Assembly: GCA_012840015.1 (NCBI GenBank)
Contig: DUMF01000017.1
Location: 16,376 to 80,375 of the forward strand
Length of the DNA: 64,000 nt
Direction: 5' to 3'
DNA from: Bacillota bacterium
GTDB taxonomy: Bacteria > Bacillota > Sulfobacillia > DUMF01
Below, in pieces: positions 1-64,000 of the stretch (within the stretch, counting starts at the first letter, position 1; the number at the start of each line of letters is the position of its first letter). The notes beneath the pieces were generated by a model. That model worked only from the letters and a program-made list of their open reading frames with translations. It was not told the origin of the DNA and did not search any database. A program made the translations under genes and the position numbers.

Positions 1-807
1 ACCGGAGCTTTCGCGGTGCCGTCTCCTACGATTACTGGCCACATCGGAGAGGACATCGTGATTATGCAAAAGGTACTCGGAGTAAAGGTTGCTATCTGTG
101 ACGCTTACTCTTCGCAGCCGTCGGTCGCGGAACTGGCGCGCATCGCATCAGAAGCGTACGTCGCTGGGCTGCAGGCTGGAAAGCCTGGCTTGGTACACCT
201 TCATGTGGGTCACCACGGCGATCCCTACCGCGTACTGGCAGAAGTGCAGAGGGTTTCGGGCGTGCCTGTAGCACAATTCGTTCCCACGCATTGCAACTGG
301 AGCCGTTCCCTGGTGAGCGGCGCAAAGGAATACGCCCTGAATGGCGGTTTTGTGGATTTCAGTACTGTGCTGGACCCTGCTAGGGGTAGCATCACTTCCG
401 TGAGGGCGAGCGAGGCTGTCATGGAGTTGGTGCACGGGGGAGTATCGCTCGACAGGATAACCCTGAGCTGCGATGGTAACGTCGGCATGCCCCTCAGGCT
501 GCCTGATGGCACGAAGATAGGGCTATACCTGGAGCGAGTGGGCTCGTTGTGGAGCGAACTGCGCCAGCTGGCATTGGGAGAATTGGGATTACGCCAAGCG
601 GTGAGCCTCGGGACGGAGAACCCTGCGAGGAGGCTCGGGCTGTACCCACGCAAAGGTAGCCTACTGCCCGGGGCCGATGCGGACATCATCGTACTGAACG
701 ACGACCTTACCATTCACAGCACTTATGCCAAGGGAGTTCTGGCATATTCAAAAGGACGATGCTTTTTGAAAAGCCAATTTCCAGAAGAGGGGTGTAGGAG
801 AGAGTGA
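1..807 (+). CDS. Isoaspartyl (beta-aspartyl) dipeptidase-like amidohydrolase, C-terminal part. The 5' end lies outside the window; the frame is open to position 1.
   Basis: The frame is open from nt 1 with no upstream stop. The metal-dependent amidohydrolase C-terminal pattern (HLHVGHHGD…; GADADIIVL) resembles IadA-type dipeptidases. Stop at 805-807. Confidence 0.5.
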   Translation, partial: TGAFAVPSPTITGHIGEDIVIMQKVLGVKVAICDAYSSQPSVAELARIASEAYVAGLQAGKPGLVHLHVGHHGDPYRVLAEVQRVSGVPVAQFVPTHCNWSRSLVSGAKEYALNGGFVDFSTVLDPARGSITSVRASEAVMELVHGGVSLDRITLSCDGNVGMPLRLPDGTKIGLYLERVGSLWSELRQLALGELGLRQAVSLGTENPARRLGLYPRKGSLLPGADADIIVLNDDLTIHSTYAKGVLAYSKGRCFLKSQFPEEGCRRE

Positions 808-1754
808 GTCAGGTTTCAGTGAGAGGGGAACGGTGGTTTCCCGCCACCACGCGTTTCGGGGAGGAGATGAAAGAGCTTTGGGGTGACTGGTATTGTGATT
901 CTGAGGTGGGCAAGCTCAGAGCGGTGCTCATGCATCGGCCAGGCCCCGAAATAGATGGCATGACTGACCCGACGCCATACCGGTTCAAGGCACTGATGGA
1001 TCCCGCGAAAGCCAGAGCTCAGCATGATGCTCTTGCAGAGGTATACAGGTCTCACGGGGTGCAGGTTTACTACGTCGAGAATACGAGACCTGATAGGCCG
1101 AACGCGATTTACATGAGAGACCTGATGTTCATGACACCTGAGGGTGCTATCATAGGCAGGCCTGCCATGGCTTCTCGCCGTGGTGAAGAGCGTTACGTAG
1201 CTGAAACTTTGGCACGACTCGGTGTGCCGATAATAAAGACTATCAACGGCGACGGCATATTCGAAGGTGCCTGTGCAATGTGGGTGGACAGGGAGACGGT
1301 ACTCCTGGGTACTGGGTCGCGTACGAATGAATCCGGAGCGGCGCAAGTGGAGTCGGAACTCAAGAATATAGGTGTGAAATACATCATAAGGTTCCAGATT
1401 CCCTATGGGCACGCTCATCTGGATGGACTGATGAATATAGCAGACAAAAAGACTGCCATTATCTTTCCGTGGCAAGTTCCTTACGACGTGTGTAAGCAGC
1501 TCCTCGACCGAGGTTTCACGTTGCTGGAGGCCACAGACATAGAGGAGGTCAAGTTGAGTTTCGGAGTTAACTTCGTGGCGCTCGAACCGGGGAAGGTGGT
1601 GATGCCGAAAGGGAATAAGAACTGCAAGGCGATTTTGGAGGGGGCCGGAATAGAGGTAATCGAGGTAGATATTTCGGAGCTGATGAAAGGTTGGGGAGCC
1701 GTACACTGCATGACGGCATTCCTGAAGAGAGACCCAATAGCCTTATGTGATTGA
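804..1754 (+). CDS. Amidinotransferase-superfamily enzyme (DDAH / arginine deiminase-like)
   Basis: 316-aa ORF whose C-terminal …GAVHCMTAFLKRD contains the catalytic Cys typical of the amidinotransferase/DDAH fold. The start is uncertain: GTG at 804 or ATG at 867. Confidence 0.5.
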   Translation: MSQVSVRGERWFPATTRFGEEMKELWGDWYCDSEVGKLRAVLMHRPGPEIDGMTDPTPYRFKALMDPAKARAQHDALAEVYRSHGVQVYYVENTRPDRPNAIYMRDLMFMTPEGAIIGRPAMASRRGEERYVAETLARLGVPIIKTINGDGIFEGACAMWVDRETVLLGTGSRTNESGAAQVESELKNIGVKYIIRFQIPYGHAHLDGLMNIADKKTAIIFPWQVPYDVCKQLLDRGFTLLEATDIEEVKLSFGVNFVALEPGKVVMPKGNKNCKAILEGAGIEVIEVDISELMKGWGAVHCMTAFLKRDPIALCD

Positions 1755-1770
1755 AAATGGAGGGACGAAA

Positions 1771-2643
1771 ATGAAGTGGTCTAAGAAGTTTATTGCGATT
1801 CTAATTACCGTATTAATGGCTGTAGCTCTACTGGCGGGTTGTAGCTCGGGTGGGGCGCAGAGCGGCCAACAGACAACTGCTCCTGCGGCCGAGACGCCGA
1901 AGACGACAAAATCTACAATCGACAGGGTAAAGGAAAAGGGAGAACTAGTAGTTGGCACAGCGCCTGGATACTTCCCATTCGAGATGATTGACAAGCAAGG
2001 TAACATCATTGGCTTCGACGTAGACATTGCTAAGAAGATCGCTGATACTCTTGGCGTAAAGCTGAGAATCGAGAGGTACGGTTTTGATGGTTTGATCCCT
2101 GCTTTGCAGACAGGCAAAATAGACATCGTAATTGCGGGTATGACCATCACGGGCAAGAGGGCGTTGGCGGCGAGTTTCAGTAATCCATATTACGAGACTG
2201 GACAGACGCTTCTCGTGAGCAAGAAGAACAACCCCAATGTGAAATCATGGAAGGATCTGGACGTTAAGGGCAAAGTCATCGGTGTGTCGCTGGGTACTAC
2301 CGGCGCTATGCTAGCGAAGCAGCTCTTTAAGAATGCAGAAGTACGGGATTTCGATATATTCCCTGATGCCTGCCTTGCGGCCTCTGCGGGTAAGATCGAC
2401 GGCATCGTTTACGATGAGCCTGGAGTAAGGGTCTACGTCTCACAACACCCCGACTCTGTATATGGCATTTATGATCTGCTCTCAAAGGAGAATCTCGGAA
2501 TAGCAGTGCAAAAGGACGATTTCTCAACCATACAGTGGTTGAATTCTTTCCTGTACTCCTTCAAGGATGGCGCGGAGTACAAGGCTATGGTTGAAAAGTG
2601 GTTCGAGAAGATGGACTGGATGAAGGAAGTAGAGGTAAAGTAA
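1771..2643 (+). CDS. Polar amino-acid ABC transporter substrate-binding lipoprotein (family 3 SBP)
   Basis: The lipoprotein signal LLAGCSS comes at the N-terminus, with the GGAGGGA RBS 5 nt before ATG 1771. The rest is a periplasmic-binding-protein fold next to a permease and an ATPase. Confidence 0.8.
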   Translation: MKWSKKFIAILITVLMAVALLAGCSSGGAQSGQQTTAPAAETPKTTKSTIDRVKEKGELVVGTAPGYFPFEMIDKQGNIIGFDVDIAKKIADTLGVKLRIERYGFDGLIPALQTGKIDIVIAGMTITGKRALAASFSNPYYETGQTLLVSKKNNPNVKSWKDLDVKGKVIGVSLGTTGAMLAKQLFKNAEVRDFDIFPDACLAASAGKIDGIVYDEPGVRVYVSQHPDSVYGIYDLLSKENLGIAVQKDDFSTIQWLNSFLYSFKDGAEYKAMVEKWFEKMDWMKEVEVK

Positions 2644-2703
2644 GAAGGGTTAGCGGTTACGGTTAAAAAATTGGGGGTGCTCCTTTTGATCGCAGGATAC
2701 ACG

Positions 2704-3351
2704 ATGGATTGGAGGGTTATCACCGAATACTTGCCCGTATTGCTATACGGGGTGGTGCTTACCCTGAGGCTGTCCGTAATGGCCATAATAGTGGCCATAG
2801 TGGTGGGAGTATTTGCCGGGCTGTGCCGGATATCCCGGAACCCTATAATCTCCTTTCTCGCCACTGCCTATGTAGAGTTCCTGAGGGGCATCCCCCTGCT
2901 CGTTTTCCTTATGTTCATCTACTTCGGTGTGGGCAGCTTCGTGAACCTTGACGTACAAGTGGCATCTGTCTTCGGCCTGGGGGTTTTCGCTGGTGCTTTC
3001 GTGGCAGAAATTGTGAGAGCGGGGATTGAATCCATCCCAAAGGGACAAATGGAAGCGGCGCGCTCCTCCGGTATGAGCTACCTTCAGGCGATGAGGTTTA
3101 TAATCTTGCCACAGGCCTTGCGGAGGATTCTCCCGCCGCTGGCGGGGCAATTCATAGCGCTTATAAAAGATTCATCTCTCGTGTCGGTCATATCGGGCAA
3201 GGACTTGACATTGCAGGCCAGGAACGTAATCATCGCGACGTTTCGCTCCTTTGAGGTATGGTTATTCACGGCGGCATTGTATTTCATCATGACATTCGCT
3301 CTTTCCCAGCTCTCCCATGCACTTGAGCGGAAATTCAAAATAGAACATTAG
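2704..3351 (+). CDS. Amino-acid ABC transporter permease (His/Glu/Gln/Arg/opine family)
   Basis: Multi-TM protein with the EAA-like loop …EAARSSGMSYLQAMRFIILPQALR. ATG at 2704 is preferred over the tool's TTG at 2671. Confidence 0.75.
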   Translation: MDWRVITEYLPVLLYGVVLTLRLSVMAIIVAIVVGVFAGLCRISRNPIISFLATAYVEFLRGIPLLVFLMFIYFGVGSFVNLDVQVASVFGLGVFAGAFVAEIVRAGIESIPKGQMEAARSSGMSYLQAMRFIILPQALRRILPPLAGQFIALIKDSSLVSVISGKDLTLQARNVIIATFRSFEVWLFTAALYFIMTFALSQLSHALERKFKIEH

Positions 3352-3376
3352 GATTCCATGGCTTGAGGTGGTTTAG

Positions 3377-4102
3377 GTGATACAGATTAGGGACGTGGTT
3401 AAACGTTATGGGCACTTACAGGTTTTGAATGGGGTAAACCTGGAGGTTGCGGATGGTCAAGTTGTCGTGATTTCCGGTCCAAGTGGTGCGGGGAAGAGCA
3501 CACTGTTGCGTACTATCAACGGTCTCGAACCCATTCACGGGGGAAGCATCGTGGTGAACGGCACGAACGTTCATGCCCGCGGCACTAACCTTAACAAACT
3601 GCGCCAAGAAATAGGGTTCGTGTTCCAGCATTTCAACCTGTACCCGCATCTTACCGCTTTACAGAATGTGACGATAGCCCCCATCCAGGTCAAAAAAATA
3701 CCTAGAGCTCAAGCTGAAGCAAAGGCGAAGGAGCTCCTTACGGCTCTAGGACTTAAAGATAAGATGCACAACTACCCAGCACAGCTTTCGGGCGGCCAGC
3801 AGCAAAGAGTGGCCATAGCTAGGGCTCTCGCCATGGACCCCAAGGTAATGTTATTCGATGAGCCTACCTCTGCATTGGACCCGGAGATGATAAAAGAAGT
3901 GTTAGACGCCATGAAGGCGCTTGCTGGGAAGGGCATGACCATGGTAGTGGTATCCCACGAGATGGGTTTTGCACGAGAAGTGGCGGATAAGGTGGCCTTC
4001 ATGGAAAGTGGCAAGGTTCTCGAAGAGGCGCCTCCTGAGGAATTCTTCAACAACCCCCAAAACCCTCGTGTGAAGGAATTCCTTAGCAAGATCCTCCGAT
4101 AG
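3377..4102 (+). CDS. Amino-acid ABC transporter ATP-binding protein (GlnQ-like)
   Basis: Walker [10 protein letters not shown], signature [15 protein letters not shown] and Walker [12 protein letters not shown] are all present. Confidence 0.85.
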
Positions 4103-4125
4103 CAAGGCGGTTACCTTTTTGGAGG

Positions 4126-4709
4126 CTATCCCTTGTATGTCTGAGGGACGAGACTTTTGGTGGCGCGATAATAAGCGTACGTGAGTGGCTCACCGTCGTG
4201 GAGTATTCCTGCGCCTAGCACGTCTGCCACAAACAAACTATGTGTACCGGCATCTACCGTCATTTCTGGCCTTACCCTGCATTCGATAAAGGCGATCCCT
4301 GGGAGTACAACTGGGCATCCGGTGTGCTCCGCGAGGAGATAACTGAGCCCGGCGAACTTATCGATTTCCCGACCCGAGCGATATCCGAACCTTCCCACGA
4401 GGGGATGGCCGTCGGTGCCCAGCACAGTAGTAGCGAAAACGCCGCTTTTGGTTATGTACTCGTATGTTAGGTTCTTTTTATTAATACCTATTGCGATCCT
4501 ACGAGGGTTTTCAGTTATCTGAAAGAGCGTGTTGCAGCACTGCCCGTTTAACCTTTCGCCCAGGCGCGATGTGACTATATAAAGCCCGTAGGTTATCTTG
4601 AAAAGGGCCAAACCCACCGGGTCAGAGATGCCACGTAGAGTGATAGGCACGACCGGGGCTGGTGCTTCTGAGATTGCCGTTCGCTTACGCGTCTGGTCGT
4701 GCTCCATAA
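4126..4709 (-). CDS. Flavin reductase-like (FMN-binding split-barrel) protein
   Basis: Internal ATG at 4709 is preceded by GGAGGA. The flavin-reductase-like domain (…GISDPVGLALFKITYGLYIVTS…) follows. It sits directly downstream of the ABC-2 permease. Confidence 0.55.
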
Positions 4710-4729
4710 CACATTTCCTCCTTCGCTGT

Positions 4730-6382
4730 TTAGAACTCGAGCTGTAAATACTGGCTCCTGGCGAGACGACGTACTGCCGCCTGAAGGTAAGCCGATATGA
4801 CCCCGATGACTGGCAACACTGCAAGCGTGGCTACCCTCATTCCTAGCCCCATCCTGAGGAATAGCCAGAACAAGCCCGCTAGAGCAGCGACTAAAAGAGC
4901 GCCGAGCAAACCTGCGATTAGCCCGTTGTAGTTCCCCTTCATCGCTTGCTGCGGGTGAGTCCATTGTAAGCGTGGATGCAGGAGGTCTACGAGCAGCCCA
5001 ATTTGAGTCAAAGGAAGTGTTAGCGCCAAGCTTAGGGATGCGAGCCTCGCTATAGAAGCCACATCCAGGATACGGAAAAAGCACACGCTGATCAGCAGCA
5101 CCAAGAGCTGGGCAGTTCCATAGAGCATTCCGTAGAGCAGCTTTGCGTTGACCTGGATTTCAGGCGGTACCGGAATTAGCCTGGAAATCCAGAACGACTT
5201 GCCTTCCCTCGATACCGCAGTCGACGGTACCTGATTCGTCGCTACCAGCAAGCCAGAGAAACCTGTGATAGCGGGTACAAGCAAGGAGTTGCCACGTAAC
5301 TGATTGAGAAGGCCGGGCAGAGAAGCGGGCCCATGGGAGGTGGCAGCCCTGCTAACCAGCAGCAAGAGGGGTACCACCATTAGGTTCATTATGGCTGTCA
5401 TTAGGAAAGCCGGTGTACGGGTAAGATTCCAGTGTTCTCTGCGCAGCAGCGCTAGAGTAACCCCATCTGGAAGAACCTGAACGATTTGCTCGGCTCTTGC
5501 ACGCCTTCTGAGTTGGGTTTCTGCGGATAGATTGATGACGATATTACTCACGGCTGCGGCGACTACTGTAAGAAACGCCAGCGACGCTGCTAAAAAGCCC
5601 AACGAATACCATAGTGTGTAAGGACCATCGGACGAAAGTGCCCGAGCTGCCCACTGCAGTGGCGGAAATACTCTGCTCAGACGACTGGAGAACGTCTGAT
5701 ACCCATAAAGGGATGAAACGAGTCTTCCTGGATCACTCAAAGAGGTCCCGATATTCGCGTTGATCGACTGAAAGAAGACAATGGCTGCGAAGAAAATCAG
5801 GCTACTGAGTACCCGGAAGAAGTCCTTGCCCGGCAAACGTTCCGTGAGCTTCATCATTAGGGTCAAGCACAACAGAGACAACCCGAGCGGTACCAACGGA
5901 GAAAAGAGATACACCAGGACTGCGTTTAACCAGAAGATTGGGCCCATGTGAAAGGAAATGCCGGTAACCGCCGCAAAAGGCCAAAAGAATACCGCCAGGA
6001 TGAGACTAATACTGAGGTAAAGCGGTGCAAGCTCACCCATAGCTATCTGGAAGGGCGTCAAGGGCAGCACTTTTAACCTCTTTAAGTCTTTGGAGAAGTA
6101 CAATGAGGACAATACGTGGGGTATTCCGAAAAACACACAGATGATTTGGGATAGAGATACAATTAGCACTGCAGGTAGATCCCAAGCTCCTACCATCGAA
6201 GACGCTATAGTTAAGGCCCTGGCGGATACCGCTATGCTCGTAACGAAAGGTACCAGTGCAACTACGATTAGCAGAAGAAACAGGTGTTTATACTTCTGTT
6301 TTCGACCAATCCCCAGTAATTCCAACTGAGCGGCTAGATTAAACTGAGCCTTGATTAGAAACCAGATTACGCGTAGGGTCAC
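4730..6382 (-). CDS. ABC-2 type transporter permease (large polytopic membrane protein)
   Basis: 550 aa, highly hydrophobic with many predicted TM segments. Its start overlaps the stop of the upstream ABC ATPase (TGATG). Confidence 0.5.
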   Translation of the reverse strand: MTLRVIWFLIKAQFNLAAQLELLGIGRKQKYKHLFLLLIVVALVPFVTSIAVSARALTIASSMVGAWDLPAVLIVSLSQIICVFFGIPHVLSSLYFSKDLKRLKVLPLTPFQIAMGELAPLYLSISLILAVFFWPFAAVTGISFHMGPIFWLNAVLVYLFSPLVPLGLSLLCLTLMMKLTERLPGKDFFRVLSSLIFFAAIVFFQSINANIGTSLSDPGRLVSSLYGYQTFSSRLSRVFPPLQWAARALSSDGPYTLWYSLGFLAASLAFLTVVAAAVSNIVINLSAETQLRRRARAEQIVQVLPDGVTLALLRREHWNLTRTPAFLMTAIMNLMVVPLLLLVSRAATSHGPASLPGLLNQLRGNSLLVPAITGFSGLLVATNQVPSTAVSREGKSFWISRLIPVPPEIQVNAKLLYGMLYGTAQLLVLLISVCFFRILDVASIARLASLSLALTLPLTQIGLLVDLLHPRLQWTHPQQAMKGNYNGLIAGLLGALLVAALAGLFWLFLRMGLGMRVATLAVLPVIGVISAYLQAAVRRLARSQYLQLEF

Positions 6383-7164
6383 TAAACGTCACACCATCCT
6401 AACGAGCCAGGTATTCGATCTGTTCCTGGCGGGAGCTTGGCCCCTGTGATCTCCAAGAAAAGCTCTTCCAGGCTCTGGTTTTCTTTCGAAGCAAACAGCT
6501 CTTTCACCTGCTCGAGGGTGCCCGCAGCGATCAGTTTCCCTTTATGGATTATTCCTATCGTGTCACAGATTCTCTCGGCTATTTCCAGCACGTGTGTGGA
6601 GAAAAAGACAGTTCCCCCAGAGGAAGCGTGAGAGCGCATCAGGCCCTTCAGAATAAATGACGAACGCGGATCCAGGCCTACGATGGGTTCGTCCAAAATC
6701 CACACTGGCGGGTTATGAACGAGAGAACCGATTATGGCGAGCTTCTGCTTCATTCCGTGCGAGTAATTCTGTACGATATCGTCGATTACAGGGGAAAGCT
6801 CAAAAGCATCCAATAAAGCGTTTACTCGTTCGAGGTTTTTAGAATCTACTCCGTATACGCTTGCAAGGAACCTAATGTACTCCCTGCCGGTCACCTTGTC
6901 CCATATATCTACATCGTCAGGCACATATCCTAAGACTCTTTTAGCGGAAATCGGATTTTTTACGACGTCGATTCCTTCGACGCGAATGCTCCCCCGGTCA
7001 GGTCTCAGAAGCCCGATGATCATTTTGATCGTCGTGGTTTTTCCTGCCCCGTTAGGTCCTAGAAACCCGAAAACCTCTCCATTTTTGACTTCCAGATCGA
7101 GAGAATCTACCGCTGGTTTGTCCGACCTAGCATAACTCTTGCTGACGGAACGAAGCTCAATCAT
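6382..7164 (-). CDS. ABC transporter ATP-binding protein
   Basis: Walker A GPNGAGKTT, Walker B VWILDEP and an ABC signature-like region are present. Confidence 0.8.
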   Translation of the reverse strand: MIELRSVSKSYARSDKPAVDSLDLEVKNGEVFGFLGPNGAGKTTTIKMIIGLLRPDRGSIRVEGIDVVKNPISAKRVLGYVPDDVDIWDKVTGREYIRFLASVYGVDSKNLERVNALLDAFELSPVIDDIVQNYSHGMKQKLAIIGSLVHNPPVWILDEPIVGLDPRSSFILKGLMRSHASSGGTVFFSTHVLEIAERICDTIGIIHKGKLIAAGTLEQVKELFASKENQSLEELFLEITGAKLPPGTDRIPGSLGWCDV

Positions 7165-7197
7165 CCGTTGGCTCCCTTCGCGGCGAGTTGGCTGAGT

Positions 7198-7674
7198 TCA
7201 AGCGAGTATCTTCTCTAACATTTCGTTAGCAGCACTTTCTTCCATGTTCTTGGCCAAGACTAGTTCGCTGATGAGTATTTGCCTTGCACTATCAAGCATC
7301 TTGCGCTCGCCGGTCGAGAGGCCCTTTTCCTTATCCCTCAGCCAGAGATTCCGGACCACCTCTGCGACTTCGTAGATGTTCCCGGATTTTATCTTTTCAA
7401 GGTTAGCCCTATATCGCCGGTTCCAATTGGTGGACATTTTACCGCTGTGAGCTTTGAGTACCTTTACGACGTTGTCCACTTCTTTAGCATCGATCACTGG
7501 CCGCAGGCCAACGCGTTCGGAGCTCGTTACAGGTATCATCACTTTCATTTCGCCGATGGGAAGCTTCATTATATAGTAGCTTTGTTTCTCTCCGAGTACC
7601 TCCTTTTCTTCAATGGCCTGTATCACACCGGCGCCATGCATAGGATATACCACTTTATCGCCGACTTTGAACAT
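7198..7674 (-). CDS. CarD/CdnL-family transcriptional regulator (RNAP-interacting)
   Basis: The N-terminal MFKVGDKVVYPMHGAGVIQAIEEKEVLGE… matches the CarD_CdnL_TRCF RNAP-interacting domain. Length 158 aa. Confidence 0.7.
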   Translation of the reverse strand: MFKVGDKVVYPMHGAGVIQAIEEKEVLGEKQSYYIMKLPIGEMKVMIPVTSSERVGLRPVIDAKEVDNVVKVLKAHSGKMSTNWNRRYRANLEKIKSGNIYEVAEVVRNLWLRDKEKGLSTGERKMLDSARQILISELVLAKNMEESAANEMLEKILA

Positions 7675-7874
7675 CTCGTTGCCTCCCAGAACCAGTTAGC
7701 TTCATGATAGCATAAAATGCCAGCATAGTCAATAAAACTTGAATTCTATCATCATTACCTTCGGCTTGTCTACTCCCATTATTTTACGGGTTACTGGGAA
7801 AAGCAGTGCCTTCGTCTGTAGCGGTTGGGTTACCATGTATTGTAATATGATCCTCAGGGATCGAAACGGCAGGG

Positions 7875-8327
7875 GTGAGGGATTTGAGAAACGTGGCTTT
7901 ACATAGAGTACGTTATGCGGAAACTGACCAAATGGGTGTGGTGTACTATGCCAACCATTTCATCTGGTTTGAAATCGGCCGGGCCGAGTTTTTGCGGGCA
8001 GCCGGCATACCGTATTTGGAGCTAGAGAAGCGAGGCATCTTCACTCCGGTGGCAGAGGCATACTGTAAGTATAAGACGCCGGCCAGGTATGACGAGCTCA
8101 TAGAGGTGGACACTAGTATCGTCGCGCTAAAGGGTGCGAGAATACGCTTCGAGTACGAAATCAGACATCACGATACGGGGGTCGTAATTGCCGAAGGTTA
8201 TACCGTGATGGCTTTCGTTGACCGTCAAGGGCGACCTATCGCGATAGAAGTTGCATGTCCCGACGTTTTCGAAAAGTTGCGTTCGGTCGTGACTGAGTCG
8301 AGATGGGGGGCTAAACACCATGGATAA
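7875..8327 (+). CDS. Acyl-CoA thioesterase (hotdog fold, YbgC/4HBT family)
   Basis: The …[18 protein letters not shown]… hotdog thioesterase core, about 150 aa. Confidence 0.65.
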
Positions 8328-9261
8328 CCGAGAAGTATACGATGTAGCTATCGTTGGCGCCGGACCGGCGGGATTGACTGCGGCTATTTACTGCGGGAGG
8401 GCAGGGCTGAAGACCTTAGTAATGGAAAGGATGGTCCCAGGGGGGCAGGCTGCAACTACGGATAAAATCGAAAACTACCCGGGGTTTCCAGAGGGAATAT
8501 CTGGCCCTGAGCTCATGCGGAAAATGGAAGCGCAGGCCAGGAAATTCGGGGTGCCTGTAGAAATGACCGAGGTAACCGGCATCGAAAAAAATGGGGATAT
8601 GTTCCGCCTGACGTTACCAGACGGTGAGGTCAGGAGCAGGTCAGTCATCATCGCAACTGGTAGCAGGGAAAGACCGCTGGGGGTACCTGGCGAAAAGGAG
8701 TACCGTGGCCGCGGAGTATCATACTGTGCGACGTGCGATGGAGCTTTTTACAGGGGTAAAGAGGTAGTTGTCGTCGGAGGAGGAGATTCAGCTATCGTAG
8801 AGGCCATCTTTTTAACCAGATTTGCCTCGAAAGTTAGTGTGATACATAGGCGGGACCAATTGCGGGCGGCCGCAGCTCTGCGGGAACGAGCTATGGCCAA
8901 CCCGAAGATACAATTTGTTTGGAATACGGTTGTCACGGGCATATATGGCACTGACAAGGTGGAGTATGTAAGCCTCAAGAACAGGGTGACGGGCGAGGAA
9001 AGCCGGCTTGACACGTCAGGCGTATTCGTTTATGCCGGCCTCGTACCCAATTCGGAGTTCGTAATAGGCAAGCTTGAGCTGACGCAGGATGGCTACATTC
9101 TCACCGATGAGTTTCTCCAAACCACTCTACCAGGTGTTTTCGCAGCCGGAGACGTGCGTAAAAAACCCGCCAGGCAGGTAGCCACGGCAGTAGGGGATGG
9201 GGCTTTGGCCGCGATGAGCGCGGAAAACTTCCTTGCGCTTCAGGTACGGGGGCAGAAATAA
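8320..9261 (+). CDS. trxB: Thioredoxin-disulfide reductase
   Basis: FAD motif GAGPAG, redox-active CATCDG, NADPH motif GGGDSA. Length 313 aa. Confidence 0.85.
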
Positions 9262-10434
9262 ATGGCAGTAGTGCGCCTGAAGCCCGGGGAGCAGAAGAGA
9301 CTGCTGGCAGGTCACCCGTGGGTTTACGCCAACGAGGTCTCCCGGATACACGGCGAGTTCCAGCCAGGCGATATAGTGGATGTAGTCGACTCCAGAGGAC
9401 GGTTCGTGGGACGAGGGTTTATCAACCCTGCCTCACAGATCCTGGTCCGGTTGCTCACGTTTGAGCAGGAGGATGTGGACCGATCCTTCATCGCACAGAG
9501 GGTGCAGCAGGCGGTACAGATGAGAAGGGAGATCCTCGGTGATCTGGATGCCTGCAGGATGGTATTTGGAGAGGCAGATTTCCTTCCCGGACTGATAGTC
9601 GACAAATTTGGGGATGTGTTGGTGTTCCAAACCCTGGCACTTGGGATGGAAGTGCGCAAGGATTGGATCCTTGAATCGCTGAAAGAAGTGCTGAATCCTC
9701 GAGGTTTGTTCGAGCGGAACGACGTGCCCGTTAGGGAACTGGAAGGACTGAGCCTGAAGTCTGGCTTCGCGAGCGATCCGTTCAATACGCTTGTGGAAAT
9801 CGAAGAGGAAGGCCTTCGTTTTCTGGTGGATGTACAGTCCGGTCAGAAGACGGGGCATTTCTTAGACCAGAGGGAGAACAGAGCTGCGATTGCCAGATAC
9901 GTCAAAGGGGCGCGAGTGCTTGACTGTTTCTGCCATACAGGAGGGTTCGCCCTGCAAGCGTTGCGGGCTGGGGCAGAAGCTGCCGAGGGAATCGATGCTT
10001 CCGAACTGGCCATAGACCTTGCAAAAGCCAATGCAGAGAGGAATGGCGTGGCCAGGGCCAGGTTTACGGTGGGCAACGTTTTTGACGAGCTGCGTAGCAG
10101 GGCCAAGCGTGGAGAAAAGTACGACGCCATAATACTAGATCCTCCAGCGTTTGCCAAGAATAGGGCGGCTTTGGCTGGAGCTTTGCGGGGGTATAAGGAA
10201 ATTAACCTGCGGGCAATGAAAATGCTAATTCCCGGAGGGATCCTCGTTACGTGTTCGTGCTCACAACACGTGAGCGAACAGGAGTTTTTCGACACGATTG
10301 CAGCTGCAGCACATGACGCTGGAGTTAGGCTTCGGCTGTTGGAACGGCGGGGGCAGCCACCGGACCACCCAATCCTGGTGGGTGCTCCGGAAACCGCCTA
10401 CTTGAAGTGTTTGATTTTTCGAGTTGAAAAGTGA
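9262..10434 (+). CDS. rlmI: Class I SAM-dependent rRNA methyltransferase (RlmI/YccW-like, PUA + MTase)
   Basis: An N-terminal PUA-like domain precedes a SAM methyltransferase core (…VLDCFCHTGGFAL…DPPAF…). Length 390 aa. Confidence 0.7.
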   Translation: MAVVRLKPGEQKRLLAGHPWVYANEVSRIHGEFQPGDIVDVVDSRGRFVGRGFINPASQILVRLLTFEQEDVDRSFIAQRVQQAVQMRREILGDLDACRMVFGEADFLPGLIVDKFGDVLVFQTLALGMEVRKDWILESLKEVLNPRGLFERNDVPVRELEGLSLKSGFASDPFNTLVEIEEEGLRFLVDVQSGQKTGHFLDQRENRAAIARYVKGARVLDCFCHTGGFALQALRAGAEAAEGIDASELAIDLAKANAERNGVARARFTVGNVFDELRSRAKRGEKYDAIILDPPAFAKNRAALAGALRGYKEINLRAMKMLIPGGILVTCSCSQHVSEQEFFDTIAAAAHDAGVRLRLLERRGQPPDHPILVGAPETAYLKCLIFRVEK

Positions 10435-10463
10435 CTCGCGAAAATGCTACAATGTTCCAAGAA

Positions 10464-10480
10464 GGTCAAGGAAGGTCAAT
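10464..10480 (+). promoter_or_regulatory. CtsR operator (tandem heptad direct repeat GGTCAAG-GAA-GGTCAAT) in the ctsR promoter region
   Basis: Matches the CtsR box consensus (A/G)GTCAAA-NAN-(A/G)GTCAAA. It sits 4 nt upstream of the ctsR ATG, downstream of a TACAAT -10-like element at about 10446. Confidence 0.6.
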
Positions 10481-10483
10481 CCG

Positions 10484-10954
10484 ATGGCAAATCTATGTGA
10501 CTTAATCGAACAGTATATCTTGAGTCTCCTTGAAGAGGCCTCTGGAAGCGTCGAGCTTCAAAGGAAAGAATTGGCTAGGGAGTTCGGTTGCGTGCCATCC
10601 CAGATAACGTACGTCCTGGAAACCAGGTTCACCACTGAGCGTGGATACGTGGTAGAAAGCAGGCGTGGCGGGGGTGGCCACATCAGGATCGTGCGCCTCA
10701 GGAGCTCCGGGCTGCCTGGTGCCTTGAGGGAGTGGTACAGAGAGATAGGTAACTCCCTTTCCAGGGTGAGCGCGTTTCACTGGGTCGATCGCCTGGTGTG
10801 GGAAGGGCTGATTTCTGACAGAGAGGCGCTGCTGTTACGTTCGGCTCTCGAGCACTGCGATGATCTCGGGGACGAAGGAACTGCGGCTATGGTCAGGGCA
10901 GCTTGGCTCAAAGGCATTCTCAAAGGTCTCTGGAGAATGAGGAGTGGTGAATGA
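10484..10954 (+). CDS. ctsR: Transcriptional repressor CtsR
   Basis: The N-terminus MANLCDLIEQYILSLLEE…ITYVLETRFTTERGY is the canonical CtsR HTH. It is first in the ctsR-mcsA-mcsB-clpC order. Confidence 0.85.
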   Translation: MANLCDLIEQYILSLLEEASGSVELQRKELAREFGCVPSQITYVLETRFTTERGYVVESRRGGGGHIRIVRLRSSGLPGALREWYREIGNSLSRVSAFHWVDRLVWEGLISDREALLLRSALEHCDDLGDEGTAAMVRAAWLKGILKGLWRMRSGE

Positions 10955-11454
10955 TGCTTTGTAACAGGTGCGGGAAAAACCCCGCCTCGGTACACGTGCA
11001 GACGATCATCAACGGTGTTAAAACCGAATACGACCTGTGTGATGCTTGTGCGCACGAAGAGGGCTATATCAGCATGTTCCACCCGTTCACTTCGGGTGCG
11101 GGTAACTTCGTGAGTGCTTTTTTGGAAGGAATGCCGTGGACGGGTACTGTGTCCAAACCCGAGCAATGCCCGGTTTGCGGCTGGAGCTACGACGAGTTCG
11201 CGCGTACAGGCTTCGTGGGTTGCCAATCCTGCTATGAGAAGTTCGGGAAAAGGATGGAGGGGGTACTCCGCAGGATACACGGAGCAACGAGACACGTGGG
11301 CAAGACACCTGGTTGGCGCAAGCCCACTGGTGATACGAAACTTGATGCTTTAAAAGCAGAGTTGGAAGAAGCCATTCGCAAAGAAGAATACGAGCGGGCT
11401 GCCGTTCTGCGGGATCAGATCAAGGAGCTCGAGAAGAAGTCGCTATCGCATTGA
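10951..11454 (+). CDS. mcsA: Protein-arginine kinase activator McsA (zinc fingers + UVR domain)
   Basis: Two CxxC zinc-finger pairs at the N-terminus and a C-terminal UVR motif (LKAELEEAIRKEEYERAAVLRDQIKEL). Confidence 0.8.
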   Translation: MMLCNRCGKNPASVHVQTIINGVKTEYDLCDACAHEEGYISMFHPFTSGAGNFVSAFLEGMPWTGTVSKPEQCPVCGWSYDEFARTGFVGCQSCYEKFGKRMEGVLRRIHGATRHVGKTPGWRKPTGDTKLDALKAELEEAIRKEEYERAAVLRDQIKELEKKSLSH

Positions 11455-12536
11455 AGGAGATTGGGGGGCGGCGTGTGGACCTGGATACCGTATTGAATCG
11501 TCCGTGGTCTGGGTGGAGCAAGGATGATGGGCCCGATACCGATGTAGTCCTGTCCAGTCGAATTAGGTTGGCCAGAAACCTGGAAGGGGTGCCGTTCCCC
11601 GTGGCCATGAAGGGGGAACATCTCACTGCTGTAATGGCTGCGGCGGAACGCGTTGTGGAAAGCCTCAATTCTGGAGCAGGCCTCGGACGATATAGCTTGA
11701 TAGCCATCAAAGACCTGAGGCAACTTGACAGAGCTGTACTCGTAGAGAAGCACCTAATGAGCCCACAACATGCTAGTAATGAGAAATATGGTGCGCTGAT
11801 ATTGAGAGAAGACGAATGCGTAAGCATCATGGTGAACGAAGAGGACCACTTTAGAATACAGACTCTCTCTTCTGGACTCCAACTACCGGAAACCTTAAGG
11901 CTTGCCAATGTAGTCGACGATGCCATGGACAGAGTGGTCAGGTACGCTTTCTCGCCGCAGATAGGCTACCTTACGTGCTGCCCGACCAACGTGGGGACCG
12001 GTTTGAGGGGTTCGGTCATGGTGCACGTTCCAGCCCTCGCTTTGACCGGGCAGGCCGGATCCGTATTATCTGCTGTGGGCAAGCTCGGGCTTGTGGTGCG
12101 CGGACTATACGGGGAAGGCAGCGAAGCGGCGGGTAACGTCTTCCAGATATCCAATCAGGTATCTCTGGGGCAAACTGAAGGAGACATTGTGGCGAACCTG
12201 AGCGGGATTGCCAGAAGGATCATTGACCAAGAGAGAGACGCCAGGGCCAGATTGATAAACGGTATACGAATGCAGTTAGAAGATAGGGTGTTCAGAGCGT
12301 TCGGAGTGATGAAAAACGCGAGGATTATGAGTTCCGCGGAAGCCTTGAGGCTATGGTCCGATATAAGGCTCGGTATTTGTGCGGGGCTTATCATGGGGAT
12401 ACCATTGGCCAAGTTGGATGAGTTACTGGTAATGTCCAGGCCCGGGTATATCCAGAGGACTGCGGGCCGGGAGATGGAGCCTTCTGAGAGAGACATAACC
12501 CGAGCCAATATGATCAGAAAGCTATTGGAGGTGTAA
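11451..12536 (+). CDS. mcsB: Protein arginine kinase McsB (ATP:guanido phosphotransferase)
   Basis: Phosphagen-kinase active-site CPTNVGTGLR is present. Length 361 aa. Confidence 0.85.
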   Translation: MKEIGGRRVDLDTVLNRPWSGWSKDDGPDTDVVLSSRIRLARNLEGVPFPVAMKGEHLTAVMAAAERVVESLNSGAGLGRYSLIAIKDLRQLDRAVLVEKHLMSPQHASNEKYGALILREDECVSIMVNEEDHFRIQTLSSGLQLPETLRLANVVDDAMDRVVRYAFSPQIGYLTCCPTNVGTGLRGSVMVHVPALALTGQAGSVLSAVGKLGLVVRGLYGEGSEAAGNVFQISNQVSLGQTEGDIVANLSGIARRIIDQERDARARLINGIRMQLEDRVFRAFGVMKNARIMSSAEALRLWSDIRLGICAGLIMGIPLAKLDELLVMSRPGYIQRTAGREMEPSERDITRANMIRKLLEV

Positions 12537-12539
12537 GCG

Positions 12540-15029
12540 ATGTTCGGAAGATTCACGGAACGGGCCCAGAGGGTGCTGTATTTGGCGAAAGAAGAGGCCC
12601 AAAACCTTGGTCATGACTACGTAGGCACAGAGCATTTGCTCTTGGGATTGATCAGAGAAGGTAACAGTATTGCCGCGCGTGTGCTCAATTCAATGGGTGT
12701 CGACCTCAATAGGGTCAGGCAGGAGATAGAGCAAATCATACCTCGGGGACAGCCGAAGGATATGGGCGATCAAATCGCGATCACTCCCCGCACCAAAACA
12801 GTACTGGAGCTTGCAGGGGAAGAGGCCAGGATGCTTGGCCACAATTACATTGGTACGGAACACCTGTTGCTTGGGCTGGTCAGGGAAGGAGAAGGAGTTG
12901 GAGCTCAGGTCTTGGCCAGGATGGGAGTTAACCTAGAAGCGGTGAGGGCTCAAGTGATGCAAGTGCTGAGCGGGCAAGTCCCGGCTCCGGGAGCGCCCGC
13001 AGGAGGGACTCCTGGCGTGGCTGCCGGTAAGTCTAGAAAAGCTACTCCTACTGTGGATTCTTACGGCAGAGATTTGAGTAGGCTCGCTTCCGAGAATAAG
13101 CTCGACCCAGTCATAGGGCGTGACAAAGAGATCCAAAGGGTAATCCAGATCCTTAGCCGGAGGACCAAAAACAATCCGGTTCTCATCGGCGATCCTGGAG
13201 TAGGCAAGACGGCGATCGTGGAGGGACTCGCTCAGAAGATCGCGGAGGGGAAAGTGCCTGAAATCTTGAGGAATAGAAGAGTGGTAGCACTCGATCTTCC
13301 TTCGCTGGTGGCGGGTACTAAGTACCGGGGTGAATTCGAAGAGCGCCTTAAGAAGGTAATGGACGAGATACGCAGCGCCGGTAACATCATCCTGTTCATA
13401 GACGAGATGCATACAATCATCGGCGCCGGGGCGGCGGAAGGCGCGATTGACGCCTCCAACATCCTGAAACCAGCGCTGGCCAGGGGAGAGCTCCAGTGCA
13501 TTGGAGCTACGACGCTGGATGAGTACCGCAAACACGTCGAGAAGGACCCGGCTTTGGAAAGGCGGTTCCAGCCAATAATAGTGTCTGAACCTAGTGTAGA
13601 GGAGACCATCGCGATATTGCAGGGACTGCGTGACAGATACGAGGCACATCACAGGGTACAGATTACCGATGAGGCCATAATGGCGGCGGCAAAGCTTTCG
13701 GACAGGTACGTGACCGACAGGTATTTGCCAGACAAAGCAATCGACTTGATCGACGAAGCCGCTTCCAAGGTACGCTTATCTTCGTTCGAAGCGCCGCCTG
13801 ACATAAAGGCCATGGAGGAAAAGCTCGAGGCGCTGCACAAGGAGAAGGAGGCTGCAGTAGGTGCCCAAGAATTTGAGAAGGCGGCCCGCCTGCGGGACGA
13901 AGAAAAGAAACTCTCGGAGAAGCTAGAAAAGGCCAAGAGCGAGTGGCAACAGAAGCAGGTTACGGCGAAGAGTGTGGTTACAGAAGAGACGGTGGCCGAA
14001 GTAGTCTCTGCCTGGACCGGCATACCCGTAAGTAGGTTGGCTGAAGAAGAAACACAGCGCTTGCTCCGATTGGAAGAGGAACTACACAAGAGGATAGTGG
14101 GTCAAGATGAGGCGGTAACTGCAGTAGCCAGGGCGGTGAGGCGTGCCAGATCTGGATTGAAAGACCCCAAGCGGCCAATAGGTTCGTTCATTTTCCTCGG
14201 GCCAACTGGAGTTGGTAAGACCGAGCTGGCCAGGGCACTCGCCGAAGCTCTCTTCGGTGACGAAGATGCCATGATACGCTTGGATATGTCGGAATATATG
14301 GAGCGTCACACCGTATCCAGGTTGGTAGGTGCTCCACCGGGATATGTAGGGTACGAAGAAGGCGGTCAGCTCACAGAAGCGGTCAGACGCAGGCCCTATT
14401 CGGTAGTGCTCCTCGATGAGATCGAAAAGGCACACCCAGAGGTCTTCAATATACTTCTGCAGGTGCTCGAGGACGGGCGACTGACTGAGGCCAAAGGCAG
14501 GACGGTCGATTTCAGGAATACTGTAATCATCATGACATCGAATGTCGGTGCAGAGCAGATCAGGGGAGCAGGAGTGGTAGGCTTCAGGCCAGCGCATGAC
14601 GAAGAGGCAAGTTATGAAGACATGAAATCGAGGATAATGGAACAGGTGAAGCGCACATTCAGGCCGGAGTTCATCAACAGAGTCGACGAAATCATCGTAT
14701 TCCGGTCCCTCACGGACGAGGATCTAAGGAAGATAGTGAAGCTCATGATCTCCCAGGTCAGTAAGAGACTGGGCGAAAACGGCATGGAACTTCATGTGAC
14801 ACAAGCAGCAGAGGATGTGCTTTTGAAAGAGGGCATTGATCCCACGTACGGCGCGAGACCTCTGCGAAGAGCGATCCAGCGGCTAGTGGAAGATCCGCTT
14901 GCAGAAGAGATCCTGGCTGGTAAGTTCAAGGAAGAGGACAGGGTGCTGGTGGATGCGACGCCTGAGGGGAAGTTGACCTTCTCCAAGTATGGGGAAAAGG
15001 CTGGGGAGGCGACTAACGCTGAAAAGTAA
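12540..15029 (+). CDS. clpC: ATP-dependent Clp protease ATP-binding subunit ClpC
   Basis: A duplicated Clp N-domain, two AAA+ modules (GDPGVGKT; GPTGVGKTE), an intervening UVR motif and a ClpP-docking loop. Length 829 aa. Confidence 0.9.
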
Positions 15030-16425
15030 GCCTGCATGGGGCAGATTCGTCTGTCAATCCTGCGGTTATGTGAGCCCTGCGTGGTTCGGGCGTTGCCCGG
15101 GGTGCGGGGAATGGAACTCCATACTCGAAGAGGAGCCAGAGCCGATAAAGGCGCGTGGGAAGACTTCCCACGCGCCTTCGCAGGTCCAGCCTGTGCAGAT
15201 CGATTCCATCGACATGACGCCCCAGCAGCGGTTAGATACGGGTTCAGCGGAATTCAACCGCGTATTAGGTGGAGGAGTGGTGCCAGGCTCTCTCGTGTTG
15301 CTGGGGGGCGATCCCGGTATAGGAAAATCTACACTGCTCCTTCAGGTTTGTAGGCATGTGGCCGCCACCGGGCAAAAAGTACTCTACGTTTCAGGAGAAG
15401 AAAGCGGTTCGCAAATCCGAATCAGAGCTGATCGGCTAGGCGCGCTGAGCCCGAACATATTGATACTCTCGGAGACTGAGATGGAAGAAATCGCTGTTGC
15501 AATAGAAAAAACGCAGCCATCTCTCTGCGTGGTTGATTCTATCCAAACCGTGTACTCTTCAAAATGGGAGAGCGCAGCCGGGAGCGTACAACAGATAAGA
15601 CAGAACACCGTACAGCTGATGGAAATCGCCAAGAGCGGGCGGATTCCCATATTCATCGTAGGCCATGTGACCAAAGGGGGGACCCTCGCAGGCCCAATGG
15701 TGCTAGAGCACCTGGTGGACGTGGTGCTTTATTTCGAAGGGGATCGCTCTCAGAGCTTCAGGATAGTTCGAGCTGTCAAAAACAGATTTGGCTCGACGAA
15801 CGAGATAGCCGTATTCGAGATGAGCGAGTCGGGGCTAACGGATGTAGCGGACCCGTCGCAGGTGCTCTTGGAGGACAGGTTGCAAGACACAGTCGGATCG
15901 GTGGTGTGCCCATGCCTGGAGGGTAATCGCGCATTGCTTGTGGAAGTGCAAGCCCTCACCGTCCACTCTCCATTCGGTACTCCCAGGAGGACTTTTGTAG
16001 GCCTTGACTACGGCAGGAGTGCCTTGATTGTAGCGATTGCTGAAAAACATCTCGGCCTTAAGCTGGCCACTCACGATGTTTTCGTTAAGCTGACCGGTGG
16101 GGTCAGCGTGGAGGATCCAGGAGCCGATCTGGCGGTGGCAGCAGCGATAGTGTCCAGCTATTATGAGCGGCCTATACCGTCTGATACCGTCATGTTTGGC
16201 GAATTGGGCCTTGGAGGTGAGCTGAGACCCGTGTCCGGCTCGACGCTAAGGATAAAAGAAGCCGTTAGATCTGGTTTCCGCAAGTGCTTGCTACCGAGGA
16301 CGAACTTCGAGAAGGTCAGGTTACATCTGACTGCCGAGGAACTTGACCGCATAACCTTACTCCCGGCGAAACGCGCTGCGGAAGCGCTACAGCTGTTGAA
16401 ACAGGCGCCTCCAAAAGGTGATTAA
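14989..16425 (+). CDS. radA: DNA repair protein RadA (Sms)
   Basis: An N-terminal C4 zinc finger ([23 protein letters not shown]), the RecA-like Walker [10 protein letters not shown] and a C-terminal Lon-protease-like domain. The true start may lie a few codons downstream of 14989, where the ORF overlaps the clpC 3' end. Confidence 0.85.
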
Positions 16426-16817
16426 CAGAGCTTATAGACTCCGAGAAGCGCGGATTTCTCTTGCTCCTTGAGGATTATGTCGTAAAGGTTTAGATCTAAA
16501 AGGTTACACAGAGCTGCGAGGTAAAAGAGCATGGACCCAATCTCGGTTTCTAAGACATCGCGGCACTGATCACAGAGTTCTCCCTCTATGTGAGTACCTA
16601 AATGGGATTTAAGCTGCTCCATGCAAATCTCACAAGGGAAACGTTGTCGACTGGCGTTTATTTTAATGCAACCACACGAGGTAACGGACTTGGCTACTGC
16701 CCTATTCACTCTAGCGGTGGCTTCTTGGAGTTTGGTAATTACGTCCAATATGCTACGATGCCTTACCAGACATTCACTGACTGTCTCCTGAAAACCATCG
16801 CATAGGAGGTCCTTCAT
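16422..16817 (-). CDS. Hypothetical Cys-rich small protein (131 aa)
   Basis: ATG at 16817 is preceded by GAGGTG. Multiple Cys pairs (CGC…CEIC…CDQC) are present. No confident family assignment. Confidence 0.35.
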   Translation of the reverse strand: MKDLLCDGFQETVSECLVRHRSILDVITKLQEATARVNRAVAKSVTSCGCIKINASRQRFPCEICMEQLKSHLGTHIEGELCDQCRDVLETEIGSMLFYLAALCNLLDLNLYDIILKEQEKSALLGVYKLC

Positions 16818-16838
16818 GATGTCACCTCGTTGAAAAAA

Positions 16839-16913
16839 TGGTGGACGTGGCGGGATTCGAACCCGCGACCTTTCGGATGCGAACCGAATGCTCTCCCACT
16901 GAGCCACACGCCC
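16839..16913 (-). tRNA. tRNA-Ala (anticodon CGC)
   Basis: Reverse complement GGGCGTGTGGCTCAGTGGGAGAGCATTCGGTTCGCATCCGAAAGGTCGCGGGTTCGAATCCCGCCACGTCCACCA folds as a cloverleaf. It has the G3:U70 alanine identity pair, A73 discriminator, anticodon loop TTCGCAT and an encoded CCA. Confidence 0.8.
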
Positions 16914-17254
16914 ACGCTTCGAATGAATTCACAACTAATTCTACATTTGCGCTGAAAGCTTAGTCAAGCGAACACAGAAATCACCATGATTGCTAAAACT
17001 TACAACCAGGTGAGTGCCTGAGCTGTCGGGCTTCACGTAAAAGTAAGGCGCATGGCAGCTGCTTAAAGTAGGGTATTGCCGAGAGCTAGATGCCTCACCG
17101 CGCCCTATCTAACTGTCATATAAAGTTACGCGTAAAAAGAGCAGTGGCCATGTGAGAATAATCGTTACGGATATCACAATTGACTTTGGCCGGGTCAGCG
17201 GATACCATAAATAGGGTACTTAGCTGATTTTAGCAGCCGCTGGAGGGATGGCCA

Positions 17255-18856
17255 TTGGGGTGTACCGTGTTTTGCGGCGCCCGGTTCTATACGATGGACG
17301 CCAGCAATCCAGTGGTAAGTGCTCTGGGCGTTCGAGACGGTAAAATAGTGGCTGCTGGCAGCGTAGAAGCTGTCAAGCGGGCCGTGGGGCGAGGTTGCCA
17401 GGAAATCGAGGTGCCTGGTCCCGCGGCCATTCCTGGTTTGACAGATTGCCACGTTCATTTCGGTGACTTCGCGTTGCGGTTCCTCCGGCTAAATCTGGAG
17501 GGACTCAATTTCCGGCAGATCCTCGAGAAAGTGGCAGGGGAAGCACGGCAGACCAAAGGAAGATGGATCGTTGGAAGCGGTTGGGATGGTAACGGCTGGG
17601 GTCGCGATGAGCGGCCAACTAAGGAGGCCCTCGATGTTGTCGCTCAGGGTCACCCCGTGGCGCTCCTGAGCAAGGACGAACATACCCTTTGGGTGAACTC
17701 AGCCGCGCTTCGCGAGGTAGGGATAGACGAATCGACAGAAGACCCTCCGGGGGGGCGTATTTGTCGAGATGAAGCTACCGGTGAGATCACCGGGTTACTG
17801 AGAGAAAACGCTGTAGCGATGATATGGTCTTCGATACCCGATCCCGAGCCACACGAAGTGCTTCGAGCTTTTCGCAGGGCGCAGAAGCTTGCCAACTCTC
17901 TAGGCCTTACGGGCGTCCACGTGCCTGAAGGAGCTCGCACGTTGCAAGCTTTTCAGGAGCTCAGAAGCTCAGGTGAACTGAGTCTAAGGGTATACATGAT
18001 GATTCCGGGAAAACGGTTGGATGACCTTATACGCCTCGGAATCCGGACTGGTTTGGGAGATGAAATGATAAGGCTCGGCCACTTGAAACTGTTCGCGGAT
18101 GGGTCGCTGGGTTCCCAGACAGCCTTACTGTTAGAACCTTACGAAGGTGAACAGTCGGTCGGGATAGAAGTATTGAGCAAGTCGGAGATGGTAAGCCTGT
18201 TCAAGCGTGCTTCCTCCAAAGGCATTGCTGTGGCGATACACGCTATAGGCGATGCGGCGAATCGAAACGCTTTGGACGCATTCGAAAGTGTTAAGGAGCT
18301 CAGTAGTGCTGCGGGTCTACGCCATAGGATAGAACACGCCCAGCTATTGCATCCCGGTGATATTCCAAGGTTTGCGAGGTTGGGCATAACCGCATCGATG
18401 CAGCCAGTACATGCCACTTCGGATAGGTATATCGCGGAGCGACATTGGGGCAGCCGGAGCGCGAACGCTTACTGCTTCAGGTCTCTGCTTCAATCGGGGG
18501 CGAAGCTTTGCTTTGGATCGGATGGGCCTGTGGAGACGATCGATCCTCTCAAGGGCGTGTATGCTGCTGCCGTGAGGAAGCGCGAGACAGAACCCGAGAG
18601 CGAGCCCTGGTACCCGGCTGAGAGAATCAGCGTGTACGATGCTGTGTATGCTTATACGGCAGGAGCAGCCCACGCATCGGGCGAAGAGAACTGCAGAGGT
18701 ATGTTGAAACCGGGGTTCCTCGCGGATTTTGTTGTGCTTTCTCGCGATATATTCAAGGAGGATCCAGAAGAGATAAAACGGACAAGGGTCACTATGACGG
18801 TCTTGGGCGGGAACATAGTGTGGGATGACCTAAATCAGTCTGAGGGGGAAAGCTGA
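17255..18856 (+). CDS. Amidohydrolase-family metal-dependent hydrolase (Amidohydro_3-like)
   Basis: 533 aa with metal-binding HVHFGD near the N-terminus and a TIM-barrel amidohydrolase pattern. Confidence 0.6.
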   Translation: MGCTVFCGARFYTMDASNPVVSALGVRDGKIVAAGSVEAVKRAVGRGCQEIEVPGPAAIPGLTDCHVHFGDFALRFLRLNLEGLNFRQILEKVAGEARQTKGRWIVGSGWDGNGWGRDERPTKEALDVVAQGHPVALLSKDEHTLWVNSAALREVGIDESTEDPPGGRICRDEATGEITGLLRENAVAMIWSSIPDPEPHEVLRAFRRAQKLANSLGLTGVHVPEGARTLQAFQELRSSGELSLRVYMMIPGKRLDDLIRLGIRTGLGDEMIRLGHLKLFADGSLGSQTALLLEPYEGEQSVGIEVLSKSEMVSLFKRASSKGIAVAIHAIGDAANRNALDAFESVKELSSAAGLRHRIEHAQLLHPGDIPRFARLGITASMQPVHATSDRYIAERHWGSRSANAYCFRSLLQSGAKLCFGSDGPVETIDPLKGVYAAAVRKRETEPESEPWYPAERISVYDAVYAYTAGAAHASGEENCRGMLKPGFLADFVVLSRDIFKEDPEEIKRTRVTMTVLGGNIVWDDLNQSEGES

Positions 18857-20907
18857 TGAAACAATACGCCACATCCATGCTGAGAAATGTTGGCCTGGTA
18901 TCCCATGGCGGTGCCGGGAAGACTTCCCTGGCGGAAGCCATGCTTTTTGCGGCGGGTACCATAGACAGGCTAGGTAAGACCGATGAAGGCAACACTACAA
19001 TGGACTTCGACCCTGAAGAGGTCAAAAGAAAAGTGTCGATCAATACATCGCTGGCGCCCGCCGAATGGGAAGGCCATAAGATAAACATCGTGGACACCCC
19101 CGGGTACTTCGATTTCGTCGGGGAGGTAAAGGCAGCGCTTACCGTCGTGGACGGAGTGCTTGTACTTGTGGATGCGGTGGCCGGCGTTGAGGTAGGTACG
19201 GAAATCGTCTGGGAATATGCCAGTAAGGCCAATTTGCCCCGCCTGATAGTGATCAACAAGATGGATCGTGAAAACGCGAATTTCGAAAAGGCACTCGAAT
19301 CATGCCGTGCCAGCTTCGGGAAGTCTGTACTGCCAGTCGCCCTTCCTATCGGTCAAGAGGCTTCTTTCAAGGGTGTGGTGGATATCATCACGGGAACATC
19401 GCCGGAAGGTGATGTCCCGGGCGAAGTAAAGAAGGCCGTGGAGGAGTACCGTACACAGCTAATCGAAGCTGCAGCGGAATCTGACGACGACCTGCTGACG
19501 AAGTATCTGGACGGGAACGAGCTTACTCCCGATGAAATATGGATGGGCCTGAGGAAGGGAGTAGCTGCAGGCAAGGTTTTCCCTGTAACCTGTTCCTCCG
19601 GGCTTAAGAGCCTGGGAGTTAAGACTCTCATGGGGCTGATCACGAGGCTGCTCCCATCGCCTGCCGATATGAAGGGTGTTGTGGGTAAAACGCCCACTGG
19701 TGAGGAAATCACCCGCCGCTGCGCTGAAGACCAGCCTTTCTCCGCTTTCGTATTCAAGACCATGGCAGACCCGTACGTAGGAAGGCTGAATCTATTCAAA
19801 GTGTGCTCCGGCAAGTTTTCGTCAGATTCAAGAGTATTCAACCCGTCCAAACAGAAGGAAGAACGAGTCGGACAGCTCTATCTGGTTAAGGGGAAGCAGC
19901 AGGAACCCGTGAGCGAGATCGTAGCGGGCGATTTGGGTGCGGTGGCCAAGCTTTCCGTCACCACCACAGGAGATACTCTGTGCGATCCTGCGAACCCAAT
20001 CATTTATCCACCCATAGAGTTTCCCGAGCCGATTTATTCCGTTGCTGTTCAGCCAAAGAGCAAGGGCGACGAAGACAAGATTTCCAGCGGCCTGACTAGG
20101 CTCACTGAAGAGGACCCAACGATTAAGGTGGAGCGCAACGTACAAACGATGCAGACCATTCTGTCTGGCATGGGCGAACTCCATCTGGAGGTAACTACAG
20201 ATAAGCTCAAGAGAAAATTCGGGGTGGAGGTGACGCTGGACACTCCTAAGGTGCCATACAAGGAGACCATAAGAGGTACTTCGAAGGTGGAGGGCAAGCA
20301 CAAGAAACAGACCGGAGGCCGCGGACAGTACGGTCACGTTTTCCTCGAGCTTCAACCTCTTCCTGAAAGCGATTTCGAGTTCGTCGACAAGATCTTCGGT
20401 GGCGCCGTGCCAAGGCAGTATATTCCGGCTGTGGAGAAGGGTGTCCGTGAGGCCATGCAGGAAGGCGTACTGGCGGGGTACCCGGTTACGAACATCCGCG
20501 TCATCCTGTACGACGGTTCCTACCACCCGGTTGACTCTTCGGAAATGGCTTTCAAGATCGCTTCTAGCATGGCTTTCAAGAAAGGTTGCCTGGAAGCGAA
20601 GCCCGTTTTACTCGAACCGATTATGAACGTAGAAGTGATCGTCCCCGAGGTGTTCATGGGCGATGTGATGGGGGATTTGAACAAGAAGCGAGGGCGCATC
20701 CTTGGAATGGAAGCCAGGGGCGCTAACCAGGTCATCAAGGCGCTCGTGCCGCTTGCAGAGATGCGCCGGTACGCTATTGACTTGAGGTCTATAACTCAAG
20801 GTAGAGGCCTCTACACCATGAAGTTCGATCACTATGAGGAAGTTCCTGCCAATGTAGCGGAAACTATTATAGAAGAAGCGAAGAAGGAAAAAGAGGCCGA
20901 GAAATAG
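18856..20907 (+). CDS. Elongation factor G paralog (EF-G2-like translational GTPase)
   Basis: G-domain motifs GHGGAGKTS, DTPGYFDF and NKMD, followed by EF-G domains II–V. Length 683 aa. Confidence 0.8.
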   Translation: MKQYATSMLRNVGLVSHGGAGKTSLAEAMLFAAGTIDRLGKTDEGNTTMDFDPEEVKRKVSINTSLAPAEWEGHKINIVDTPGYFDFVGEVKAALTVVDGVLVLVDAVAGVEVGTEIVWEYASKANLPRLIVINKMDRENANFEKALESCRASFGKSVLPVALPIGQEASFKGVVDIITGTSPEGDVPGEVKKAVEEYRTQLIEAAAESDDDLLTKYLDGNELTPDEIWMGLRKGVAAGKVFPVTCSSGLKSLGVKTLMGLITRLLPSPADMKGVVGKTPTGEEITRRCAEDQPFSAFVFKTMADPYVGRLNLFKVCSGKFSSDSRVFNPSKQKEERVGQLYLVKGKQQEPVSEIVAGDLGAVAKLSVTTTGDTLCDPANPIIYPPIEFPEPIYSVAVQPKSKGDEDKISSGLTRLTEEDPTIKVERNVQTMQTILSGMGELHLEVTTDKLKRKFGVEVTLDTPKVPYKETIRGTSKVEGKHKKQTGGRGQYGHVFLELQPLPESDFEFVDKIFGGAVPRQYIPAVEKGVREAMQEGVLAGYPVTNIRVILYDGSYHPVDSSEMAFKIASSMAFKKGCLEAKPVLLEPIMNVEVIVPEVFMGDVMGDLNKKRGRILGMEARGANQVIKALVPLAEMRRYAIDLRSITQGRGLYTMKFDHYEEVPANVAETIIEEAKKEKEAEK

Positions 20908-20944
20908 CTGGTCATGCCATTACATAGGGGAGGAGGAGTCGGAG

Positions 20945-22141
20945 TTGAAGATCCTAGTTCTCAATTGCGGCAGCTCATCGGTAAAGTATCAACTGCTGGA
21001 CATGGTTACGGAAAGGGTTATGGCCAAAGGTCTCGTGGAGAGAGTCGGGTCCAAGGATGCTTCGTTCCGGCACGAAAAGGGTAATCAGAAGCTCCAGTTC
21101 AACATGGACGTACCCGACCACAAAGTGGCCATCGCCAAGCTATTGGAGTTGCTCACCGACCCGCAGTGGGGAGTGCTGAAGAGCGTAAAGGAGATAGATG
21201 GCGTTGGTCACAGGGTGGTACACGGAGGGGAGAAATTCGCTTGTTCGGTAAAGTTATCGCCTGATGTACGAAAGACGCTCGAGGAATGCTGCAAGTACGC
21301 GCCACTTCACAACCCTGCCAACCTCTTGGGTATTCAGGCAATTGACGAGCTGTTGCCTGAAGTGACGCAAGTGGGTGTATTCGACACCGCTTTCCATCAG
21401 ACAATGCCGCGAAAGGCGTATTTGTATGCGATTCCCTACAAATTCTATGAGGAAAACGGAATACGTCGCTACGGTTTTCACGGGACGTCCCACCGTTACG
21501 TGTCGCAACGGGTGGCCGAGCTCATGGGTCGGGACATCAAAACGCTTAAAATAGTGACTTGCCACCTTGGTAATGGCGCAAGCATAGCCGCTGTTTCGGG
21601 GGGAAAGTCGATTGACACCAGTATGGGGTTCACTCCTCTCGAAGGGCTCGTGATGGGTACTCGTAGCGGAGATCTGGATCCTGCGATCTTGGTGGCGCTT
21701 GGAAGCGAGTACGGTTATTCGTTTTCCGATATCGACAACTTGTTGAACAAGAAAAGTGGATTGCTGGGGCTGTCGGGGCTTTCTAACGACATGAGAGATA
21801 TCGAAGCTGGAATGGAGAACGGGCACGAGGGTGCCACACGGGCTTTTGAGGTATTTACCTACAGAATCATCAAATACATCGGGTCTTACGCTGCCGCGAT
21901 GAATGGAATAGATGCCATCGTTTTTACGGGTGGCATCGGTGAGAATTCAGCCAAAGTAAGAGAATGGGTTCTCAAAGGATTGACGTATTTGGGCTTGGAA
22001 CTGGATGAAGCGCTAAATCGAAGCCCGGAAAAGGAAAAGCTCATTACCAAACCGGGTTCGAAAGTTCAGGCCTGGGTCGTTCCGACGAACGAAGAGCTGG
22101 TTATAGCCAGGGACACGCTGGCTTTGATAAACGAGAAATAA
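20945..22141 (+). CDS. ackA: Acetate kinase
   Basis: The N-terminal MKILVLNCGSSSVKYQL ASKHA-fold signature and the 398-aa length are typical. Confidence 0.9.
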   Translation: MKILVLNCGSSSVKYQLLDMVTERVMAKGLVERVGSKDASFRHEKGNQKLQFNMDVPDHKVAIAKLLELLTDPQWGVLKSVKEIDGVGHRVVHGGEKFACSVKLSPDVRKTLEECCKYAPLHNPANLLGIQAIDELLPEVTQVGVFDTAFHQTMPRKAYLYAIPYKFYEENGIRRYGFHGTSHRYVSQRVAELMGRDIKTLKIVTCHLGNGASIAAVSGGKSIDTSMGFTPLEGLVMGTRSGDLDPAILVALGSEYGYSFSDIDNLLNKKSGLLGLSGLSNDMRDIEAGMENGHEGATRAFEVFTYRIIKYIGSYAAAMNGIDAIVFTGGIGENSAKVREWVLKGLTYLGLELDEALNRSPEKEKLITKPGSKVQAWVVPTNEELVIARDTLALINEK

Positions 22142-22163
22142 AAGTTAAATGGAGGTCGGCCAG

Positions 22164-22754
22164 ATGAAGGAAGGAGAAACTATCCCGGTAGGAGTATCAG
22201 CTAGGCACATCCACGTTACGCAGGAAGACCTCGAGACCTTATTTGGCCCCGGGTACAAGCTGACGAAGCGAAACGATTTAAGTCAGCCTGGTCAGTATGC
22301 AGCTAACGAGTGTGTGGCGTTTGTAGGACCCAAGGGTAAGTTCGATAACGTGCGGATTTTAGGTCCCGTCAGGAGCAAAACCCAGATCGAGCTTTCTGCT
22401 ACCGACGCGAGAAAGCTCGGCGTGGACCCGCCGGTTAGAGACTCCGGCGATGTTGCCGGCAGTCCTGGACTTACTGTAATCGGGCCGAAAGGCAAGCTGG
22501 ATCTCAAAGAGGGAGTGATCCTGGCCAAGAGGCACATACATGCTACGCCAGAAGATGCCGCACGAGTAGGGCTGAAAGACAAGGATATCGTCGCTGTCAA
22601 GGTACTCAAGGGGAACAGGAAAATGATCATGGGAGACGTACTTGTCAGGGTTCGACCTGATTTCAAATGGGAGATGCACGTGGACACGGATGAGGCCAAT
22701 GCGGCTGGGCTGGCCCAGGGGGATGTAGTTGAGATTTGTGAGTGGAAACCGTGA
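22164..22754 (+). CDS. pduL: PduL-type phosphate acyltransferase (phosphotransacetylase/propanoyltransferase)
   Basis: The two PduL repeat motifs …GVSARHIHVT… and …AKRHIHATPEDA… are present. ATG at 22164 has a GGAGG RBS. It lies immediately downstream of ackA. Confidence 0.7.
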   Translation: MKEGETIPVGVSARHIHVTQEDLETLFGPGYKLTKRNDLSQPGQYAANECVAFVGPKGKFDNVRILGPVRSKTQIELSATDARKLGVDPPVRDSGDVAGSPGLTVIGPKGKLDLKEGVILAKRHIHATPEDAARVGLKDKDIVAVKVLKGNRKMIMGDVLVRVRPDFKWEMHVDTDEANAAGLAQGDVVEICEWKP

Positions 22755-22810
22755 GTAAGGGGCACACGACATTAGCGCCGGAGCGGATACTGAGACGAAA
22801 CGGATAGCAC

Positions 22811-22842
22811 CTAAGGGGCCCGCCGAGTTGGGCCCCTTTACG
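22811..22842 (+). terminator. Intrinsic terminator after pduL
   Basis: GGGGCCCgccgagttGGGCCCC stem-loop followed by TTTACGTT. Confidence 0.5.
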
Positions 22843-22936
22843 TTGCGATCGCTTCATTAACTGTTAGAATATAGATTAGGCGGGTATCCTCAGGACAAGG
22901 CTGGAGAACAATAGTAGAAATGGAGGTGATATTCAT

Positions 22937-24034
22937 TTGAACAAGAAACTACAAAAAGTATTCACTGCCATCGGCTTCATTCTAGGGTGCCTGGCCGGCT
23001 TCTACTCGATTGCACCTGCGACTCGTTTGCTAGGTAGAACTCTTCTGCTATGGCAGCAGGGGTTGTGGCTTCTGGCTGCCGGGCTTCTCTTGGCTGCCGT
23101 GGCTTATTGGTTGAGCCCCAAGTGTGTTTCTACTATATCCTCAGGGATACACTGGCTGGAGGCACGCCTTCAGAGGGCCTCTGTACAAGAGATCGTCGCT
23201 GGGACTATCGGGCTCATCTTCGGCCTCATAATAGGTAATCTTATCGGCCAGCCCATGGCGCGAATGCCGTTGGTGGGGACCTATATTCCAGCACTGACCA
23301 CGTTGTTTTTCGGATACCTTGGAGCGACGGTAGGCCAGAAAAAGCGCGACGAGATCCTGGCCATGTTCAATTTCTTGCCCAAACTGGGACCGCGAGAGAA
23401 ACAGCCGTCCAAAAGTCAGTTATCAAAACCGAAAATCCTGGATACCAGCGTAATTATAGACGGACGCATCGCGGATATATGCGTAACGGGGTTCATGGAA
23501 GGCCCCCTGATAGTTCCGGGGTTCGTGCTTGAGGAGCTGCGCCATATAGCTGATTCGTCTGATACTCTCAAACGTAATAGAGGACGACGTGGCCTTGAAG
23601 TGCTGAACCGTATGCAGAAAGAACTCAACACCTCCGTGCACATATACGAGAAGGACGTGCCGGGTGCGGAAGAAGTTGATTCTAAGCTCGTCAAGCTCGC
23701 CAAGGGACTCAACGGAGTAATAGTGACTAACGACTTCAACCTCAACAAAGTTGCCGAATTGCAGGGCATGAAGGTACTAAATATCAATGAACTGGCCAAC
23801 GCTTTGAAACCGGTTGTGCTGCCCGGCGAAGAGATGGCAGTACATGTGATCAAAGACGGAAAAGAAGCAGGACAGGGTATTGGCTATTTGGATGATGGTA
23901 CGATGATAGTAGTGGACGGCGGAAAAAGGTATATCGGAGAGACCATTTTGGTTATGGTCACCAGCGTGTTGCAGACCGCAGCAGGCAGGATGATCTTCGC
24001 GAAGCCAAAGGCAATGGAGAAGGTGGCACCTTGA
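22937..24034 (+). CDS. PIN and TRAM domain membrane protein (YacL-like)
   Basis: N-terminal TM helices, a central PIN-like region (…[12 protein letters not shown]…) and a C-terminal TRAM-like region. This is the conserved position upstream of ispD. Confidence 0.65.
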
Positions 24035-25251
24035 ACAAACCTAAAGCATCCGGCGTGATCCTCGCTGCAGGTGTCGGCAAGAGGATGGGCGCAAGGAAGC
24101 AGTTCCTGTACCTCGGTGGGAAGCCGCTAATCGCGTATTCTTTGCATTCCTTTGACCAGTGCGCAGCCATCGACGAAATAATACTCGTATGCCAACCAGA
24201 GGACATCTACCAGGTGCAATTCACCGTCAACAGAATGGGTTTATCCAAATTGAAAAAGGTGGTTGTCGGAGGAGACACTCGACACGCTTCATCAAGAAAC
24301 GGAGTCCGTGCTGTAAAGCCGGAGGCGGAGTTCATCGCGATTCATGATGCCGCAAGGCCGCTTGTTTCACCAGAGCTGATAGAAAGGCTGATCATGGAAG
24401 CGGAGAAAAGCGGTGCGGTAGTGCCCGGACTTCCTTTGAAGGATACCGTGAAATTTGTTACCCAGAACGATTTCGTCTTTACGACCCCCCGCAGGGAGTC
24501 TTTGCGCTCGATACAGACGCCGCAGGTTTTCAGGGCTTCGTTGATCAAGAAGGCCTTTGAGATGGCTGAGGAGAGAGGTTGGACGAGTAGCGATGATGCC
24601 TCCATGGTGGAGAAGATGGGAGCAAGCGTGAAGGTAATCAGTGGTGAAGAGGATAACATAAAAATCACCACGCCAGAGGATCTAGATTACCTCGAATTCA
24701 GGTTGCGGAAGGAACTCAACAGAATGCCGAGGTGCGAAACTCAGGTAAGAGTAGGCCTCGGGTTTGACGTCCACAGGCTTGGGGAAGGCAGAAAGCTGGT
24801 ACTCGGTGGGGTGGAGATACCGGCTGGCAAGGGCCTCATAGGCCACTCGGACGGCGACGTAGTTTGCCATGCTCTCATGGATGCCATGCTTGGTGCTGCT
24901 GGCATGAAGGATATAGGCCAGCTATTTCCCAACGACGATCCAGCCTACAAGGATGCTTACAGCCTGGAATTGGTGAGCCAGGTGGCTTCCAAGCTGGCAC
25001 AAAAAGGTTACTCTCTTGATTATGCCGACATGACCATTCTGGCCGAGGAGCCTGCTCTGGCCCCTCATTACGATGAGATGCAGAAGCGTCTGGCATCTGC
25101 AGTTGGGGTAAGCCCTGACCAGATAAGCGTGAAGGCCACCACCTCGGAAGGGATGGGTTTCGTTGGCAGAGGAGAGGGCATGTGCTGCTGGTGCGTGGCC
25201 GGCATACGGTTCAGCCAAGGGGAGAAGGGATGGGACGTTGAGAGTATTTAA
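24031..25251 (+). CDS. ispDF: Bifunctional 2-C-methyl-D-erythritol 4-phosphate cytidylyltransferase / 2-C-methyl-D-erythritol 2,4-cyclodiphosphate synthase (IspDF)
   Basis: An N-terminal IspD ([11 protein letters not shown]…) and a C-terminal IspF (…GLGFDVHRL…[15 protein letters not shown]…) in one 406-aa frame. Confidence 0.85.
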
Positions 25252-26716
25252 CACCCTTACCGGGCGAAAAGAAGAGTTCACTCCGGGAGAGCGCGGCTTA
25301 GTCAAAATATATGTCTGCGGAATTACCCCGTACGCGCCCAGCCACATTGGTCATGCTAGGCCGGCGGTGTTCTGGGACGTTGTCCGGCGTTATCTCGAGT
25401 ATGTGGGTTATACGGTGCGAGCGATCCAGAACTTCACCGACATCGACGACAAGATAATTGCTGCTTCCGCTTCAGAGGGGTTGCCTCCCCTCGAGCTGGC
25501 AGATAAGTATGCCAGACAATATTTGAATGAAATCTCGGAGCTGGGAGTAAAGCCCATGCAGCTGTATCCGAAGGCCAGCGAGCACGTTGGGGAAATCATC
25601 ACGATGATAGAGACGCTCATAGCCAAAGGCCACGCCTATGAGGTAGGTGGAGATGTCTATTTCTCGGTGAAGAGTTTCGAGGAGTACGGCAAGCTCTCTC
25701 ACAGGACGCTGGAAGAGATGAAGCCTGGGGCTCGCGTCGAAATCAACGAGATGAAGGAGCACCCGATGGACTTTGCGCTGTGGAAAGCTGCCAAGCCGGG
25801 CGAACCCAGCTGGCCGAGCCCGTGGGGGAATGGTAGGCCCGGCTGGCACATCGAATGCTCTGCAATGTCTGCCAAGTACCTCGGCCTCAGTTTCGACATG
25901 CATGGGGGCGGCACCGAACTGATATTTCCTCATCACGAGAATGAGATCGCCCAGTCTGAAGCTTTCAGCGGCGTCAAGCCCATGGTCAGGTATTGGGTGC
26001 ATAACGAACTGGTGAACATCCGTGGAGAGAAAATGTCAAAGTCCCTGGGTAACGTGATCACGATACGGGAAATGCTGAACAAGTTCCCGGCGCGCGCGAT
26101 AAGGCTGTTTCTCCTTTCGGCGCATTATCGCACACCGCTGAATTTCTCGGAGGAAGGCATGGAGGCAGCCATCAGAGGATGCGAAAGGCTGCAGACAGCT
26201 CTCGACAACCTCGGAGCCTTCTGCCGCGATTCTAAACCAGAGCCCGGAGGAAGCGTTCTCGAGCCTCTCGAGGATGCTTATGAGAAGGCGCAGCTCACTT
26301 TCCACGAGTCCATGCAGGACGATTTCAATACGCCCGGGGCTATAGCGGCTGTATTCGACCTTGTTCGAGAGTTAAACGCCCACCAGGAATGGCTGGCATC
26401 TCATCCCGCGAGTGCCGCCAATTACCTCGATGGGTTAGCGCGGATGGTATCCGTGCTCGGTATAGCGGATGACCCACGGAAAGCTCAAGGCGGCGCGGGG
26501 GACAGCGCCCTCGTGGGGGAGTTGGTTAACCTCACTCTCGAGTTGCGCCAGAAGGCTCGACAGGAAAAGGACTGGGCTACGTCCGACGCAGTCAGAGCGA
26601 GGCTTGGTAAATTGGGGATCCTGGTGGAAGATGGTCCCACAGGTACCAAGTGGAAGAGAATCAACCCGGATGGCGGTGACGTACGTGCAAGTGGAGCTAC
26701 TCGAATACACGCCTAA
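25238..26716 (+). CDS. cysS: Cysteine--tRNA ligase
   Basis: Class I aaRS HIGH motif (…APSHIGHAR…) and KMSKS (EKMSKSLGN). A TTG start at 25238 with an upstream GGGAGAAGGGATGGG RBS gives the canonical N-terminus [14 protein letters not shown]. It overlaps the ispDF 3' end. Confidence 0.85.
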   Translation: MRVFNTLTGRKEEFTPGERGLVKIYVCGITPYAPSHIGHARPAVFWDVVRRYLEYVGYTVRAIQNFTDIDDKIIAASASEGLPPLELADKYARQYLNEISELGVKPMQLYPKASEHVGEIITMIETLIAKGHAYEVGGDVYFSVKSFEEYGKLSHRTLEEMKPGARVEINEMKEHPMDFALWKAAKPGEPSWPSPWGNGRPGWHIECSAMSAKYLGLSFDMHGGGTELIFPHHENEIAQSEAFSGVKPMVRYWVHNELVNIRGEKMSKSLGNVITIREMLNKFPARAIRLFLLSAHYRTPLNFSEEGMEAAIRGCERLQTALDNLGAFCRDSKPEPGGSVLEPLEDAYEKAQLTFHESMQDDFNTPGAIAAVFDLVRELNAHQEWLASHPASAANYLDGLARMVSVLGIADDPRKAQGGAGDSALVGELVNLTLELRQKARQEKDWATSDAVRARLGKLGILVEDGPTGTKWKRINPDGGDVRASGATRIHA

Positions 26717-27386
26717 CCCCGAGACCACCGTGGCGATGGCTGCGCGGCTTTGCTACTCCAGCTCGGACATATCTCAGCTCGCGGCGGGCATGTCACAGGA
26801 GGAAGCTTCAAGGTTGATACGCATGCTTTACCGCATGGGGCACCTTTCTCCATTCGAACATGCCAGCTTCACCTTCGGCATTTCAGGAGTCAGCAGGGCG
26901 ATGAGCCATCAGCTGGTAAGGCACAGGATCGCGTCTTATTCTCAGAAGTCGCAGCGGTACGTGGCGGAGCGCGGCTTCCAGTATGTGCTCCCGCCTTCGA
27001 TTCGCAATAATGAGGAAGCCCGCCGACTGTTTGCGGCAGAGATGGCTGCAATAGAGCAGACATACTCGCGATTGGTTGAGGCCGGTATACCTCGCGAAGA
27101 TGCTAGGTACGTGCTACCGAACGCCTGCGAGACGCAGCTGGTCGCGACGTTCAATGCGAGGAGCCTCCTCAACTTTTTCCGCCTCAGGTGTTGCACCCGT
27201 GCGCAATGGGAGATACGTGCGGTAGCTAACAAGATGCTCCTACTCGTGAGAAAAGTGGCTCCTACGATATTCGAGAAAGCCGGTCCATCCTGCATCAGTG
27301 AAGGAGTCTGTCACGAAGGTAAGATGAGTTGCGGACGTATCGAACGACTACGGAGAACCGGCCGCGCGGGGCTGGGATCTCTCTGA
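26670..27386 (+). CDS. thyX: FAD-dependent thymidylate synthase ThyX
   Basis: ThyX motif RHRIASYSQKSQRY (RHRx7S). ATG at 26670 gives the N-terminus MAVTYVQVELLEYTPNPE. It overlaps the cysS 3' end by about 47 nt. Confidence 0.8.
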   Translation: MAVTYVQVELLEYTPNPETTVAMAARLCYSSSDISQLAAGMSQEEASRLIRMLYRMGHLSPFEHASFTFGISGVSRAMSHQLVRHRIASYSQKSQRYVAERGFQYVLPPSIRNNEEARRLFAAEMAAIEQTYSRLVEAGIPREDARYVLPNACETQLVATFNARSLLNFFRLRCCTRAQWEIRAVANKMLLLVRKVAPTIFEKAGPSCISEGVCHEGKMSCGRIERLRRTGRAGLGSL

Positions 27387-27387
27387 G

Positions 27388-28185
27388 ATGGGCGAAAGGA
27401 TTATCTGGGGCAGGAACGCAGTACGGGAAGCTATTTCGGCTGGGAAGCGGGTCACAGAAGTCATCGTGTTGAGAGAAGCTGCCGACGGCCATGGCGTGAT
27501 TGCAGAGATGGTCAGGGCAGCGTCGGCCGCCGGCACCAGGGTGAGGAAGGTAGGCCGCGAAAGTCTCGACGATATGGTTCGTGAAGTCTCGCGCAGAGAA
27601 AACGTTCATGTAAAGGCGAGCGCACACCAGGGGATCGTGGCCATCGTGGAGGAAAGCAAGCCCATTAGTTTGACGGAGCTTCTCGAGTGGGTCAAGGGAC
27701 GACCGCAGGGGTATCAGGCATTTGGGGTAGCGGTTGACTCCTTGCAAGATCCTCGTAATCTCGGAGCGATCATGCGAACCGCCGATGCCGTTGGCGTAGA
27801 CTTCGTACTGCTTCCATCACGGCGCTGTGTAGGTATCACGGCCACCGTAGTGAAAGCTTCAGCAGGAGGTGCCGAGCATGTGCGGGCAGTAGAGGTGGTG
27901 AACCTCAAGCAAGCCTTGCTCGAGCTGAAGGAAGCTGGGTTTTGGGTGATGGGCCTCGACGCAAGTGCCCGCTTGTCTATTTGGGAAGCTGATTTTAGAG
28001 TACCGCTCGTGCTGGTAATCGGAGGTGAAAGCAAGGGCCTTTCTCGCATCGTAGGAGAAAAATGCGATCAGCTGATCAAGATCCCGATGTTTGGTCACGT
28101 GAATTCGTTAAACGCATCAGTAGCTGCAGCGGTGGCGATGTACGAAGTGCTTCGCCAACGTTGCAGCGCAGAAGCTTGTACTTGA
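27388..28185 (+). CDS. rlmB: 23S rRNA (guanosine-2'-O)-methyltransferase RlmB / TrmH-family (YacO-like)
   Basis: SpoU/TrmH methyltransferase motifs (…LVIGGESKGLS…). Conserved position between cysS and sigH. Confidence 0.75.
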   Translation: MGERIIWGRNAVREAISAGKRVTEVIVLREAADGHGVIAEMVRAASAAGTRVRKVGRESLDDMVREVSRRENVHVKASAHQGIVAIVEESKPISLTELLEWVKGRPQGYQAFGVAVDSLQDPRNLGAIMRTADAVGVDFVLLPSRRCVGITATVVKASAGGAEHVRAVEVVNLKQALLELKEAGFWVMGLDASARLSIWEADFRVPLVLVIGGESKGLSRIVGEKCDQLIKIPMFGHVNSLNASVAAAVAMYEVLRQRCSAEACT

Positions 28186-28210
28186 TACAAGCACAGCATA
28201 ATATTATAAT
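28182..28210 (+). promoter_or_regulatory. Sigma-A-type promoter for sigH (TTGATA-17 nt-TATAAT)
   Basis: Near-consensus -35 at 28182-28187 and -10 at 28205-28210 with a 17-nt spacer. It overlaps the rlmB 3' end. Confidence 0.5.
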
Positions 28211-28256
28211 TCTGGTTGTAGTTCCTTCACGCCAGGCCCACGGGAGGGAAAGCCTC

Positions 28257-28961
28257 GTGAAAATATCTCCCCCGCAGGAAGTCGACCGCGAGTATGGAGA
28301 AATGGGCGATGAGCAGATAGTCCAAGCCGCGAGAGACGGAGATCCAGTAGCACTGGAACATCTCATGAACAAGTACAGGAATTTCGTAAGAGCTAAGGCT
28401 AAGTCGTACTTTTTGATCGGTGCGGACAGGGAAGATATTGTTCAGGAAGGCATGATAGGCCTCTACAAGGCGATTAGAGACTTCAGGGATGATAAGCTTT
28501 CGTCTTTCAGGGCGTTTGCGGAGTTATGCATCACAAGGCAGATAATTACAGCGATTAAGACTGCTACCAGGCAAAAACACATTCCTCTGAACTCTTACAT
28601 ATCTCTCAACAAGCCCATCTACGACGAGGATTCGGATCGTACTCTCTTAGATGTTATATCTGGTACCAAAGTGACGGATCCGGAGGAATTGGTCATAAAT
28701 GACGAAGACTTCGGGGATATCGAAGAAAAAATGGGGGAAATACTGAGTGATTTAGAATGGCAGGTCCTAACTGCGTATCTGGACGGCAAGTCGTACCAGC
28801 AAATAGCAGCCGAATTGGATAGGCACGTGAAGTCGATTGATAACGCTTTACAGCGAGTCAAGCGTAAGCTGGAAAAATATCTAGAGCAGCGTAAGAAGGA
28901 AACCACGCGCGCACTTCGATGCAAACTTCGTAGGGTTTACGTACAGCGTGCTCATTCCTGA
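28257..28961 (+). CDS. sigH: RNA polymerase sigma-H factor
   Basis: Near-identity of long stretches to the B. subtilis SigH core as I remember it (…KYRNFVRAKAKSYFLIGADREDIVQEGMIGLYKAIRDF…AFAELCITRQIITAIKTATRQKHIPLNSY…). GTG at 28257 has a GGGAGGG RBS; ATG at 28302 is an alternative start. Confidence 0.8.
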   Translation: MKISPPQEVDREYGEMGDEQIVQAARDGDPVALEHLMNKYRNFVRAKAKSYFLIGADREDIVQEGMIGLYKAIRDFRDDKLSSFRAFAELCITRQIITAIKTATRQKHIPLNSYISLNKPIYDEDSDRTLLDVISGTKVTDPEELVINDEDFGDIEEKMGEILSDLEWQVLTAYLDGKSYQQIAAELDRHVKSIDNALQRVKRKLEKYLEQRKKETTRALRCKLRRVYVQRAHS

Positions 28962-28983
28962 GATAGGCATTTATAGAACAGAG

Positions 28984-29036
28984 GTGTTACCACGGTGCTG
29001 TTGAATGTAGAAGCGAACCGTGGTAACATGTTTTTG
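28984..29036 (+). terminator. Intrinsic terminator after sigH
   Basis: GTTACCACGG…CCGTGGTAAC 10-bp stem followed by ATGTTTTT. Confidence 0.55.
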
Positions 29037-29058
29037 CGTGGAACGCTTTGACATCTGA

Positions 29059-29133
29059 GCTGGCGTAGCTCAACGGCAGAGCAGCTGATTTGTAATCAGC
29101 AGGTTGTCGGTTCGAGCCCGACCGCCAGCTCCA
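29059..29133 (+). tRNA. tRNA-Thr (anticodon UGU)
   Basis: GCTGGCGTAGCTCAACGGCAGAGCAGCTGATTTGTAATCAGCAGGTTGTCGGTTCGAGCCCGACCGCCAGCTCCA. The 7-bp acceptor stem and 5-bp anticodon stem flank the loop TTTGTAA. The T-arm is GGTTCGAGCCC. Confidence 0.85.
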
Positions 29134-29205
29134 TTGTTTTGCCTGCTAAACGACTTTATGCATCTAACATTTATACCCGAGCATAGCTGAGTTGCTAATG
29201 TTTTG

Positions 29206-30378
29206 CTAATGTACTCGCCCCGAACCGTTTTCGTCGGGGAAGAGAATATGGTCTAGTGAGGTCGCAGCCTGCTCTTGTAGGCCCGGCAGGACATGGGAAT
29301 AAGTGTCGAGAGTTAAGTTTATCTGGGAGTGCCCGAGGCGTTCGGACACAACCTTTGGGTTTACGCCCGCCTGCAGCAGCAAGCTCGCGTGGGTATGGCG
29401 GAGGTCGTAAAAGCGGATATCCGGGAGACCTGCAGCTTTGAGCACAGCCTTGAATTTGCGGGTAAGATTCCTGGCGCTTATCGGCGTGCCATTTGCGGTG
29501 CAGAACACGAATCCATTGTCTTCCCGATAAAAGGGGCGTTCCCGGTTCTGCTGCGCCTTGTGCTTGAGCAAGACCTCGGCTATTCCCTGTGAGATTGCAA
29601 CCTGCCGGCGGCTTTTCGATGTCTTCGTACCCTGTACCAGCAGTTGGCCTTTCCGCTTCTGTAAAGTTTGACGCACCGATATGGTTAAGTTGTCGAAATT
29701 GACATCCTCCCACCTTAATCCCAACAATTCGGACTGCCTCATACCGGTGGCGAGAGCCAAGAGGAAGAGCGCATATAGCCTATCTCCTTCCAGGGCACGC
29801 AAGAGCAGCACTGCTTGTTCGGAAGTCAAGCTTCTCATTTCTTTCTGCTCCATACTTGGAGGATCGGCAGCTTCGGCCGCGTTGTACGGGACTATCCTCC
29901 ACTTGACGGCCGTCCTGAGGGCCTTATGCAGAATGCGATGGTGGTACAGTACCGATCTCGCGGAAAGCCCTCCCGGCTTGCCGTCCTTTCTCCCGGACTG
30001 AAGGGCCCGGAGGTAATACTCTTGGAGGTGGGTCGGGGAGAGCCTGGCTATTGGGATTCTCCCCAAGGCAGGGATAAGATGTTGTTCGATGATTTGCGTG
30101 TAACTCTCCAGAGTCCGAGGGCCCACCTTGGGCTTAGCGTACTTTTCCAGCCATATTCTCAGATACTCTGCCATGGTAAGCTTGCCGGGGTCGGCCGGCA
30201 GCCCAGCTTCAAGCTCCGTGATCTTCTTGGCCAGGAATCGTTCAGCCTCGCGCTTGTTACCGTGGACGGTATACCATTTATACTTCTGCTTCCCCGTCAA
30301 CTCATCGCGGCCGAGGTAGATCACGACGGAATATGACTTTTCGCTACGTTTACGGATGTGGCCTTTCAACGGTGTCAC
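29206..30378 (-). CDS. int: Tyrosine-type site-specific integrase (phage integrase family)
   Basis: An N-terminal SAM-like/arm-binding region and a C-terminal catalytic domain with conserved R…HxxR…Y residues (…LRHTHASLLLQAGVNPKVVSERLGHSQINLTLDTYSHV…). Confidence 0.85.
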   Translation of the reverse strand: MTPLKGHIRKRSEKSYSVVIYLGRDELTGKQKYKWYTVHGNKREAERFLAKKITELEAGLPADPGKLTMAEYLRIWLEKYAKPKVGPRTLESYTQIIEQHLIPALGRIPIARLSPTHLQEYYLRALQSGRKDGKPGGLSARSVLYHHRILHKALRTAVKWRIVPYNAAEAADPPSMEQKEMRSLTSEQAVLLLRALEGDRLYALFLLALATGMRQSELLGLRWEDVNFDNLTISVRQTLQKRKGQLLVQGTKTSKSRRQVAISQGIAEVLLKHKAQQNRERPFYREDNGFVFCTANGTPISARNLTRKFKAVLKAAGLPDIRFYDLRHTHASLLLQAGVNPKVVSERLGHSQINLTLDTYSHVLPGLQEQAATSLDHILFPDENGSGRVH

Positions 30379-30499
30379 CTTTTTACTGCCGCTTTACAAC
30401 CTCAGGGACAAGCCACCAGTCAGCCAATACGAGCTCTTGGAACCCGATTGTAATAGTCCGTATGGCCTAACCCTAAACCGATCACAGTAGTCGGATGGC

Positions 30500-30949
30500 T
30501 TATTTCAGCACCAATTGTGCATTCAACGGAGTTGGCTCCATGATGCGAACGCCTTCAATCTGATCGAATCGAAGCAAATCGTCCTTGTCATATGTATAAA
30601 AGCACTGCGCCCCATAAACTATTGCTGTTGCGAGATGGATGGCGTCTGGTGGCTTAAGTTTGTACTCTCTAGCCAGCTTTCGAGCCTTAATTGCGATTCT
30701 ACGATCCAATACTACAACCCGAAGCCAGGAATGCTCAAAAAATGCATCGATTCTCTGCAATTGTTCATCGATCATGCTGTTGCCGCGGCATGCTTCGGCC
30801 AAGGTCAATACTGAAGAGAGAGCTCTGATTTGGCCCGCTTCTGCTTCTCTTAGAACGGCTTGGCAATCTTCTACTCGCCCATTTTCACCTTTGAAATAGG
30901 CTAGGAAGACACTAGTGTCAAGGTAAATCAGCGGTGGTTCACCACTCAT
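30500..30949 (-). CDS. PIN-domain ribonuclease (VapC-like toxin)
   Basis: Conserved acidic PIN residues are present (IYLDTSVF…; TLAEA…; PPDAIHLATA…; YTYDKD). Length 149 aa. Confidence 0.65.
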   Translation of the reverse strand: MSGEPPLIYLDTSVFLAYFKGENGRVEDCQAVLREAEAGQIRALSSVLTLAEACRGNSMIDEQLQRIDAFFEHSWLRVVVLDRRIAIKARKLAREYKLKPPDAIHLATAIVYGAQCFYTYDKDDLLRFDQIEGVRIMEPTPLNAQLVLK

Positions 30950-31730
30950 CTTTCAGCCTCCTAAGGTAATCCTCAAGTGGCAAACCATTTGTGATGTTTG
31001 GGGCGACTCCAATCATTTCTTCGATGGAAGGCAATTTCGAGTCATCAGAAAGCACGTCGATGCTTTCTGCAACTACCTGAGCAAGTCGGCCAGTTGCAGC
31101 GTACCTGATCAGGCCGCTCACGCTGACCCTTTTCTTCAGACCGGCCTTTACCTTTTCAAGTAATTCAGGTTTGAAATAGCAGCAAATACAATGGCCTGTC
31201 AACTCATCATAAACGTTGAATTGGTTCTTTTCATGGACGGTAACCATCTCAAGCCTACCTTCTACCGAACCAAGATCTTCCCAGAAAGCGTGAAGGATCT
31301 GGTCTGCTGTCTTTGCAGTTTGCAGTGTTAGTTGTACGCGTCGACGAGGGCCGCTGACTACCATACGTGTTTTAGTTTTGTAAGCTAATTCTGCCAATGC
31401 CTTGGCGGCCCTGATGGTATCCTCAGGGAGACAAGCATTCAAATTACCATTTTCGAGCGCCGCTAGTCCGTCCTCTGCGATGTAGCAAATACGTTCTCCT
31501 ACGACTGTTTCTGCAATTGGACTGACTGCCAGGTGGACACTACCCTTCCCCAAGTCCTTTACTAGCCAGTCTAGCTTTTGTTGCGGTACCAGATCGCGGA
31601 GTGTATTTAGTAGATGCACAAATCGCCTGAAGGCGTGCGCCAATGTGGTCACCCGAACAGCTTGCTCTTCAGAATCGAGGTGTAAGACAAGACATGCCTC
31701 GGGCACCAGCATCTCCCTCCCTTGCGCCAC
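30939..31730 (-). CDS. Hypothetical 263-aa protein translationally coupled to the downstream PIN gene
   Basis: Its 3' end overlaps the PIN start by 11 nt. I recognise no known antitoxin fold. The C-terminus is …SIEEMIGVAPNITNGLPLEDYLRRLKDEW. Confidence 0.4.
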   Translation of the reverse strand: MAQGREMLVPEACLVLHLDSEEQAVRVTTLAHAFRRFVHLLNTLRDLVPQQKLDWLVKDLGKGSVHLAVSPIAETVVGERICYIAEDGLAALENGNLNACLPEDTIRAAKALAELAYKTKTRMVVSGPRRRVQLTLQTAKTADQILHAFWEDLGSVEGRLEMVTVHEKNQFNVYDELTGHCICCYFKPELLEKVKAGLKKRVSVSGLIRYAATGRLAQVVAESIDVLSDDSKLPSIEEMIGVAPNITNGLPLEDYLRRLKDEW

Positions 31731-31857
31731 TTGTCATTCCTATTATCGTTTCACCGTGCTAGTGCTGCAAGCGAGCAATACCTGAGATATGCCGACTTCC
31801 CGCTACTTGGCTCTCTTGGACAGCTCATAATTCGGTTTATTCTGACAAGGCGCTCCT

Positions 31858-32166
31858 TTATTCCCTTCGCCTGCACATAAGTTGTCGTATGGTCCAAGCG
31901 TGATCCTCCGCTGCCCATTCTACTGCAGAACTTGGATAATCACCCAGGCAGTGATACGCTTCATGAAAGTAGCTGATTTCCTGCTGCTCCTCGGACCGGC
32001 CGGGATTCACGACTACATGGCAGTGCCCTTTGCTGCAGATGTAGGTAATGCCGTAGACCGTACCCAGATCTGCAGCACGGACATACATGTTGTAAGCGGT
32101 TTCGATCTCTTCTGGACATTCGGGCTTGTCCAGCATCATAAACGCAAATGCTTCTGAAGTATCCAT
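31858..32166 (-). CDS. ImmA/IrrE-like zinc metallopeptidase (HExxH; short form)
   Basis: HEAYH zinc-binding motif. Located immediately downstream of the XRE repressor, the same arrangement as ImmR/ImmA. Confidence 0.45.
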   Translation of the reverse strand: MDTSEAFAFMMLDKPECPEEIETAYNMYVRAADLGTVYGITYICSKGHCHVVVNPGRSEEQQEISYFHEAYHCLGDYPSSAVEWAAEDHAWTIRQLMCRRRE

Positions 32167-32197
32167 TGGGGCATTTCCTCTACTGATACTGAGTGCG

Positions 32198-32636
32198 TCA
32201 TTTCTCGTCGGGCTGGTATGAGCCTTCTTCTTCCTCGATTGCCTTGATAACGCGGATGACTTTCCTGAGAGAAACAGGGTCCAGGTCCTTGATCGTGCGG
32301 AAAGCTAACCTCAACTCACGCTTTGATAAGAAAGCCTCCCAGAACTCCTTGAGCTCGGGATCGCCTTCGACGGCATCTTCGATTTGCTTGCGCAATGGCC
32401 GCGGGTCATCGGTGCGGCCGAGGAGGTAATCCACCGAGACGTCGAAGAAATCAGCAATTTTGGTTGCAATCTCGAAATCCGGCTCGCGCTGCCCCAGCTC
32501 GTACATAGCTAGAGTGCTGGGGGCTATTACAAGTAGTTTCGCGAGTTCCCTTTGGCTGAATCCCTTTGCTTCACGTAATTCTTTTAACCGGCTCGCAAAT
32601 TTCACGAAGCTCACCCGCTCCGATCGCTCTTTCATA
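32198..32636 (-). CDS. XRE-family HTH repressor (cI-like)
   Basis: HTH_XRE motif SQRELAKLLVIAPSTLAMYELGQREPD. The likely start is the internal ATG (MKERSERV…) near 32636. It is divergent from the cro-like gene. Confidence 0.7.
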
Positions 32637-32770
32637 GTATCACCAATTGTGAGCACAGCGACCCATGCACACAAAAAGTGAAAATATCTCGTTTCGTATG
32701 TTGACATTGCTCGCACATCGTGAGTATAATCTGAAGCGAAAGGATGCTCACAGATTGCGAGTGACCACAG
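32637..32770. promoter_or_regulatory. Divergent promoter/operator region of the lysogeny switch
   Basis: TTGACA-18 nt-TATAAT oriented toward cro. Inverted half-sites TGTGAGCA (about 32647) and TGCTCACA (about 32744) lie on either side of the promoter. Confidence 0.4.
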
Positions 32771-33010
32771 ATGCTTGAACGCAAGACACTAAGTGATCTT
32801 CGAAACCAACTAGGCTTATCACAGCGCAAACTAGCCAAGCTGCTTAACCTGAAGCCGAGTACCATAGCAATGTACGAGCTGGGCTTGAGGACACCCCCAC
32901 TTAATACCGCGAAGCGCATTGCGGCCTTCTTTGGTGTAAATGTGGAGGCTATTTATTTTGGCTACGAAGCTCGCATTCTGCGAGCAAAAGCTACTGGCAC
33001 AGACGGCTGA
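32771..33010 (+). CDS. Cro-like XRE-family HTH regulator
   Basis: 79 aa with HTH SQRKLAKLLNLKPSTIAMYELGLRTP. Confidence 0.7.
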   Translation: MLERKTLSDLRNQLGLSQRKLAKLLNLKPSTIAMYELGLRTPPLNTAKRIAAFFGVNVEAIYFGYEARILRAKATGTDG

Positions 33011-33049
33011 TCTTCTCGACCAAGCAACCTCGTGAAAGGAGGTGGAGGC

Positions 33050-33214
33050 GGTGAACCGTGAACTTCGAGCAGAACTACTTACAGGCGATGTGGTTAGCCA
33101 CCTAGCTGACGTGGTTGCGCGCCTGCTTGATGCGCTCAAGCAGGACTGCCCGCAACTCCGTAAAAGGCTCGAAGAGCTTCAGATTCCCGAGAATTGGTTC
33201 GTTCAGGATTCCTG
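33050..33214 (+). CDS. Small hypothetical protein (~54 aa) immediately after cro (cII-like position)
   Basis: A strong RBS AAAGGAGGTGGAGG precedes GTG. Below the 60-aa ORF-track threshold; I translated it by hand. Confidence 0.3.
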
Positions 33215-33415
33215 ATAGCGCTTAAGCTGGACCAGATGACACGACGGACATTCGTAGGCATCAACGAGCAAATTAGGAGTTCCCAGCGGCACGCCACACT
33301 TGTGAGGCTTACCAGTAGCGGCGTCCTTGCCGGAAGAGGGCAATAGATATGGCCAGTTCGGGAGATCACTCAGATTCACACGGACCATCTCAAGGTTGCA
33401 ATATGGACACTTCAT
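33203..33415 (-). CDS. Small zinc-ribbon protein (~70 aa)
   Basis: The internal ATG (MKCPYCNLEMV…) has a GGAGGTG RBS. Two CxxC pairs are present. Confidence 0.4.
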   Translation of the reverse strand: MKCPYCNLEMVRVNLSDLPNWPYLLPSSGKDAATGKPHKCGVPLGTPNLLVDAYECPSCHLVQLKRYQES

Positions 33416-33531
33416 AGGAACACCTCCCTGCTGAATCGCCTCCACCCCAACGGAGGATTCGACAAGGAGGAGGAAAATCCTGGCCCCGCCACGGCGGGGT
33501 GGTGTGGGCGGGGCTGGAAGGAGGCTTAAGC

Positions 33532-33777
33532 ATGGACGATCATCCCCTTCAAGTTCAAGCGCTTCCGGCGGTCCTGCGGGCCCCGGACGTTGCTAAGATC
33601 CTTGGATGTTCCAGGTCAACCGTGTACGAGTTATGCCACCAGCAGAAGATACCGCACATACGGCTTACGGCTCATCGGTTGATTATTCCCCGGGACGCCT
33701 TGATTCTCTGGCTTCAAACCTGCGGCGAGTTCAGGATAACAGAAAAACCCGAGACCTCAAATGAGAAAGTGGGGTGA
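33532..33777 (+). CDS. Excisionase/AlpA-like HTH DNA-binding protein
   Basis: …PDVAKILGCSRSTVYELCHQQKIPHIRL…RLIIPRDAL resembles HTH_17/excisionase-family proteins. Confidence 0.45.
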   Translation: MDDHPLQVQALPAVLRAPDVAKILGCSRSTVYELCHQQKIPHIRLTAHRLIIPRDALILWLQTCGEFRITEKPETSNEKVG

Positions 33778-34294
33778 AAACATGCAAGTCGGTGCGGTAA
33801 TCAGGCAAAAGCGCGAGGAAGCAAACCTGACGCAGGCGACGCTGGCTAGGCGAATTGGGGTCAGCGAAAGCACGCTGAGGATGTACGAGTTGGGGCTCAA
33901 GCAGGTTCCGCACGATGTGGCGAACATGGCAGCGGTAGCGCTCAGGGCCCCGGAGGTATGCTTTGCGAAGTGTTCTGAATGCCCCACAAATTGGCTTTCG
34001 GTGTGTCTCCTCGATACGGATCAGCACCCTGCTGAAGAAGTTCTCCAAGTTCTTCAGGAGGCTCAAGAAGCGATCGAGGCAGTGCGTGCCATGGCAGTTA
34101 AGCCGCACGGCAAAGTTCAGCGCGAACTCGTCGAGCGCGCCTGCGACCAGGTGCTGGACCTAGTGCCTTTGGCGGCAGCCGCGGTGGCTAGTTGGTGCAG
34201 AGCCTACGGGATCTCTATGAGAGAAGTCCACGATCGGCACATGAAGAAGCTTGTTAGTCGCGGATATGTAAAGAACGAGGCTGAAGTGGCGTGA
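33761..34294 (+). CDS. XRE-family HTH protein with C-terminal extension
   Basis: HTH NLTQATLARRIGVSESTLRMYELG. Length 177 aa. Confidence 0.55.
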   Translation: MRKWGENMQVGAVIRQKREEANLTQATLARRIGVSESTLRMYELGLKQVPHDVANMAAVALRAPEVCFAKCSECPTNWLSVCLLDTDQHPAEEVLQVLQEAQEAIEAVRAMAVKPHGKVQRELVERACDQVLDLVPLAAAAVASWCRAYGISMREVHDRHMKKLVSRGYVKNEAEVA

Positions 34295-34463
34295 AAGGAT
34301 GTCGTACTTGTTTCAGTAGCAAATGTCCTTACCCTTCTGACAGGGACTTGCGTGAAGCATTCGCTCGGCGCGGATGGAAAGCAACACCGGAAAGTTTAAG
34401 ACGGCTGATTGTCGAGGAGAGCTGCTACCGGCCGCAACCGCTTCGGAAGGAGGCTAAAGCAAC

Positions 34464-34652
34464 ATGATGTGCATCAAATCAGGATGGTTCAAGGCGCGGG
34501 ATTACAAAGCAAGCTACGGGCGTGTGCTCAGGAAGTGCGCAATGCGCGGGTGGACGATCGTCAGGGACACGGACAGGATACAGCGGGAGCTGAATAGAGT
34601 GGCACTTAAGCTGGCAGTGCAGGCAAAAGCAGAAGGAGGCGATGCCGCATGA
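34464..34652 (+). CDS. Hypothetical phage early protein
   Basis: ORF-track entry only. No recognised motif. Confidence 0.2.
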   Translation: MMCIKSGWFKARDYKASYGRVLRKCAMRGWTIVRDTDRIQRELNRVALKLAVQAKAEGGDAA

Positions 34653-34827
34653 GCTGGCGGGAACTACTCGAAGAACTGCTGGATGCCATCCAGCGCGGAG
34701 TGGAGCGGGGTCTGGTGCGCTGTAATGTTCACTAGGACGACCTTGGCTGGATGGGCGCAGCGATAGAAGCATGCGTTCGCGAGGAGATCGAAAGATGCTT
34801 GGAAAGCTTAGCGGGAGGTACTGAGAA

Positions 34828-35034
34828 ATGACGGAAAAAGAAAAACTGCTCGGGGCAGAGCAGTCAAGCGAGTCAACCACTGGTAATAGTCTAGCAGATC
34901 GGCGGCCGACTGGCAAGTGCATCAGGTGCGGGCGAAGGCTGACAAGGCCTTCATCAGTGGACAGGCGCATGGGGCCTGTATGTGCCGCTAAGGCGATGGC
35001 CGAACTGGCGGAGTGCGGAGCCAATGCAAGTTGA
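34828..35034 (+). CDS. Hypothetical small protein with Cys4 motif
   Basis: CIRCG…GPVC motif. Length 68 aa. Confidence 0.25.
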   Translation: MTEKEKLLGAEQSSESTTGNSLADRRPTGKCIRCGRRLTRPSSVDRRMGPVCAAKAMAELAECGANAS

Positions 35035-35050
35035 AGGAGAGTGAAACGAT

Positions 35051-35401
35051 ATGACAAGCACGATCTATCTATCAGACACAGAGGTAGACAAGATCATCGC
35101 CGATCTGGACCATTTCAACAGGCTATGTGCCAATGGTAGCAACAGCAACGCTGCCGACATTGCAAAGACTCAGGCAATCGCGGACAACTTGGCAATTTCG
35201 GGAGAACTTACAGGGTTCGAGCTTAAGGTTTACAGGGCTGCCGAGGAAATGAAAGCCCATACTGGCTACGCCTCACCCGGCGCAGTCGCCGAGATGATCG
35301 GTGCTACGTTTGAAGCCTGTCGAGACGCCATGATCAGCATAGCGACCAAGGTCACGGAGGTACAGCGTTTGCTGGAGAGGAGGGCTGCACATGCCAATTA
35401 A
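35051..35401 (+). CDS. Hypothetical phage protein
   Basis: ORF with an RBS-like GAAGGAGAGTG upstream. No family recognised. Confidence 0.3.
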   Translation: MTSTIYLSDTEVDKIIADLDHFNRLCANGSNSNAADIAKTQAIADNLAISGELTGFELKVYRAAEEMKAHTGYASPGAVAEMIGATFEACRDAMISIATKVTEVQRLLERRAAHAN

Positions 35402-36431
35402 GGGACTCTCCGAAATCCGCCGGTTGCCCCGGCTGGGCAAGATTCACTTGGGCGTGAAGGTGAGCACCTCGAAAGGGACCACATATCCCAAAGCAGTTGA
35501 TTACTTCGTGATACCCGACGAGCTTAAGCCGATTTACGGGGAACAACCGCGGGATCTGGAAATTGTCTTTCCTGTTCCGGACCGAGAGCTCATATTCCCA
35601 CAATATCTCAAAGCCTACGGTGTCAGCGGGCTACTTTGCAAAGGTGATGGCGAGGTGGCATACCGGGTGAATCGCGACACCGGGGAAATAGACGAGATTG
35701 CATGTTGCCCCGATGAGTGCGAGTTATATAACGCCAAGAAGTGCCGGAAGGTTGCCCATCTGCAGTTCATGCTCCCGGACGCGCCTGGGCTTGGGGTATA
35801 TCAGATAGACACGAGCAGTTATCACAGCATTGTGAACCTCAACTCGTGCCTCGACATGATCGAGTCAGCCGTCGGGCGTGTTCACATGATCCCACTGCAA
35901 CTAAGCCTGAGGGAAAAGCAAGTCCAACCTGACGGGATCAAAAAGACAGTCTGGGTTATGCACCTGACTGCTAAGGTGAGTCTGAGACAGTTGCTAAAGG
36001 CTGTTATGCCCAAGCCTACTCCTTTCGCACTAGATAAGCCTGACGACAGCGAAGCACCGTGGGATTTGTTCGCCATCGAAGAATCACACGATAATCCAGA
36101 GCTAGCCGATGCCAACGGGGCTGCGCAGACAAATCAAACAGAGAGAGAGCCTGCTGAAGTTCTGCCCGAAGTAGACACCCCACAGAACCAGCCAGAGCCC
36201 GTCCCGGAAGAACCAGCCACGAAGCCATCAGCCCGCGAGATGGGTAATCTCAAGAGCTTTTGGCAAAGCGCAGTCAATCTTGGCTTCACCCAAGAGCAAG
36301 TCTACAGCGTGGCCGGCACCGATAATCTGGCCGGCTGGACAAAACAGCAGCTAAATGCGCTGCTGACGCGCTTAGCTGAAATAAAGAGGACCAACTCCAA
36401 CCAGAGTAGCCAAGGCAACCTTTTATCTTGA
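35391..36431 (+). CDS. Phage protein with Cys cluster and disordered acidic C-terminus (candidate recombination/ssDNA-annealing protein by position)
   Basis: 346 aa with a CKGDG…ACCPDECELYNAKKC cluster. It sits in the early-operon position usually taken by Erf/RecT/Sak-type proteins. No confident assignment. Confidence 0.35.
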   Translation: MPIKGLSEIRRLPRLGKIHLGVKVSTSKGTTYPKAVDYFVIPDELKPIYGEQPRDLEIVFPVPDRELIFPQYLKAYGVSGLLCKGDGEVAYRVNRDTGEIDEIACCPDECELYNAKKCRKVAHLQFMLPDAPGLGVYQIDTSSYHSIVNLNSCLDMIESAVGRVHMIPLQLSLREKQVQPDGIKKTVWVMHLTAKVSLRQLLKAVMPKPTPFALDKPDDSEAPWDLFAIEESHDNPELADANGAAQTNQTEREPAEVLPEVDTPQNQPEPVPEEPATKPSAREMGNLKSFWQSAVNLGFTQEQVYSVAGTDNLAGWTKQQLNALLTRLAEIKRTNSNQSSQGNLLS

Positions 36432-36439
36432 AACAACTG

Positions 36440-36590
36440 AATATCCCGCCGCCGGTTCCCGGCGGGCCGGCGGCGGGAAACTGAAGGGAGGAACTATTTC
36501 TTGGGCCCCCAAACCTAAAACCTACCAAAAAATTCAGGAGGTGAATATCCCCTCTCCCGCCGTTGAAGTGTCCTTGGGGGCCCTCTTTTA
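36440..36590. promoter_or_regulatory. GC-rich palindromic structured intergenic element
   Basis: CCCGCCGCCGG…CCGGCGGCGGG, an 11-bp inverted repeat. A second pair GGGCCCCC…GGGGGCCC is followed by TCTTTT. A TGAATATCCC direct repeat is also present. Confidence 0.35.
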
Positions 36591-36635
36591 CAACATGGAC
36601 TGTGCGCATGGTCCGGGCGGCGGAGGTGAAGAGAG

Positions 36636-36839
36636 ATGAGGACGATCTACCTCATCGACGACGGAGGAGCGGTAAAGACGAATAATCTGAGGGCTGTGGA
36701 GTTGCTCAAGAAGCACGGGTACAGGGAATGCAGTCACGAGGAGTATGCGCGGCAGATCAGGTGGCTGCAACTCGAAGAAGAAATTCAGTTATGCCGCGAC
36801 CGGCGGGAAACACAGAGGTGCAAGTGGGATGGACCGTGA
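36636..36839 (+). CDS. Hypothetical phage protein
   Basis: ATG with a GGAGGTGAAGAGAG RBS. Length 67 aa. Confidence 0.3.
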   Translation: MRTIYLIDDGGAVKTNNLRAVELLKKHGYRECSHEEYARQIRWLQLEEEIQLCRDRRETQRCKWDGP

Positions 36840-36993
36840 GCAGGCAATTTCGAAACTGAAAGAAGCTGCCGCGGACGCAGCGGCGGTGCTCGAGAGGATA
36901 GCACGGGCTGTAGAGGCCGAAGAGCCCTGGAAGATCTCGGCCAGCCAGGTCAGGGAGCTATGGTCGAGCTTAACAGAGCACGCTGGATTCTGA
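36829..36993 (+). CDS. Hypothetical small phage protein
   Basis: Internal ATG (MDREQAISKLKEAAADAAAV…) overlapping the previous ORF. Confidence 0.2.
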   Translation: MDREQAISKLKEAAADAAAVLERIARAVEAEEPWKISASQVRELWSSLTEHAGF

Positions 36994-37043
36994 TTGCGGT
37001 TGAAAGGCAAGAAAGGCTACTTGGCCAATAGGAGGAACGCGGT

Positions 37044-38090
37044 GTGAGACTACACAACCGCCAGATAAAAGCTGCGTTCTGGACAGATCCAGATCTCTTG
37101 CAGTGGCCTAGGGAAAAAAGATGGTTCTACATTGGCTTAGTACAATTGGCCGATGATTCGGGCTGTCTAGAGGATTCCCCATTCGCGTTTAAGATTCATT
37201 TGTTTCCTTCACCTTTAGATGCGGACATTACTATAGAAACCATTACCGCTTGGCGGGATGAACTTATTGCGGAAGGGAAGCTTATCCCTTACGAGGTCGA
37301 AGGCAAGAGGTATCTTTTCATAGCTAATTTCCACAAGCACCAAACGCCCGATTATCCTACGCCACCCTCCAGGGCCAGTATACCTTTGCCGCCCTGGGTG
37401 CAGTGGGTGGAAGAAGGAGAAAAGAAGAGGAAAGGACGCTATGTAGTCAGTGACATTCCCCGGGGTTTCCCGGGGAATTCCCAGGGGAACCCCGGGGAAA
37501 CCCCGCCTATAAATATAACCGGAACCGTAACCGGAACCGGAAATATAACCGGAACCGTAACCGGAACCGAAACTATAACTAAAACCGGAAAGGGGTCTGG
37601 GGAAGACCCGCGCGATCCAGTGGATCGCGCTACAGAAGCAGATCCCCCACCAGCGGTTGATACACCCAACTCACAGCAAGAGGGCCAGAACCAACCAGAG
37701 CACGCTGCGCAGGCATCAAATGAAGCACAGGGGACACCAGAGAGGCGAAAGCGCGCATCTGTGGAGTACCCACCCGACTTTGAGGAGTTCTGGAGGGTAT
37801 ACCCGCGTCATGTGGCCAAACTGGCCGCTCTGGAGAAGTGGCGGGCGCGTGTGAGGGAAGGGGTACCTCCTGACAAGCTAATCCAGGCGGCAAAGAACTA
37901 CGCGCTCTATTGCCAGCAGATGGACAAAGACGATGAGTTCATCATGCACGCGGCGACGTTCCTCGGACCCAAGCGCAGGTATGAAGATTTCCTGAACGGC
38001 GTGCCAGGCAAGGCAAAACTGCTGCACATCAGCGCCAACACTCGGCGGGCTCTGAACCTTGTGGCTAAGTACGAGCAGGGAGGTGGCTAG
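37044..38090 (+). CDS. Phage replisome organizer / replication initiator-like protein
   Basis: The N-terminal region resembles phage replisome-organizer N-domains. A Gly/Thr-rich repeat linker is encoded by DNA direct repeats. The C-terminus is a helical domain. Confidence 0.5.
   Translation: MRLHNRQIKAAFWTDPDLLQWPREKRWFYIGLVQLADDSGCLEDSPFAFKIHLFPSPLDADITIETITAWRDELIAEGKLIPYEVEGKRYLFIANFHKHQTPDYPTPPSRASIPLPPWVQWVEEGEKKRKGRYVVSDIPRGFPGNSQGNPGETPPINITGTVTGTGNITGTVTGTETITKTGKGSGEDPRDPVDRATEADPPPAVDTPNSQQEGQNQPEHAAQASNEAQGTPERRKRASVEYPPDFEEFWRVYPRHVAKLAALEKWRARVREGVPPDKLIQAAKNYALYCQQMDKDDEFIMHAATFLGPKRRYEDFLNGVPGKAKLLHISANTRRALNLVAKYEQGGG
37460..37590 (+). repeat. Phased GGGGWWWCCC repeats (x4, ~10-11-bp period) followed by two ~30-bp direct repeats inside the replication gene (candidate iterons/ori)
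   Basis: Read directly: ccccggggtttcccggggaattcccaggggaaccccggggaaacccc, then (aatataaccggaaccgtaaccggaaccg) x2. Confidence 0.6.
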
Positions 38091-38092
38091 CG

Positions 38093-38638
38093 TTGACCAA
38101 AGCTGAGACTGCGCGCTTGCTGGCAATTATGACCGCCGCATGGCCGAGGTTCGAGGTGGACGATGTGAAAGTGCAGATCTGGCACGACATGTTGACGGAC
38201 GTGCCATACGAGATTGCGGTTATGGCGTTAAAGAAGCTGATCGCGGAGAATATACACCCGCCGTCGATCGCTGAGATGCGCAGGGCTGTGTTCGAGGTGA
38301 CCACTCCGCCGCAGGAACGGCTGGATGCAGCGAGCGCGTGGGGAGAGGTGGTGCGAGCTGTGGAGTTGTATGGGTGGCCTCAGCCACAGGCAGCGCTGGC
38401 GAGCCTCTCGCCTCGCACACGACGAGTTGCAGAAATGATCGGCTGGCAGGAGATCTGCTCCGGAAACCCGGACGTGGTTCGAGCGCAGTTCATGCGTATG
38501 TATGAGACTGTGCAGCAGAGGGAAATGCATGACTTGCTACTGCCACAGCCGTTGAGACAGCAGCTTGATGCCGTCTGGCGGAAGGCATTGCGTGCGAAGG
38601 ATGGAGGGGACGAGCTGTGCCAGGCGCAAGCCCAGTGA
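38093..38638 (+). CDS. Hypothetical phage replication-module protein
   Basis: 181 aa, directly downstream of the replisome organizer. No ATPase motifs seen. Confidence 0.35.
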   Translation: MTKAETARLLAIMTAAWPRFEVDDVKVQIWHDMLTDVPYEIAVMALKKLIAENIHPPSIAEMRRAVFEVTTPPQERLDAASAWGEVVRAVELYGWPQPQAALASLSPRTRRVAEMIGWQEICSGNPDVVRAQFMRMYETVQQREMHDLLLPQPLRQQLDAVWRKALRAKDGGDELCQAQAQ

Positions 38639-39123
38639 GTCTCAGGGACGGTAAGCCGACAAGCGATGTGAACACGTACTTCGTAGGCGAGTTTGTCTAC
38701 TACGGAAGCACCAGCACTTATCTGAAGCTCGACCCCAAGGGGGGTGTGCGTTTAAGTACTGCGCTTTCGCGGGAGGTAGAGGCAGCGAATGTGCTCGACA
38801 AACGCTGGAGAGTCGGTGTTGATCGTCAGCGGGGTCTGATTGAGCTCAGGCCCGTACCCGACTCAGGCAGGCGGACGCAGGGGCTATTTGCTGGCTACGT
38901 GTGTAGGCGCAAAGCTGGTGATTACATGCGTATAGGCAGCCCGGCGCTTGTGGCTTGGCTCATCGAGCAGGGCGTGCCGACAGGCAAACGCATTCCCGCA
39001 CGCTGGCAGCCGCAGACAGGCAGCATAGTTGGGCGTTACGTGGACCCGGTGGCGGAGCCGTCTACCAACCCGGCTCTGGCGCTGCACAGGCGGAAGGTGA
39101 TGTCCAGTGCAGCGATGCAGTGA
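38617..39123 (+). CDS. Hypothetical phage protein
   Basis: ORF-track entry only. Confidence 0.3.
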   Translation: MPGASPVSLRDGKPTSDVNTYFVGEFVYYGSTSTYLKLDPKGGVRLSTALSREVEAANVLDKRWRVGVDRQRGLIELRPVPDSGRRTQGLFAGYVCRRKAGDYMRIGSPALVAWLIEQGVPTGKRIPARWQPQTGSIVGRYVDPVAEPSTNPALALHRRKVMSSAAMQ

Positions 39124-39430
39124 GAATGTAAAGGAGCTGCTGTACTTGCTGGAAGCCGCAGCTGCACACGAGGTGCGTGCAAGCGCAGCGGAGGTCGTGA
39201 ACACGTGCATCGACTATGTGCGTGGGAGGTAAGAGGAGCGGCCGCCGCAGGACTGGCGCGTTCGGTTGCGGCACATGCAGAGCGAGCGGCGACGCAGACG
39301 GCAGCGAGCAGCAGATGGTGTATGCATCTACTGTGGGAGTAGGCCAGCTTTGCCGGGGCGGATGCAGTGCCAGTGGTGCATCGACTACCACAGCAAATAC
39401 AGGCAGCGGTGGCTGGAGGGGGGCGAGGAG

Positions 39431-39811
39431 ATGAGCGAGGAGCGAATCAGATTGGTGATCCCTGGGCGGCCTGTTCCGAAACAACGCCCCAGATTGGGAA
39501 TACGGGGCCGTTCGGCGTACGTGTACACACCAGCCGAGACGGTTGCTTACGAGCAGATGGTCCGGGCAGTTGCGATGACCGTCTGCCGGGCTCCGTATGC
39601 GGGCCCGGTTGAGCTGCGGCTTACAGTGTATTTCCGGAAGGGCCGAACACCTGACCTGACAAACGTGGTCAAGGCAATTGAAGATGGGCTGACCGGAGTT
39701 GCGTACATAGACGACGCCCAGGTGAAACGGGTTGTTGCAGAGATGGATAATGACGAATTTGAGCGGGCAGAAGTGGAAGTGGCGCCGTTTGAGGAGGCAC
39801 AGACGGCGTAA
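39431..39811 (+). CDS. rusA: RusA-family Holliday junction resolvase
   Basis: …IRLVIPGRPVPKQRPR…AYVYTPAETVAYE… is the RusA core. ATG at 39431 has a GGAGGGGGGCGAGGAG RBS and gives about 126 aa. The in-frame upstream ORF from 39266 would add a CxxC…CxxC zinc-ribbon N-extension. Confidence 0.6.
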   Translation: MSEERIRLVIPGRPVPKQRPRLGIRGRSAYVYTPAETVAYEQMVRAVAMTVCRAPYAGPVELRLTVYFRKGRTPDLTNVVKAIEDGLTGVAYIDDAQVKRVVAEMDNDEFERAEVEVAPFEEAQTA

Positions 39812-39967
39812 CTGCTGTACTATCGCAAGATGAGAATGCTCGAAGCACAGACGCCCATACTGTTTTGGGCGATAGTTGGCATAATTGGACTCTACATCCT
39901 TTTAGTCGTGCACCAGGTGCTCAAGTAGTGAAAGAGGGGCAAATCGTCGTGACGGAGGTAAGTCTCC

Positions 39968-40162
39968 GTGGGGGACCCGCAAAACAGCAAGACTGACGTT
40001 GTGGAACTTGCTAGAATGTTGACTGAGAGGCCCCAGATTGCGGCAACGCTTCTTGCAGTTGCCAGAGCGATACTGACGGTCGAGTACGGGGAGATAACGG
40101 TAAAGATGCAGGGGGGCAAGCCAGTGTGGGTCGACTCTGTGAAGAGGGAGAGAGTCGGGTGA
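39968..40162 (+). CDS. Hypothetical small protein
   Basis: GTG start after a GGAGG. Length 64 aa. Confidence 0.2.
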   Translation: MGDPQNSKTDVVELARMLTERPQIAATLLAVARAILTVEYGEITVKMQGGKPVWVDSVKRERVG

Positions 40163-40240
40163 TGCGCAAGGGGTAGTTTTTCACCGATCTTACGCTGCGC
40201 AAGTTATAATAGAGATTGTAGACGACGTATTGGGAGTGCC

Positions 40241-41224
40241 ATGGAAGGTGCTCCCGGGAGGTACCGTTTGGTGGACAGGGACAGGTTGTTTCAACGTGCC
40301 TGCAATTACTTCGCTTTGTGGGAATTGACTGGGCGCCGCCCACAGGTAACGGCGAACCTTTGGAGTCGGATTACCTCAATCACAGATGTCAACGAGCCGT
40401 TGCCATTAGAGTTGGGTACTATGATAGACATCCCTGATTGGACTCCTGCTCGTATCCGCAACGTTCAAAAGCAAGTTGAACGTGCAATGAAAGAAGTTCT
40501 ACGGCGCGGTAGTGACCATATTCTGGAGAAAGGTACTCCTCAGTATCCCAGGTTGTTGGGGCAGATAGATGGTGCTCCTGAGTTTCTCTTTGCTCGTGGT
40601 AACCTAGAGTTACTTGATAGACCTGCTCTCGCTGTTGTTGGCACTAGGAATGCAAGCGAAGAGGGATTGCGACGTGCGAGTAAGCTAGCGTGTTTGCTTG
40701 TGAATCATGGGATTGTGGTAGTGTCAGGTTTGGCGCGAGGAATAGATACAGCCGCTCACCGTGGAGCACTGAGCGTAGGCACAGAGACTATCGCTGTAAT
40801 CGGTACCCCACTCGGTATTACTTACCCTCCTGAAAACGCTGACTTGCAAAAGCAGATTGAGAAAGTAGGGCTAGTTGTAACGCAGTTCTATCCCGGGGCG
40901 GGAATCCGTCGACACTATTTCCCTATGCGAAACGCGGTCATGAGCGGCCTTTGCCTTGGAACCGTAATAGTCGAAGCATCGGAGCATAGCGGGGCTTTGA
41001 TACAAGCGCGCCAGTGTCTTAAACAGGGTCGCAAGTTGTTTATTCCCAAGAGTGCGGTCGAGAATCCGGGGTTAAGGTGGCCTAAAGAGTATTTGAAAAA
41101 GGGAGCTTGTGAATTTAGCACTATTGAGGAGCTTATGGGGATATTGAGAAATGAGCATTTGCTTCCGCCCGAAAACAAGCCGGTCTGTGCAGAATCCCTA
41201 AGACGAATCAAGATGGTTTTATAG
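40241..41224 (+). CDS. dprA: DprA/Smf-family DNA-processing protein (phage-encoded)
   Basis: Rossmann-like DprA core …YPRLLGQIDGAPEFLFARGNLELLDRPALAVVGTRNASEEG… and GLARGIDTAAHRGAL. Length 327 aa. Confidence 0.75.
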   Translation: MEGAPGRYRLVDRDRLFQRACNYFALWELTGRRPQVTANLWSRITSITDVNEPLPLELGTMIDIPDWTPARIRNVQKQVERAMKEVLRRGSDHILEKGTPQYPRLLGQIDGAPEFLFARGNLELLDRPALAVVGTRNASEEGLRRASKLACLLVNHGIVVVSGLARGIDTAAHRGALSVGTETIAVIGTPLGITYPPENADLQKQIEKVGLVVTQFYPGAGIRRHYFPMRNAVMSGLCLGTVIVEASEHSGALIQARQCLKQGRKLFIPKSAVENPGLRWPKEYLKKGACEFSTIEELMGILRNEHLLPPENKPVCAESLRRIKMVL

Positions 41225-41228
41225 CCGC

Positions 41229-42485
41229 GTGTTTACAGAAGTCAACGAAATTAAGTGTGTGATAATAAGGCCACCTAACCCTCCTGGGGTAATGACCAGG
41301 GACGAAGGATGGCACAGGCTTGCCCAGCTGTTTGACTGCATTTTCCTAGTTGACCCTGGTGAAGTTGATTTGTGGAGGAAGTACGGACGTTGTGCAATAC
41401 GACAGCATGTAATCCCGTATGTTCAAGGCAACCTCAAATCTATACTATCCTCTGAGGGCTTGCTTCCGTGCGAAACGGTGTATGTGACCTGGGACCCGAG
41501 TGAACTAAACGATGCAGTAAATGCGCGCGTAGGGACTGTGCTGGTCGGAGATGACTCGCTGGTTTGGGACGGGACTCGGCCGAGAGCATGGCCTGATCTG
41601 CTCGTGAGCGAGTTAGACGGTGTTATTAAGTGCTTAGATCTAGTGCGCCAAGGACGCTTGACAGGGTATGCAGGGGAAGTAGGCGGGACTACATGGAAGC
41701 GGTTCAAACGGGGAAGCGGATGGCTGGTAGCTGGTCCAGACTGCGGCAAGAGTTGTCAGATGCAGATACTCGCTTTGGGTCGGTATTTCCCAACGGGTGA
41801 TGCAAGAGCAGCAAAACACCAATATACCCAAAGATTACTGGAAATGAAGAACGGGTGCGAACGGGTTCTAGCTGAAGTTTTGGGTCGCGTACTTGAGAAA
41901 ATAAAAGAGAACATGCCGTTTCAACTTGTTACAGTAGTGCCTCCAAAGCCTAGTAAACACTACCCTTCCGGCCTTCAGGAAACGGTCGAACGAGCCTGCA
42001 ACGAAGCAGGTCTAGGGGGTCTATTCTGCGACACGGCTTTGATTTGTAAAGAAGACTATCCTTCGCAGAAATGTACATCTTGGAGTGCCCGAGAAGAAAA
42101 CGTAAAGGGCAAGTATGAAGCAAGACTTAAAGGTTCGGAGCGGCACGTAGTCGTTATCGATGACATCTATACCAGCGGGTCGACGATTCGGGAGTGCTGT
42201 AAGCAGCTTTTGCAAGCTGGTGCCGGAGAGGTAACGGGAATTGTATTTGGTGTTGACCAGTGCGTGATTAAGTCTACCGAGGAGAAAAGACTACCTTGTC
42301 GACGACCAGGTTGCAACGGAACATACAGATTCAGATGTAACAGGGCTGACCATACTGCGTTTTGGGGTTGTTCCAAATTCCAGAACGGTTGCAAGAGTAC
42401 ACTTGACTGGGAGGATGGACTGCAGGAGCTCAACAGGATGAATACTGTGCTTGGTAGTGCATACTTTGATGACATACCTTTTTGA
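41229..42485 (+). CDS. ComF-like phosphoribosyltransferase-domain protein with C-terminal topoisomerase-type zinc ribbon
   Basis: PRTase PRPP-loop HVVVIDDIYTSGSTIRE preceded by a ComF-like segment. The C-terminal CRRPGCNGT…CN…GCSKFQNGCKST is a zf-C4_Topoisom-like ribbon. It starts 5 nt after the dprA stop. Confidence 0.55.
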   Translation: MFTEVNEIKCVIIRPPNPPGVMTRDEGWHRLAQLFDCIFLVDPGEVDLWRKYGRCAIRQHVIPYVQGNLKSILSSEGLLPCETVYVTWDPSELNDAVNARVGTVLVGDDSLVWDGTRPRAWPDLLVSELDGVIKCLDLVRQGRLTGYAGEVGGTTWKRFKRGSGWLVAGPDCGKSCQMQILALGRYFPTGDARAAKHQYTQRLLEMKNGCERVLAEVLGRVLEKIKENMPFQLVTVVPPKPSKHYPSGLQETVERACNEAGLGGLFCDTALICKEDYPSQKCTSWSAREENVKGKYEARLKGSERHVVVIDDIYTSGSTIRECCKQLLQAGAGEVTGIVFGVDQCVIKSTEEKRLPCRRPGCNGTYRFRCNRADHTAFWGCSKFQNGCKSTLDWEDGLQELNRMNTVLGSAYFDDIPF

Positions 42486-42770
42486 ATGTTTAATACCTTA
42501 AGCTCGGCTACGCAAAAACGCAAGGCCGATCCCGAAAAAAAAGGGGTCGGCCTTGCGCTCTTGAGAGGGGTGGTCAGGCTGATCTCCGTTGGGGCGTACA
42601 TCGCATACTACCAGCCGTATATTTGGCGGCTGCTGCAGCGCAGATTTGGGCTCCAGGGCTGCAATAAAGATAGAGAGCTGGTCCTGACGGCCGAAGAGGC
42701 GAAGCGGCTGATGCAGCACGACGCCCACAGGCGGGTAAGAGGGGCGATACGGCAGGTGAGGTGGGAATGA
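42486..42770 (+). CDS. Hypothetical small protein (94 aa), third gene of the dprA-comF-like unit
   Basis: ATG immediately after the previous stop. The product is a basic protein. Confidence 0.3.
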   Translation: MFNTLSSATQKRKADPEKKGVGLALLRGVVRLISVGAYIAYYQPYIWRLLQRRFGLQGCNKDRELVLTAEEAKRLMQHDAHRRVRGAIRQVRWE

Positions 42771-43183
42771 CAGTAAGCCCGAAAATGATTGACTGGCTGC
42801 TGTACAATCTGGTCGCGTTGCGGCAGCAGGTCAACGCGCTTGAGCCTAAGACCTCAACTTCGGTTGTGGTCTTGTGCCACCGGGGTGGTCACAATCCGGA
42901 TAGCATGATTGAGCGGGTCGCGATCAGGAGGGCGGCAGTGTCTTCGGTTCTCGATGCCGTTGAACGTGGCATAAGATTGCTGCATCCAGAACAGCGCAGG
43001 ATATATCGGATGAAGTATAGGGCGGGGATGACGTACAAGCAGATCAAGCGACGGCTGTTCCTGAGCGACAAGACCGTGCAGAGAAGAGTGGAGGAGATAA
43101 GGTCGGTGGTGGGCCAGTGCTTGGCATCGGTGCCCCCAGGGGACTTGAAAGAATTTGACCGTTTTTTCAGTTCTGGTCCGTGA
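42761..43183 (+). CDS. ArpU/RinA-like phage late-gene transcriptional regulator (sigma-like)
   Basis: A region-4-like HTH (…YRMKYRAGMTYKQIKRRLFLSDKTVQRRVEEI…). Canonical position upstream of the terminase genes. Confidence 0.45.
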   Translation: MGMTVSPKMIDWLLYNLVALRQQVNALEPKTSTSVVVLCHRGGHNPDSMIERVAIRRAAVSSVLDAVERGIRLLHPEQRRIYRMKYRAGMTYKQIKRRLFLSDKTVQRRVEEIRSVVGQCLASVPPGDLKEFDRFFSSGP

Positions 43184-43363
43184 CCGTTTTTTGTCCACAT
43201 CCGACAGCCGGTGAAGCCTTGCGGCTGTTGGGCTTGAGGCCAGTCGGGTTTTCCAGCAAGTTGTCCACTTTTTGACCGCTTTTTGGCCCCCTACCGTGAC
43301 CACTTTGGGCTATAATCTGAGGCGGGCGAAACTGTCCCAAGCTGCCCGAAGGAGGCGGCTTTT

Positions 43364-43597
43364 TTGTTTCCCAAACCGGTACGCATTATAAGCAGGAGCA
43401 CAGTAGAGAAGGCCCGCAAGCCGTACTGTGACCTCTGCGGCGCTGTGGGTCCCGTGCATGTACACCACATTCGCTCCCGTGGAGCCGGAGGGGATGACGT
43501 GCCGGAAAACCTGATTGCGCTGTGCCCGAGGTGCCATGAGCTGGTCCACCGAGGCAAGATTCCGAGGGAGTGGCTGCTTGATGCTAGACGATCTTGA
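43364..43597 (+). CDS. HNH endonuclease (terminase-associated)
   Basis: CDLCG…HVHHIRSRGAGGDDVPENLIALCPRCHELVH is the HNH motif. Located adjacent to terS/terL. Confidence 0.75.
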   Translation: MFPKPVRIISRSTVEKARKPYCDLCGAVGPVHVHHIRSRGAGGDDVPENLIALCPRCHELVHRGKIPREWLLDARRS

Positions 43598-43805
43598 GAG
43601 ATTCGAGCGTGAACCAGTCGCGCTGCAAAGGACACTTCTTGAAATAGAGAAGCAGATTGCATCTCTGACTCCCGATATTGAGGAGAAAAACCGGGCCTAC
43701 CAGGAGGCCAAGGCGGAATACGAGATTGCAGCGCTGAAGCTCAAGCTTCTTAAGGAACGGCGATCCGCCTTGCAGTCGGTGCTGAAGAGCCTGAGTGTGT
43801 TCTGA
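43581..43805 (+). CDS. Small coiled-coil protein
   Basis: Internal ATG MLDDLERFER…. Heptad-rich sequence. Confidence 0.3.
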   Translation: MLDDLERFEREPVALQRTLLEIEKQIASLTPDIEEKNRAYQEAKAEYEIAALKLKLLKERRSALQSVLKSLSVF

Positions 43806-43848
43806 TGTACGTGTACGCGTACATGTTGGATGTACAGGGGTGTACACG

Positions 43849-44268
43849 ATGAGATCAGTAATCGAAGAGCGCGGGCTTGCGGAGTATGTTCTCTCTCTCA
43901 GGGGAGAGGGGCTAAGCTCGCGGGAAATAGCCAAGCGAATAGAGCAGGAGAAAGGGATACGGTTCGCACACACCACCGTAGCCAAGTTCTTGAAAGCCGT
44001 GCGAGAAGAGAGGCGCCAAATCACGCAGGATGTTGTCCAGCGCATGCTGACTCCGACCGTCCCTGCCGACCTTGAAGCGCTTGAACGGGCAAAGCAAATG
44101 CTCCTTGGGTGGCTAGACATGGACCTCAAGGTAAGGGAAAAACTCCAAGTCATAGACCGCCTAGCGAAAATCATCGAAACCCGGCTTAAGTTTGCTGGCG
44201 CAGAGCCCGAGGAGAACGTTACCGTGAAGCTCTATGACTTCGACGACAGCGCCTATCCGGAAGACTAG
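43849..44268 (+). CDS. terS: Terminase small subunit
   Basis: HTH …LSSREIAKRIEQEKGIRFAHTTVAKFLK…. Located immediately upstream of terL. ATG at 43849 has an AGGGGTG RBS. Confidence 0.55.
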   Translation: MRSVIEERGLAEYVLSLRGEGLSSREIAKRIEQEKGIRFAHTTVAKFLKAVREERRQITQDVVQRMLTPTVPADLEALERAKQMLLGWLDMDLKVREKLQVIDRLAKIIETRLKFAGAEPEENVTVKLYDFDDSAYPED

Positions 44269-45547
44269 CCCCTTTAAGTGCCTTCCTGGCCAGCGGCGGT
44301 TCATGGAGTCCACAGCTCCGGAGCTTCTGTATTCAGGGGCATGGGGTGCTGGCAAAAGCCGGGTGCTGTGCGAAAAGGCGCTGTACCTTGCCCTGAAGTA
44401 CCCGGGCAACTTCGTCGGCATCTGCCGGAAGACGTTCAACGCGCTAAAGCAGACTACAATGCGGACGTTTTTCCGGGAAGCGTGCCCACCAGACCATATC
44501 AAGTCGTGGAACAAGACTGACCATCTCCTCACGCTTAAGAACGGCTCACAGGTGTACTTTTTTGGTCTCGATGACCCGCTGAAGATACAGTCGTTGAACC
44601 TGGGTGCGTGTGGGGTCGACGAGGTCGTGGAGCTAACCGAAGAGGACTGGACTGTGCTCGGAGGCAGGATACGTTTGTCGTCGGTTCCGTTCAGGCAGCT
44701 GTTCGCGGCGACCAACCCGGCGAGTCCAAGCCACTGGCTTTATAAGAGGTTCTACATTGACCGCTCCACGCTTCCGGACGGTCGGCCACTGACCGAAGTG
44801 GTTGAGAGCAACTCGTTGGAGAACCCATACCTGCCACCAGACTATGTCGCAAGGATTCAGACGCTGACTGGGCGATACAGGGAACGGTTTGTCCTGGGGC
44901 GGTGGGTTGGCTTCGAGGGGCTGGTATACGACTGCTTTGATCCCCTGATCCACGTTGTCGATAAGATGCCCGAAGGATGGCAGAAGTGGCCTAAAGTGAG
45001 GAGCATCGATTTCGGGTATGCGAACCCGTTCGTGTGCCAGTGGTGGGCGATCTCACCGGACGACGAGTGGTATCTTTATCGCGAGATCTATTTCTGTCGA
45101 AGACTCGTGTCCGAACATGCAGCTCAAATCAAGGCGTTAAGTGCTGGCGAGACGTATCTGGCAACCTACGCGGACCACGATGCCGAAGACAGGGCCACGC
45201 TTGAAGCGTGCGGCATTCCTACGGTTCCGGCTGTGAAGGACGTTTCGCCTGGTATCCAGGAGGTGTACAGCCGGTTGCAGCCGGATGAAAGGGGCAAACC
45301 GAGGCTGTACTTCTTGAGGGGTGCGCTGGTGGAGCGCGATCCGGCTCTCGTTGAGGCCAAGAAGCCGACCTGCACCATCGATGAGATACAAGGCTATCAG
45401 TACCCGAAGCCGAGGGGCGAACGGAACCCCCAGGAAGAGCCGATCAAACTGAACGACCACGGGATGGACGCAATGCGCTACGCGATTTACTCGTTTGCGA
45501 GTTCGCGAAGAGCCAAAAGGACCCTCGACAAGGTGGTAGTCGTATGA
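44234..45547 (+). CDS. terL: Terminase large subunit (PBSX/terminase_6-like)
   Basis: Walker A SGAWGAGKS and a nuclease-domain acidic residue pattern. Length 437 aa. Confidence 0.85.
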   Translation: MTSTTAPIRKTSPFKCLPGQRRFMESTAPELLYSGAWGAGKSRVLCEKALYLALKYPGNFVGICRKTFNALKQTTMRTFFREACPPDHIKSWNKTDHLLTLKNGSQVYFFGLDDPLKIQSLNLGACGVDEVVELTEEDWTVLGGRIRLSSVPFRQLFAATNPASPSHWLYKRFYIDRSTLPDGRPLTEVVESNSLENPYLPPDYVARIQTLTGRYRERFVLGRWVGFEGLVYDCFDPLIHVVDKMPEGWQKWPKVRSIDFGYANPFVCQWWAISPDDEWYLYREIYFCRRLVSEHAAQIKALSAGETYLATYADHDAEDRATLEACGIPTVPAVKDVSPGIQEVYSRLQPDERGKPRLYFLRGALVERDPALVEAKKPTCTIDEIQGYQYPKPRGERNPQEEPIKLNDHGMDAMRYAIYSFASSRRAKRTLDKVVVV

Positions 45548-47001
45548 CCGACCAGAAACGAGTGTTGACCAAAGCGATAACGATACAGGCAGACCAGCGG
45601 ACATCGGCCGGGGGGTCAAAGCAACTCCCGGCGGATCCGTTTTCGAGGCTTTATTCGGAGTACGGTCTGGTGAGGCCTCCGTATCGCCTCGAGCAGTTGC
45701 TCGAACTCAAGGAGTCGAACCCGATCCACTGTGCCTGCATAGAGCAGAAGAGTTCGGATATTGCTGGCCTGGGTTGGCACTGGGTGCCGAGACAGGGTAT
45801 CGATAAGCCCAACGAAAAGCAGCGCGACGCTCTCGAGGAGTTCCTGGCTGGCTGCAACCCCGAGATGACGTTCCGGGAGATTTTGCAAGCAGTCTGGGAC
45901 GATGTAGAAACGCTCGGGTGGGGCATTGTCGAAGTGGTCCGCAATGCTAAAGGCCTGCCGGCTGAACTGTACCACGTGCCGGGCCACACGGTCCGGGCCC
46001 ACCGTGACGGCGTCCGGCTCTGCCAGATACGGGAGAACAAGATGCGGTGGTTCAAGCGCTTCGGTGCGGAGGGTGAGTACGATCTTGAAACCGGTGAACC
46101 GAGAAACGGGCTGCCCGAGGAAAGGCAGGCCGGCGAGCTCATAGTCATCCGCAAGCCCGGTTCCCGGTCCAGCTACTACGGGATACCGACGTACATCAGT
46201 GCGCTGGGCGCCATCGTGGGCAGCCTGGCAGCCAGGGATTTCAACATTACCTGGTTCCGCGAGAAGACGGTCCCGGATATGGCGCTGATTATCGAAGGGG
46301 CCGATGTATCCGAGAAACTGGCGAACGAGCTCCGGACCTTTTTCAACATTGAGGCACGAGGGCAGCATCATAAACTGCTAATTTTGCCCATCCCTTCGGA
46401 TGCCGGTGCAGAAGTCAGAGCCAGGTTTGAGAAGCTGACTTCCGAGCTCAAAGATGCTTCGTTCCGGCTCTACCGGCACGACAACGCGGTTGAGATCCTG
46501 GTGGCTCACCGCGTTCCGCCTTACAGAATCGGTTGGGCAATCGTCGGTTCGCTGGGCGGTTCTACGGCGAAAGAGATGACTGAGATCTACAAGCGCTCAG
46601 TCATCCAGCCTGGTCAGGAGATTCTCGAGCACAGGCTTAACAATCAACTATTCAAGGCCTTCGAGCCCGGCCTTGGTGAGCTGCAGTGGCGCTGGAAGCT
46701 GGACGAGATAGACCTCTCCGACCAGATGCAGGACCTCGAGTACTCCATCAAGGGCGTGCAGTACGGCATATTTACGCCCAACGAGGCGCGTCAGCATCTA
46801 GGCAAGCAGCCTTATCCGGGCGGAGATGTGTACTACATGCCGCAAGCGCTAATACCGGCCGGCCAGGCTGAAGTGTCCAAGGCCGACGAAGATCCGCGGG
46901 ATAAAGAGTGGGACGACTGGGTTCGGGTACATCATCGCTATGAAAAAGACCTGCGCGACAAGGTGGTCGATTTTTTCGCTCCCAGGCGGAGCGCGTGCTG
47001 A
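45544..47001 (+). CDS. Portal protein
   Basis: 485 aa in the position after terL. Typical portal length with ATGA-type coupling. Confidence 0.75.
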   Translation: MTDQKRVLTKAITIQADQRTSAGGSKQLPADPFSRLYSEYGLVRPPYRLEQLLELKESNPIHCACIEQKSSDIAGLGWHWVPRQGIDKPNEKQRDALEEFLAGCNPEMTFREILQAVWDDVETLGWGIVEVVRNAKGLPAELYHVPGHTVRAHRDGVRLCQIRENKMRWFKRFGAEGEYDLETGEPRNGLPEERQAGELIVIRKPGSRSSYYGIPTYISALGAIVGSLAARDFNITWFREKTVPDMALIIEGADVSEKLANELRTFFNIEARGQHHKLLILPIPSDAGAEVRARFEKLTSELKDASFRLYRHDNAVEILVAHRVPPYRIGWAIVGSLGGSTAKEMTEIYKRSVIQPGQEILEHRLNNQLFKAFEPGLGELQWRWKLDEIDLSDQMQDLEYSIKGVQYGIFTPNEARQHLGKQPYPGGDVYYMPQALIPAGQAEVSKADEDPRDKEWDDWVRVHHRYEKDLRDKVVDFFAPRRSAC

Positions 47002-48017
47002 GAGCGCTTCCGCCGGCAGAGAAGATAGAAAAGGCCTGGTTCGACGGGCTGATTGACCCCGTCGAGGAGCAGAAGAAATTCCTCGAAGCCATACTGCCGG
47101 AACTGCAGAAGATCTTTGCCAAGTTCGCCGAAAAGGCCGCGAAGCAGCATCGAGTCAGTTTCGATCCGTCGGAACCCGCGGCTCTGGAGTGGATCAACGA
47201 GCATGCTTTCGAATTAGTCGAACAAGTCACGGACACCACGGTGGAGCAGCTTCGTGCGACGCTGGAGGAAGGATGGAAGGCGGGTGAGGGCGTAGAGGGC
47301 CTGGCAGAGAGAATCAGGCAGGTCTTCGACCAGGCTACGCGTTACAGGTCCTTTGTGATAGCCCGGACCGAGACTACCGCAGCTGCCAACATGGCACAGA
47401 TAGCCGTGATGGAGCGGGCAGGGGTGCAGTACAAGCAGTGGCTTACGGGCAGGGACGAACGCGTTTGTCCTCTCTGCGGTAGCCTGGACGGCAAAGTAGT
47501 GCGGATAGACGAGGAGTTTGCCCCGGGGATATTCAGCCCACCGGCACATCCGAACTGCAGGTGCACGGTTCTGAGTGCGAGCACAGTTCATAAGCACTTG
47601 CCAGGTCGACATGACCAAAAAAGCCACGGTAGACGAGGTCACGGGCGGCCCACAGTGATTGCGTCTATCGAAAGCGGGGATCTGCGACAGCTTGGATTGT
47701 CTGCAACAAGCACTAAAGTAGTTTTGCGCTCACAAATAAGAGCAAAGATTCTAAGAGATCACCCAGATGATGCTGGATACTTGGATAGAATCAGCGAGGT
47801 TATCGAGGCTTGGGAATATCAAGGGAAGTCTCCAAAACATCCAAGGAGACTCGAGCGATACAAGCAGTTAGACGGTATCTGGTTTACGGCAGTGGTCCAA
47901 TTAGCCGGAGAAACATCTGATTACGTTGACAACTTCGTAGTGACATTCCACAGGCTCGACGAACGAAAGGTACGTAGCCGATACAACAAAGGGAGGATAG
48001 TACCAAGAAGCCATTGA
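46995..48017 (+). CDS. Minor head protein (MuF / SPP1 gp7-like) with ~140-aa C-terminal extension
   Basis: MuF-like core ending …CPLCGSLDGKVV…HPNCRCTV, then an additional basic C-terminal region. Confidence 0.65.
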   Translation: MLRALPPAEKIEKAWFDGLIDPVEEQKKFLEAILPELQKIFAKFAEKAAKQHRVSFDPSEPAALEWINEHAFELVEQVTDTTVEQLRATLEEGWKAGEGVEGLAERIRQVFDQATRYRSFVIARTETTAAANMAQIAVMERAGVQYKQWLTGRDERVCPLCGSLDGKVVRIDEEFAPGIFSPPAHPNCRCTVLSASTVHKHLPGRHDQKSHGRRGHGRPTVIASIESGDLRQLGLSATSTKVVLRSQIRAKILRDHPDDAGYLDRISEVIEAWEYQGKSPKHPRRLERYKQLDGIWFTAVVQLAGETSDYVDNFVVTFHRLDERKVRSRYNKGRIVPRSH

Positions 48018-48339
48018 AGTGATCATGTCGACGTGGTACGATTAAATTGCCCTTGAGGTAGGTAAATGGGGACCTACGCCCTCGCGGAGATGCCGGTCTT
48101 TCCCGTCCGGCCAAGGGTGTTTTTTGTTGCTGTTCGCGAGTACAATAATCTTAGTCGCCAGAGGTGGAAAATCTCCAGCCATACCCCTGATTCACATCAG
48201 GGCAAAAGAGATGCCGGGACGGGAGGTCCGGCCTGGCGACAGCAAGCACCTTGAGGTGGACAACGGCTTCCACACGCCCTCTGGGCCAAAAGGGATGCGG
48301 GACACGCCGGACCCGCCAAGGTGTAGCCTAATATAGACG

Positions 48340-48372
48340 CATAAGGAGCCTTCCTGCAGGGCTCCTTTTCAT
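48340..48372 (+). terminator. Intrinsic terminator inside the morphogenesis module
   Basis: GGAGCCttcctgcaGGGCTCC stem-loop followed by TTTTC. Confidence 0.5.
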
Positions 48373-48396
48373 TTGCCCCGAAAGCGTGGTGATAGC

Positions 48397-49011
48397 ATGC
48401 CCAGAGGCGGAGGCTGGGACGAGACTTCTACGAGCTACAGGTATCGGGTTCGTGACCCCTATGAGTTCCAAGAAGGGAGCTTCAGGATCATATCCTTGGG
48501 CGACAGCGGTGTCAAGGCCGTGGTTGGAAAGCTCAAGGGAGAGGACTCAATGACCATCCAGTCGCTCATCTTCCCGAAGGACAAGTTTACTGAAGAAGAG
48601 GCTCGCCAGTGGTTGAAGGATCGCCCCGACACCGTAGGAAAGTTTTGCAAAGCGATCAGCTTCCTCAAAACGGATGAAGAAAAGCGCTACACCCTCGGGA
48701 TCGTCTACGAACCTGACACGGTGGATTCCCAGGGCGACTACGCGAGGGCCGAAGACATTGAGAAAGCTGCTTGGGATTTCATGAGGAAAACCCTGCGGCT
48801 CGGGTACATGCACAAGGAATGGAGCGATGACATCGGCGACATTGTAGAGTCCTATATCGCCCCAGTTGATATGAGAATCGGGGACGACATTATCAAGAAG
48901 GGCACCTGGCTTATCGGCGTGGTGTGGAGCCCGGAGTACTGGGAGAAAGTGAAGAAAGGCGAGATAACGGGGTTCTCGATGGGAGGGAAGGCGAGAAGAA
49001 TACCTGAGTAG
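48397..49011 (+). CDS. Phage protein in XkdF-like position (putative prohead-associated protein/protease)
   Basis: About 204 aa between the minor head protein and the scaffold. Family call is by position only. Confidence 0.35.
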   Translation: MPRGGGWDETSTSYRYRVRDPYEFQEGSFRIISLGDSGVKAVVGKLKGEDSMTIQSLIFPKDKFTEEEARQWLKDRPDTVGKFCKAISFLKTDEEKRYTLGIVYEPDTVDSQGDYARAEDIEKAAWDFMRKTLRLGYMHKEWSDDIGDIVESYIAPVDMRIGDDIIKKGTWLIGVVWSPEYWEKVKKGEITGFSMGGKARRIPE

Positions 49012-49085
49012 GCAGACAGCAGTGCAGAGAATGCGGCAGCCAGGCAAATTGCCCGGCTGCTTTTGTTTTGGGCGGAGGTGGTGAC

Positions 49086-50186
49086 ATGCCGAACAGGCTA
49101 ACGGATATCCAAGTCGAGGAGATAAGCGGGGTAGACAAGGCAGCAAATAGGAGACGGTTCTTGCTCATGAAGCGCGAAGGAGGTGGCGAGGGCGCTATGG
49201 ATAAGGCCGACAAGCCGATGAAGACGGAGGACGGGAAGCAGTATCCCGCAGAGGCCTATCTTTATGTGCCCGATCCAGAAAAACCAAGCACGTGGAAGCT
49301 CCGCATCTGGGAGGATCCGGAGAAAAAGGTAACCGCGGCTCAGGTAGGCAGGGCCATAGCAGCGCTAAGTCCGGGTGGGTTCCGAGGTAACCAGGTGGAT
49401 ATCCCCGAGGATGAGATTCCGAAGATCAAGGCCAAGCTCCGCAGGCTCTGGCGGGAGGTGAATCCGGACAAGGATCCGGACGAGATGCCGGAGACCATTA
49501 AGAAGCAAGGGTTCATCGCTAAGATTGCAGAGACCCTCAAGAAGGCCATCTACGGTAAGGATTTCGAGGCCAACCTAATCCAGTCAAAGATAGACGAGCA
49601 GTGGTGGAGGGCGAATGAAGCCCTGAGAACCGCAATTTCGGAGATTATCCAAGATGAGGGAATGACGCCGCAGGAGAAGATCAGTCAAATAGCCGTGACC
49701 TTGGGGCAGTTTCAGGAGTACATTCTAGGTTTGGCACAGGCACAGTTAAACGTGACCGATCAAGAGACCCAAAGGAGCGATATCCAGAAGATCGGGGCCA
49801 AGATAGCCCGATCACGGCTGGAAAAGATCAAGGCAGCGTACGCGGTGCTGGCCGAGATTTTGGCCGAAGTTGAAGGAGATGAGGAGGGCGATGAAATGAC
49901 CAAGGAAGAGATCACAAGGATGGTGGAAGACGCTTTGAAACCTGTGGTTGAGAGGTTAGAGAAACTCGAGAAGCCGGAGGACGGCGACAAAAATGATCCT
50001 GCGGCCGAGCAGGTCAAGAAGGAAGATGTGCAGGCAATGGTGACCGAGGCGGTCAACAAGGCTCTGGAGCCCGTCCTGCAACGGCTCGAGGTCGTCGAGA
50101 AGGCCAAAGGTATAAAGAAGTCGGTCGACGGCCAGGACGACCCCGACAAGGACGTCAAAAAGAGCATTTGGGCAGGTATTCTGTGA
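49086..50186 (+). CDS. Scaffolding protein
   Basis: Highly charged, helical, coiled-coil-rich protein directly upstream of the capsid gene. A GGAGGTGGTGAC RBS precedes ATG 49086. Confidence 0.55.
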   Translation: MPNRLTDIQVEEISGVDKAANRRRFLLMKREGGGEGAMDKADKPMKTEDGKQYPAEAYLYVPDPEKPSTWKLRIWEDPEKKVTAAQVGRAIAALSPGGFRGNQVDIPEDEIPKIKAKLRRLWREVNPDKDPDEMPETIKKQGFIAKIAETLKKAIYGKDFEANLIQSKIDEQWWRANEALRTAISEIIQDEGMTPQEKISQIAVTLGQFQEYILGLAQAQLNVTDQETQRSDIQKIGAKIARSRLEKIKAAYAVLAEILAEVEGDEEGDEMTKEEITRMVEDALKPVVERLEKLEKPEDGDKNDPAAEQVKKEDVQAMVTEAVNKALEPVLQRLEVVEKAKGIKKSVDGQDDPDKDVKKSIWAGIL

Positions 50187-50211
50187 TCTCGAGTGAGGAG
50201 GAATGACGCAA

Positions 50212-51150
50212 ATGCCAATGAGCAACAAGGAATTGCTGGAGAAAATAGACACCGGATCTCTGGCCGGGGGTGGACTGCTCAACCCTGAGCAGGCCAAGGA
50301 GTTCTTTGAGATGACGTTTGAGGCGACGGAGTTCTCAAAACTTCATCGCAAGGAGCAGAAAACTGCCACCACCGGCGAGCTTGACAAGATCGCGATCGGC
50401 GGCAGGTTGCTGAGGAAGAAGACCGAGGGCGTCGACGACAATTATAGGGCAGGCATCAGCACGTCAAAGATTGAATACTCGACCGTACCCGTGCGTTTGC
50501 CCTGGGACATTTCCGAGGATACGCTGCGGAAGAATATCGAGAGAGAGGCTTTTGAGGACCGCGTCATCAGGATGATGACCACCCAGACCGGTATCGACGC
50601 TGAGGACTTGCACTTTAACGGAGATACCTCCAGCAGCGACCCATTCCTGAGCATCAACGACGGCTGGATCAAGCAGATCAAGACCGGCACAGGTTCACAT
50701 GTGGTAGACTGTTCCGGCGACTCTGCCTTCGGCAAGGCTACACTGTTCAAGATCTCCCGGAACATGCCCAACAAGTACAAAAGCTCAAAGCTCAAGTGGA
50801 TCATGAGCCCGACTAGGCGTGAACTCTGGATCGAGTATCTCACCAGCCGACCCACCGCCGCGGGGGATGCGGCACTGCTCGGGGCCGGGGATCAGGTGAA
50901 CCAGCCTTTGGGATACGGGATCGTGACTGTTCCCTCGCTTCCGGACGACATCATAATCCTTACCAACCCGGAAAACTTTATCGTCGTCTGGACGTACGAC
51001 ATCCGTATACGCAAAACCACCGAGGGCCGTGAGGCCATCATGCAGGATAAGCGTTTCTACGTCATACACTTCGACGACGACCCGGTGATACAGGAACTCG
51101 ACGCGGTGGTGCTGGCGTACGGTATTCCCGAGACCCTGGCTACCTCGTAA
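50212..51150 (+). CDS. Major capsid protein
   Basis: About 312 aa following the scaffold. GAGGAGGA RBS. Confidence 0.65.
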   Translation: MPMSNKELLEKIDTGSLAGGGLLNPEQAKEFFEMTFEATEFSKLHRKEQKTATTGELDKIAIGGRLLRKKTEGVDDNYRAGISTSKIEYSTVPVRLPWDISEDTLRKNIEREAFEDRVIRMMTTQTGIDAEDLHFNGDTSSSDPFLSINDGWIKQIKTGTGSHVVDCSGDSAFGKATLFKISRNMPNKYKSSKLKWIMSPTRRELWIEYLTSRPTAAGDAALLGAGDQVNQPLGYGIVTVPSLPDDIIILTNPENFIVVWTYDIRIRKTTEGREAIMQDKRFYVIHFDDDPVIQELDAVVLAYGIPETLATS

Positions 51151-51163
51151 AGGGTGAGACTCA

Positions 51164-51472
51164 GTGAAGAGACTTAGACTTCTAAGATTGGCCTCGTTCA
51201 GCGGCTACGGAATAGACGTGACGCAGAACGAGCCTGTGATCGAAGTGGAAGACGATTTAGCGGAGAGGCTTTTGGCGACGGGGTACTTTGAAGATCTGAC
51301 CCCAAAGGGCACTACGAAAGTGCCTGCACCAGAGCCCCAGAGTGAGAATGAAAAAGTTCCAGAAGCACCACAGGGCGAAGAAGTGCAGGCAACGGATGAG
51401 ATTGAAAGCGTGGCGGAGCCTTCTGAGGATATGCAGGAGGCTCCTAAGTCTAAAGGGGGTAGGAAGAAATGA
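51164..51472 (+). CDS. Hypothetical acidic phage head-module protein
   Basis: ORF-track entry only. Low-complexity acidic C-terminus. Confidence 0.3.
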   Translation: MKRLRLLRLASFSGYGIDVTQNEPVIEVEDDLAERLLATGYFEDLTPKGTTKVPAPEPQSENEKVPEAPQGEEVQATDEIESVAEPSEDMQEAPKSKGGRKK

Positions 51473-51849
51473 TCACGGTACCATATGATCTGGGCGCTGT
51501 GGGCGTAGAGCAGGTAGCCAGCGCCGACATAACCAAGGCAGATACTACGGTTGAAATTATATCTTTGCCGGCGAACTGCCTCATAACCAGGGTAATCGCC
51601 GAGGTCACTGAGGCGTTCAATGCGGCGACTACGAACGTCCTGACTGTTGGAACGAATGTTGACGTGAATGACCTCTTGGGTGAGGGCGATGTTAACGAGA
51701 GCGCCTCCGGCTTCTACGAGTCGGCCACTGTGAAAGCTAAGAAGTTGACTGCAGCGGCTACTGTAAAAGCAAAGTACGCCTATACCGGCACGGCGCCGAC
51801 TACGGGCAAGGCGACGATATACGTGTTCTTCGTAAGACTGCAGCCGTAA
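51469..51849 (+). CDS. Hypothetical phage structural protein
   Basis: ATGA overlap with the upstream gene. Confidence 0.35.
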   Translation: MITVPYDLGAVGVEQVASADITKADTTVEIISLPANCLITRVIAEVTEAFNAATTNVLTVGTNVDVNDLLGEGDVNESASGFYESATVKAKKLTAAATVKAKYAYTGTAPTTGKATIYVFFVRLQP

Positions 51850-51866
51850 TGGAGAGTAGGTGACGG

Positions 51867-52424
51867 GTGATGGATTACATCACCGTTGCGCAGCTGCGCT
51901 CTAGGCTCAAAACTGATCTGGACGACGGGGCGCTTTCCGATATCATCGCGGAGGAGAGCGCCCTTATTACTGTCACCCTGAGCGCTGAGCCAGCCGATCC
52001 GATGGTTGAGGAATTGCCCGGCGGAGGAACCGCGATCTGGCTCACCTACCGCCCTTCGGTAGTCCAGGAGGTCCGGGACGTCGTGAGCGATACCGTGATC
52101 GACCCGGCAACGTACCTGGTGCGGGGGCGCGCTTTGGTCATGCCGCAAATGGTCATATCGGATCTGGACTTTGAAATCCGATCTGCAACGTGGCCGGAAC
52201 GGGTGAGAGTCACGTACTCCATCGCCGGGCTCGCGGATATCCTCGCCATCTTGAGAGGAGTATGCCTCGACCTGTGCAGGTTGGCGATCACCGACATGGG
52301 GGCGGAGCAGTCGGAGCGCCTCGGAGACTACCAGCACGACTCCAAGGATGTGCAGGCCGAGCGCAAGAAGGTGCTCGCCCGGCTCAACAGGATAAAGGGT
52401 CTACGGCCCGTGATGGCCGGATGA
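51867..52424 (+). CDS. Head-tail connector (gp6-like)
   Basis: The N-terminal ITVAQLRSRLKTDLDDGALSDIIAE pattern and position suggest a head-tail connector. Confidence 0.45.
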   Translation: MMDYITVAQLRSRLKTDLDDGALSDIIAEESALITVTLSAEPADPMVEELPGGGTAIWLTYRPSVVQEVRDVVSDTVIDPATYLVRGRALVMPQMVISDLDFEIRSATWPERVRVTYSIAGLADILAILRGVCLDLCRLAITDMGAEQSERLGDYQHDSKDVQAERKKVLARLNRIKGLRPVMAG

Positions 52425-52744
52425 GCCTGCGGCAACTGCTGAACCAAACGGTCTCAATCCAAAGAAAGGAACGCTCCCCAGACGGAATGGGCGGGTGGAT
52501 TTCAGATTGGGTCACCGTGATCACTACAGTGGCCCGAATCAGCCCTGTCAGCGCAAAAGAACGAATCCAGTACGAGCAGTTGCAGTATCCTGTGACGCAC
52601 AAGGTCTATATGCTGGGCAGTGCGAACGTCAAGCCGGGCGATCAGATTGTGTTTGGGGCCCGCAGGTTCTCGGTCAAGGGCGTAACCAACCCGTCTGAGA
52701 TGGGGCATCACCTCGAGGTTCTGTGCGAGGAGACAGGGATCTAG
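52421..52744 (+). CDS. Head closure / head-tail adaptor (SPP1 gp16-like)
   Basis: ATG 52421 overlaps the upstream stop (ATGA). Length about 107 aa. Confidence 0.5.
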   Translation: MSLRQLLNQTVSIQRKERSPDGMGGWISDWVTVITTVARISPVSAKERIQYEQLQYPVTHKVYMLGSANVKPGDQIVFGARRFSVKGVTNPSEMGHHLEVLCEETGI

Positions 52745-52941
52745 TCATCCTCGTCATCGATTAGTTCGATGTCCATCCAGAGCCCCCTGAGCTTGTCTCG
52801 CTTGTTGATGGTAGCCCTGAGAACGGGTTCGCCCGGGGATACATCGTGAATGCTGGCGATCTCCGTTACGTTCCCATCGACCACCGTCAGGACATCTTTG
52901 CGAACGGGTTTCTTTTTGGGCACGTCCATCACCTCGCTCAT
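52741..52941 (-). CDS. Reverse-strand small ORF (66 aa) in the gap between the head-closure and gp10-like genes
   Basis: ATG start with a weak RBS. It fills a 225-nt gap in the late operon. Acidic C-terminus. Confidence 0.3.
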   Translation of the reverse strand: MSEVMDVPKKKPVRKDVLTVVDGNVTEIASIHDVSPGEPVLRATINKRDKLRGLWMDIELIDDEDD

Positions 52942-52969
52942 TGAATTCGCCGAGAGGAAGCGATTTCCT

Positions 52970-53527
52970 ATGCCGAAACCGCCGAAGGCCGAAATTACGT
53001 TCAAGAGCAACCTAAAGGCCGTAGAAGCCGTGCTGGATCGTGCTGCCTGGGAGCGCATGGAGCGGGCGTGCCAGCATCTTGTCAATGAGACCAAGAAGGC
53101 TATGACTGGGCCGAAGAGCGGGCGTTGGTACATCAAGCCAGGTATTAAGACCATTGCGGAGCGAGTGGCCACTCTTAGGACGGCCAAGATTGCTCGGAAG
53201 GAAAAGAAGCTGGGGAGGCCTCTAACTGAACAGGAGAAGACCCAGATTACTGCCAAGCTCACCCCCGCGCAACTACAAGCCCGCAAATACAGAGCATCTG
53301 CTCCTGGTGAGACTCCGGCCCTGCGTACTGGTCGGCTATTTAATAGTATCGATTACTATGTGATAGGCACAGGGCTGAACCTGCGCGGCATCGTGGGATC
53401 ACCCCTTGAATATGCACCGTACCTCGAATTTGGCACCTCAAAGATGGAACGCAGGCCTTTCCTGCGACCGACCTATGAACGCGAACGCGAGAACGTGAAA
53501 GACATCCTCGGAGGCAAGTGGGTATGA
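52970..53527 (+). CDS. HK97 gp10-family phage protein
   Basis: …GETPALRTGRL…YAPYLEFGT…RPFL motifs. ATG 52970 has a GAGAGGAAG RBS. Confidence 0.6.
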   Translation: MPKPPKAEITFKSNLKAVEAVLDRAAWERMERACQHLVNETKKAMTGPKSGRWYIKPGIKTIAERVATLRTAKIARKEKKLGRPLTEQEKTQITAKLTPAQLQARKYRASAPGETPALRTGRLFNSIDYYVIGTGLNLRGIVGSPLEYAPYLEFGTSKMERRPFLRPTYERERENVKDILGGKWV

Positions 53528-53940
53528 TCCCGGTACTGCAGTATCTCTACAACACACTGACAGCAGATCATGACCTTGTGAGCAGGCTCGCTACTTACAG
53601 AAGCGGGCCTGCAGTGTTCTTCGGGAAAGCGCCTTCAGATGCACAAATGCCGTATGTTGTGCTGCATGCTGATAGTGCTGTGCCGGAGGAAGGGCATGCG
53701 ACGGAGCGGCTGCTGCTGGCTGTTGACGTGTACAACAGGAGCGAGAGCGCGCTCGGCGCACTGCAGATTGCGGGGCGGATTGAGACTGTACTGGATAGGC
53801 AAAAGCCCGGCTTGACCGGCATCACGGGTTTGGCGATTTTCCGCGATTTTCAGGCTTTGGTGGACGACGAGGATCCAACAGTCCAGCACGTCCACCTTGA
53901 GTTCATCGTGCGTTACGGCAGAGATGATTTGTTTGCATGA
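53518..53940 (+). CDS. Tail completion/terminator protein (DUF3168-like)
   Basis: 140 aa between gp10 and the major tail protein. Confidence 0.45.
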   Translation: MGMIPVLQYLYNTLTADHDLVSRLATYRSGPAVFFGKAPSDAQMPYVVLHADSAVPEEGHATERLLLAVDVYNRSESALGALQIAGRIETVLDRQKPGLTGITGLAIFRDFQALVDDEDPTVQHVHLEFIVRYGRDDLFA

Positions 53941-53949
53941 GGAGGATGA

Positions 53950-54543
53950 TTGCAGATGCCAGCCATTAGAACCGGTATTTCGGCGACCACGCCTCAGAAC
54001 TACTTGATTGGGCCAGGGGCAGTCTACAAGGACTTTACGGATCTCGCAACCCTGGGAACGACCGCTAAGTTACTTGGCGCCACCGCGGGCGGCAATCAAG
54101 TAACCGTTACTCCAGAATGGTTCGACCCGAGGCCTGATGGCGCTCCCGGTCCCATCAAAGGCATGAGGCGGCTCATCGGGGTCACAGTGACGGCCAAGGT
54201 CAACCTGCTTGAGATGACGAAGGAAAACCTCATGCTTGCGCTGGGCAAGGCGACGTCTGAGCCTTATCCGGCCACGACCCCGACTCATGACAAGATCAGA
54301 CCTTCTCTCGGGACGCTCGCATCGACTGACTACTTCAACATTGCTATCGTTGGCGACCTTGGCGGCGACACTGACCCGGTCGTGTTTGTCTTAGAGAATG
54401 TCTGCGTCACTGACGCCGTTGAAATCAATATGGGTACCGGCAAGGAGGACATAGTGCTGGCCGTCACCTTTACGGCACACTATGACCCGGCCAATCTAGA
54501 ACAAGTGCCAGCTTACATCCTAAGACCGCAAACTACGCCGTAA
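53950..54543 (+). CDS. Major tail protein
   Basis: 197 aa, immediately upstream of the chaperone G/GT pair. Confidence 0.6.
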   Translation: MQMPAIRTGISATTPQNYLIGPGAVYKDFTDLATLGTTAKLLGATAGGNQVTVTPEWFDPRPDGAPGPIKGMRRLIGVTVTAKVNLLEMTKENLMLALGKATSEPYPATTPTHDKIRPSLGTLASTDYFNIAIVGDLGGDTDPVVFVLENVCVTDAVEINMGTGKEDIVLAVTFTAHYDPANLEQVPAYILRPQTTP

Positions 54544-54556
54544 TGGGGGCTAAACC

Positions 54557-54961
54557 ATGAGCAGGGATAAGAACGATGAAGCTATCATCCTGGAAACTGG
54601 TCAGGAAGTGGAAATCGCAGACCGCAAGTACACGATGAGGCGGCTTACGACGCGGGATGTGTTTGCGTTCTCGAAACTGGTAACCAAGGCTTTGAAAAGC
54701 ACTGGCAACCAGGAGGTTGCCAACCCAGACGCTCTGGGTTTCGTTCTGATGGCAGGTATGGCTGAGAACGACCACGAGGTAGCAGCGTTCTACGGGTCGT
54801 TAATAGGGTTATCTGCTGACGAGTTCTTGGCTCTTCCAGCTGAAGCTTTCAGCGACTTCTTCGACGCTCTGTCTAGGAGCTACGATTTGCAGGCTTTTTT
54901 CGAAGCAGTAACCAAAGCCGTGAGGGCCCTGGGCTCTCTCTGGCAGACGCCCTCGACATAG
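54557..54961 (+). CDS. Tail assembly chaperone (G)
   Basis: 134 aa, followed by an overlapping -1 frame ORF (T). Confidence 0.55.
   Translation: MSRDKNDEAIILETGQEVEIADRKYTMRRLTTRDVFAFSKLVTKALKSTGNQEVANPDALGFVLMAGMAENDHEVAAFYGSLIGLSADEFLALPAEAFSDFFDALSRSYDLQAFFEAVTKAVRALGSLWQTPST
54895..54901 (+). promoter_or_regulatory. Programmed -1 ribosomal frameshift slippery heptamer T_TTT_TTC (chaperone G→GT)
   Basis: XXXYYYZ heptamer in the G frame (…GCT TTT TTC…). The -1 frame is open from here through 55254. Confidence 0.45.
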
Positions 54962-55254
54962 TGGAAGCGAGGTACGGGTGGACGGACGAAGAGGTGCTGT
55001 CTCTTCCGTTCGCCCGCTTCCTGCAGGTGGTGGAACAGGCATCGAAGGCGCAGAGAGAAGAAATGAGGCGCCTGGCGTTTCTCGGCTGGCAGGTCCAGGC
55101 GCCGCTGAGGGAGCGTCAGATAAGCTTCGCCGAGTACCTGGACGCCCTGGGGCTGGGAAACGAACGGCCCGCTCCGGTTAGGGTTACCAAAGAGCAGGCA
55201 GAGAAGAGGGCGGATGAGATTCTGGCGATGTTCGAAGCGACAAATCAGCCATAA
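54961..55254 (+). CDS. Tail assembly chaperone frameshift extension (T part of G-T)
   Basis: Lies in the -1 frame relative to G and is contiguous with the slippery site. Confidence 0.45.
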   Translation: MEARYGWTDEEVLSLPFARFLQVVEQASKAQREEMRRLAFLGWQVQAPLRERQISFAEYLDALGLGNERPAPVRVTKEQAEKRADEILAMFEATNQP

Positions 55255-55661
55255 ATCTCTTGCACTAAAGTATTAAACTGTTTGTCGTTGCATTCAAAAA
55301 TGAGTGAATAACTGAGCTGGCCCTGAATTACCGGGATAGATACCGTGTTTGCCTGTTTGCCTCTGGCTCCAAGTGCACCGCCAATAATCAGTCCAGCTGG
55401 GCCAGCAAGAGCACCCCCGATCAAGGCACCTGCAGCTGCCTTTGTCGTGGATCTTCTTTCTTGGCGGGTGTAATCGAGTGGGCCGAAAGACTCGCGTCCG
55501 ATTATAACGGTGTTGCCCCAGCCGGCCAGTATCTCGACTTTGTCTCCTTTTCTTTGAACGGTGACATCGCGTGGGCCCCTAAGACTCGGATGCCCTCCGA
55601 TGTAACGAACCTTGACCAACCCGATCCCCTCCTTTTCGATGAATTCTGTTTCAACATCCAT
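55245..55661 (-). CDS. Reverse-strand glycine-zipper membrane protein between chaperone and tape-measure genes (candidate moron)
   Basis: Internal ATG with an AAAGGA RBS; TTG at 55727 is an alternative start. Gly-zipper segment AAAGALIGGALAGPAGLIIGGALGARG. Confidence 0.45.
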   Translation of the reverse strand: MDVETEFIEKEGIGLVKVRYIGGHPSLRGPRDVTVQRKGDKVEILAGWGNTVIIGRESFGPLDYTRQERRSTTKAAAGALIGGALAGPAGLIIGGALGARGKQANTVSIPVIQGQLSYSLIFECNDKQFNTLVQEIYG

Positions 55662-55733
55662 GTCAGGAATCCTTTTGAGGTGATTCAAGTGGAGCTGTTC
55701 AGGCTCTTCGGAGTTGTCGACCTTCAAGGTAAC

Positions 55734-58700
55734 ATGGCCTTGATGCAGTTGCGCGAGATCGATCAGCAGGCCCGCAAGGCTGGCAGCACTCTTGGCGGTC
55801 TAGTGAAGCAGGCTGCCAGCTTCGCAGCGGGTATAGGGCTGTGGCAGGGCTTCACAGCAACTGCGCGGGCTCTGGGTAACACGTTTATCGGTCTGAATAC
55901 ACAGTTTCAGCAGGCGGGGATGGCTCTGGAGACGATGCTGGGGTCTTCCGAGAAAGCGAGGTCTCTCCTGAGCGATCTTGAGGCCTTCGCGGCTCGTACT
56001 CCGTTCGAGTTTCCAGAGCTCATGGACGCGACGCAACGAATGATGGCACTGGGCTTTTCTGCTGAGGAGGTGATCCCGACACTACAGGCCGTAGGTGACG
56101 CTGCCGCCGCAATGCACAAGGGTAAGGAGGGTATTGACAGAATCATCTTGGCATTGGGGCAAATGCGTGCCAAGGGCAAGGTCACCGGCGAAGAGATGCG
56201 ACAACTGACGGAGGCCGGCATCCCGGCGTGGGACCTGCTGGCTCGTGCCATCGGTAAGTCCGTGCCGGAGGTCCAGAAGCTCGCGGAGAAGGGGCTCATC
56301 CCTGCTGACAAGGCGGTGCAGGTGCTCGTGCAGGGGATGGAAGACAAGTTCGCTGGGATGATGGATAAATTCGCCGACATGTTCCCCGGTGTTGTCTCTA
56401 CCATTAGAGACAACGTGAAGATGCTGTTCAAAGACCTAACTTCGGGGCCTTTCGCTGACATGACGGAGTGGCTAAAGGGCATAAGAGACTGGACGAGCAG
56501 GATACGGGAAGCGTACGTCGGGGCAACCAAGGCTGCTTCAGGAATAGCGGGCGTGGAGGCCGAGTCGAGACGCAAAGCCGGGCTTGCCGCGGTATACGAC
56601 CTGCTGGTGCCAAAGGGAAGCAAGTTGCGCGAGGAACTGGACCCGGTACTTACCGCACTCAATGATTTCTGGAAGAGCGTCACTTCTGCGGCAAGTAAAT
56701 TCGTACCGGTGATCCGCGATGCGTGGGAATCGATCAGACCCGTTGCGCTGACGATAGCTCGGGCGATCGCGGAAGCTGGAAGCAAGGCGGCTCAGCTTGC
56801 AGGAGTCATCGCAGACAACTGGTCGAAGATAAAACCAGTGATTCTTGGGGTCGCGACAAGCTTCGCGGTTCTGAAGACCTCCATGGCGTTAGAGAAGGCA
56901 GCAAAGGGTATACCCGAGCTGATATCAAGCATAGTCGAGAAAGGCCGGTATCAGGCCAAATTGTTTGATATGGCCATTAGAGACAGCAGCGGTGTGTTGG
57001 GCAAGTTTAAGGCTGCGATTCAGGCTTTGACTGGCGTTAATCCTGTATTCCTCGCGATCGGGGCTGCGGTTACTGCTGTTGCAGTATTGGCCTTCGAGTT
57101 GTACCGAAACTGGAAGGACGTGCCCCCATTCTTCCGCGCTCTCTGGGAGACGATTAAGGCCACGTTTGCACTTGGCTGGAGCGGGATTGCGGTTGTGCTC
57201 CGCGAGATGCAGCTGGGCGTGGCAAAGGTGCTCAATGCCACACTCGGTAACGTGCTTCGCTTTGCTGCAAAAGTAGCGGAGGTTTTCGGTAAGATACCTG
57301 GCGCCAGAGAGTTTGTGGGCGGCATACAGGCAGCACTCGAAGGAGGCGCCGAGTGGTTTGCTGGGTTTGAGGAGTCTTCTGCGAAAGCCTTAGACGAAGC
57401 GAAGGGCGATATCTTGGAAGCCTCACGCAACCTGGGGCAGCGGTGGGAGGAGCTGAAGGCCACGGGCTCCGTGCTGGGCAAGGCAATAGGGTCTGACCTG
57501 GCAGCGATATTCACAGCGGCGAAGGCCAAGGCTAAGGAGGCTTTCGGCGCGATCATCCCCGGGCTCCAGAGTGTCGGTGACAAAGCCACCGAGGCTGGTA
57601 GAAAGGCCGAGACGGGGCTGGGCGACGGCTTCGGACTTGGCGCAGAAGAGGCAAGGCAAGCAGTAGACAAAGCGGTGTCCGCGATCGAGAAGCTCATCTC
57701 GGAAGCCGGCAACACGCTCGGAGAAGGTACTGACAAGGCGGCGGTCAGACTGCAGAACGCGTTAGCGTCGGCGATGGCTGCAGTGAAAGCCCTGGGCGGC
57801 GCCGCCGGACAGGAGCTCGCGGACGACCTGAGCGGGGCAGCAGCGCTAGTTGAAGCGGCAGTCAAGGGGAGATCTGAGGAGGCTGCCGTTGCGCTCCTGG
57901 AGAAGCTCGGCAGGGCTTCAGCAAAAGTCGCATCCCTGATCAAGGATGATTCCGGCGAGGCCGCGCAGTCTTTGAAGAACGCCTTGTCGGAAGCCGCGCA
58001 GGAGGTCCAGGACAGGTTCAAGCAGCTGACCGAGGAGGCTAAGAAGCAACAGATTGAGTCGATCGACAGGCTAAACGATGCCCTCGTCTCTGCGCTGAGG
58101 AAGCGGTACGAGAAGGAAAAAGAACAGCGCACGAGGGCGGTCAGGGATGCCATTGATGCCGAGAAAGAGCGCGTGGATGCAATCATTGCCGAGATCGACC
58201 GCGAGAGGTGGGCCAGGGAAGAAGCCACGAACGACGCGCTGAGGCTCCAGATCCGGTCCATCTGGGCCGAGATCGACGCGATAGAGGAGCTGACACGCAA
58301 AGAGGAAGAAGAAGCGAAGCAAGCCGAGCAAAGAGCTAGGATCCTGGAGCTGCAGGCGAAGATCGCCGAGGAGACTGACCCTGTCGAACGCCAGAAGCTG
58401 CAGATGGAGCTTGCAAAAGAGCTTGCTGAGCAAGAAAGGCAACAGATACTTGCGCAGCGCGAAGAGCGAAAGAAGCAGCTCCAGAAGCAGCTCGAAGACA
58501 TCCGGTACCAGCAGGAGCAGTCCCTGAAGGCGTTCCAGGCGACCAAGCAAAAGGAACTGGATTACCTCGAGAATGAGTACTATCCGCGCCTGTTGCAGGA
58601 CGCAGCGCTCCAGGCCGAAGCAGAGAAGATGATCCTCGCCGGCAAGCATGCCGAGATACTGGAGCTATTGCAGCAATATGGCGAGGGCTGGAAGGACCTC

Positions 58701-59345
58701 GGCAAGACCTTCGGTGAGCGTCTGATCGAAGGCATAGGGCCATACATCGATGAGCTGAACAAGATGGTCTCTTCGGCCCTCACAGCGGCTTCAGGAGCTA
58801 GGACCACTCCAGCTTCTGGGAGCGGTGGAGGCTATGCTGAACAGATAAGCAGAATCTCAGCCTCCGACTTAGCCAAACTCCGGGAAAACAGTCGGCAGTG
58901 GTGGGAGGTCCAAAACAATCCCAACCTCTCGCCCGAGCAGAAGAAGGCAATACAGGACGCCCTGCACGCCGAGAACGCCGCGATCCAGGGCAAATACGGC
59001 ATCCCGGCGGAGGCAAGTGAGACCGAGATTAACTGGTCAAGAATGCACTCGGGCGGAATCGTCAAGTCGAACCCCCTGGCGGAGTTTCTGAGAAACGCAC
59101 TCCTGTTGAAGCCTCAGGAAGTGCCGGTCATATTGCAGGAGGGCGAGATCGTCCTGCCGCGCTCGTTCAGGCTGCCAAATCTTGCGAGCCTGGGTTCGGT
59201 CTCGGTCGCGCCTGCATTTGCGGGTGCGCCTACAATCAACGTGACGATATCAGACTGCACCTTCCAGGACGGCACCGATGCCGGTCGTCAGATAGGCACG
59301 GCCATTGTCTCCGAGCTGCGAAGACGAGGAGTGATGCGGTATTGA
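55734..59345 (+). CDS. Tail tape measure protein
   Basis: About 1203 aa, Ala/Glu/Lys-rich coiled coil (…EKEQRTRAVRDAIDAEKERVDAIIAEIDRER…). Canonical position after G/GT. Confidence 0.85.
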   Translation: MALMQLREIDQQARKAGSTLGGLVKQAASFAAGIGLWQGFTATARALGNTFIGLNTQFQQAGMALETMLGSSEKARSLLSDLEAFAARTPFEFPELMDATQRMMALGFSAEEVIPTLQAVGDAAAAMHKGKEGIDRIILALGQMRAKGKVTGEEMRQLTEAGIPAWDLLARAIGKSVPEVQKLAEKGLIPADKAVQVLVQGMEDKFAGMMDKFADMFPGVVSTIRDNVKMLFKDLTSGPFADMTEWLKGIRDWTSRIREAYVGATKAASGIAGVEAESRRKAGLAAVYDLLVPKGSKLREELDPVLTALNDFWKSVTSAASKFVPVIRDAWESIRPVALTIARAIAEAGSKAAQLAGVIADNWSKIKPVILGVATSFAVLKTSMALEKAAKGIPELISSIVEKGRYQAKLFDMAIRDSSGVLGKFKAAIQALTGVNPVFLAIGAAVTAVAVLAFELYRNWKDVPPFFRALWETIKATFALGWSGIAVVLREMQLGVAKVLNATLGNVLRFAAKVAEVFGKIPGAREFVGGIQAALEGGAEWFAGFEESSAKALDEAKGDILEASRNLGQRWEELKATGSVLGKAIGSDLAAIFTAAKAKAKEAFGAIIPGLQSVGDKATEAGRKAETGLGDGFGLGAEEARQAVDKAVSAIEKLISEAGNTLGEGTDKAAVRLQNALASAMAAVKALGGAAGQELADDLSGAAALVEAAVKGRSEEAAVALLEKLGRASAKVASLIKDDSGEAAQSLKNALSEAAQEVQDRFKQLTEEAKKQQIESIDRLNDALVSALRKRYEKEKEQRTRAVRDAIDAEKERVDAIIAEIDRERWAREEATNDALRLQIRSIWAEIDAIEELTRKEEEEAKQAEQRARILELQAKIAEETDPVERQKLQMELAKELAEQERQQILAQREERKKQLQKQLEDIRYQQEQSLKAFQATKQKELDYLENEYYPRLLQDAALQAEAEKMILAGKHAEILELLQQYGEGWKDLGKTFGERLIEGIGPYIDELNKMVSSALTAASGARTTPASGSGGGYAEQISRISASDLAKLRENSRQWWEVQNNPNLSPEQKKAIQDALHAENAAIQGKYGIPAEASETEINWSRMHSGGIVKSNPLAEFLRNALLLKPQEVPVILQEGEIVLPRSFRLPNLASLGSVSVAPAFAGAPTINVTISDCTFQDGTDAGRQIGTAIVSELRRRGVMRY

Positions 59346-59477
59346 ATGACAGGCTCGACGTAAAATGCTCGGTGAAAATCCAACTGAACAGCGGCAACAC
59401 AGAGCCCCGGAAAATAGAAGTCCCGGGGCTCTTACGTTTGAGGCAGTTAGTTGAGGACCTGAAAAGGAGGAACAAGG

Positions 59478-59945
59478 ATGGCAATATTCGACCTGCTAAG
59501 AAGGCTGAGAAGTAAGTCGGGAGTCCGTGGGCAGTGTCTGGTTGAACTCTTCGACGAGCACGGTAGGCTTAAGGAGCGCAGGCTCGTTAAGAACCTTATT
59601 GTGAACAACGGCAAGTACGCGATTACAGAACAACTGCTTGACTCGCCTAGTATCGCCAAACCGAGTCACATGGGAATAGGCACGGGGACAACTGCTCCTG
59701 CGGCTACAGATACGGCGCTTGGTACTGAGGTCGGGACCCGGGTGTCTGTGACCAAGTCCCGGTCGAACAACGTACTTACGTTGAGCGCAACGTTTGGTGC
59801 TGGTAACGGCACAGGGGCCATAACAGAGGCGGGGATATTCAATGCGGCGACTGCAGGGACGATGTACAGCAGGATCACGTTTGCAGCTATAAATAAAGGT
59901 TCAAATGATTCGCTCACTTTGACATGGACTTGGACTATTGGATGA
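59478..59945 (+). CDS. Hypothetical Gly/Thr/Ala-rich tail-tip-region protein (155 aa)
   Basis: β-rich low-complexity sequence (…TLTWTWTIG). Located immediately after the tape measure gene. Confidence 0.4.
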   Translation: MAIFDLLRRLRSKSGVRGQCLVELFDEHGRLKERRLVKNLIVNNGKYAITEQLLDSPSIAKPSHMGIGTGTTAPAATDTALGTEVGTRVSVTKSRSNNVLTLSATFGAGNGTGAITEAGIFNAATAGTMYSRITFAAINKGSNDSLTLTWTWTIG

Positions 59946-59962
59946 TTCTGGAAGTGGTCTAG

Positions 59963-62900
59963 TTGGCTAGGTTTGGCACAGGGCAATTTGGCAGCGCAAA
60001 ATTCGGAGTAGAGGAGCTTTCTGAGACCCAACTTAGCCTGCTCGAAACGCTGCAGAAGTCTTTTGCTCGTAGCCTGGCTGATTCGATCAGCCTTTCTGAT
60101 GTGCTGCTGACTGCTCTCAAGAAGGTTGTTAGTGAGTTGCTGGCTCTGGCGGAGTCAAGCGTTCGCGACATTGGGCCATCGGTTGCGGATTCTTTTGGGC
60201 TGTCCGACACCGCTTGGCAGGGGTTCTCAACGAATTTGGTCGATGCGTTGACGCTTTCTGAATCTGTGGCCCGTCTGGCTGCAGCGGTCCGAGCCGATTC
60301 AGTCACGTTGAGCGACCTTCTTTCGGCCTCAGCCATGAAGGTTTTGAGCGACGCCCTGAGCCTGGCCGATGCTTGTGCGACAGGAGCAACACTGAGCAAG
60401 GAAGACGTTCTGACTCTGGCAGACGGATTCAGCGTAGCAGTCGCCAAGGCGTTAGCCGACACCCTCGCGCTTGCGGAGGCGATCTCCGCGGTGACTGGGG
60501 CTTCTAGAGCTGAGTCGCTGGTCCTAGCGGATGCGTTGGCGTTAAACGTAGCCAAGGTTCTTGGCGATGATCCGGTGACCCTGGCTGACGTGTGGTTTAG
60601 GCTATTCACGACACGGGTAGAGAGTAACTTGGCTCAAGGCAAGCCGTATACGAAGAGCAAAGCGCCTTCGCCGTCGTATCCCGATACCAACCACTCTGAA
60701 TTCACCGACGGGAATGAAGGAGACAATTGGACCAGCGCTTTTGGTTATACTGCAGCGATTTTGGGCATTCCGGACGGCGCTGTAGGTTCGGTCGAAATTG
60801 TCGTAGACCTGGGATCGCCTGCAACGGTTAGCCGCGTTCGAGTGAAGACTGGCGGAGGCTCGCTGAGTTACAGAGCCGACCAACTGGACGTAGAGGTTAG
60901 CCAGGACGGTGTGGCTTTCATCCCCGTTGGAAGTACGACGCAGTTAATCGATACCTGGTATCACGAAGTAGGCTTCGAGCCAGTTATATGCCAGTTTGTT
61001 AAATTCCGTGTCGCAAAAGACTTTGCTCCAGCGGGCCAGCCTGGCGACTGGCTGTTCATAGGAGAGGGCTGGGTTTACGGTGAATGGGCAATTGATACAA
61101 TTGACAACGTAGCAGTGGCAACAACCAAGTCAGCCTCTGACCTCGTGGAGCTGACAGATACTCTTATCAAATCAGCTTCGACGTCGCTTTCCGAAATGCT
61201 CGCTCTCGTCGAAGCCATGGCAACCACAATCCAAAAAGTTGTTGATGAAAGCGCGAATGGGACCGATTCCCTGCAGGCAAGCACGAGCAAGGTTCTGGCT
61301 GACGTTGCTTCTCTGGCCGACGTAATTCGCACTGTGATAGACGCCTATCCCGGACGATCCGCATTGTTCGGTCTCGCAAGGTTCGGCTACGAGTATTTCG
61401 GCAACCAGCAACCTGGAGAAGCAGTAAGTCTCCGGGATGCGATAGCCAGCGAGATCGGATTTGGTGTGCTAGCAGAGGATCTGGAGGTACTGGCTGATGC
61501 GATAAGGTCCGCTGTGGAGAGGCTGGCTGCAGAGAATCCCGCGCTGCTGGATGCCATTGCGTCGGGCCTGGTGGCGCAGAGGCCGGATGAAACCGCTCTG
61601 GCGAGCGATGCCGTCGCGCTTCAGGTTGCCCGAGCAGTTGAATCGCTGCTGGCTGTCTCAGATGCCCTGTTAAGCATGGCCAGTGAGAAGGGTATTACCG
61701 ACACAGTAGCACCGGTGGTGGATTCTCTGACGAGTAAAGCGACGAAGGTTGTTGAACTGGCGCTCGCGTTGGGCGATCAGGCCGCAGCGCAAGTTGCTAA
61801 GTCTCTAAGTGGCGAGGCAGTAGCTCTGGCTGACGCGATAGCGCAAACTGCGGGTGTACAACTTGAGGACATTGCGCTCGACCTGGGCTCCGTGTTGCAG
61901 TCTGCTGATATGTCTGCAGCAATCGGCGGAGCTAGGTTTGGACGGTCCGCGTTCGGCTCAGTTTCGTTCGGCGACAAAGGGACCCGTGCCGCTACGACTG
62001 ACGACTTGGCAAAGGCAATAAGCACCGTTCTGGGCGATGTCATAAGTCATTTGGATGCTCTTGCACTCCAGGCTATCAAAACTGCTGCTTTGTCAATGAC
62101 GTTGACAGAGGCAGTAGCGCTTGTCGCGCAGAAGGTAGCTGCGGATTCGGCAAGCGTTGTGGACCTGAACACGTTTGCAGTGGCAAAGAGCCTTGGGCTC
62201 TCAGTGGCCGTGGCCGACGATGTTGCCAAAGCCGTTGCGATCGCGCTACAGGGTCTGAGTGTAACTACAGCGGACCAGGTTCAGGCTGCCCTTGCAATGC
62301 TCCGTCAAGCCCAGGACGAAATGGCGATAGTGGACGGTGTAGTCCGAGCGATTAATCTGCTCAGGGACGAACTTGTAGCCGTGGCTGACGAAGCCCGGAA
62401 AGACATCGATGCCAAGCGGGCTGAAACCCTGGCAATAGCGTCGGCACTGGGGAAAGATGTGGCTCACTTCCCACCTGGCGATGTGACAGGTTTACTCGAC
62501 GAGGTTGAATTGCTGGGTGCTCTCCTGGCTGGCGACCTCATGGCTCCCCTCATGGATGCCGTTACTGGCGAGGTGTACGAAGTGTTGAGTCAAGTCTTCA
62601 TAAACGGAATATCTGTGCTGACCAGGGGACTGACCATCAAAGAGAGCGTCGCTTCCCGTGTCGGCGAGTGTTCGTTCGTGATTCCCGATCCGACGCCGCA
62701 GGTTCTTTCCCTCTGCCAGCAGGGTGCAGATGTGCACGTCTACCTCAGCGATTCCGGCGAGAACATCGTCTGGGGCGGCAGGATTGTGTCGGCCAGCGTC
62801 GTATCGGTCAGTTCGCTGGTCCGCGAGATTCGAGTTACAGCCCAGGACTATGCTACACGGGCACAGTCGGTCCTGGTTTCCGGGGCCTGGGTGCAGACAA

Positions 62901-64000
62901 AGTACACGGACACAGTGAAGGCCCTTTGGCAGCAGTACGCACCGGAAGACAACCTGGTCCTTGAAGTAACCGACAACCCTAAAGTCGCCGAAAAGTGGGT
63001 CGTGAAGTGGGAAAGTCTTGCCGAAGCCACCGACAAGATTGCCCAGGTCCTCGGCTGGACCTGGCGCGTGGACTGGGACGGTGGCAAGAAGATATTCCGG
63101 TTCTTCGATCCCGGTGCTGAGGTACATCCGCGGGTCCTCTCTGTAGCGAACCTCAACATCGAGTCCGGCACCGCAGAGTTTGGCCAGGACGAGGAGATAG
63201 TAAACAGCGTCTACGTCCTGGGCGGTCAGACACTATACACACCCGACCCATATCGCAAAGTGGCCGATGGGCAGGAGACGTACTTCATCCTGCCGGCCAG
63301 GCCCTTCGAGCCCATCGCCATCAAGGTGGACGGCGTAGAGAAAACTTGGACCTACGAGGTTCCGTACTGGCCTGAAGGTAAAGACTGCATGGTCAACCCG
63401 GAAGGCAGATACGTGCGGTTCCGTACGGCTCCGGCGAGTGGGGCTGTAGTCGAGGTTACCTATCAGGCCATGCGTCCGGTCCGCGTTCACCTCGAAGAGC
63501 CTGGCAGCATTGCGCTGTACGGTAGGCACGACCGGGTTGTGAACGACTCCAAGATCGCGGACCCATTGCAGGCACGCGAGACGGCACGGAAGATCCTGCG
63601 CGAAAAGGCCTGGCCGAAACAGCACGGCACGATGAATGTCTACGAGCCTGGGCTTCGGGCGGGTAAGATCGTGCACGTGTACCTGCCCGACAGAGGAATC
63701 GATGGGTTGTATCAAATTGCAGAGATGACGTGGGCCGTTGACCGAGCCGTGATAAAGCGCAGCATATCACTCAACAGGGTAGCAGATGCCGGGGCAAGCA
63801 TCGCGCAGGTCATCAAGGCACTGGCGGAGCGTGTGGCTGCACTGGAAGCGGGAGCGGACAGCGAGAATGCAACTGTCGATCGCTTCATTGATCAGTCACA
63901 GCGCGTGAAGATTGCCGTGAACGCTGACTGGGCAGGTAGCATTGTTGCAGCTCCTGGAGCTGATCAATACTCAGCGTTTGACCTTGCGACCCGTGTCCTG
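59963..64000 (+). CDS. Post-tape-measure ORF open to the window end (>1,340 aa, 3' partial). Ala-rich helical regions and a discoidin-like segment.
   Basis: Hand translation shows a stop in this frame at 59960-62 and an open frame from 59963 (TTG) to the end of the window. The ORF track lists no + strand ORFs here. The translation includes …DGNEGDNWTSAFGY…VKFRVAKDF… and a region from …FINGISVLTRGLTIKESV…. Confidence 0.55.
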   Translation, partial: MARFGTGQFGSAKFGVEELSETQLSLLETLQKSFARSLADSISLSDVLLTALKKVVSELLALAESSVRDIGPSVADSFGLSDTAWQGFSTNLVDALTLSESVARLAAAVRADSVTLSDLLSASAMKVLSDALSLADACATGATLSKEDVLTLADGFSVAVAKALADTLALAEAISAVTGASRAESLVLADALALNVAKVLGDDPVTLADVWFRLFTTRVESNLAQGKPYTKSKAPSPSYPDTNHSEFTDGNEGDNWTSAFGYTAAILGIPDGAVGSVEIVVDLGSPATVSRVRVKTGGGSLSYRADQLDVEVSQDGVAFIPVGSTTQLIDTWYHEVGFEPVICQFVKFRVAKDFAPAGQPGDWLFIGEGWVYGEWAIDTIDNVAVATTKSASDLVELTDTLIKSASTSLSEMLALVEAMATTIQKVVDESANGTDSLQASTSKVLADVASLADVIRTVIDAYPGRSALFGLARFGYEYFGNQQPGEAVSLRDAIASEIGFGVLAEDLEVLADAIRSAVERLAAENPALLDAIASGLVAQRPDETALASDAVALQVARAVESLLAVSDALLSMASEKGITDTVAPVVDSLTSKATKVVELALALGDQAAAQVAKSLSGEAVALADAIAQTAGVQLEDIALDLGSVLQSADMSAAIGGARFGRSAFGSVSFGDKGTRAATTDDLAKAISTVLGDVISHLDALALQAIKTAALSMTLTEAVALVAQKVAADSASVVDLNTFAVAKSLGLSVAVADDVAKAVAIALQGLSVTTADQVQAALAMLRQAQDEMAIVDGVVRAINLLRDELVAVADEARKDIDAKRAETLAIASALGKDVAHFPPGDVTGLLDEVELLGALLAGDLMAPLMDAVTGEVYEVLSQVFINGISVLTRGLTIKESVASRVGECSFVIPDPTPQVLSLCQQGADVHVYLSDSGENIVWGGRIVSASVVSVSSLVREIRVTAQDYATRAQSVLVSGAWVQTKYTDTVKALWQQYAPEDNLVLEVTDNPKVAEKWVVKWESLAEATDKIAQVLGWTWRVDWDGGKKIFRFFDPGAEVHPRVLSVANLNIESGTAEFGQDEEIVNSVYVLGGQTLYTPDPYRKVADGQETYFILPARPFEPIAIKVDGVEKTWTYEVPYWPEGKDCMVNPEGRYVRFRTAPASGAVVEVTYQAMRPVRVHLEEPGSIALYGRHDRVVNDSKIADPLQARETARKILREKAWPKQHGTMNVYEPGLRAGKIVHVYLPDRGIDGLYQIAEMTWAVDRAVIKRSISLNRVADAGASIAQVIKALAERVAALEAGADSENATVDRFIDQSQRVKIAVNADWAGSIVAAPGADQYSAFDLATRVL

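Follow-up and report, generated by a model that had tools for sequence, protein, structure and literature searches.

A PIN gene and its partner in a prophage lysogeny region

The window, the whole stretch of 64,000 nucleotides that was analysed, carries a prophage whose left end lies at a tRNA-Thr gene (29059-29133, plus strand; ARAGORN and Rfam). Next come a tyrosine integrase gene (29206-30378, minus strand; Pfam Phage_integrase, 4e-31; PHROG 1, 6e-84), the gene of a PIN-domain nuclease, the gene of its partner protein, an open reading frame of 102 residues with a HEAYH motif (31858-32166, minus strand), the gene of an XRE/cI-type repressor (32198-32716, minus strand) and a cro-like helix-turn-helix gene (32771-33010, plus strand), whose promoter at 32701-32730 is a perfect TTGACA-18-TATAAT. 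Terminase, portal, protease and tape-measure genes are found further to the right of the immunity region. According to these gene calls the pair has the integrase on one side and the repressor region on the other, as in a previous sequence-only reading. The same reading named the neighbours ImmA and cI; the XRE repressor agrees with this, but the evidence for ImmA consists of the HEAYH motif and of a pairwise similarity to an M78 peptidase that is weak (E 6e-4), and the reading frame has no match in Pfam or PHROG. In this prophage the GC content dips to 0.47-0.49, compared with 0.54-0.58 in the flanks, and the tRNA 3' end does not recur within the window to mark an attR. The pair and all the lysogeny genes share the minus strand, an orientation that points to their co-transcription.

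The PIN gene (30500-30949, minus strand; ATG at 30949-30947) encodes a VapC-like protein of 149 residues that matches PF01850 at 3.2e-19, and the nearest solved structure by sequence is that of the VapC 7by2 (E 1.5e-3). The catalytic acidic tetrad is intact, with D11, E52, D102 and D121 in conserved columns (alignment A3), and the same four residues are kept across the PIN proteins that are linked to this partner family. The earlier description of a VapC-like PIN protein with conserved acidic residues is thereby borne out, the protein is predicted from its sequence to be catalytically competent, and the possibility that it is catalytically dead finds no support in the tetrad. The alignment also reveals a C-terminal extension of about 25 residues, which is common to the partner-linked PIN proteins and missing from canonical VapC. 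The PIN protein has no match of any kind in PADLOC-DB v2.

The partner gene (30939-31712, minus strand) encodes 257 residues from the ATG at 31712, and its product matches the NCBI hypothetical protein P0001. The reading frame, which ends with a TGA at 30941-30939, is open as far as a GTG at 31730 (30939-31730, minus strand) and would then encode the 263 residues previously proposed; that open frame is real, but the ATG is probably the true start, since its product equals the annotated P0001 and a GGAGGG precedes it. A GTG at 31706 is a possible alternative start. At the junction of the two genes (30939-30962, minus strand) the reading frames overlap by exactly 11 nt, the figure given before, and a Shine-Dalgarno sequence AGGAGG (30957-30962) is located inside the partner coding sequence, 7 nt 5' of the PIN ATG (30949) and ahead of the partner TGA (30939-30941). 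The identical 11-nt overlap is seen in six other loci (L001, L016, L022 and L025-L027). This layout suggests that the translation of the two genes is coupled. Neither is a chance reading frame: each has strong homologues, and dozens of unrelated contigs share the pair. Consensus scans 5' of the partner gene detect no sigma-70-like site and no palindrome, a result that cannot exclude a promoter; operator-like repeats were not found either, and Rfam detects only the tRNA-Thr.

The partner family and its fold

A word-indexed homologue search returned only four relatives of the partner, and the family emerged only from an exhaustive profile search (E<=1e-3), which gathers 3,259 representatives at 50% identity, all proteins of about 250 residues. 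The window protein matches the family profile with an E value of 5e-75. It is a full-length member of this large family, and the idea that it might be a pseudogenised fusion of unrelated fragments therefore fails. In Pfam, NCBIfam, PHROGs, PADLOC and the PDB sequences nothing reaches the family threshold (E 0.0066 or weaker), and scans of 43 family members as well still give no credible family or PDB-sequence match. The best match of the partner in PADLOC-DB v2 has an E value of 0.025, the 43 members add only a chance-level match to BrxC, and two of the 43 match tRNA_anti-codon weakly (7e-4). Pfam and NCBIfam detect no AbrB, RHH, Phd, MerR or HTH antitoxin domain in the window partner or in the 43 members. 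The option of a fusion antitoxin is accordingly unsupported, because no known antitoxin domain is present. Members of the family are annotated only as 'hypothetical protein'. The JGI label 'D-Tyr-tRNA deacylase' on one of them (P0221) appears spurious, the sequence looking on inspection like an ordinary member with an N-terminal extension.

The AlphaFold model of the partner is confident (pLDDT 92), while a model built on only four sequences was unusable (pLDDT 45). The N-terminal α/β domain (residues 8-141; 31290-31691, minus strand), delimited by the model and the conservation analysis, carries the family motifs W49, GS58, GL82-83 and L106, and the near-invariant residues P92 and F95 are replaced in the window protein. 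The domain that follows (residues 143-220; 31053-31286, minus strand) is an OB-fold, a five-stranded closed β-barrel in which a helix separates β3 from β4 (order β1-β3, helix, β4-β5). Conservation within the family is highest in this domain, with GSVEGxLE, C178 and RVxVxG200 as its signatures. The C-terminal region (residues 221-257; 30942-31052, minus strand), defined from alignments and from the model helices at 230-256, has a near-invariant LPxxxDxxG motif (L227, P228 and G235) followed by a helical tail (PNITNGLPLEDYLRRLKDEW) that roughly half of the family possesses. The combination of an α/β domain with an OB-fold, together with the lack of any family match, agrees with the previous impression that the partner has no known antitoxin fold.

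The OB-fold is similar in fold to those of SSB, RPA, PriB, the MCM N-terminal domain and the anticodon-binding domain of class IIb aminoacyl-tRNA synthetases, but the identity with these nucleic-acid-binding families is only 9-23%, and there is no match to OB-fold families at the sequence level save for the two members that resemble tRNA_anti-codon, a weak hint of binding to ssDNA, RNA or tRNA. Unlike in these families, the OB domain of the partner is embedded in a new two-domain protein. Near-full-length structural matches in BFVD are a DUF6575 protein, a Leptospira phage LE1 protein and a Myoviridae protein. DUF6575 is found in a PD system of Vassallo et al.; it remains a lead only, since the partner has no PADLOC match.

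Conservation, decay and carriage of the pair

Among loci whose sequence continues for 250 nt or more downstream, the partner-family reading frame is followed at once, on the same strand, by a PIN reading frame in all 34 distinct pairs, the junctions ranging from -19 to +34 nt. The sole exception to this arrangement is a truncated fragment (L021). The reverse approach, starting from PIN homologues, regains the partner family (L017, E 1e-39; L018, E 2e-37), and one PIN homologue of 135 residues has a canonical MazE/AbrB antitoxin in place of the partner. The pairwise distances of the partners and of the PIN proteins correlate with r = 0.82, a value reached in none of 2000 permutations. Two loci show the pair in decay: in L021 an OB-plus-tail fragment alone remains and the PIN gene is truncated after about 12 codons, and in L001 the partner is intact while the PIN protein is without its C-terminal catalytic region. 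To judge from these sequences, the pattern looks like the toxin-first decay typical of toxin-antitoxin modules.

The carriers of the pair are diverse. In the Pseudomonas phage vB_PaeS_AV001 the pair adjoins an S24 repressor gene and has the same 11-nt overlap. In another locus (L044) an IS1595-type transposase gene of the Zn-ribbon-plus-DDE type, the partner gene and the PIN gene all lie within 25-nt inverted repeats flanked by an 8-bp target duplication. IS1595-family insertion sequences with passenger genes form the 'plus' subgroups of ISfinder, and the pair of L044 is bracketed in the same manner; the window copy differs in that it resides in a prophage and has no transposase gene nearby that would make it part of such an element. 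IS1595-type transposase genes lie directly 5' of the pair in 10 of the 34 distinct pairs and in one further locus without downstream room, and in many loci the partner gene is translationally coupled to the transposase gene upstream of it. No terminal repeats were detected, in the ranges scanned, around the transposase-partner-PIN units of L010, L011, L002, L040 and L027. Elsewhere the pair has restriction systems of type I and type ISP, an Mrr-methylase and an AIPR protein among its neighbours; with about ten such contexts, the association with defence islands is anecdotal. Three loci (L013, L017 and L018) have the pair without transposase or phage genes. A search of plasmids gave no match, and the related-locus search returned one genome locus and one viral locus. 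L002-L007 are one locus in different samples and, since the same locus was sampled repeatedly, they are uninformative on mobility.

Function of the pair and its relation to known systems

Canonical VapB antitoxins have 70-100 residues, and a partner-first order with overlapping genes is the usual layout of type II toxin-antitoxin systems. The pair resembles VapBC in having a VapC-like PIN protein with the D-E-D-D tetrad and a partner gene upstream that overlaps the toxin gene, in being carried by mobile elements and in losing the toxin first when copies decay. It differs in the size of the partner (about 250 residues compared with 70-100), in its α/β and OB-fold architecture without an AbrB, RHH, Phd, MerR or HTH domain, in the lack of a detected operator or promoter, and in the extra C-terminal extension of the PIN protein. 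A second point of comparison is DS-5, a system found with DefensePredictor and validated as anti-phage in E. coli, in which the catalytic residues of the PIN protein are needed; it is not a toxin-antitoxin system, since defence needs both genes and the PIN protein alone is non-toxic (PMC13092281). DS-5 is likewise a two-gene operon with a non-canonical partner first and a PIN effector second, but its PIN protein has 376 residues and its partner is a DUF5830/AcrIF4-like protein of 166 residues with a Zn-ribbon-like motif (PMC13092281). Homology with DS-5 was considered and rejected: hhalign gives probabilities of 0.1% for the partner against DS-5A and 0.2% for the PIN protein against DS-5B, and none of the 43 partner-family members matches DUF5830. 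DS-5 is thus an analogy only, as neither protein is homologous; its example means that gene order alone is no proof of antitoxin function. Literature searches found no precedent for an OB-fold antitoxin, and in a paper on gonococcal ε/ζ the OB-fold belongs to the toxin.

The strict pairing, the co-divergence and the finding of the pair on phages, in insertion sequences and in defence islands fit the proposal of the sequence-only reading that the partner is a novel-type antitoxin or the sensor partner of an abortive-infection or exclusion module. The explanation that we favour, with moderate confidence, is that the pair is a PIN toxin module of mobile elements whose partner is an antitoxin or sensor of a new type, and that it would have a role in exclusion or abortive infection, in prophage retention, or in both. 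The two genes would form one mobile functional unit of a VapC-like PIN ribonuclease and a dedicated partner of about 250 residues. The partner most likely keeps the PIN protein inactive by binding to it, like an antitoxin, and the OB-fold may act as a sensor or regulatory domain that binds nucleic acid or protein, replacing the usual DNA-binding domain of an antitoxin. Once the partner is lost, titrated or triggered, as might happen when another phage superinfects the cell, the PIN protein would be freed to cleave cellular RNA, the likely targets being tRNA or rRNA as for VapC, and the cell would arrest. The prophage cassette would then be an accessory insertion of the 'moron' type between the integrase and immunity genes, serving phage exclusion or abortive infection, prophage retention, or both. 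Classical autoregulation is unlikely, because no operator-binding domain is recognisable in the partner, because the consensus scans detect neither a promoter-like site nor a palindrome ahead of its gene, and because in many loci this gene is translationally coupled to a preceding transposase gene. Against the antitoxin reading, 250 residues in two folded domains is far more than neutralisation alone needs. The replacement of P92 and F95 in the window protein is also counted against the favoured explanation.

The size of the partner, its two folded domains and the conservation of its OB-fold are also what would be expected of a sensor-effector defence pair that is not a toxin-antitoxin system, in which the PIN protein is inert on its own and always needs the partner as its activator or specificity subunit. 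The OB-fold would here recognise phage ssDNA, RNA or an SSB-like protein and switch on or target the PIN protein. Precedents exist in DS-5, where the PIN protein and an accessory protein are both required (PMC13092281), and in HEC-03, which consists of an ABC ATPase and a PIN protein; restriction and abortive-infection genes nearby and the failure to find autoregulatory features point in the same direction. Such a pair is nevertheless rather unlikely, since DS-5 is non-homologous, the partner-first overlapping order is typical of toxin-antitoxin pairs, and the orphan partner fragment and degraded PIN genes look like toxin-first decay. A pure addiction cassette, which by post-segregational killing would keep an IS1595 element or prophage in place and have no anti-phage role, is improbable: it leaves the conserved OB-fold and the extra domain unexplained, and the frequent restriction and abortive-infection neighbours point to defence islands, even though the pair is carried in L044 by a genuine IS1595-family element whose 8-bp target duplication is fresh, has a transposase gene upstream in about a third of loci and holds a lysogeny position in the prophage. 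Addiction and defence roles of the pair are not mutually exclusive.

The tight coupling to a transposase gene in many loci would also suit a two-subunit nucleic-acid-processing enzyme that serves the cycle of the mobile element itself, for example by processing RNA or flaps while the element transposes or the phage replicates, the OB domain recruiting the substrate and the PIN domain cutting it, with no involvement in conflict. In RNA-processing enzymes of the Dis3/Rrp44 type, PIN-like nucleases do work with OB or S1 domains, and this is a precedent for such an enzyme. The distribution of the pair is however patchy, the pairs of L013, L017 and L018 have neither transposase nor phage genes, prophage pairs lie in the lysogeny rather than the replication region, and the PIN protein is VapC-like and not FEN- or Mut7-like, so that a processing enzyme is very improbable. 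Least credible of all is a three-gene system like Rosmer, in which the PIN protein would really be regulated or neutralised by the upstream HExxH (ImmA/M78-like) protein. The HEAYH reading frame is directly upstream in the window and the closest relative, L001, has an M78 peptidase of 206 residues at this position, but only these two of about 34 loci have an M78/HExxH gene upstream, whereas the 250-residue partner is always present. In Firmicutes prophages ImmA beside an XRE repressor is the normal anti-repressor arrangement, and the HExxH reading frame of the window has no Pfam or PHROG match. The NetFlax associations of ImmA-type nodes with PIN proteins speak for the three-gene system (PMC10440598).

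A bolder version of the sensor idea, which we regard as possible but doubtful, is that the partner is the sensor of an unrecognised and widespread anti-phage system carried as prophage and IS1595 cargo, in which the OB-fold detects phage nucleic acid or an SSB-like protein and gates the PIN RNase; phages might counter it with OB-plus-tail fragments like that of L021.

PIN/VapC is the most abundant prokaryotic toxin family, and to our knowledge the antitoxins that accompany these toxins are small and bind DNA. The PIN proteins described here form a distinct clade that is tied to a partner family which differs in structure and is large, with at least 3,259 clusters at 50% identity; this family is new in that Pfam, NCBIfam, PHROGs and PADLOC all lack it. 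Should the partner prove to be an antitoxin, an OB-fold class would join the antitoxin repertoire and regulation without operator binding would be implied; should it prove to be a sensor, the pair would be a compact defence system of a new kind. In both cases the pair is a clear case of one cassette moving among prophages, insertion sequences and defence islands, and the Pseudomonas phage vB_PaeS_AV001 provides a cultured handle on the module.

The gene pair and its prophage setting

The gene for the PIN protein (149 aa; 30500-30949, minus strand) begins with an ATG at 30949-30947, which is placed 11 nt within the 3' end of the partner ORF (30939-31730, minus; 263 aa from a GTG, stop TGA at 30941-30939). 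An AGGAGG at 30957-30962 lies inside the partner coding sequence, 7 nt 5' of the PIN ATG, and overlap and internal AGGAGG together suggest a layout typical of translational coupling. Read from the ATG at 31712, which is preceded by GGAGGG, the partner has 257 aa and is the same as the NCBI protein P0001, labelled 'hypothetical protein' and derived from a Firmicutes MAG; GTG 31706 is a possible alternative start. The PIN protein matches PF01850 at 3.2e-19, its nearest solved structure by sequence is the VapC ribonuclease 7by2, and its four acidic residues are intact. Both the junction and the VapC-like PIN protein with conserved acidic residues, as proposed in the sequence-only reading, are thus confirmed. 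The GC content of the pair is 0.47-0.49 versus 0.54-0.58 for the integrase and phage body, which fits an acquired cassette.

The prophage setting is real, since a tRNA-Thr (29059-29133) directly before a tyrosine integrase gene (29206-30378, minus) lies to the left of the pair, while an XRE/cI-type repressor gene (32198-32716, minus), a divergent cro-like gene (32771-33010, plus) with a perfect sigma-70 consensus promoter, and terminase, portal, protease and tape-measure genes lie to the right. Between repressor and partner there is a 102-aa ORF with a HEAYH motif (31858-32166, minus), about half as long as typical ImmA/M78 peptidases. The pair had been placed between an integrase and ImmA/cI genes of a prophage; location and prophage stand, whereas the ImmA identity comes only from the HEAYH motif together with a weak pairwise alignment to a peptidase of family M78, with no match in Pfam or PHROG. 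The product of this ORF may be an anti-repressor protease in truncated or minimal form. Integrase, PIN, partner, HEAYH ORF and repressor share the minus strand, and it is plausible that the pair is transcribed together with the immunity genes. No promoter-like site was found directly 5' of the partner gene, no operator-like repeats were found in the region, and an Rfam scan of the region gave no family besides the tRNA.

The promoter of the cro-like gene (TTGACA-18-TATAAT, 32701-32730, plus) is contained in the 5'-terminal part of the longest repressor ORF, so that the actual start codon of the repressor is probably an internal one (around MKERSER...) and not GTG 32716. No attR copy of the 3' end of tRNA-Thr, taken as an exact match of at least 14 nt, is present at positions 29134-64000, and therefore the right end of the prophage is outside the window or degenerate. 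Judged by inspection of its translation, an ORF of 177 aa (33761-34294, plus) in the early region downstream of the cro-like gene is a second candidate regulator of HTH type.

A new partner family with a predicted OB-fold

The partner is a genuine protein, conserved across a family that is new. The window protein gave only sub-threshold matches (E 0.0066 or weaker) in Pfam, NCBIfam, PHROGs, PADLOC and PDB sequences, and a word-indexed homologue search returned four relatives. An exhaustive profile search covering 1.84 billion representatives identified 3,259 proteins at E<=1e-3 (1,952 at <=1e-10 and 299 at <=1e-30), counted as representatives at 50% identity, nearly all of them 240-265 aa long and matched end to end. 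A family of this size with end-to-end matches excludes a pseudogenised fusion of unrelated fragments, a scenario that the sequence-only reading had raised against itself. No credible match was obtained when 43 members were each scanned against Pfam, PADLOC and PHROGs, or when their profile was compared with PDB sequences; two of the 43 weakly matched the tRNA_anti-codon OB-fold model. Database source names are 'hypothetical protein' throughout. Short relatives consisting of the OB-fold only also occur (P0086, 121 aa; P0220, 169 aa).

The AlphaFold model of the partner, built with the 43-sequence alignment (pLDDT 92.3, pTM 0.79), divides into an N-terminal α/β domain spanning residues 8-141, a barrel of five strands at residues 143-220, whose β3 and β4 are separated by a helix, and short helices in the C-terminal part. 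The N-terminal domain found no match in structure searches run with the whole model, because the OB-fold dominated them. Three viral proteins in BFVD are near-full-length structural neighbours (A0A8S5QA00, which contains DUF6575, Q6NE06 of Leptospira phage LE1, and A0A8S5T657), with Foldseek E values of 6e-11 to 4e-8 and TM-scores of 0.38-0.49. DUF6575 is reported from one of the PD defence systems of Vassallo et al. 2022, and the predicted resemblance may serve as a lead only.

The best conserved parts are the OB strands, with GSVEGxLE, C178 and RVxVxG200, and the C-terminal motif LPxxxDxxG, while a helical tail, PNITNGL..EDYLRRLKDEW, is found in about half of the members, the window protein included. 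Both the window partner and the relative nearest to it have N and L in place of the near-invariant P92 and F95 of the RPxxF loop in the N-terminal domain. The equivalent loop is shorter in both proteins.

Pairing, mobile carriage and decay

A PIN gene lies immediately 3' of the partner gene in all contexts reached from partner homologues. With 31 further loci contributed by a metagenome scan, scripted scoring of all loci gave 34 distinct partner-PIN pairs with junctions of -19 to +34 nt; loci with no detected PIN gene have fewer than 150 nt downstream, the viral contig L021 being the sole exception. The reverse route, from PIN homologues, led to the same partner family at two loci (L017, L018), and one 135-aa PIN homologue is paired with a canonical MazE/AbrB antitoxin instead. 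Partner and PIN distances are correlated (r = 0.82, a value reached in none of 2000 permutations). Partner-linked PIN proteins keep the four acidic residues, except at L001, and have in common a C-terminal extension of about 25 aa that canonical VapC lacks.

An IS1595-type Zn-ribbon/DDE transposase gene is directly 5' of the partner in 10 of the 34 distinct pairs and at one locus with no downstream room (L010 5084-7247; L011 5108-7241; L002 32-3003; also L025, L033, L035-L037, L039, L040), and the two genes often overlap, often by 4 nt. At L044 (3175-6329), an IS1595-family element of 3,139 bp encloses transposase, partner and PIN genes between 25-nt terminal inverted repeats (GGCAATAAATACCTTGACTAACCCA; 23/25 matching, with a score of 19 where shuffled sequences reached at most 10) and is flanked by a perfect 8-bp direct repeat, CTACTTTC, as target duplication. 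This transposable element is intact and carries the pair as cargo, and it adjoins an AIPR (abortive-infection) gene. Five other transposase-linked loci, in which terminal repeats were not detected, may be insertion sequences that have degraded or may represent a three-gene operon that has been domesticated. The transposase-like protein of L002 has 576 aa, including an N-terminal extension of about 270 aa. Among the genes within 5 kb are those for type I restriction systems at L010 and L026, for an Mrr-methylase, for a type ISP enzyme at L013 and for a serine recombinase at L015, and L011 has phage genes in this range; L018, L022 and L038 have neutral contexts.

Two copies are decayed or divergent. 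On the IMG/VR viral contig L021 (5920-6824), a 149-aa protein comprises only the OB-fold and C-terminal tail, and its sequence is almost the same as that of the C-terminal half of the partner at L044. The next ORF has about 12 PIN-like N-terminal residues (MTLYRRPYLESS) before it diverges. We read the locus as a module in decay or else as an orphan 'antitoxin' fragment borne by a phage. At L001 (4142-4600), the closest relative of the window pair, the partner (71% identical) is intact and the PIN protein is divergent beyond about residue 115, with the fourth catalytic aspartate missing, likely through a frameshift or recombination event near the contig end.

Mode of action and relation to known systems

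The partner-first overlapping genes, strict pairing, co-divergence, intact nuclease motif, mobile-element carriage and toxin-first decay point to a selfish or defensive toxin module. We lean towards a mechanism in which the PIN RNase is bound by the partner and kept silent. In this mechanism the OB-fold would be a sensor or regulatory domain replacing the operator-binding domain; superinfection, or loss of the element, would free the PIN protein, and cell arrest would follow. The main rival, to which we give a rather low probability, is a sensor-effector pair whose PIN protein would be inactive on its own; the two-gene E. coli system DS-5 works in this mode (PMC13092281) and offers a precedent, but neither of its proteins is homologous to the partner or PIN protein here. 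We consider three further roles less likely: one of pure addiction, an enzymatic one in the life cycle of the element itself, and a Rosmer-like one for the HExxH gene, with its ImmA/M78-type product acting as PIN regulator or antitoxin.

The toxin belongs to the PIN/VapC family; the pair falls outside the definition of VapBC on the side of the antitoxin. PADLOC v2 has no catalogued defence system matching the pair, and literature searches turned up no PIN toxin whose partner has an OB-fold. Toxin-antitoxin partners are already known to be promiscuous (NetFlax, PMC10440598). We rate the pair as a toxin-antitoxin or abortive-infection-type PIN module, in which what is new is the large, widespread partner family. 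The size of this uncharacterised family, its OB-fold and its carriage as insertion-sequence cargo make it notable, as does a cultured phage for testing: Pseudomonas phage vB_PaeS_AV001 carries this cassette too, again with an 11-nt overlap, next to its S24 repressor.

Follow-up and report, generated by a model that had tools for sequence, protein, structure and literature searches.

We propose that positions 37455-37630 of the window, the 64,000-nucleotide stretch of DNA analysed here, are probably a theta-type replication origin of a temperate Bacillota phage, located where the phage's own initiator gene encodes a linker. As a shared two-part layout is retained at this site across about 70 related genes, irrespective of the peptide encoded there, the repeats are very probably the phage origin. 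A sequence-only reading of this DNA had already taken the repeats for the origin, and the recurrence of the two-part layout at the same position with differing iterons supports it. The placement of an origin inside the initiator gene is a known arrangement, found in lambda and SPP1, and the window would add a member of this kind from a large family of initiators for which Pfam has no model.

The window from ~29.2 kb onwards is a prophage, carrying an integrase gene (29206-30378, minus strand), a cI-like repressor gene (32198-32716, minus strand), an early operon that runs rightward, and genes for RusA, the large terminase and the portal. The gene for the replication initiator, or replisome organiser, lies at 37044..38090 on the plus strand; it begins with GTG, has AGGAGG 7 nt upstream and encodes a protein of 348 aa. 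This protein matches PHROG families 270, 16167, 1408 and 2149, whose label 'replication initiation protein' is a homology-based annotation, with E values down to 3.6e-27, in line with the earlier placement of the repeats within a replisome-organizer gene. The matches to PHROG 270 (E = 3.6e-27, aa 24-311) and PHROG 16167 (E = 1.8e-26, aa 6-318) cover most of the protein, and different PHROG families are matched by its N-terminal (aa 6-130) and C-terminal (aa ~200-320) parts. Searches of Pfam and NCBIfam gave no match (Pfam at E <= 0.01 for the whole protein and at E <= 10 for each domain alone), so that Pfam places the initiator in none of its families, that of lambda O included. The Pfam searches with the whole protein and with its domains likewise revealed no recognisable DnaD C-domain (PF07261) and no G38P-type C-domain (PF09524).

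Directly 3' of the initiator gene lies a G39P-like helicase-loader gene (38093..38638, plus strand), the product of which matches PF11417, Inhibitor_G39P (E = 4.1e-13, 50 bits against a cut-off of 22), and is 26% identical to SPP1 G39P by BLASTP (E = 5e-7). Among the 22 homologous loci with a match to such a loader, the gene is immediately 3' of the initiator gene in 21 and ~230 nt downstream in one. A search of the window's replication module found no gene for a DnaB-type or G40P-type helicase. GC skew shows no switch at the repeat site.

An AlphaFold model of the initiator, built from 99 homologues, consists of a confident N-terminal domain (aa 1-135), an interdomain linker mostly below a pLDDT of 50, and a helical C-terminal domain. 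The N-domain, encoded by 37044..37448 of the plus strand and presumed to bind the origin, has a winged-helix fold, the nearest folds being those of ORC2, the DnaD-NTD and Cdc6, and its weak Foldseek matches include the winged-helix centromere binders AspA and TubR (E = 0.4-0.7). The C-domain (~aa 240-345, encoded by 37731..38087 of the plus strand), which is presumed to interact with a partner or loader, has mean pLDDT values in 10-residue blocks of 88-98 over aa 241-320 and of 63-66 over the last helix. It matches PHROG families 26426, 9327 and 1701 (replication, primosomal, DnaD-like loader). Sequence searches of the PDB with the family profile and the C-domain gave only chance matches to eL39 and a DnaD match, the latter arising because the alignment included members with DnaD domains. 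Both DNA arrays (37455-37587) correspond to aa 138-182 and therefore fall within the linker that joins the folded domains.

The first of the two arrays, array A (37455..37505), reads ATTCCCCGGGGTTTCCCGGGGAATTCCCAGGGGAACCCCGGGGAAACCCCG and contains four palindromic CCC(N)GGGG cores ~10.7 bp apart, at 37458-37465, 37469-37475, 37480-37487 and 37490-37497 (centre spacing 10.5, 11.5 and 10 bp), followed by a partial fifth core, CCCCG, at 37501-37505. TRF describes it as a period of 11 repeated 4.1 times over 37455-37499. In the other register the array consists of the GGGG-type units GGGGTTTCCC (37462), GGGGAATTCCC (37472), GGGGAACCCC (37484) and GGGGAAACCCC (37494), with start-to-start distances of 10, 12 and 10 bp and spacers of 3, 4, 2 and 3 bases. 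The sequence-only reading had described four GGGG(A/T)3CCC units at one-turn spacing; four units 10-12 bp apart are indeed present, but the exact formula, GGGGWWWCCC on the plus strand, is found in only two of them, at 37462 and 37494. Array A as a whole is an inverted repeat of 22+22 nt, 91% complementary and centred on GAATTC (37477/37478), which folded as single-stranded DNA gives -21.8 kcal/mol (z = -4.1). Within its 50 bp the pattern CCC[N]GGGG has six overlapping matches, compared with a maximum of three in 300 first-order Markov simulations of the window. Elsewhere in the 64-kb window there is no second, oriR-like copy of either the iterons or the tract, and this absence is neutral for the origin case. 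A lone CCCGGGGAA at 33686 is within chance.

The second array, array B (37511..37587, plus strand), is a period-6/30 tract, (AAATATAACCGGAACCGTAACCGGAACCGG) x 2.3-2.6, with the highest TRF score (124) of the 64-kb window. The tandem 30-bp direct repeats reported from the sequence alone were confirmed: the copies at 37511-37540 and 37541-37570 are identical at 29 of 30 positions, a degenerate third copy extends up to ~37587-37600, and the unit itself is built from AACCGG/AACCGT hexamers. Allowing at most one mismatch, AACCGGAACCG occurs six times in the tract and twice elsewhere against a chance expectation of 1.07, and none of 100 shuffles reached eight. The Gly/Thr linker claimed for these repeats is likewise borne out by the translation, which includes PPINITGTVTGTGNITGTVTGTETITKTGKG (peptide NITGTVTGTG-NITGTVTGTE-TITKTG). 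The element TATAACCGGAAC of array B is common to loci L010 and L074.

The coding strand of array B is A-rich and T-poor (A 0.44, T 0.12), with an AT content of 0.56 compared with 0.46 for the gene. It had been suggested that an AT-rich unwinding element be looked for downstream of the repeats; no strongly AT-rich element was found there, the GC content being 0.57-0.63 from 37550 onwards. Array B is itself the sole candidate for an unwinding or loading region, and its AT enrichment is only mild. The AT-richest 40-mers of the module lie not in array B but at 37180-37240 (67.5% AT), in the region coding for the N-domain. About 25 bp past the tract there is a perfect 10+10 palindrome, GCGCGATCCA-g-TGGATCGCGC (37610..37630), and a GCGC-rich motif is present at the same relative place in 11 of 68 homologues, compared with 1 and 4 of 68 control segments. 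The palindrome may be a third component of the origin, which we suggest only tentatively.

The case for an origin rests mainly on the comparison across the initiator family. The N-domain is present in 10,293 representatives of 50%-identity clusters (E <= 1e-3) and is found joined to C-domains of at least three kinds, namely that of the window, the DnaD type (PF07261) and the G38P type (PF09524). Homologues were drawn from protein databases and from genome, metagenome and viral contigs (105 contig loci), and counts refer, unless another denominator is given, to a set of 68 non-redundant complete homologous genes. The homologues share with the window's initiator the N-terminal start MRLHNRQIKA, and just 3' of the DNA encoding a conserved G(K/R)Y(I/V)V motif a two-part layout is found nearly everywhere. 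Its first part consists of 3-6 repeats with a period of ~11 bp, lineage-specific in sequence and often palindromic, the types including GTCCGGGAC, CGTACGGTGAC, GTTCTTACA, GGACATGTCC, GTTGTACAAC, GTGACAGCGCAG and CTCACATACTA. Its second part is a period-6 tract that varies among GAACCA, GAACTA, AACCGG, AACCTA, GAAATA and GAATAG, the tract of proteobacterial members being CCTGATT/CCTGAAT, as in Pseudomonas phage vB_Pae_U8. The nearest relative is a prophage of Desulfofundulus salinus whose N-domain is 83% identical; its array has five TGTCCGGGAC units spaced by 11 bp, GAACTG/GAACCG hexamers come next, and a DnaB helicase gene replaces the G39P-like gene.

Scoring the 180 nt that follow the N-domain, and calling an array at a score of at least 10 and a period of 10-12, we detected arrays in the linker-coding stretch of 49 of the 68 genes, compared with one and none of 68 for control segments of equal length from the N- and C-coding regions; a clear array is missing at this threshold in the remaining 19. 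Averaged over the genes, repeat scores have maxima at period 11 (11.5) and at periods 6 (10.3) and 12 (10.6), the controls staying at ~3.5-4. Tracts of at least three consecutive NAACYN hexamers occur at the same place in 20 of the 68 homologues and are read in frames 0, 1 and 2 in 9, 5 and 6 of these loci, yielding peptides such as EPEPEP/ELEL, TGTITGT (the window's case) and NQNLNQ. In 44 of 46 loci the coding strand of the tract is rich in A (0.51 vs 0.31) and poor in T (0.10 vs 0.22), and in 35 of the 46 its AT content exceeds that of its own gene (family mean 0.61 vs 0.53). Where the order was scored, iterons precede the tract in 28 of 32 loci.

An 11-bp period is out of frame and cannot stem from selection for a peptide repeat. 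In the GGTNACC class, moreover, the DNA of the iteron block has a mean identity of 0.78 between diverged genes, compared with 0.66 for the adjacent DNA coding for the conserved domain and 0.41 for its third codon positions. Taken together, the out-of-frame period, the presence of one hexamer in three frames and the conservation of iteron DNA indicate that, as judged from these sequence comparisons, selection acts on the DNA and not on the linker peptide. Sites resembling those of the window (CSGGGA/CCGGAC, at least three) were found in three of the six loci with the closest N-domains and in two of the 61 others (Fisher p = 0.004, phylogeny ignored). Iteron arrays were also seen to grow by 33-bp steps, by which the frame is kept.

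Several observations made during this survey stand apart from it. A search for small plasmids in which this initiator is the only Rep was uninformative, with 12 records returned, of which seven are of 40-70 kb, that is plasmid-sized, and five of 0.45-4.1 Mb. Arrays of CCCGGGG on viral contigs were considered and set aside, being mostly GC-rich low-complexity DNA unrelated to initiators, and locus L111 has a similar-looking mid-gene layout that lies in an unrelated ORF.

We suggest the following course of initiation. The N-terminal winged-helix domain would bind the four palindromic CCC(N)GGGG iterons, probably as dimers; since the iterons are one helical turn apart, all of them lie on one face of the helix, and their binding would build a bent nucleoprotein complex. 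The A-rich, T-poor period-6 tract at 37511-37587 would then serve as the site of duplex opening or of single-strand capture, and the C-domain together with the G39P-like loader would recruit the replicative helicase. This helicase is probably that of the host, since the module yielded no DnaB-type gene.

The closest characterised parallel to this arrangement is SPP1, with its G38P/oriL and G39P, and not lambda O, to which the sequence-only reading had likened it; the window's protein has no detectable sequence relationship to G38P or to lambda O. Gene 38 of SPP1 contains oriL, which comprises AB boxes bound by G38P with an AT-rich DUE beside them; together with G38P, G39P and G40P, a fragment of 356 bp is enough for theta replication in vitro (PMC5737612). 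In the SPP1 gene 38 sequence we find five ~11-bp units (GAAACGACAC/GAAAAAGACAC) with a AACAATGATAAC tract, rich in A and poor in T, immediately after them, and these repeats sit between the parts coding for the N- and C-domains. Thus SPP1 and the window, where the origin is a candidate, share a mid-gene position in the initiator gene, ~11-bp phased repeats followed by an A-rich, T-poor periodic tract, a G39P-family loader gene directly downstream, and an initiator without an AAA+ domain; a further link is that some homologues of the window's protein have the G38P-type C-domain PF09524. The two differ in that their N-domains have no detectable homology and the C-domain of the window's protein is not PF09524, and an hhalign comparison of the family profile with G38P gave a probability of 1% (E = 0.057) over a short C-terminal stretch only. 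In addition, no gene for a G40P-type helicase was found in the window's replication module and no oriR-like second site in the window, the iterons of which are GC-rich palindromes and the tract of which has a far lower AT content than the SPP1 DUE.

The origins of lambda and of Stx phages likewise have a mid-gene position, in gene O, and are made up of iterons and an AT-rich tract, and recoding of the Stx iterons with the O protein sequence unchanged abolished replication (PMC7466680). As in the window, at least four individually palindromic iterons adjoin an AT-rich or A-rich tract in the middle of the initiator gene, and the peptide encoded by the repeats links an N-terminal domain that binds the origin to a C-terminal domain that binds a partner (PMC7466680), roles that are presumed for the window's protein. 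The loader in the window is G39P-like and not P-like, and the host belongs to the Bacillota (Firmicutes). Lambda iterons are ~19 bp long and about two turns apart, whereas the units of the window measure ~8-11 bp and are one turn apart.

If the repeats are an origin, the roles of the two arrays may nevertheless be the reverse of those proposed above, which we consider unlikely. The NAACYN tract would then be the specific recognition element, either as a duplex or as one unwound strand, and the 11-bp arrays would be auxiliary, acting as sites for bending, for cruciform formation, for a host factor, or for lineage specificity and incompatibility. What speaks for such a reversal is that the N-domain remains 50-83% identical across lineages with unrelated iterons, lineages that share hexamers of the NAACYN/GAA type, so that the residues setting iteron specificity are not obvious. 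The highest-ranking columns of a mutual-information analysis (18 sequences in three iteron classes, confounded by phylogeny) fell at aa 103-106 and 126-127 and not in the predicted recognition helix; we draw no conclusion from them. A further point for the reversal is that the window's tract keeps its motif though it is not very AT-rich, as such a motif would be needless in a generic unwinding element. In SPP1 and lambda, on the other hand, the initiator binds the phased iterons, and the hexamer copy number differs among close relatives (L039, L040 and L083), as expected of DNA that is prone to slippage.

A precedent for the reversed roles is provided by DnaD of B. subtilis, which at oriC binds a periodic single-strand motif of 5'-TnnT-3' pairs (PMC10201434). 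This DnaD recognition element (DRE) lies opposite the DnaA-trios, and the DnaD-NTD serves as a scaffold. Many members of the family fuse an N-domain of the window's type to a DnaD-type C-domain (PF07261), and at oriC, as in the candidate origin of the window, a short-period, strand-asymmetric motif adjoins the initiator-binding sites. The bottom strand of (GAACCA)n, TGGTTC, has T at every third base. However, single-strand binding by DnaD maps to the C-terminal tail and not to the NTD (PMC10201434), and the window's protein has no recognisable domain of the PF07261 type. DnaD is also an accessory factor recruited by DnaA, unlike a stand-alone origin binder. The DRE, moreover, is a TnnT motif that is absent from the window's tract, in which inspection by eye of (AACCGG/AACCGT)n revealed TnnT on neither strand except within the AAATATAA islands; a DRE-like reading of the tract was rejected, as it does not fit the AACCGG hexamers. 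A broader version of the idea, still rather improbable in our judgement, would have the period-6 tract be a sequence- and strand-specific element, comparable with DnaA-trios or the DRE, that is read by the conserved part of this initiator family, the iterons setting lineage specificity and the linker peptide being a by-product.

It is very unlikely that the arrays are protein-binding sites with a role other than initiation, such as an operator through which the early operon is autoregulated, a site for centromere-like partition, or one for packaging or recombination. Plasmid centromeres and operators also typically have arrays phased at 10-11 bp, and the weak Foldseek matches to AspA and TubR would fit such a role. 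Nevertheless, the neighbours of the initiator gene are replication and recombination genes, with no gene for a partition ATPase or small terminase adjoining it, and the array is tied to the initiator gene in many contexts, adjoined by a G39P-like loader or a DnaB helicase. The order of iterons and then an A-rich tract, in addition, matches that of proven origins, and any autoregulation through origin binding would add to the origin function and not replace it.

Least probable of all is that the arrays have no function as DNA, having arisen by neutral slippage in a tolerant low-complexity linker or, in a variant of this idea, acting as an mRNA-level hairpin, for instance in a translational pause: the low pLDDT of most of the linker, the differences in hexamer copy number between close relatives and a 44-nt dyad that would fold stably in RNA too (computed with DNA parameters) are compatible with it, but it fits poorly with the out-of-frame 11-bp period in 49 of 68 linkers against none or one of the controls, with iterons more conserved than the domain-coding DNA and its third positions, with one hexamer used in all three frames and with an array order that is fixed in 28 of 32 loci. 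Nor is a hairpin what is conserved, since palindromic symmetry is lacking in many iteron types, GTTCTTACA among them.

We therefore return to the reading of 37455-37630 as an origin with initiator-bound iterons and an adjoining tract. That an origin can reside in its initiator gene is textbook knowledge; the family-wide layout, independent of the reading frame, is useful as a predictive rule but is no new principle. According to this rule, one seeks after the G(K/R)Y(I/V)V motif an array with a period of ~11 bp and then an A-rich tract with a period of 6, which provides a means, based on sequence only, of locating origins in the thousands of uncultured phages and prophages with this N-domain. 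The family also offers an example of overlapping codes, in which a single DNA repeat is translated in all three frames. Finally, its many pairs of initiator and iterons constitute a data set for the evolution of winged-helix specificity, and are usable for designing compatible phage-derived replicons in Bacillota (Firmicutes), including anaerobes.

About 25 bp past the hexamer tract of the candidate origin lies a perfect 10+10 palindrome, GCGCGATCCA-g-TGGATCGCGC (37610-37630), which may be a third component of that origin. At the equivalent relative position a GCGC-rich motif (e.g. ACGCGCGCGCGAGGAA) was found in 11 of the 68 non-redundant complete homologues of the initiator gene, as compared to 1/68 and 4/68 in control segments.

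The iteron arrays in the linkers of two homologous genes, L013 (about 540-1000) and L030 (about 1880-2000), are made up of 33-bp duplications, each corresponding to three units of 11 bp. As 33 bp is the lowest multiple of the iteron period that preserves the reading frame, these duplications suggest that growth of intragenic iteron arrays is possible only by iteron triplets.

The N-terminal winged-helix domain of the window initiator (37044-37448) belongs to a large family, with 10,293 representatives at E <= 1e-3 in a 50%-clustered library, 188 of which are retained at E <= 1e-30, and no Pfam-A model matches this domain or the helical C-domain of the window protein even at E <= 10. What looks like a similar mid-gene layout is present in the viral contig L111, where GTCCCCGGGG-type repeats of ~11 bp are followed by a pyrimidine-rich tract of period 6 (4760-4870, + strand) in the middle of a 290-aa ORF that shows no similarity to the window protein by BLASTP and has no Pfam match. 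Since this dissimilar ORF carries both mid-gene repeats and a period-6 tract, a second initiator family may share the layout of iterons and period-6 repeats.

Upstream of the window initiator gene, and in a shared operon with it, are a DUF6011 gene (34828-35034) and a Gp3-like, "recombination directionality factor-like" gene (35391-36431; PF18897, E = 8e-52). Also in the early region of the prophage, a gene encoding a DprA-like protein (40241-41224; PF02481, E = 5e-62) is followed by that of a 418-aa protein (41229-42485), which has a weak phosphoribosyltransferase match and may be ComF-like. The latter two would be competence-type DNA-processing genes residing within a phage early region.

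On the 94.8-kb metagenome contig UOOE01000078 the homologous initiator gene is present in two copies about 35 kb apart, at loci L011 (45131-51958) and L012 (80296-87123). The match statistics of the two copies are identical, and the pair could represent related prophages in tandem or an assembly repeat.

The cultured Pseudomonas phage vB_Pae_U8 (L108; PP003920.1) encodes a homologous initiator, with 29% identity in an alignment that covers 90% of the query, and has a primase/helicase gene beside it. At the equivalent mid-gene position of this initiator gene (2900-3025), AACAGT(G)TTTTAACAGTTAAAAC precedes a set of CCTGATT/CCTGAAT repeats. Phage vB_Pae_U8 offers a tractable system in which the origin prediction can be tested.

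Follow-up and report, generated by a model that had tools for sequence, protein, structure and literature searches.

The locus and its prophage setting

We analyzed a 64,000-nucleotide stretch of DNA (the window) from an uncultured Bacillota MAG, in which a prophage carries a DprA-like gene followed by a gene for a 418-aa protein. The left flank of the prophage contains tRNA-Thr, an integrase gene, and genes for CI/Cro-like regulators. A search of the window for an attR repeat of the tRNA-Thr end gave no match. The element is a temperate phage integrated at tRNA-Thr of a Bacillota genome. A PIN-domain toxin-like gene adjoins its integrase. A RusA gene (PF05866, 1.3e-22) lies upstream of the pair, with one 64-aa ORF intervening, and genes for a sigma-r4/ArpU-like regulator, HNH, terminase, and portal proteins lie downstream. 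This arrangement agrees with an earlier note on the sequence, which placed the pair between rusA and the late-gene regulator in a temperate-phage accessory slot. The ORF positions given there were reproduced exactly, and the motifs it quoted are present (AVVGTRNASEEG and GLARGIDTAAHRGAL in the DprA-like protein, HVVVIDDIYTSGSTIRE in the 418-aa protein). The features of the locus are as follows.

40205..40210, + strand: TATAAT hexamer, candidate -10 (perfect match), 30 nt 5' of the dprA-like ATG
40232-40236, + strand: ribosome-binding site GGGAG
40241-41224, + strand: ORF for the DprA-like 327-aa protein, predicted ShosA-type antitoxin (PF02481, PADLOC ShosA)
40517-41107, + strand: DprA Rossmann domain, residues 93-289 (PF02481, 4.6e-62)
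41229-42485, + strand: ORF for the ShosT-like protein, predicted PRTase toxin, 418 aa, GTG start (AF2 model, Foldseek)
41229..41663, + strand: HAD-fold N-domain, ~ residues 1-145, degenerate motif I
41760..42263, + strand: ComF-like PRTase domain, ~ residues 178-345, PRPP loop VVVIDDIYTSGST
42297..42392, + strand: C4 zinc ribbon, topoisomerase-I type (C357-x4-C362 ... FWG-C381-x6-C388)
42453..42482, + strand: acidic C-terminal tail ...YFDDIPF, SSB-C-terminal-tip-like
42486-42770, + strand: 94-aa ORF
42519..42557, + strand: 15-bp GC-rich hairpin, 34 nt past the stop codon of the 418-aa gene, no U-tract on the + strand

The stop codon of the dprA-like gene is separated from the 418-aa gene by 4 nt (41225-41228), where 5 nt had been reported. 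The two genes share a strand and are tightly coupled, as had been proposed, and a gap of this size makes their translational coupling probable. The GTG start of the 418-aa protein is supported because its homologues keep the N-terminus MFxEVN. The ATG of the 94-aa ORF directly abuts the TGA stop of the 418-aa gene, which matches the start described for it in the earlier note. We considered this ORF as a third component of the module and rejected it, because homologous loci lack it after the pair.

The cassette has a GC content of 0.47-0.51, and its flanks range from 0.58 to 0.63. The TATAAT hexamer is a candidate -10 element of an autonomous promoter; the putative -35 (TTCACC, 19-nt spacing) is weak, and a consensus scanner missed the promoter for this reason. 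Folding of the RNA from 42480-42580 gave -45.9 kcal/mol (z = -5.45), and 0 of 200 shuffled sequences folded as well. A terminator scanner made no call at the hairpin, which may form the 3' transcript boundary of the module or serve as an insulator. Promoter and hairpin are proposed at the level of consensus or folding energy.

Domains and conserved residues of the two proteins

We modeled the 418-aa protein with AF2. An alignment of 4 sequences produced an unusable model (pLDDT 59), and 130 sequences were used instead, giving a pLDDT of 93 and a pTM of 0.92. The best Foldseek matches to this model in the PDB were the ShosT structures 8zvd, 8zvb, and 8zvc (3-5e-8, probability 1.0, ~400 aligned columns). 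No meaningful full-length match came from the BFVD viral structure library. At the sequence level, PDB searches tie the protein to ShosT at the PRPP loop only, and the wider link is structural: a phmmer search with the 418-aa protein matched no solved ShosT in the PDB, and the match of the family profile to 8zvb was confined to the loop. The PADLOC ShosT model also matched weakly, at 8.5e-6 over 39 residues (303-341, PRPP loop); its reference scores are 1.2e-41 for the bona fide short ShosT of phage Mana and 1e-17 for the Pf-phage ShosT. In sequence, the family is very divergent from characterized ShosT.

The 418-aa protein has the two-domain plan of ShosT, in which a HAD/PPase-like N-domain is followed by a PRTase C-domain. 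It had been described as a three-part protein, distinct from ComFC, with an unassigned N-terminal region. The protein does differ from ComFC, but its plan is that of ShosT, and the predicted structure identifies the N-domain as HAD-fold, as in ShosT. Pfam HAD models did not match this domain. HAD motif I reads VIIRPPNPPG in place of hhhhDxDx(T/V), with R14 and P16 where the two Asp would stand; ~45% of the family retain D/D. We rejected a catalytically active HAD phosphatase because the motif I DxD nucleophile is missing.

The PRTase domain retains its PRPP-binding loop. Residues D311/D312 in the loop are invariant in the 130 sequences and line up with ShosT residues 331/332 (D331/D332), which are needed for toxicity together with basic residues of a flexible loop. 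R288 (97%), K281 (87%), and the loop residues T315/G317/T319 are also conserved in this alignment, and the family-invariant residues of the domain are G184-R185-Y186, H197, K207, P238, R288, and N291. D123 and E150 of the 418-aa protein are likewise invariant. The fold of the domain is ComF-like and not that of a salvage PRTase, the identity that the earlier note had named as speaking against its ComF-type core.

A topoisomerase-I-type C4 ribbon had been recognized at the C-terminus, and several results bear it out. The four cysteines C357, C362, C381, and C388 are kept at 90-100% in the 130-sequence alignment. Pfam found no match to the ribbon in the window's own 418-aa protein, and PF01396 (Zn_ribbon_Top1) was matched by homologues (~2e-5 to 5e-5) and by the Pf-phage relative (2e-12). 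The family profile matched the Topo I ribbons 4rul and 9gda in the PDB (3e-4), and the Pf-phage ShosT aligns to this region through its first ribbon.

The protein ends in an acidic tail similar to the tip of bacterial SSB (SSB-Ct), whose motif is DDDIPF (PMC5872125): acidic residues, then a hydrophobic residue, Pro, and a terminal Phe, by which it docks on SSB partners. The family consensus likewise places D-[IVL]-[P/E/D]-F behind an acidic run, at the very end of the chain and beyond a linker of lower confidence; the sequence here is FDDIPF, and the tail has a lower pLDDT (61-83) in the AF2 model. The two differ in their carrier, which is an OB-fold SSB in one case and a PRTase/zinc-ribbon protein, as a possible mimic, in the other. 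Of 151 family representatives, 115 finish with phenylalanine and 107 combine an acidic tail with an aromatic terminus; in ~70-75% of members the acidic tail ends in D-[IVL]-x-F. A logo anchored at the C-terminus shows D/E at -4 (68%), I/V/L at -3 (65%), P/E/D at -2, and F at -1. Such a tail on a ShosT-like toxin is a feature not described before.

The DprA-like protein consists of an N-terminal helical (SAM-like) region (~ residues 1-92) and the Rossmann domain, so the full DprA core reported for it is present. It scored 182.2 bits against TIGR00732 dprA, just below the cutoff of 191.15, and 166 against NF008007 (cutoff 495). The score below the equivalog cutoff, the prophage context, and the coupled PRTase gene speak against canonical DprA (Smf). 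PADLOC matched the protein to ShosA (PDLC03961, 3.2e-72), a match that canonical DprA would probably give too, and to PsyrA (1.2e-30). By sequence it is nearer to S. pneumoniae DprA (3uqz, 1.6e-38) than to E. coli ShosA (9vzo, 4.1e-23) in the PDB. The ssDNA-binding triad of ShosA, R139/R234/R261, is kept as R136/R230/R257 in the alignment. The ShosA dimer-interface residues L181/F182 are not kept, and S178/V179 occupy the aligned positions; the protein may still dimerize via a canonical DprA-like interface.

We also found a weak SLOG-cluster match in the DprA-like protein (PF18306, 0.0024). LOG enzymes are phosphoribohydrolases, which would chemically reverse a PRTase reaction. The pair might be centered on a nucleotide, with the PRTase making a toxic or signaling phosphoribosylated product that the DprA-like protein, as a member of the SLOG (Smf/DprA-LOG) fold class, binds or hydrolyzes in place of a role through ssDNA and RecA. 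No acceptor substrate has been assigned to ShosT, which also makes no direct contact with ShosA (PMC11961720, PMC12961424), and both points suit such a scheme. We nonetheless consider it very improbable, since the ssDNA-binding arginines are kept, a LOG-type catalytic motif was not identified in the DprA-like protein, and the ribbon and SSB-like tail of its partner point to DNA. In addition, ShosA with mutated arginines or a mutated RecA interface loses antitoxin activity (PMC12961424).

Pairing and predicted function

The size of the 418-aa family depended on the search method. Word-indexed searches returned only 3-6 relatives, a false appearance of rarity that an exhaustive search corrected: ~200 cluster representatives were found at E <= 1e-30, mostly full length. 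A scan of a genome collection with the 4-sequence alignment found nothing, and a hand-made motif pattern gave 61 matches with 8 true members, which formed a small genome census. Directly 5' of the gene for the 418-aa homologue, and co-oriented with it, a DprA-like gene is present at loci L001 and L002, in phage phiOH2, and in 11 of 11 full-length or nearly full-length viral loci; it is immediately upstream in 5 of the 8 genomic members. The dprA-like gene is thus kept beside the PRTase gene across unrelated phages and is not a host pick-up, the other alternative that the earlier note had named. The position of the cassette varies: it lies between RusA and the late regulator here, between ArpU and terS in phiOH2, next to holin/amidase at L008, and next to HTH and PLD-like genes at L006. 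The locus fits a mobile accessory cassette because local GC is low, a TATAAT lies upstream and a hairpin downstream, and phages carry the pair at differing positions. Domain identities, fold matches, residue conservation, gene pairing, and variable position are all observed features of the pair.

A DprA-like protein and a PRTase form the defining pair of ShosTA, a characterized defense system of prophage hotspots (PMC9122126, PMC11961720, PMC12961424). The pairing also defines PsyrTA toxin–antitoxin anti-phage systems. DprA + PRTase pairs on prophages defend against T7 and lambda (PMC9122126), and all experimentally tested DprA-like + PRTase pairs are toxin–antitoxin or defense systems (PMC9122126, PMC11961720, PMC12961424). 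ShosT toxicity needs PRPP binding, and ShosA neutralizes it through ssDNA and RecA binding (PMC11961720, PMC12961424). We think it likely that the pair in the window is a divergent ShosTA-type toxin–antitoxin or abortive-infection cassette (a 'moron') of a temperate phage, and not a DNA-uptake or recombination module. Toxicity, neutralization, trigger, and a defense phenotype are what we infer for it by homology.

In the ShosTA-type model, the 418-aa protein would be the toxin, with a ComF-like PRTase that binds PRPP through its intact DD loop and is fused to a HAD-fold domain that lost its nucleophile. By analogy with ShosT, it would harm nucleotide metabolism or DNA replication. The Top1-type ribbon and acidic SSB-like tail would probably steer it to ssDNA or to SSB-associated replication and repair machinery. 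The DprA-like protein would be the antitoxin and probably the sensor; it would bind ssDNA and, by analogy with ShosA, RecA, offsetting the toxin in uninfected lysogens. A superinfecting phage that stops expression of host genes or fills the cell with ssDNA replication intermediates would deplete or divert the antitoxin. The freed toxin would then kill or arrest the cell, and both the lysogen population and the resident prophage would be protected.

Several observations count against a ShosTA reading. The 418-aa protein has minimal sequence similarity to characterized ShosT and lacks the HAD DxD, the DprA-like protein is nearer to S. pneumoniae DprA, lies almost at the dprA cutoff, and does not keep L181/F182, and the RusA neighborhood is compatible with a recombination role. 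The pair could indeed be a phage-beneficial recombination or ssDNA module, in which DprA loads RecA or a phage recombinase and the 418-aa protein is an ssDNA-handling partner, working with RusA. The module lies downstream of RusA in the early region, its DprA-like protein is closer to canonical DprA than to E. coli ShosA, and the ribbon and tail suggest recruitment to ssDNA/SSB complexes; competence ComFC, moreover, binds ssDNA and interacts with DprA (PMC9005727). Other phages, however, place the pair beside terminase, lysis, or defense-like genes, and its composition and boundary features are those of an acquired cassette. The 418-aa protein has the HAD + PRTase fold of ShosT instead of the zinc finger + PRT of ComFC, and every tested pair belongs to toxin–antitoxin or defense systems, as cited above. 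We therefore regard a recombination module as unlikely. The domain calls, coupling, and accessory slot of the earlier note stand, but its functional reading (a dedicated ssDNA-handling/recombination module or a hijack of transformation) gives way to ShosTA, which fits better because both proteins match it and the two together are its defining pair.

The same molecular evidence would serve a toxin–antitoxin pair that acts chiefly in prophage stabilization, through post-segregational or post-excision killing. Its antitoxin-first gene order is typical of addiction pairs, and the PIN-domain toxin-like gene by the integrase makes addiction modules plausible in this prophage. Yet homologous systems show an anti-phage phenotype (PMC9122126, PMC11961720), and the family is found in many unrelated phages at hotspot-like positions. 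Defense and stabilization are not mutually exclusive, and we judge stabilization as the chief role to be improbable. An anti-defense or host-manipulation device, disturbing natural transformation or host immunity that senses ssDNA or SSB, seems hardly credible. The tail could compete with SSB for partners and DprA-like proteins could sequester RecA, but characterized homologues offer no precedent, a decoy would not need an intact PRPP-binding catalytic site, and the cassette features suit a lysogen-expressed module over an early anti-defense gene.

Within the ShosTA-type model, the D-[IVL]-x-F tail may be a functional SSB-Ct mimic that, together with the ribbon, physically plugs the toxin into the SSB network, a possibility that we rate as less likely than not. 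The DprA-like antitoxin might grip the toxin by its tail, a direct contact absent from E. coli ShosTA, or the tail might recruit the toxin to replication forks, where it would meet SSB-partner proteins. In either variant, the trigger would be a displacement caused during infection by phage SSB or ssDNA. Published ShosTA escape mutants map to phage SSB and primase-helicase genes, and tail mimicry, if true, would supply a mechanism for them. A functional tail would connect the toxin, in a concrete and testable way, with these genetically implicated replication-fork proteins; should the tail lack a function, the locus would amount to one more ShosTA-like cassette in a prophage.

ShosTA was only recently characterized. 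The ShosTA/PsyrTA pairing and the combination of HAD, PRTase, and C-terminal Top1 ribbons in Pseudomonas Pf-phage ShosT are already known. The window represents a large, mostly Gram-positive, phage-borne branch of DprA + PRTase systems that is so far uncharacterized. Its members are annotated as 'hypothetical' or 'amidophosphoribosyltransferase', and current defense-system profiles only half-recognize them. The two extra toxin modules, the Top1-type ribbon and the SSB-tip-like tail, point at ssDNA/SSB complexes.

Comparison with known systems

We compared the pair with E. coli ShosTA, which occupies a P2-like prophage hotspot and for which structures of ShosT (8zvb/8zvc/8zvd) and ShosA (8zva/9vzo) are available (PMC9122126, PMC11961720, PMC12961424). 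Both consist of two co-oriented, abutting, prophage-borne genes, DprA-like then PRTase, and the crystallized system in P2_4C9 has the same A-then-T order. In both toxins, a PRTase with the catalytic DD follows a HAD-fold N-domain that lacks the canonical DxD, and both antitoxins have a SAM-like region and a DprA Rossmann domain with the ssDNA-binding Arg triad. The differences are substantial. E. coli ShosT has ~12-14% identity to the 418-aa protein, with HMMs seeing the PRPP loop only, and differs in relative domain orientation (TM 0.29). It has no zinc ribbon and ends in ...DNWDWPQ without an acidic-Phe tail, and the window PRTase domain is nearer to ComF than to APRT. The dimer-interface residues of E. 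coli ShosA are not retained in the window protein.

The ShosTA of Pf phages and Pseudomonas aeruginosa (PfAC02a ORF6/ORF5; 'HAD-IA family hydrolase' P0005) is phage-borne, shares the HAD + PRTase + C-terminal Top1-type ribbon architecture, and adjoins other defense genes such as Kiwa. Its toxin and residues 178-386 of the 418-aa protein, a span that takes in the ribbon, align with 23% identity (E 7e-15). The Pf-phage system differs in its reversed gene order (toxin then antitoxin), a canonical HAD motif (FDLDNTL, Pfam HAD_2 4e-23), two ribbons versus one here, and the lack of an SSB-like tail (it ends in ...NYSENV).

The closest deposited phage relative is gp32/gp31 of Geobacillus (Thermus) phage phiOH2. 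There, a DprA with 48.6% identity precedes an 'amidophosphoribosyltransferase' that is 29% identical over residues 66-407, ribbon included. Gene order, an acidic tail ending in F (...QQEDWLF), and a location in the late-regulator/terminase region are shared. The phiOH2 DprA-like protein differs in having an extra N-terminal HTH_17 domain, and the pair comes after, not before, the ArpU-type regulator; its annotation is generic only.

PsyrTA/RqlHI, whose toxin is a RecQ-like helicase-PRTase, resembles the pair in having a DprA-like antitoxin and a toxin with a ComF-like PRTase module. In PADLOC, the PRTase of the 418-aa protein is matched better by the PRTase region at the C-terminal end of the PsyrT model (7.6e-10) than by the ShosT model. 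We rejected identity with PsyrT: no RecQ helicase domain is present, only positions 558-680 of 689 were matched, and the N-domain is HAD-fold. We also rejected bona fide ComFC, given scores below the curated cutoffs (comF TIGR00201, 43.8 bits vs 233.55; GntX, 36.2 vs 304) and the wrong domain order. In ComFC, a 4-Cys finger lies at the N-terminus and a HAD domain is lacking, whereas here the only C4 motif is the C-terminal Top1-type ribbon; true ComF relatives in our searches carry PF18912. The pair also differs from competence ComFC/DprA in lying in a prophage and not in a competence operon. The locus documents an evolutionary bridge between the competence proteins ComFC/DprA and the defense systems ShosTA/PsyrTA.

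Organisation of the pair and its prophage

The ShosTA and PsyrTA toxin–antitoxin defence systems are marked by the pairing of a DprA-like protein with a neighbouring PRTase. The window carries such a pair within a prophage. The three ORF positions in the earlier note were borne out, and the sequence motifs it quoted are found in the proteins.

Genes of the locus and the prophage left boundary
29059–29133, tRNA-Thr(TGT), abutting the prophage left end
40241–41224, + strand, DprA-like ORF, 327 aa
41229–42485, + strand, three-part PRTase ORF, 418 aa, GTG start
42486–42770, + strand, 94-aa ORF, also predicted by independent gene callers

The spacer between the first two ORFs measures 4 nt, not the 5 nt noted earlier. 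The GTG start of the 418-aa ORF is supported by an N-terminus, MFxEVN, that is kept in homologues. The product is annotated 'hypothetical protein' in the source record, a 113-kb contig that belongs to a biogas-fermenter MAG of an uncultured Bacillota bacterium.

The left side of the prophage contains the tRNA-Thr, an integrase, a PIN-domain gene and CI/Cro-like regulators. The middle encodes a Gp3-like protein, a G39P-like loader and RusA, and the right side a sigma-r4/ArpU-like regulator, HNH, terminase and portal. We found no tRNA/attL repeat of at least 12 nt downstream within the window (45000–64000); the right end is therefore probably outside it, past position 64000. The PIN-domain gene (30500–30949, − strand; PF01850, 3.2e-19) adjoins the integrase. 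Upstream of it lies a 263-aa ORF without a family (30939–31730, − strand), the end of which overlaps the start of the PIN-domain gene; these two genes may form a second toxin–antitoxin-like module of the same prophage. A 64-aa ORF (39968–40162, + strand) on which independent gene callers agree, also without a family, sits between RusA and the dprA-like gene, where GC content begins to drop. An HNH endonuclease gene (43364–43597, + strand; PF01844, 6.3e-11) lies just 5' of the small and large terminase genes, an order typical of HNH-assisted cos packaging.

The 94-aa ORF is not kept beside the pair in homologous loci. Its stop codon overlaps the ATG (42767) of the sigma-r4/ArpU-like late regulator in an ATGA; if real, it therefore goes with that regulator. 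No family could be assigned to it, and its single weak match was C-terminal (phrog_3928, residues 66–91, 1.8e-5).

Domain architecture of the 418-aa protein

The ComF-type PRTase core proposed for this protein held up, with comF (TIGR00201) as best match (2.6e-11, residues 210–336). Salvage PRTases match the PRPP loop only, which disposes of the ordinary salvage enzyme that had been named as the competing identity. The C-terminal topoisomerase-I-type C4 ribbon was likewise upheld: its four cysteines are invariant or nearly so in the family, and the homologues and the family profile match the topoisomerase-I ribbon. Searches with the PADLOC library gave weak matches for this protein, to the PRTase region of PsyrT (7.6e-10) and to ShosT (8.5e-6 across 39 residues). 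Sequence searches alone did not tie the protein to a solved ShosT. Word-indexed searches gave the impression of a tiny family, which was overturned by an exhaustive profile search returning about 200 cluster representatives at E ≤ 1e-30, most of them 400–440 aa long and spanning the whole profile.

An AlphaFold model built from a 130-sequence alignment reached a pLDDT of 93 and a pTM of 0.92. The best three Foldseek matches to this model in the PDB were the ShosT crystals 8zvd, 8zvb and 8zvc (E 3-5e-8, probability 1.0, about 400 aligned columns). H. pylori ComF ranked next, and then HAD hydrolases, among them the B. thetaiotaomicron pyrophosphatase with which Pu et al. compared the ShosT N-domain (PMC11961720). 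By these matches the N-domain is a HAD-fold domain, as in ShosT, which answers the question of its family that the earlier note had left unassigned. The N-domain region alone also aligns with E. coli ShosT in a profile-sequence comparison (E 4.9e-5).

The HAD nucleophile motif is gone from the 418-aa protein, which has VIIRPPNPPG in place of hhhhDxD. Both HAD aspartates are retained in about 45% of the family, and crystallised E. coli ShosT likewise lacks them (IFSIADV). ShosT toxicity depends on D331/D332 (PMC11961720, PMC12961424). These residues correspond to D311/D312 of the 418-aa protein, which are invariant in the family; conservation extends to the remainder of the PRPP loop and to the basic residues R288 and K281. 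Two further positions, D123 ('PD' motif, 41595–41597) and E150 ('GY.GE', 41676–41678), are 100% invariant in the 130 sequences of the family alignment, despite the degeneration of the canonical HAD catalytic motifs. Both positions fall in the stretch that joins the HAD core to the PRTase domain.

The DprA-like partner and conservation of the pair

The DprA identity of the 327-aa protein was confirmed (PF02481, 4.6e-62); it scores 182 bits against TIGR00732, for which the cutoff is 191. In the PADLOC library it matches ShosA (3.2e-72) and PsyrA (1.2e-30). The ssDNA-binding residues R139/R234/R261 of ShosA align with R136/R230/R257, and the ShosA dimer-interface residues L181/F182 are not kept (S178/V179 at the aligned positions). 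The partner DprA-like proteins at three homologue loci (phiOH2 gp32, L003:4584-5816; L001:643-1779; L008:4742-5998) carry an additional N-terminal HTH_17 domain (excisionase/MerR-like) that the window protein lacks; this domain would fit autoregulating antitoxins.

The two genes are kept together. A DprA-like gene abuts upstream in both close homologues from short metagenomic contigs, and it lies immediately upstream on the same strand in all 11 viral contigs that have a full-length or near full-length homologue. Weak PRTase-only matches among viral contigs had no adjoining DprA-like gene. In Geobacillus phage phiOH2, gp32 DprA (48.6% identity) is followed by gp31, an 'amidophosphoribosyltransferase' that is 29% identical to the 418-aa protein over residues 66–407, ribbon within. 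True members from reference genomes (n = 8) all belong to Bacillota and Actinomycetota, and five of these have DprA upstream inside the sequence stretch around the member. The crystallised E. coli ShosTA is gp42/gp41 of Peduovirus P2_4C9 (7e-294 to 8zvb, 5e-221 to 9vzo), where the antitoxin gene precedes the toxin gene as in the window. The DprA-like gene is downstream in HAD-type ShosT loci such as that of the Pf phage.

Location of the pair in the window and in homologous loci
Window: between RusA and the late regulator
phiOH2: between ArpU and terS (small terminase)
Homologue locus L008: beside holin and amidase
Homologue locus L006: beside an HTH protein and a PLD-like protein

The GC content of the pair in the window is 0.47–0.51, against 0.58–0.63 for its flanks. 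A perfect TATAAT, a candidate promoter element, is found 30 nt 5' of the first ATG. Downstream, a very stable 15-bp GC-rich hairpin (42519–42557; −45.9 kcal/mol for the 101-nt context, z −5.45) has no U-tract; an A-tract lies upstream, and a T-tract is present on the minus strand only. The hairpin may separate the module from the late-regulator operon, as an insulator or as a transcript boundary. It falls within codons 12–24 of the 94-aa ORF, which casts doubt on the annotated start of that ORF. Variable position, low GC, TATAAT and hairpin are consistent with an accessory cassette acquired by horizontal transfer and expressed on its own, in which we infer the roles of promoter and hairpin.

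By homology with ShosTA, the 418-aa protein would act as a PRPP-dependent PRTase toxin, and the DprA-like protein would be an antitoxin working through ssDNA and RecA binding rather than toxin sequestration. Infection would free the toxin in one of two ways: synthesis of the labile antitoxin stops, or phage ssDNA draws the antitoxin away (PMC11961720, PMC12961424, bioRxiv 10.1101/2022.08.27.505566). Protection against T7 and lambda is on record for DprA and PRTase pairs borne by prophages (PMC9122126). We consider a ShosTA-type defence mechanism probable for the window pair on the strength of this homology. The earlier note was right about the pair itself, and its interpretation has partial support. 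Its functional reading was a phage recombination module. The pair does lie near RusA, the window DprA resembles the canonical protein (its sequence is nearer to that of S. pneumoniae DprA than to that of E. coli ShosA), and ComFC and DprA work together on ssDNA (PMC9005727). The shifting position among phages, the cassette features, the ShosT-type architecture of the 418-aa protein and the phenotypes of every tested homologue nevertheless make a recombination module improbable. There is little specific support for a toxin–antitoxin pair with a purely stabilising role, for a nucleotide-centred antidote mechanism or for an anti-defence device.

The C-terminal tail and comparison with characterised ShosT

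Characterised E. coli ShosT has no zinc ribbon and terminates in ...DNWDWPQ, whereas the window family adds the C-terminal Top1-type ribbon and a tail. The ribbon is shared with Pf-phage ShosT, a Pseudomonas phage relative built of HAD, PRTase and two ribbons. The 418-aa protein ends in ...YFDDIPF (last 10 codons 42453–42482), and a C-terminus-anchored logo of the family shows an acidic run followed by D-[IVL]-[P/E/D]-F. A C-terminal Phe is present in 115 of the 151 family representatives (5% background frequency) and an acidic tail together with an aromatic end in 107; these are cluster representatives with common ancestry, so the counts reflect conservation and not independent origin. The tail is modelled with lower confidence than the remainder of the protein, as expected of a flexible tip. 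It is absent from Pf-phage ShosT, from E. coli ShosT and from a sub-clade on IMG/VR contigs (L009–L016). Members of that sub-clade have N-termini LLRN.../MFRC... and at least two CxxC pairs near the C-terminus, with the DprA-like gene still upstream.

The window tail FDDIPF and the family logo match in sequence the SSB C-terminal tip DDDIPF, the element by which SSB docks on its partner proteins (PMC5872125). As far as we could find, this SSB-tip-like tail is undescribed. SsbA interacts with DprA in B. subtilis (PMC5587729), and the mutants that escape ShosTA are altered in phage genes for SSB and primase-helicase (PMC12961424). Because of these two observations, it is a plausible hypothesis that the tail and ribbon tie the toxin either to its own antitoxin or to complexes of SSB and ssDNA. 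Of all the features of this family, the tail alone could shed light on the sensing of infection by ShosTA. The locus is not a new kind of system; it most likely represents a divergent and uncharacterised variant of ShosTA-type defence, a system already known.

What the first reader, a model, noticed from the sequence alone, without database searches (positions are those of the whole stretch)
55245..55734. Reverse-strand glycine-zipper gene inserted between tail chaperone G/GT and the tape measure gene
What the sequence shows: in siphophages the tape measure gene normally follows G/GT directly. Here a 480-nt interval carries an ORF on the opposite strand with an RBS-supported ATG. The product has a soluble ~80-aa N-domain and a glycine-zipper transmembrane-like segment (AAAGALIGGALAGPAGLIIGGALGARG).

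Inference: opposite orientation inside a late operon is the hallmark of a lysogeny-expressed moron. Gly-zipper membrane proteins in such slots are often superinfection-exclusion or abortive-infection factors.
Basis: partly seen in the sequence, partly recalled or inferred. Interest (0 to 1): 0.6.

Follow-up and report, generated by a model that had tools for sequence, protein, structure and literature searches.

The report
Reverse-strand PH/glycine-zipper moron before tape measure
A real, horizontally acquired accessory gene sits backwards between the tail-chaperone and tape-measure genes of an integrated prophage; it encodes a small membrane-hugging protein of an uncharacterised family (Pfam PH_gly_zipper) that probably excludes other phages, though that function is untested.

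Summary
A minus-strand ORF fills the 479-nt gap between the G/GT chaperone (in-phase slippery T_TTT_TTC at 54895) and the tape measure gene (ATG 55734). It is a conserved gene of Pfam PF27000 PH_gly_zipper, with 117 representative homologues, and is under purifying selection.

The moron reading is supported:
- GC3 is 0.48, against 0.61-0.75 for the structural genes.
- Two cultured phages with a homologous T domain have GT abutting TMP directly.
- In a sister prophage the flanks are 91-95% identical but this gene only 59%.

No promoter or terminator was found in the window; two of four relatives searched have a promoter-like site, one also a terminator-like hairpin.

The family recurs at the GT-TMP junction in about five distant siphophage lineages, in both orientations. 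It also occurs in lysogeny modules. HK97 gp15 occupies the same slot. A superinfection-exclusion or defence function is plausible but unproven.

The parts
55245..55619 (-). PH_gly_zipper gene, preferred CDS (TTG start, 124 aa, stop TGA 55247-55245). Alternative starts: ATG 55661 (138 aa, as called in NCBI/ENA) and TTG 55727 (160 aa).
   Evidence: ORF list. Identical protein P0001 carries precomputed PF27000. Homologue N-termini align to residue 15. L004 has the same GGAGG-N8-start geometry.
55628..55632 (-). GGAGG Shine-Dalgarno, 8 nt upstream of TTG 55619
   Evidence: Read directly from the sequence.
55464..55619 (-). N-terminal half of the PH-like domain (strands 1-5; conserved Y-x-G-G-H-P loop)
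55365..55439 (-). Double glycine-zipper hairpin (residues 75-99 in ATG numbering; GxxxG / G-P turn / GxxxGxxxG), flanked by RRSTTK and RGK
   Evidence: Most conserved part of the family: 66% mean column majority, against 32-34% for the PH parts. Hydropathy 1.78. Low AF2 confidence.
55248..55349 (-). C-terminal part of the PH-like domain (two strands plus the capping helix)
   Evidence: AF2 E105-113, E116-124, H126-137, pLDDT >90.
55245..55254 (.). 10-nt convergent overlap between the 3' end of this gene and the 3' end of the GT T-frame
   Evidence: L036 shows the same tight arrangement, a 4-nt overlap.
54557..54961 (+). Tail assembly chaperone G
   Evidence: phrog_1021. 74% and 60% identical to the G proteins of L004 and L003.
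54895..54901 (+). -1 frameshift slippery heptamer T_TTT_TTC, in phase with G
   Evidence: The T-frame peptide is conserved in L004 and L003.
54898..55254 (+). T portion of the GT fusion (-1 frame)
   Evidence: phrog_9591, E 1e-11. 40% identical to the 'pre-tape measure frameshift protein' of Bacillus phage Flasso.
55734..59345 (+). Tape measure protein (1203 aa), divergent from the reverse gene
   Evidence: PF20155 TMP_3, E 1e-35. phrog_12798, E 4e-56.

Best explanation
The interval holds a horizontally acquired accessory gene (a moron) of an integrated siphovirus prophage, transcribed against the late operon.

Product (shown or predicted). It is a ~124-aa member of Pfam PF27000 PH_gly_zipper. 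A PH-like beta-sandwich stays in the cytoplasm. A 25-residue double glycine-zipper helical hairpin is inserted between strands 5 and 6 and bracketed by Arg/Lys. The hairpin most likely dips into the cytoplasmic leaflet of the cell membrane as a re-entrant anchor. The anchor and the adjacent basic/YxGGHP loop are conserved. The rest of the PH surface evolves quickly.

Proposed action (inferred). The protein is made from the prophage, or early in infection. It sits at the inner face of the membrane and interferes with incoming siphophages at the step where the tape measure protein opens the DNA conduit. That would be superinfection exclusion, functionally analogous to HK97 gp15, which occupies the same slot.

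Consequences of the arrangement (inferred). Late-operon read-through produces antisense RNA across the gene, which would switch it off during the phage's own lytic growth. Linkage to the TMP gene keeps the exclusion factor and its cognate TMP type together.
For: Real gene and family.

Cytoplasmic placement follows from three family architectures:
- Zn-ribbon + 2 TM + domain (P0038).
- Signal/TM + TM + domain (P0134, P0130).
- Domain + TM + C-terminal domain (P0031).
Both halves of the fold must also lie on one side of the membrane.

Moron status:
- GC3 0.48 against 0.61-0.75.
- GT abuts TMP in Flasso and JGon-2020a.
- 59% amino-acid identity against 91-95% in the flanks of L004, with dS saturated.

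Prophage status: integrase, cI-like repressor and PIN gene.

Family contexts typical of lysogeny or defence cargo:
- Repressor-ImmA-PHGZ-integrase (L006).
- cI/Cro-PHGZ-serine recombinase (L025).
- Next to an integrase (L016, L046, L072).
- Next to a KAP NTPase (L048), or to a ResIII helicase plus methylase (L044).

Recurrence at the GT-TMP junction in distant lineages whose TMPs are only 23-31% identical: window/L004/L003, L005 and L036 on the reverse strand; L020/21/23 and L049 on the forward strand.

Own promoter-like sites in L003 and L036, plus a terminator-like hairpin in L036.

Precedents: the HK97 gp15 inner-membrane Sie lies between the tail chaperone and TMP genes (PMC3594210). phi80 taiEcA is a defence gene lying divergently inside a late operon (PMC11364771).
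Against: - No expression data exist. No promoter- or terminator-like site was found for the gene in this window, in L004 or in L005.
- There is no hit to any PADLOC defence model, and no homology to gp15/YebO or to any characterised Sie protein.
- In four phage contigs the family gene is co-directional and tightly packed within the tail operon, which suggests late co-expression with tail genes.
- Some members are chromosomal with no phage context (L010, L011).
- The zipper is modelled with low confidence, so membrane insertion is a prediction.
- Enrichment at the TMP junction is modest once related contigs are collapsed: about 3 independent lineages among 47 IMG/VR contigs.
Confidence: 0.4

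Rival explanations
1. Abortive-infection or toxin-like effector. PH domains oligomerise, helped in relatives by coiled-coil or SHOCT extensions. The glycine zippers then assemble into a membrane-permeabilising pore when a phage cue is sensed, killing or arresting the cell.
For: - Glycine-zipper hairpins are a recognised pore and packing motif; the zipper is the most conserved part of the family.
- Relatives carry coiled-coil N-extensions and SHOCT tails, which suggest multimers.
- L048 has a KAP NTPase as neighbour, and L044 a ResIII helicase plus methylase.
Against: - Each zipper arm is only ~12 residues, about half a bilayer.
- No partner sensor or antitoxin gene is conserved next to it.
- There are no PADLOC hits.
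- The gene is single and stand-alone in most contexts.
Confidence: 0.2
2. A function in the phage's own lytic cycle, tied to the tape measure protein. It might manage TMP or the membrane of the producing cell during tail assembly. It might block re-injection into already infected cells late in infection. It might aid genome delivery.
For: - The gene recurs directly upstream of the TMP gene in distant lineages.
- This includes co-directional, tightly packed copies between the chaperone/T genes and the TMP (L020, L021, L023, L049).
- The position is retained while the sequence is replaced.
Against: - In five lineages the gene is antisense to the late operon, which should suppress it during late transcription.
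- Cultured phages with a homologous GT lack it entirely.
- Many family members sit in lysogeny or early modules, or on chromosomes far from any TMP.
Confidence: 0.15
3. A general membrane or stress protein carried as neutral cargo. The GT-TMP junction is simply one of the few permissive insertion points in a tail operon, so nothing links the gene specifically to phage-phage conflict.
For: - Chromosomal copies lack any phage context (L010 in Paenibacillus, L011).
- The unrelated HK97 gp15 uses the same slot.
- The enrichment statistics are modest.
Against: - 47 distinct IMG/VR viral contigs carry the family.
- The gene is maintained under purifying selection at the same site while being swapped for divergent alleles.
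- It is repeatedly placed beside integrases and repressors.
Confidence: 0.15
4. Spurious antisense ORF or non-coding spacer.
For: No promoter or terminator was predicted in this window.
Against: - 117 homologues cover the full length.
- pN/pS is well below 1.
- AF2 predicts the fold confidently.
- A strong RBS is present.
- Two pipelines called the gene independently.
- There is no Rfam match.
Confidence: 0.02

Closest known systems
HK97 gp15 moron (YebO-like inner-membrane superinfection-exclusion protein; Cumby et al. 2012, reviewed in PMC3594210)
   Same: A small membrane-associated protein. It is encoded by an insertion in the tail operon exactly between the tail-assembly-chaperone genes and the tape measure gene of a temperate siphophage. 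Related phages lack it. Its exclusion activity depends on the incoming phage's tail region.
   Different: There is no sequence or fold relationship: no YebO or other hit at E<=1. gp15 is a short bitopic YebO-like protein, not a PH domain with a re-entrant zipper. The gene here is on the opposite strand and shows no recognisable promoter or terminator. Its function is untested.
Pfam PF27000 PH_gly_zipper (family of unknown function)
   Same: The identical protein is annotated with this family in the precomputed tables. It shares the YxGGHP loop, the RSxGKAAAGA...GGRxKDxS zipper, and the C-terminal strands and helix with 40 aligned members.
   Different: None in architecture; this is a minimal, domain-only member. 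The tail-operon context and the TMP linkage found here were not mentioned in any paper I could find.
phi80 taiEcA 'noncontiguous operon' arrangement (PMC11364771)
   Same: A prophage defence gene placed in divergent orientation so that it interrupts a late operon. Late transcription therefore opposes it.
   Different: The protein is unrelated and the position differs (upstream of the packaging module, not in the tail genes). Tai acts on tail assembly, not at the membrane.
Glycine-zipper two-helix membrane hairpins (SlyB/Rick_17kDa_Anti, Gly-zipper_YMGG/Omp, C19orf12)
   Same: Tandem GxxxG arms joined by a tight turn, predicted to form a short membrane-embedded hairpin attached to a beta-rich soluble domain (my own knowledge of SlyB). 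A weak C19orf12 match, E 5e-4 and below the curated cut-off, covers the zipper only.
   Different: There is no lipobox or signal peptide, so the protein approaches the membrane from the cytoplasm. The zipper is an insertion inside a PH fold. None of these Pfam families matched above threshold.

Membership tests
Pfam PF27000 PH_gly_zipper | Match to the family HMM | tested here: met
   The precomputed annotation for the identical 138-aa protein P0001 is PF27000. The model is absent from the local Pfam copy, so I could not re-score it.
Pfam PF27000 PH_gly_zipper | PH-like beta-sandwich with a capping C-terminal helix | tested here: met
Pfam PF27000 PH_gly_zipper | Glycine-zipper segment inserted within the domain | tested here: met
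   G78xxxG82, a G87-P turn, then G90xxxG94xxxG98. These glycines are invariant or >=90% conserved across 40 members.
Phage moron (Juhala/Hendrix sense) | Inserted between two genes that are adjacent in related phages | tested here: met
   In Bacillus phage Flasso the gap from GT to the next (TMP-sized) CDS is 50 nt. In Parageobacillus phage JGon-2020a the TMP ORF overlaps the T end. These are distant relatives, with T only 37-40% identical.
Phage moron (Juhala/Hendrix sense) | Nucleotide composition differs from the neighbours | tested here: met
   GC3 is 0.48, against 0.61-0.75 for the structural genes measured. GC is 0.515, against 0.53-0.61.
Phage moron (Juhala/Hendrix sense) | Own promoter and terminator | tested here: inconclusive
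   None found in the window, L004 or L005. Promoter-like sites are correctly placed in L003 (TTTACA-18-TAGTAT with TG) and L036 (TTGATG-18-TACAAT), and L036 has a 9-bp terminator-like hairpin after the stop.
Phage moron (Juhala/Hendrix sense) | Expressed from the repressed prophage | not testable with these tools
   Needs strand-specific RNA-seq of a lysogen. The host is an uncultured Bacillota MAG from a biogas fermenter.
HK97 gp15 / YebO-type superinfection exclusion | Sequence homology to gp15/YebO | tested here: not met
   hmmscan against Pfam at E<=1 returned only weak zipper-only hits (C19orf12, Tim17).
HK97 gp15 / YebO-type superinfection exclusion | Location between the tail chaperone and tape measure genes | tested here: met
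   The HK97 position is quoted from PMC3594210.
HK97 gp15 / YebO-type superinfection exclusion | Inner-membrane protein that blocks DNA entry of phages with the cognate tail | not testable with these tools
   Only hydropathy and the architectures of relatives point to membrane association.
Known anti-phage defence systems (PADLOC-DB 2.0) | Match to any defence-protein model | tested here: not met
   0 families at E<=10.
Holin / lysis protein | At least one full-length TM helix, and a location in a lysis cassette with an endolysin | tested here: not met
   The only hydrophobic stretch is a 25-residue G/A-rich hairpin with a central G-P. It is flanked on both sides by halves of one fold. The neighbours are GT and TMP.
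Bacterial PH (bPH) Pfam families | HMM match to bPH_1-6 | tested here: not met
   No bPH hit at E<=1. The similarity is at fold level only. SHOCT fusions occur in some family members.

The most novel reading that the evidence does not exclude
PH_gly_zipper proteins are a widespread, so far uncharacterised class of phage-encoded injection blockers. In this reading, a conserved re-entrant glycine-zipper anchor holds a rapidly diversifying PH domain at the inner face of the membrane. There it recognises and jams the tape-measure-protein conduit of incoming siphophages. The gene is kept genetically linked to the TMP gene, often antisense, so that late transcription silences it. Cognate exclusion and TMP types would then travel and swap together as a cassette.
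Probability: 0.2. Interest if true: 0.7.

Novelty: new member of a known kind. Interest (0 to 1): 0.4.

Why it matters
If the exclusion hypothesis is right, this family would be a second, structurally unrelated example of the HK97 gp15 principle: a membrane protein that targets tape-measure-mediated DNA entry. It spans Bacillota and at least one Betaproteobacteria-assigned MAG. It comes with a clear conserved-anchor/variable-surface architecture that makes specificity mapping straightforward.

No family member was detectable by tblastn in 50,697 deposited phage genomes. It has therefore escaped experimental attention, although 47 IMG/VR contigs carry it.

If the hypothesis is wrong, this remains an ordinary hypothetical accessory gene in a prophage tail operon.

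Tried and rejected
- tblastn against 50,697 phage records with five family members (the window protein, P0011, the L036 protein, P0134 and P0119): no match. The low-complexity filter probably masks the zipper.
- PADLOC: nothing. NCBIfam: nothing meaningful.
- Literature searches for the family name and for glycine zipper + PH domain + phage: nothing. A broader search gave nothing on this family.
- Single-sequence AF2: unusable, pLDDT 39.
- afdb50 Foldseek: not available.
- BFVD Foldseek: one weak unnamed hit only.
- PDB profile search: only chance zipper-like matches to prion protein and YaxA.
- Rfam on 54500-56500: nothing credible.
- Search for close relatives lacking the insert via the G protein: viral and metagenome scans gave nothing new. 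I therefore had to rely on distant cultured relatives found through the T domain.
- The search for related loci with the broad alignments A1 and A3 failed for lack of conserved stretches.
- Rejected, spurious ORF: conservation, purifying selection and the predicted fold argue against it.
- Rejected, single-pass TM protein: it would split one PH fold across the membrane.
- Rejected, holin: there is no full TM helix and no lysis neighbours.
- Hand inspection of 55620-55760 on the minus strand found only weak promoter candidates (TTGAAT-17-TGACAT, CTGACA-16-ATTCAT). I do not count these as evidence.
Full report
**1. What is there**

The window from about 29.2 kb onward is an integrated siphovirus prophage. 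Its identified genes are:
- tyrosine integrase, 29206-30378 (-)
- PIN-domain gene, 30500-30949 (-)
- cI-like repressor, 32198-32716 (-)
- Gp3-like RDF, 35391-36431
- DprA-like gene, 40241-41224
- large terminase, 44234-45547
- portal, 45544-47001
- MuF, 46995-48017
- tape measure protein, 55734-59345 (PF20155, E 1e-35)

A very large plus-strand ORF opens at 59963 and runs off the window end.

Upstream of the finding lie the chaperone G (54557-54961) and a -1 frame T extension ending at 55254. An in-phase canonical slippery heptamer T_TTT_TTC lies at 54895-54901. The T-frame peptide is conserved in two related loci. 'G/GT' is therefore correct.

The 479 nt between the T stop and the TMP ATG are filled by one minus-strand ORF. 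Its 3' end overlaps the T stop by 10 nt. It is the only reverse gene found between the terminase and the window end.

**2. It is a gene**

- The identical 138-aa product was called in an NCBI MAG ('Firmicutes bacterium', 113-kb contig) and in two biogas-fermenter assemblies. It carries the precomputed Pfam label PF27000 PH_gly_zipper.
- phmmer against 1.84 billion representatives gave 117 hits at E<1e-3, most of them full length.
- A 40-sequence alignment shows a Y-x-G-G-H-P loop, an RSxGKAAAGAIxGGxLxGxxGxxAGAAxGGRxKDxS block, and a C-terminal strand-strand-helix.
- Against the sister prophage L004, pN is 0.28 and pS 0.75.
- No Rfam family matches.

*Start codon.* Homologues begin at residue 15-18 of the ATG-initiated form. 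TTG 55619 is preceded by GGAGG with an 8-nt spacer. L004 has the same GGAGG-N8-GTG geometry, and its frame closes just upstream. I therefore prefer a 124-aa product. The ATG (AAGGA, 8 nt) remains possible.

**3. Structure and topology**

The insert has two ~12-residue GxxxG arms joined by G-P. Its hydropathy is 1.78 over 19 residues, and it is bracketed by RRSTTK and RGK. Both halves of the fold must be on one side of the membrane, so a re-entrant hairpin is the simplest reading (inference).

Longer relatives fix the side:
- P0038 is Zn-ribbon, two TM helices, then the domain.
- P0134 and P0130 are signal/TM, TM, then the domain.
- P0031 is the domain, a TM helix, then a C-terminal domain.

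All three place the PH_gly_zipper module in the cytoplasm. Other relatives add coiled-coil N-extensions or SHOCT tails, which suggests oligomers. Across the family the zipper is far more conserved than the PH strands: 66% mean column majority against 32-34%.

**4. Moron status**

- GC3 is 0.48, against 0.61-0.75 for the eight structural genes measured. The PIN gene is the only other outlier.
- L004, a Kamchatka Bacillota MAG, is a sister prophage. Its TMP is 91% identical, its tail tube protein 95% and its G 74%. The reverse gene is only 59% identical.
- DNA identity to L004 falls to 54-66% between 55170 and 55757, against 85-99% on either side. Synonymous sites are saturated. This looks like replacement by a divergent allele at a fixed site, not local acceleration alone.
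- Two cultured phages with a homologous T domain, Bacillus phage Flasso and Parageobacillus phage JGon-2020a, have GT directly followed by the TMP ORF.

*Against.* No sigma-70-like promoter or intrinsic terminator was found for the gene in the window, in L004 or in L005. L003 and L036 do have correctly placed promoter-like sites. L036 also has a 9-bp terminator-like hairpin just after the stop.

**5. Context across the family**

Reverse-strand copies wedged between the T stop and the TMP start occur in:
- the window
- L004
- L003 (IMG/VR; TMP 40-46% identical)
- L005 (a MAG assigned to Uliginosibacterium; TMP ~31-44% identical in the N-terminal domain only, and a different tail tube family)
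- L036 (TMP 23% identical)

.

Co-directional copies in the same slot occur in L020, L021 and L023 (coiled-coil-extended proteins) and in L049. In L051 and L044 the gene lies about 1.2 kb upstream of a PhageMin_Tail-type TMP.

Among the 47 distinct IMG/VR contigs retrieved with two other subfamilies, five have the gene immediately upstream of the TMP. That is roughly three independent lineages. Position alone would predict about one, so the excess is suggestive but modest.

Other members sit in lysogeny modules or elsewhere:
- repressor-ImmA-gene-integrase in a Neobacillus prophage
- cI/Cro-gene-serine recombinase
- next to integrases
- in the early regions of gut phages
- beside a KAP NTPase, or beside a ResIII helicase plus methylase
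- occasionally on chromosomes with no phage context

**6. Mechanism**

*Shown or predicted.* The product is a conserved, cytoplasm-facing PH-like protein with a conserved hydrophobic glycine-zipper insert. It is encoded by a compositionally foreign, swappable cassette in a prophage.

*Inferred.* It anchors monotopically in the inner leaflet. It acts on incoming phages at the membrane step governed by the tape measure protein.

Two precedents make the arrangement plausible:
- HK97 gp15 is an inner-membrane Sie protein. [quoted passage not shown]
- phi80 taiEcA is a defence gene set divergently inside a late operon (PMC11364771).

Antisense read-through by the late operon would silence the gene during the phage's own lytic growth (inference).

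*Rivals.* These are an Abi-type pore, a TMP-related role in the phage's own cycle (favoured by the co-directional copies), and neutral cargo at a permissive site. I put the exclusion model at about 0.4.

**7. Comparison and novelty**

By annotation, fold and motif, the gene is a member of an existing but functionally blank Pfam family. By position and composition it is another tail-operon moron of the HK97 gp15 kind, though unrelated in sequence and fold.

It has no PADLOC hit and no detectable relative in 50,697 deposited phage genomes by tblastn. I found no literature on it.

The recurrent linkage of this family to the 5' flank of TMP genes is, as far as I could find, undescribed. It is the most interesting lead.

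**Verdict.** This is a real but fairly ordinary accessory gene.

Noticed in passing
window 59963-64000 (+): A single open frame of more than 1346 codons starts just after a 155-aa Gp80-fibre-like ORF (59478-59945) and runs off the window end. Its first ~900 residues are Ala/Leu/Ser/Asp-rich and look repetitive (..LSD.L.LA..). No recognisable Dit/Tal follows the TMP. The ORF lister does not show it because it runs off the end; the many A/S/T-rich minus-strand ORFs there are its shadows.
   Followed up: partly
window 30500-31730 (-): A PIN-domain gene (30500-30949; GC3 0.44, the other compositional outlier) overlaps by 11 nt a 263-aa ORF with no Pfam hit (30939-31730). The pair lies between the integrase and the cI-like repressor. 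It could be a toxin-antitoxin or defence cargo in the lysogeny module.
   Followed up: no
window 46995-48017 (+): The MuF-like head protein carries a weak C-terminal PBECR3 (Barnase/EndoU/colicin-like nuclease) match, E 2e-4 and below the cut-off. This is the MuF polymorphic-toxin type of architecture.
   Followed up: no
window 40241-42485 (+): The prophage carries a DprA-like gene (DNA_processg_A, E 5e-62). It is followed by a 418-aa ORF with only a faint phosphoribosyltransferase match.
   Followed up: no
window 55958-56357 and 58758-58839 vs L004: Within the otherwise 93-99% identical TMP genes of the window and L004 there are mosaic patches of ~70% identity. There is also a 30-nt indel region, which points to recombination inside the tape measure gene as well.
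   Followed up: partly
L005 (DYIB01000046.1, MAG assigned to Uliginosibacterium) 7995-8363: The same reverse-strand PH_gly_zipper-between-T-and-TMP arrangement appears in a high-GC contig binned to a betaproteobacterium. Only ~35 nt separate the divergent start codons, so any promoter must lie inside the TMP coding sequence. The taxonomic assignment of the bin was not checked.
   Followed up: partly
L048 5408-6805 and L044 198-4936: In two IMG/VR contigs the family gene lies directly beside defence-like genes. In L048 the neighbour is a KAP-family P-loop NTPase. In L044 it is a ResIII helicase/TnsA-like protein plus a DNA methylase.
   Followed up: no
window 28062-28961 (+): A sigma-70 family gene (regions 2 and 4) lies just outside the integrase end of the prophage. 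The attachment site and prophage boundary were not mapped.
   Followed up: no
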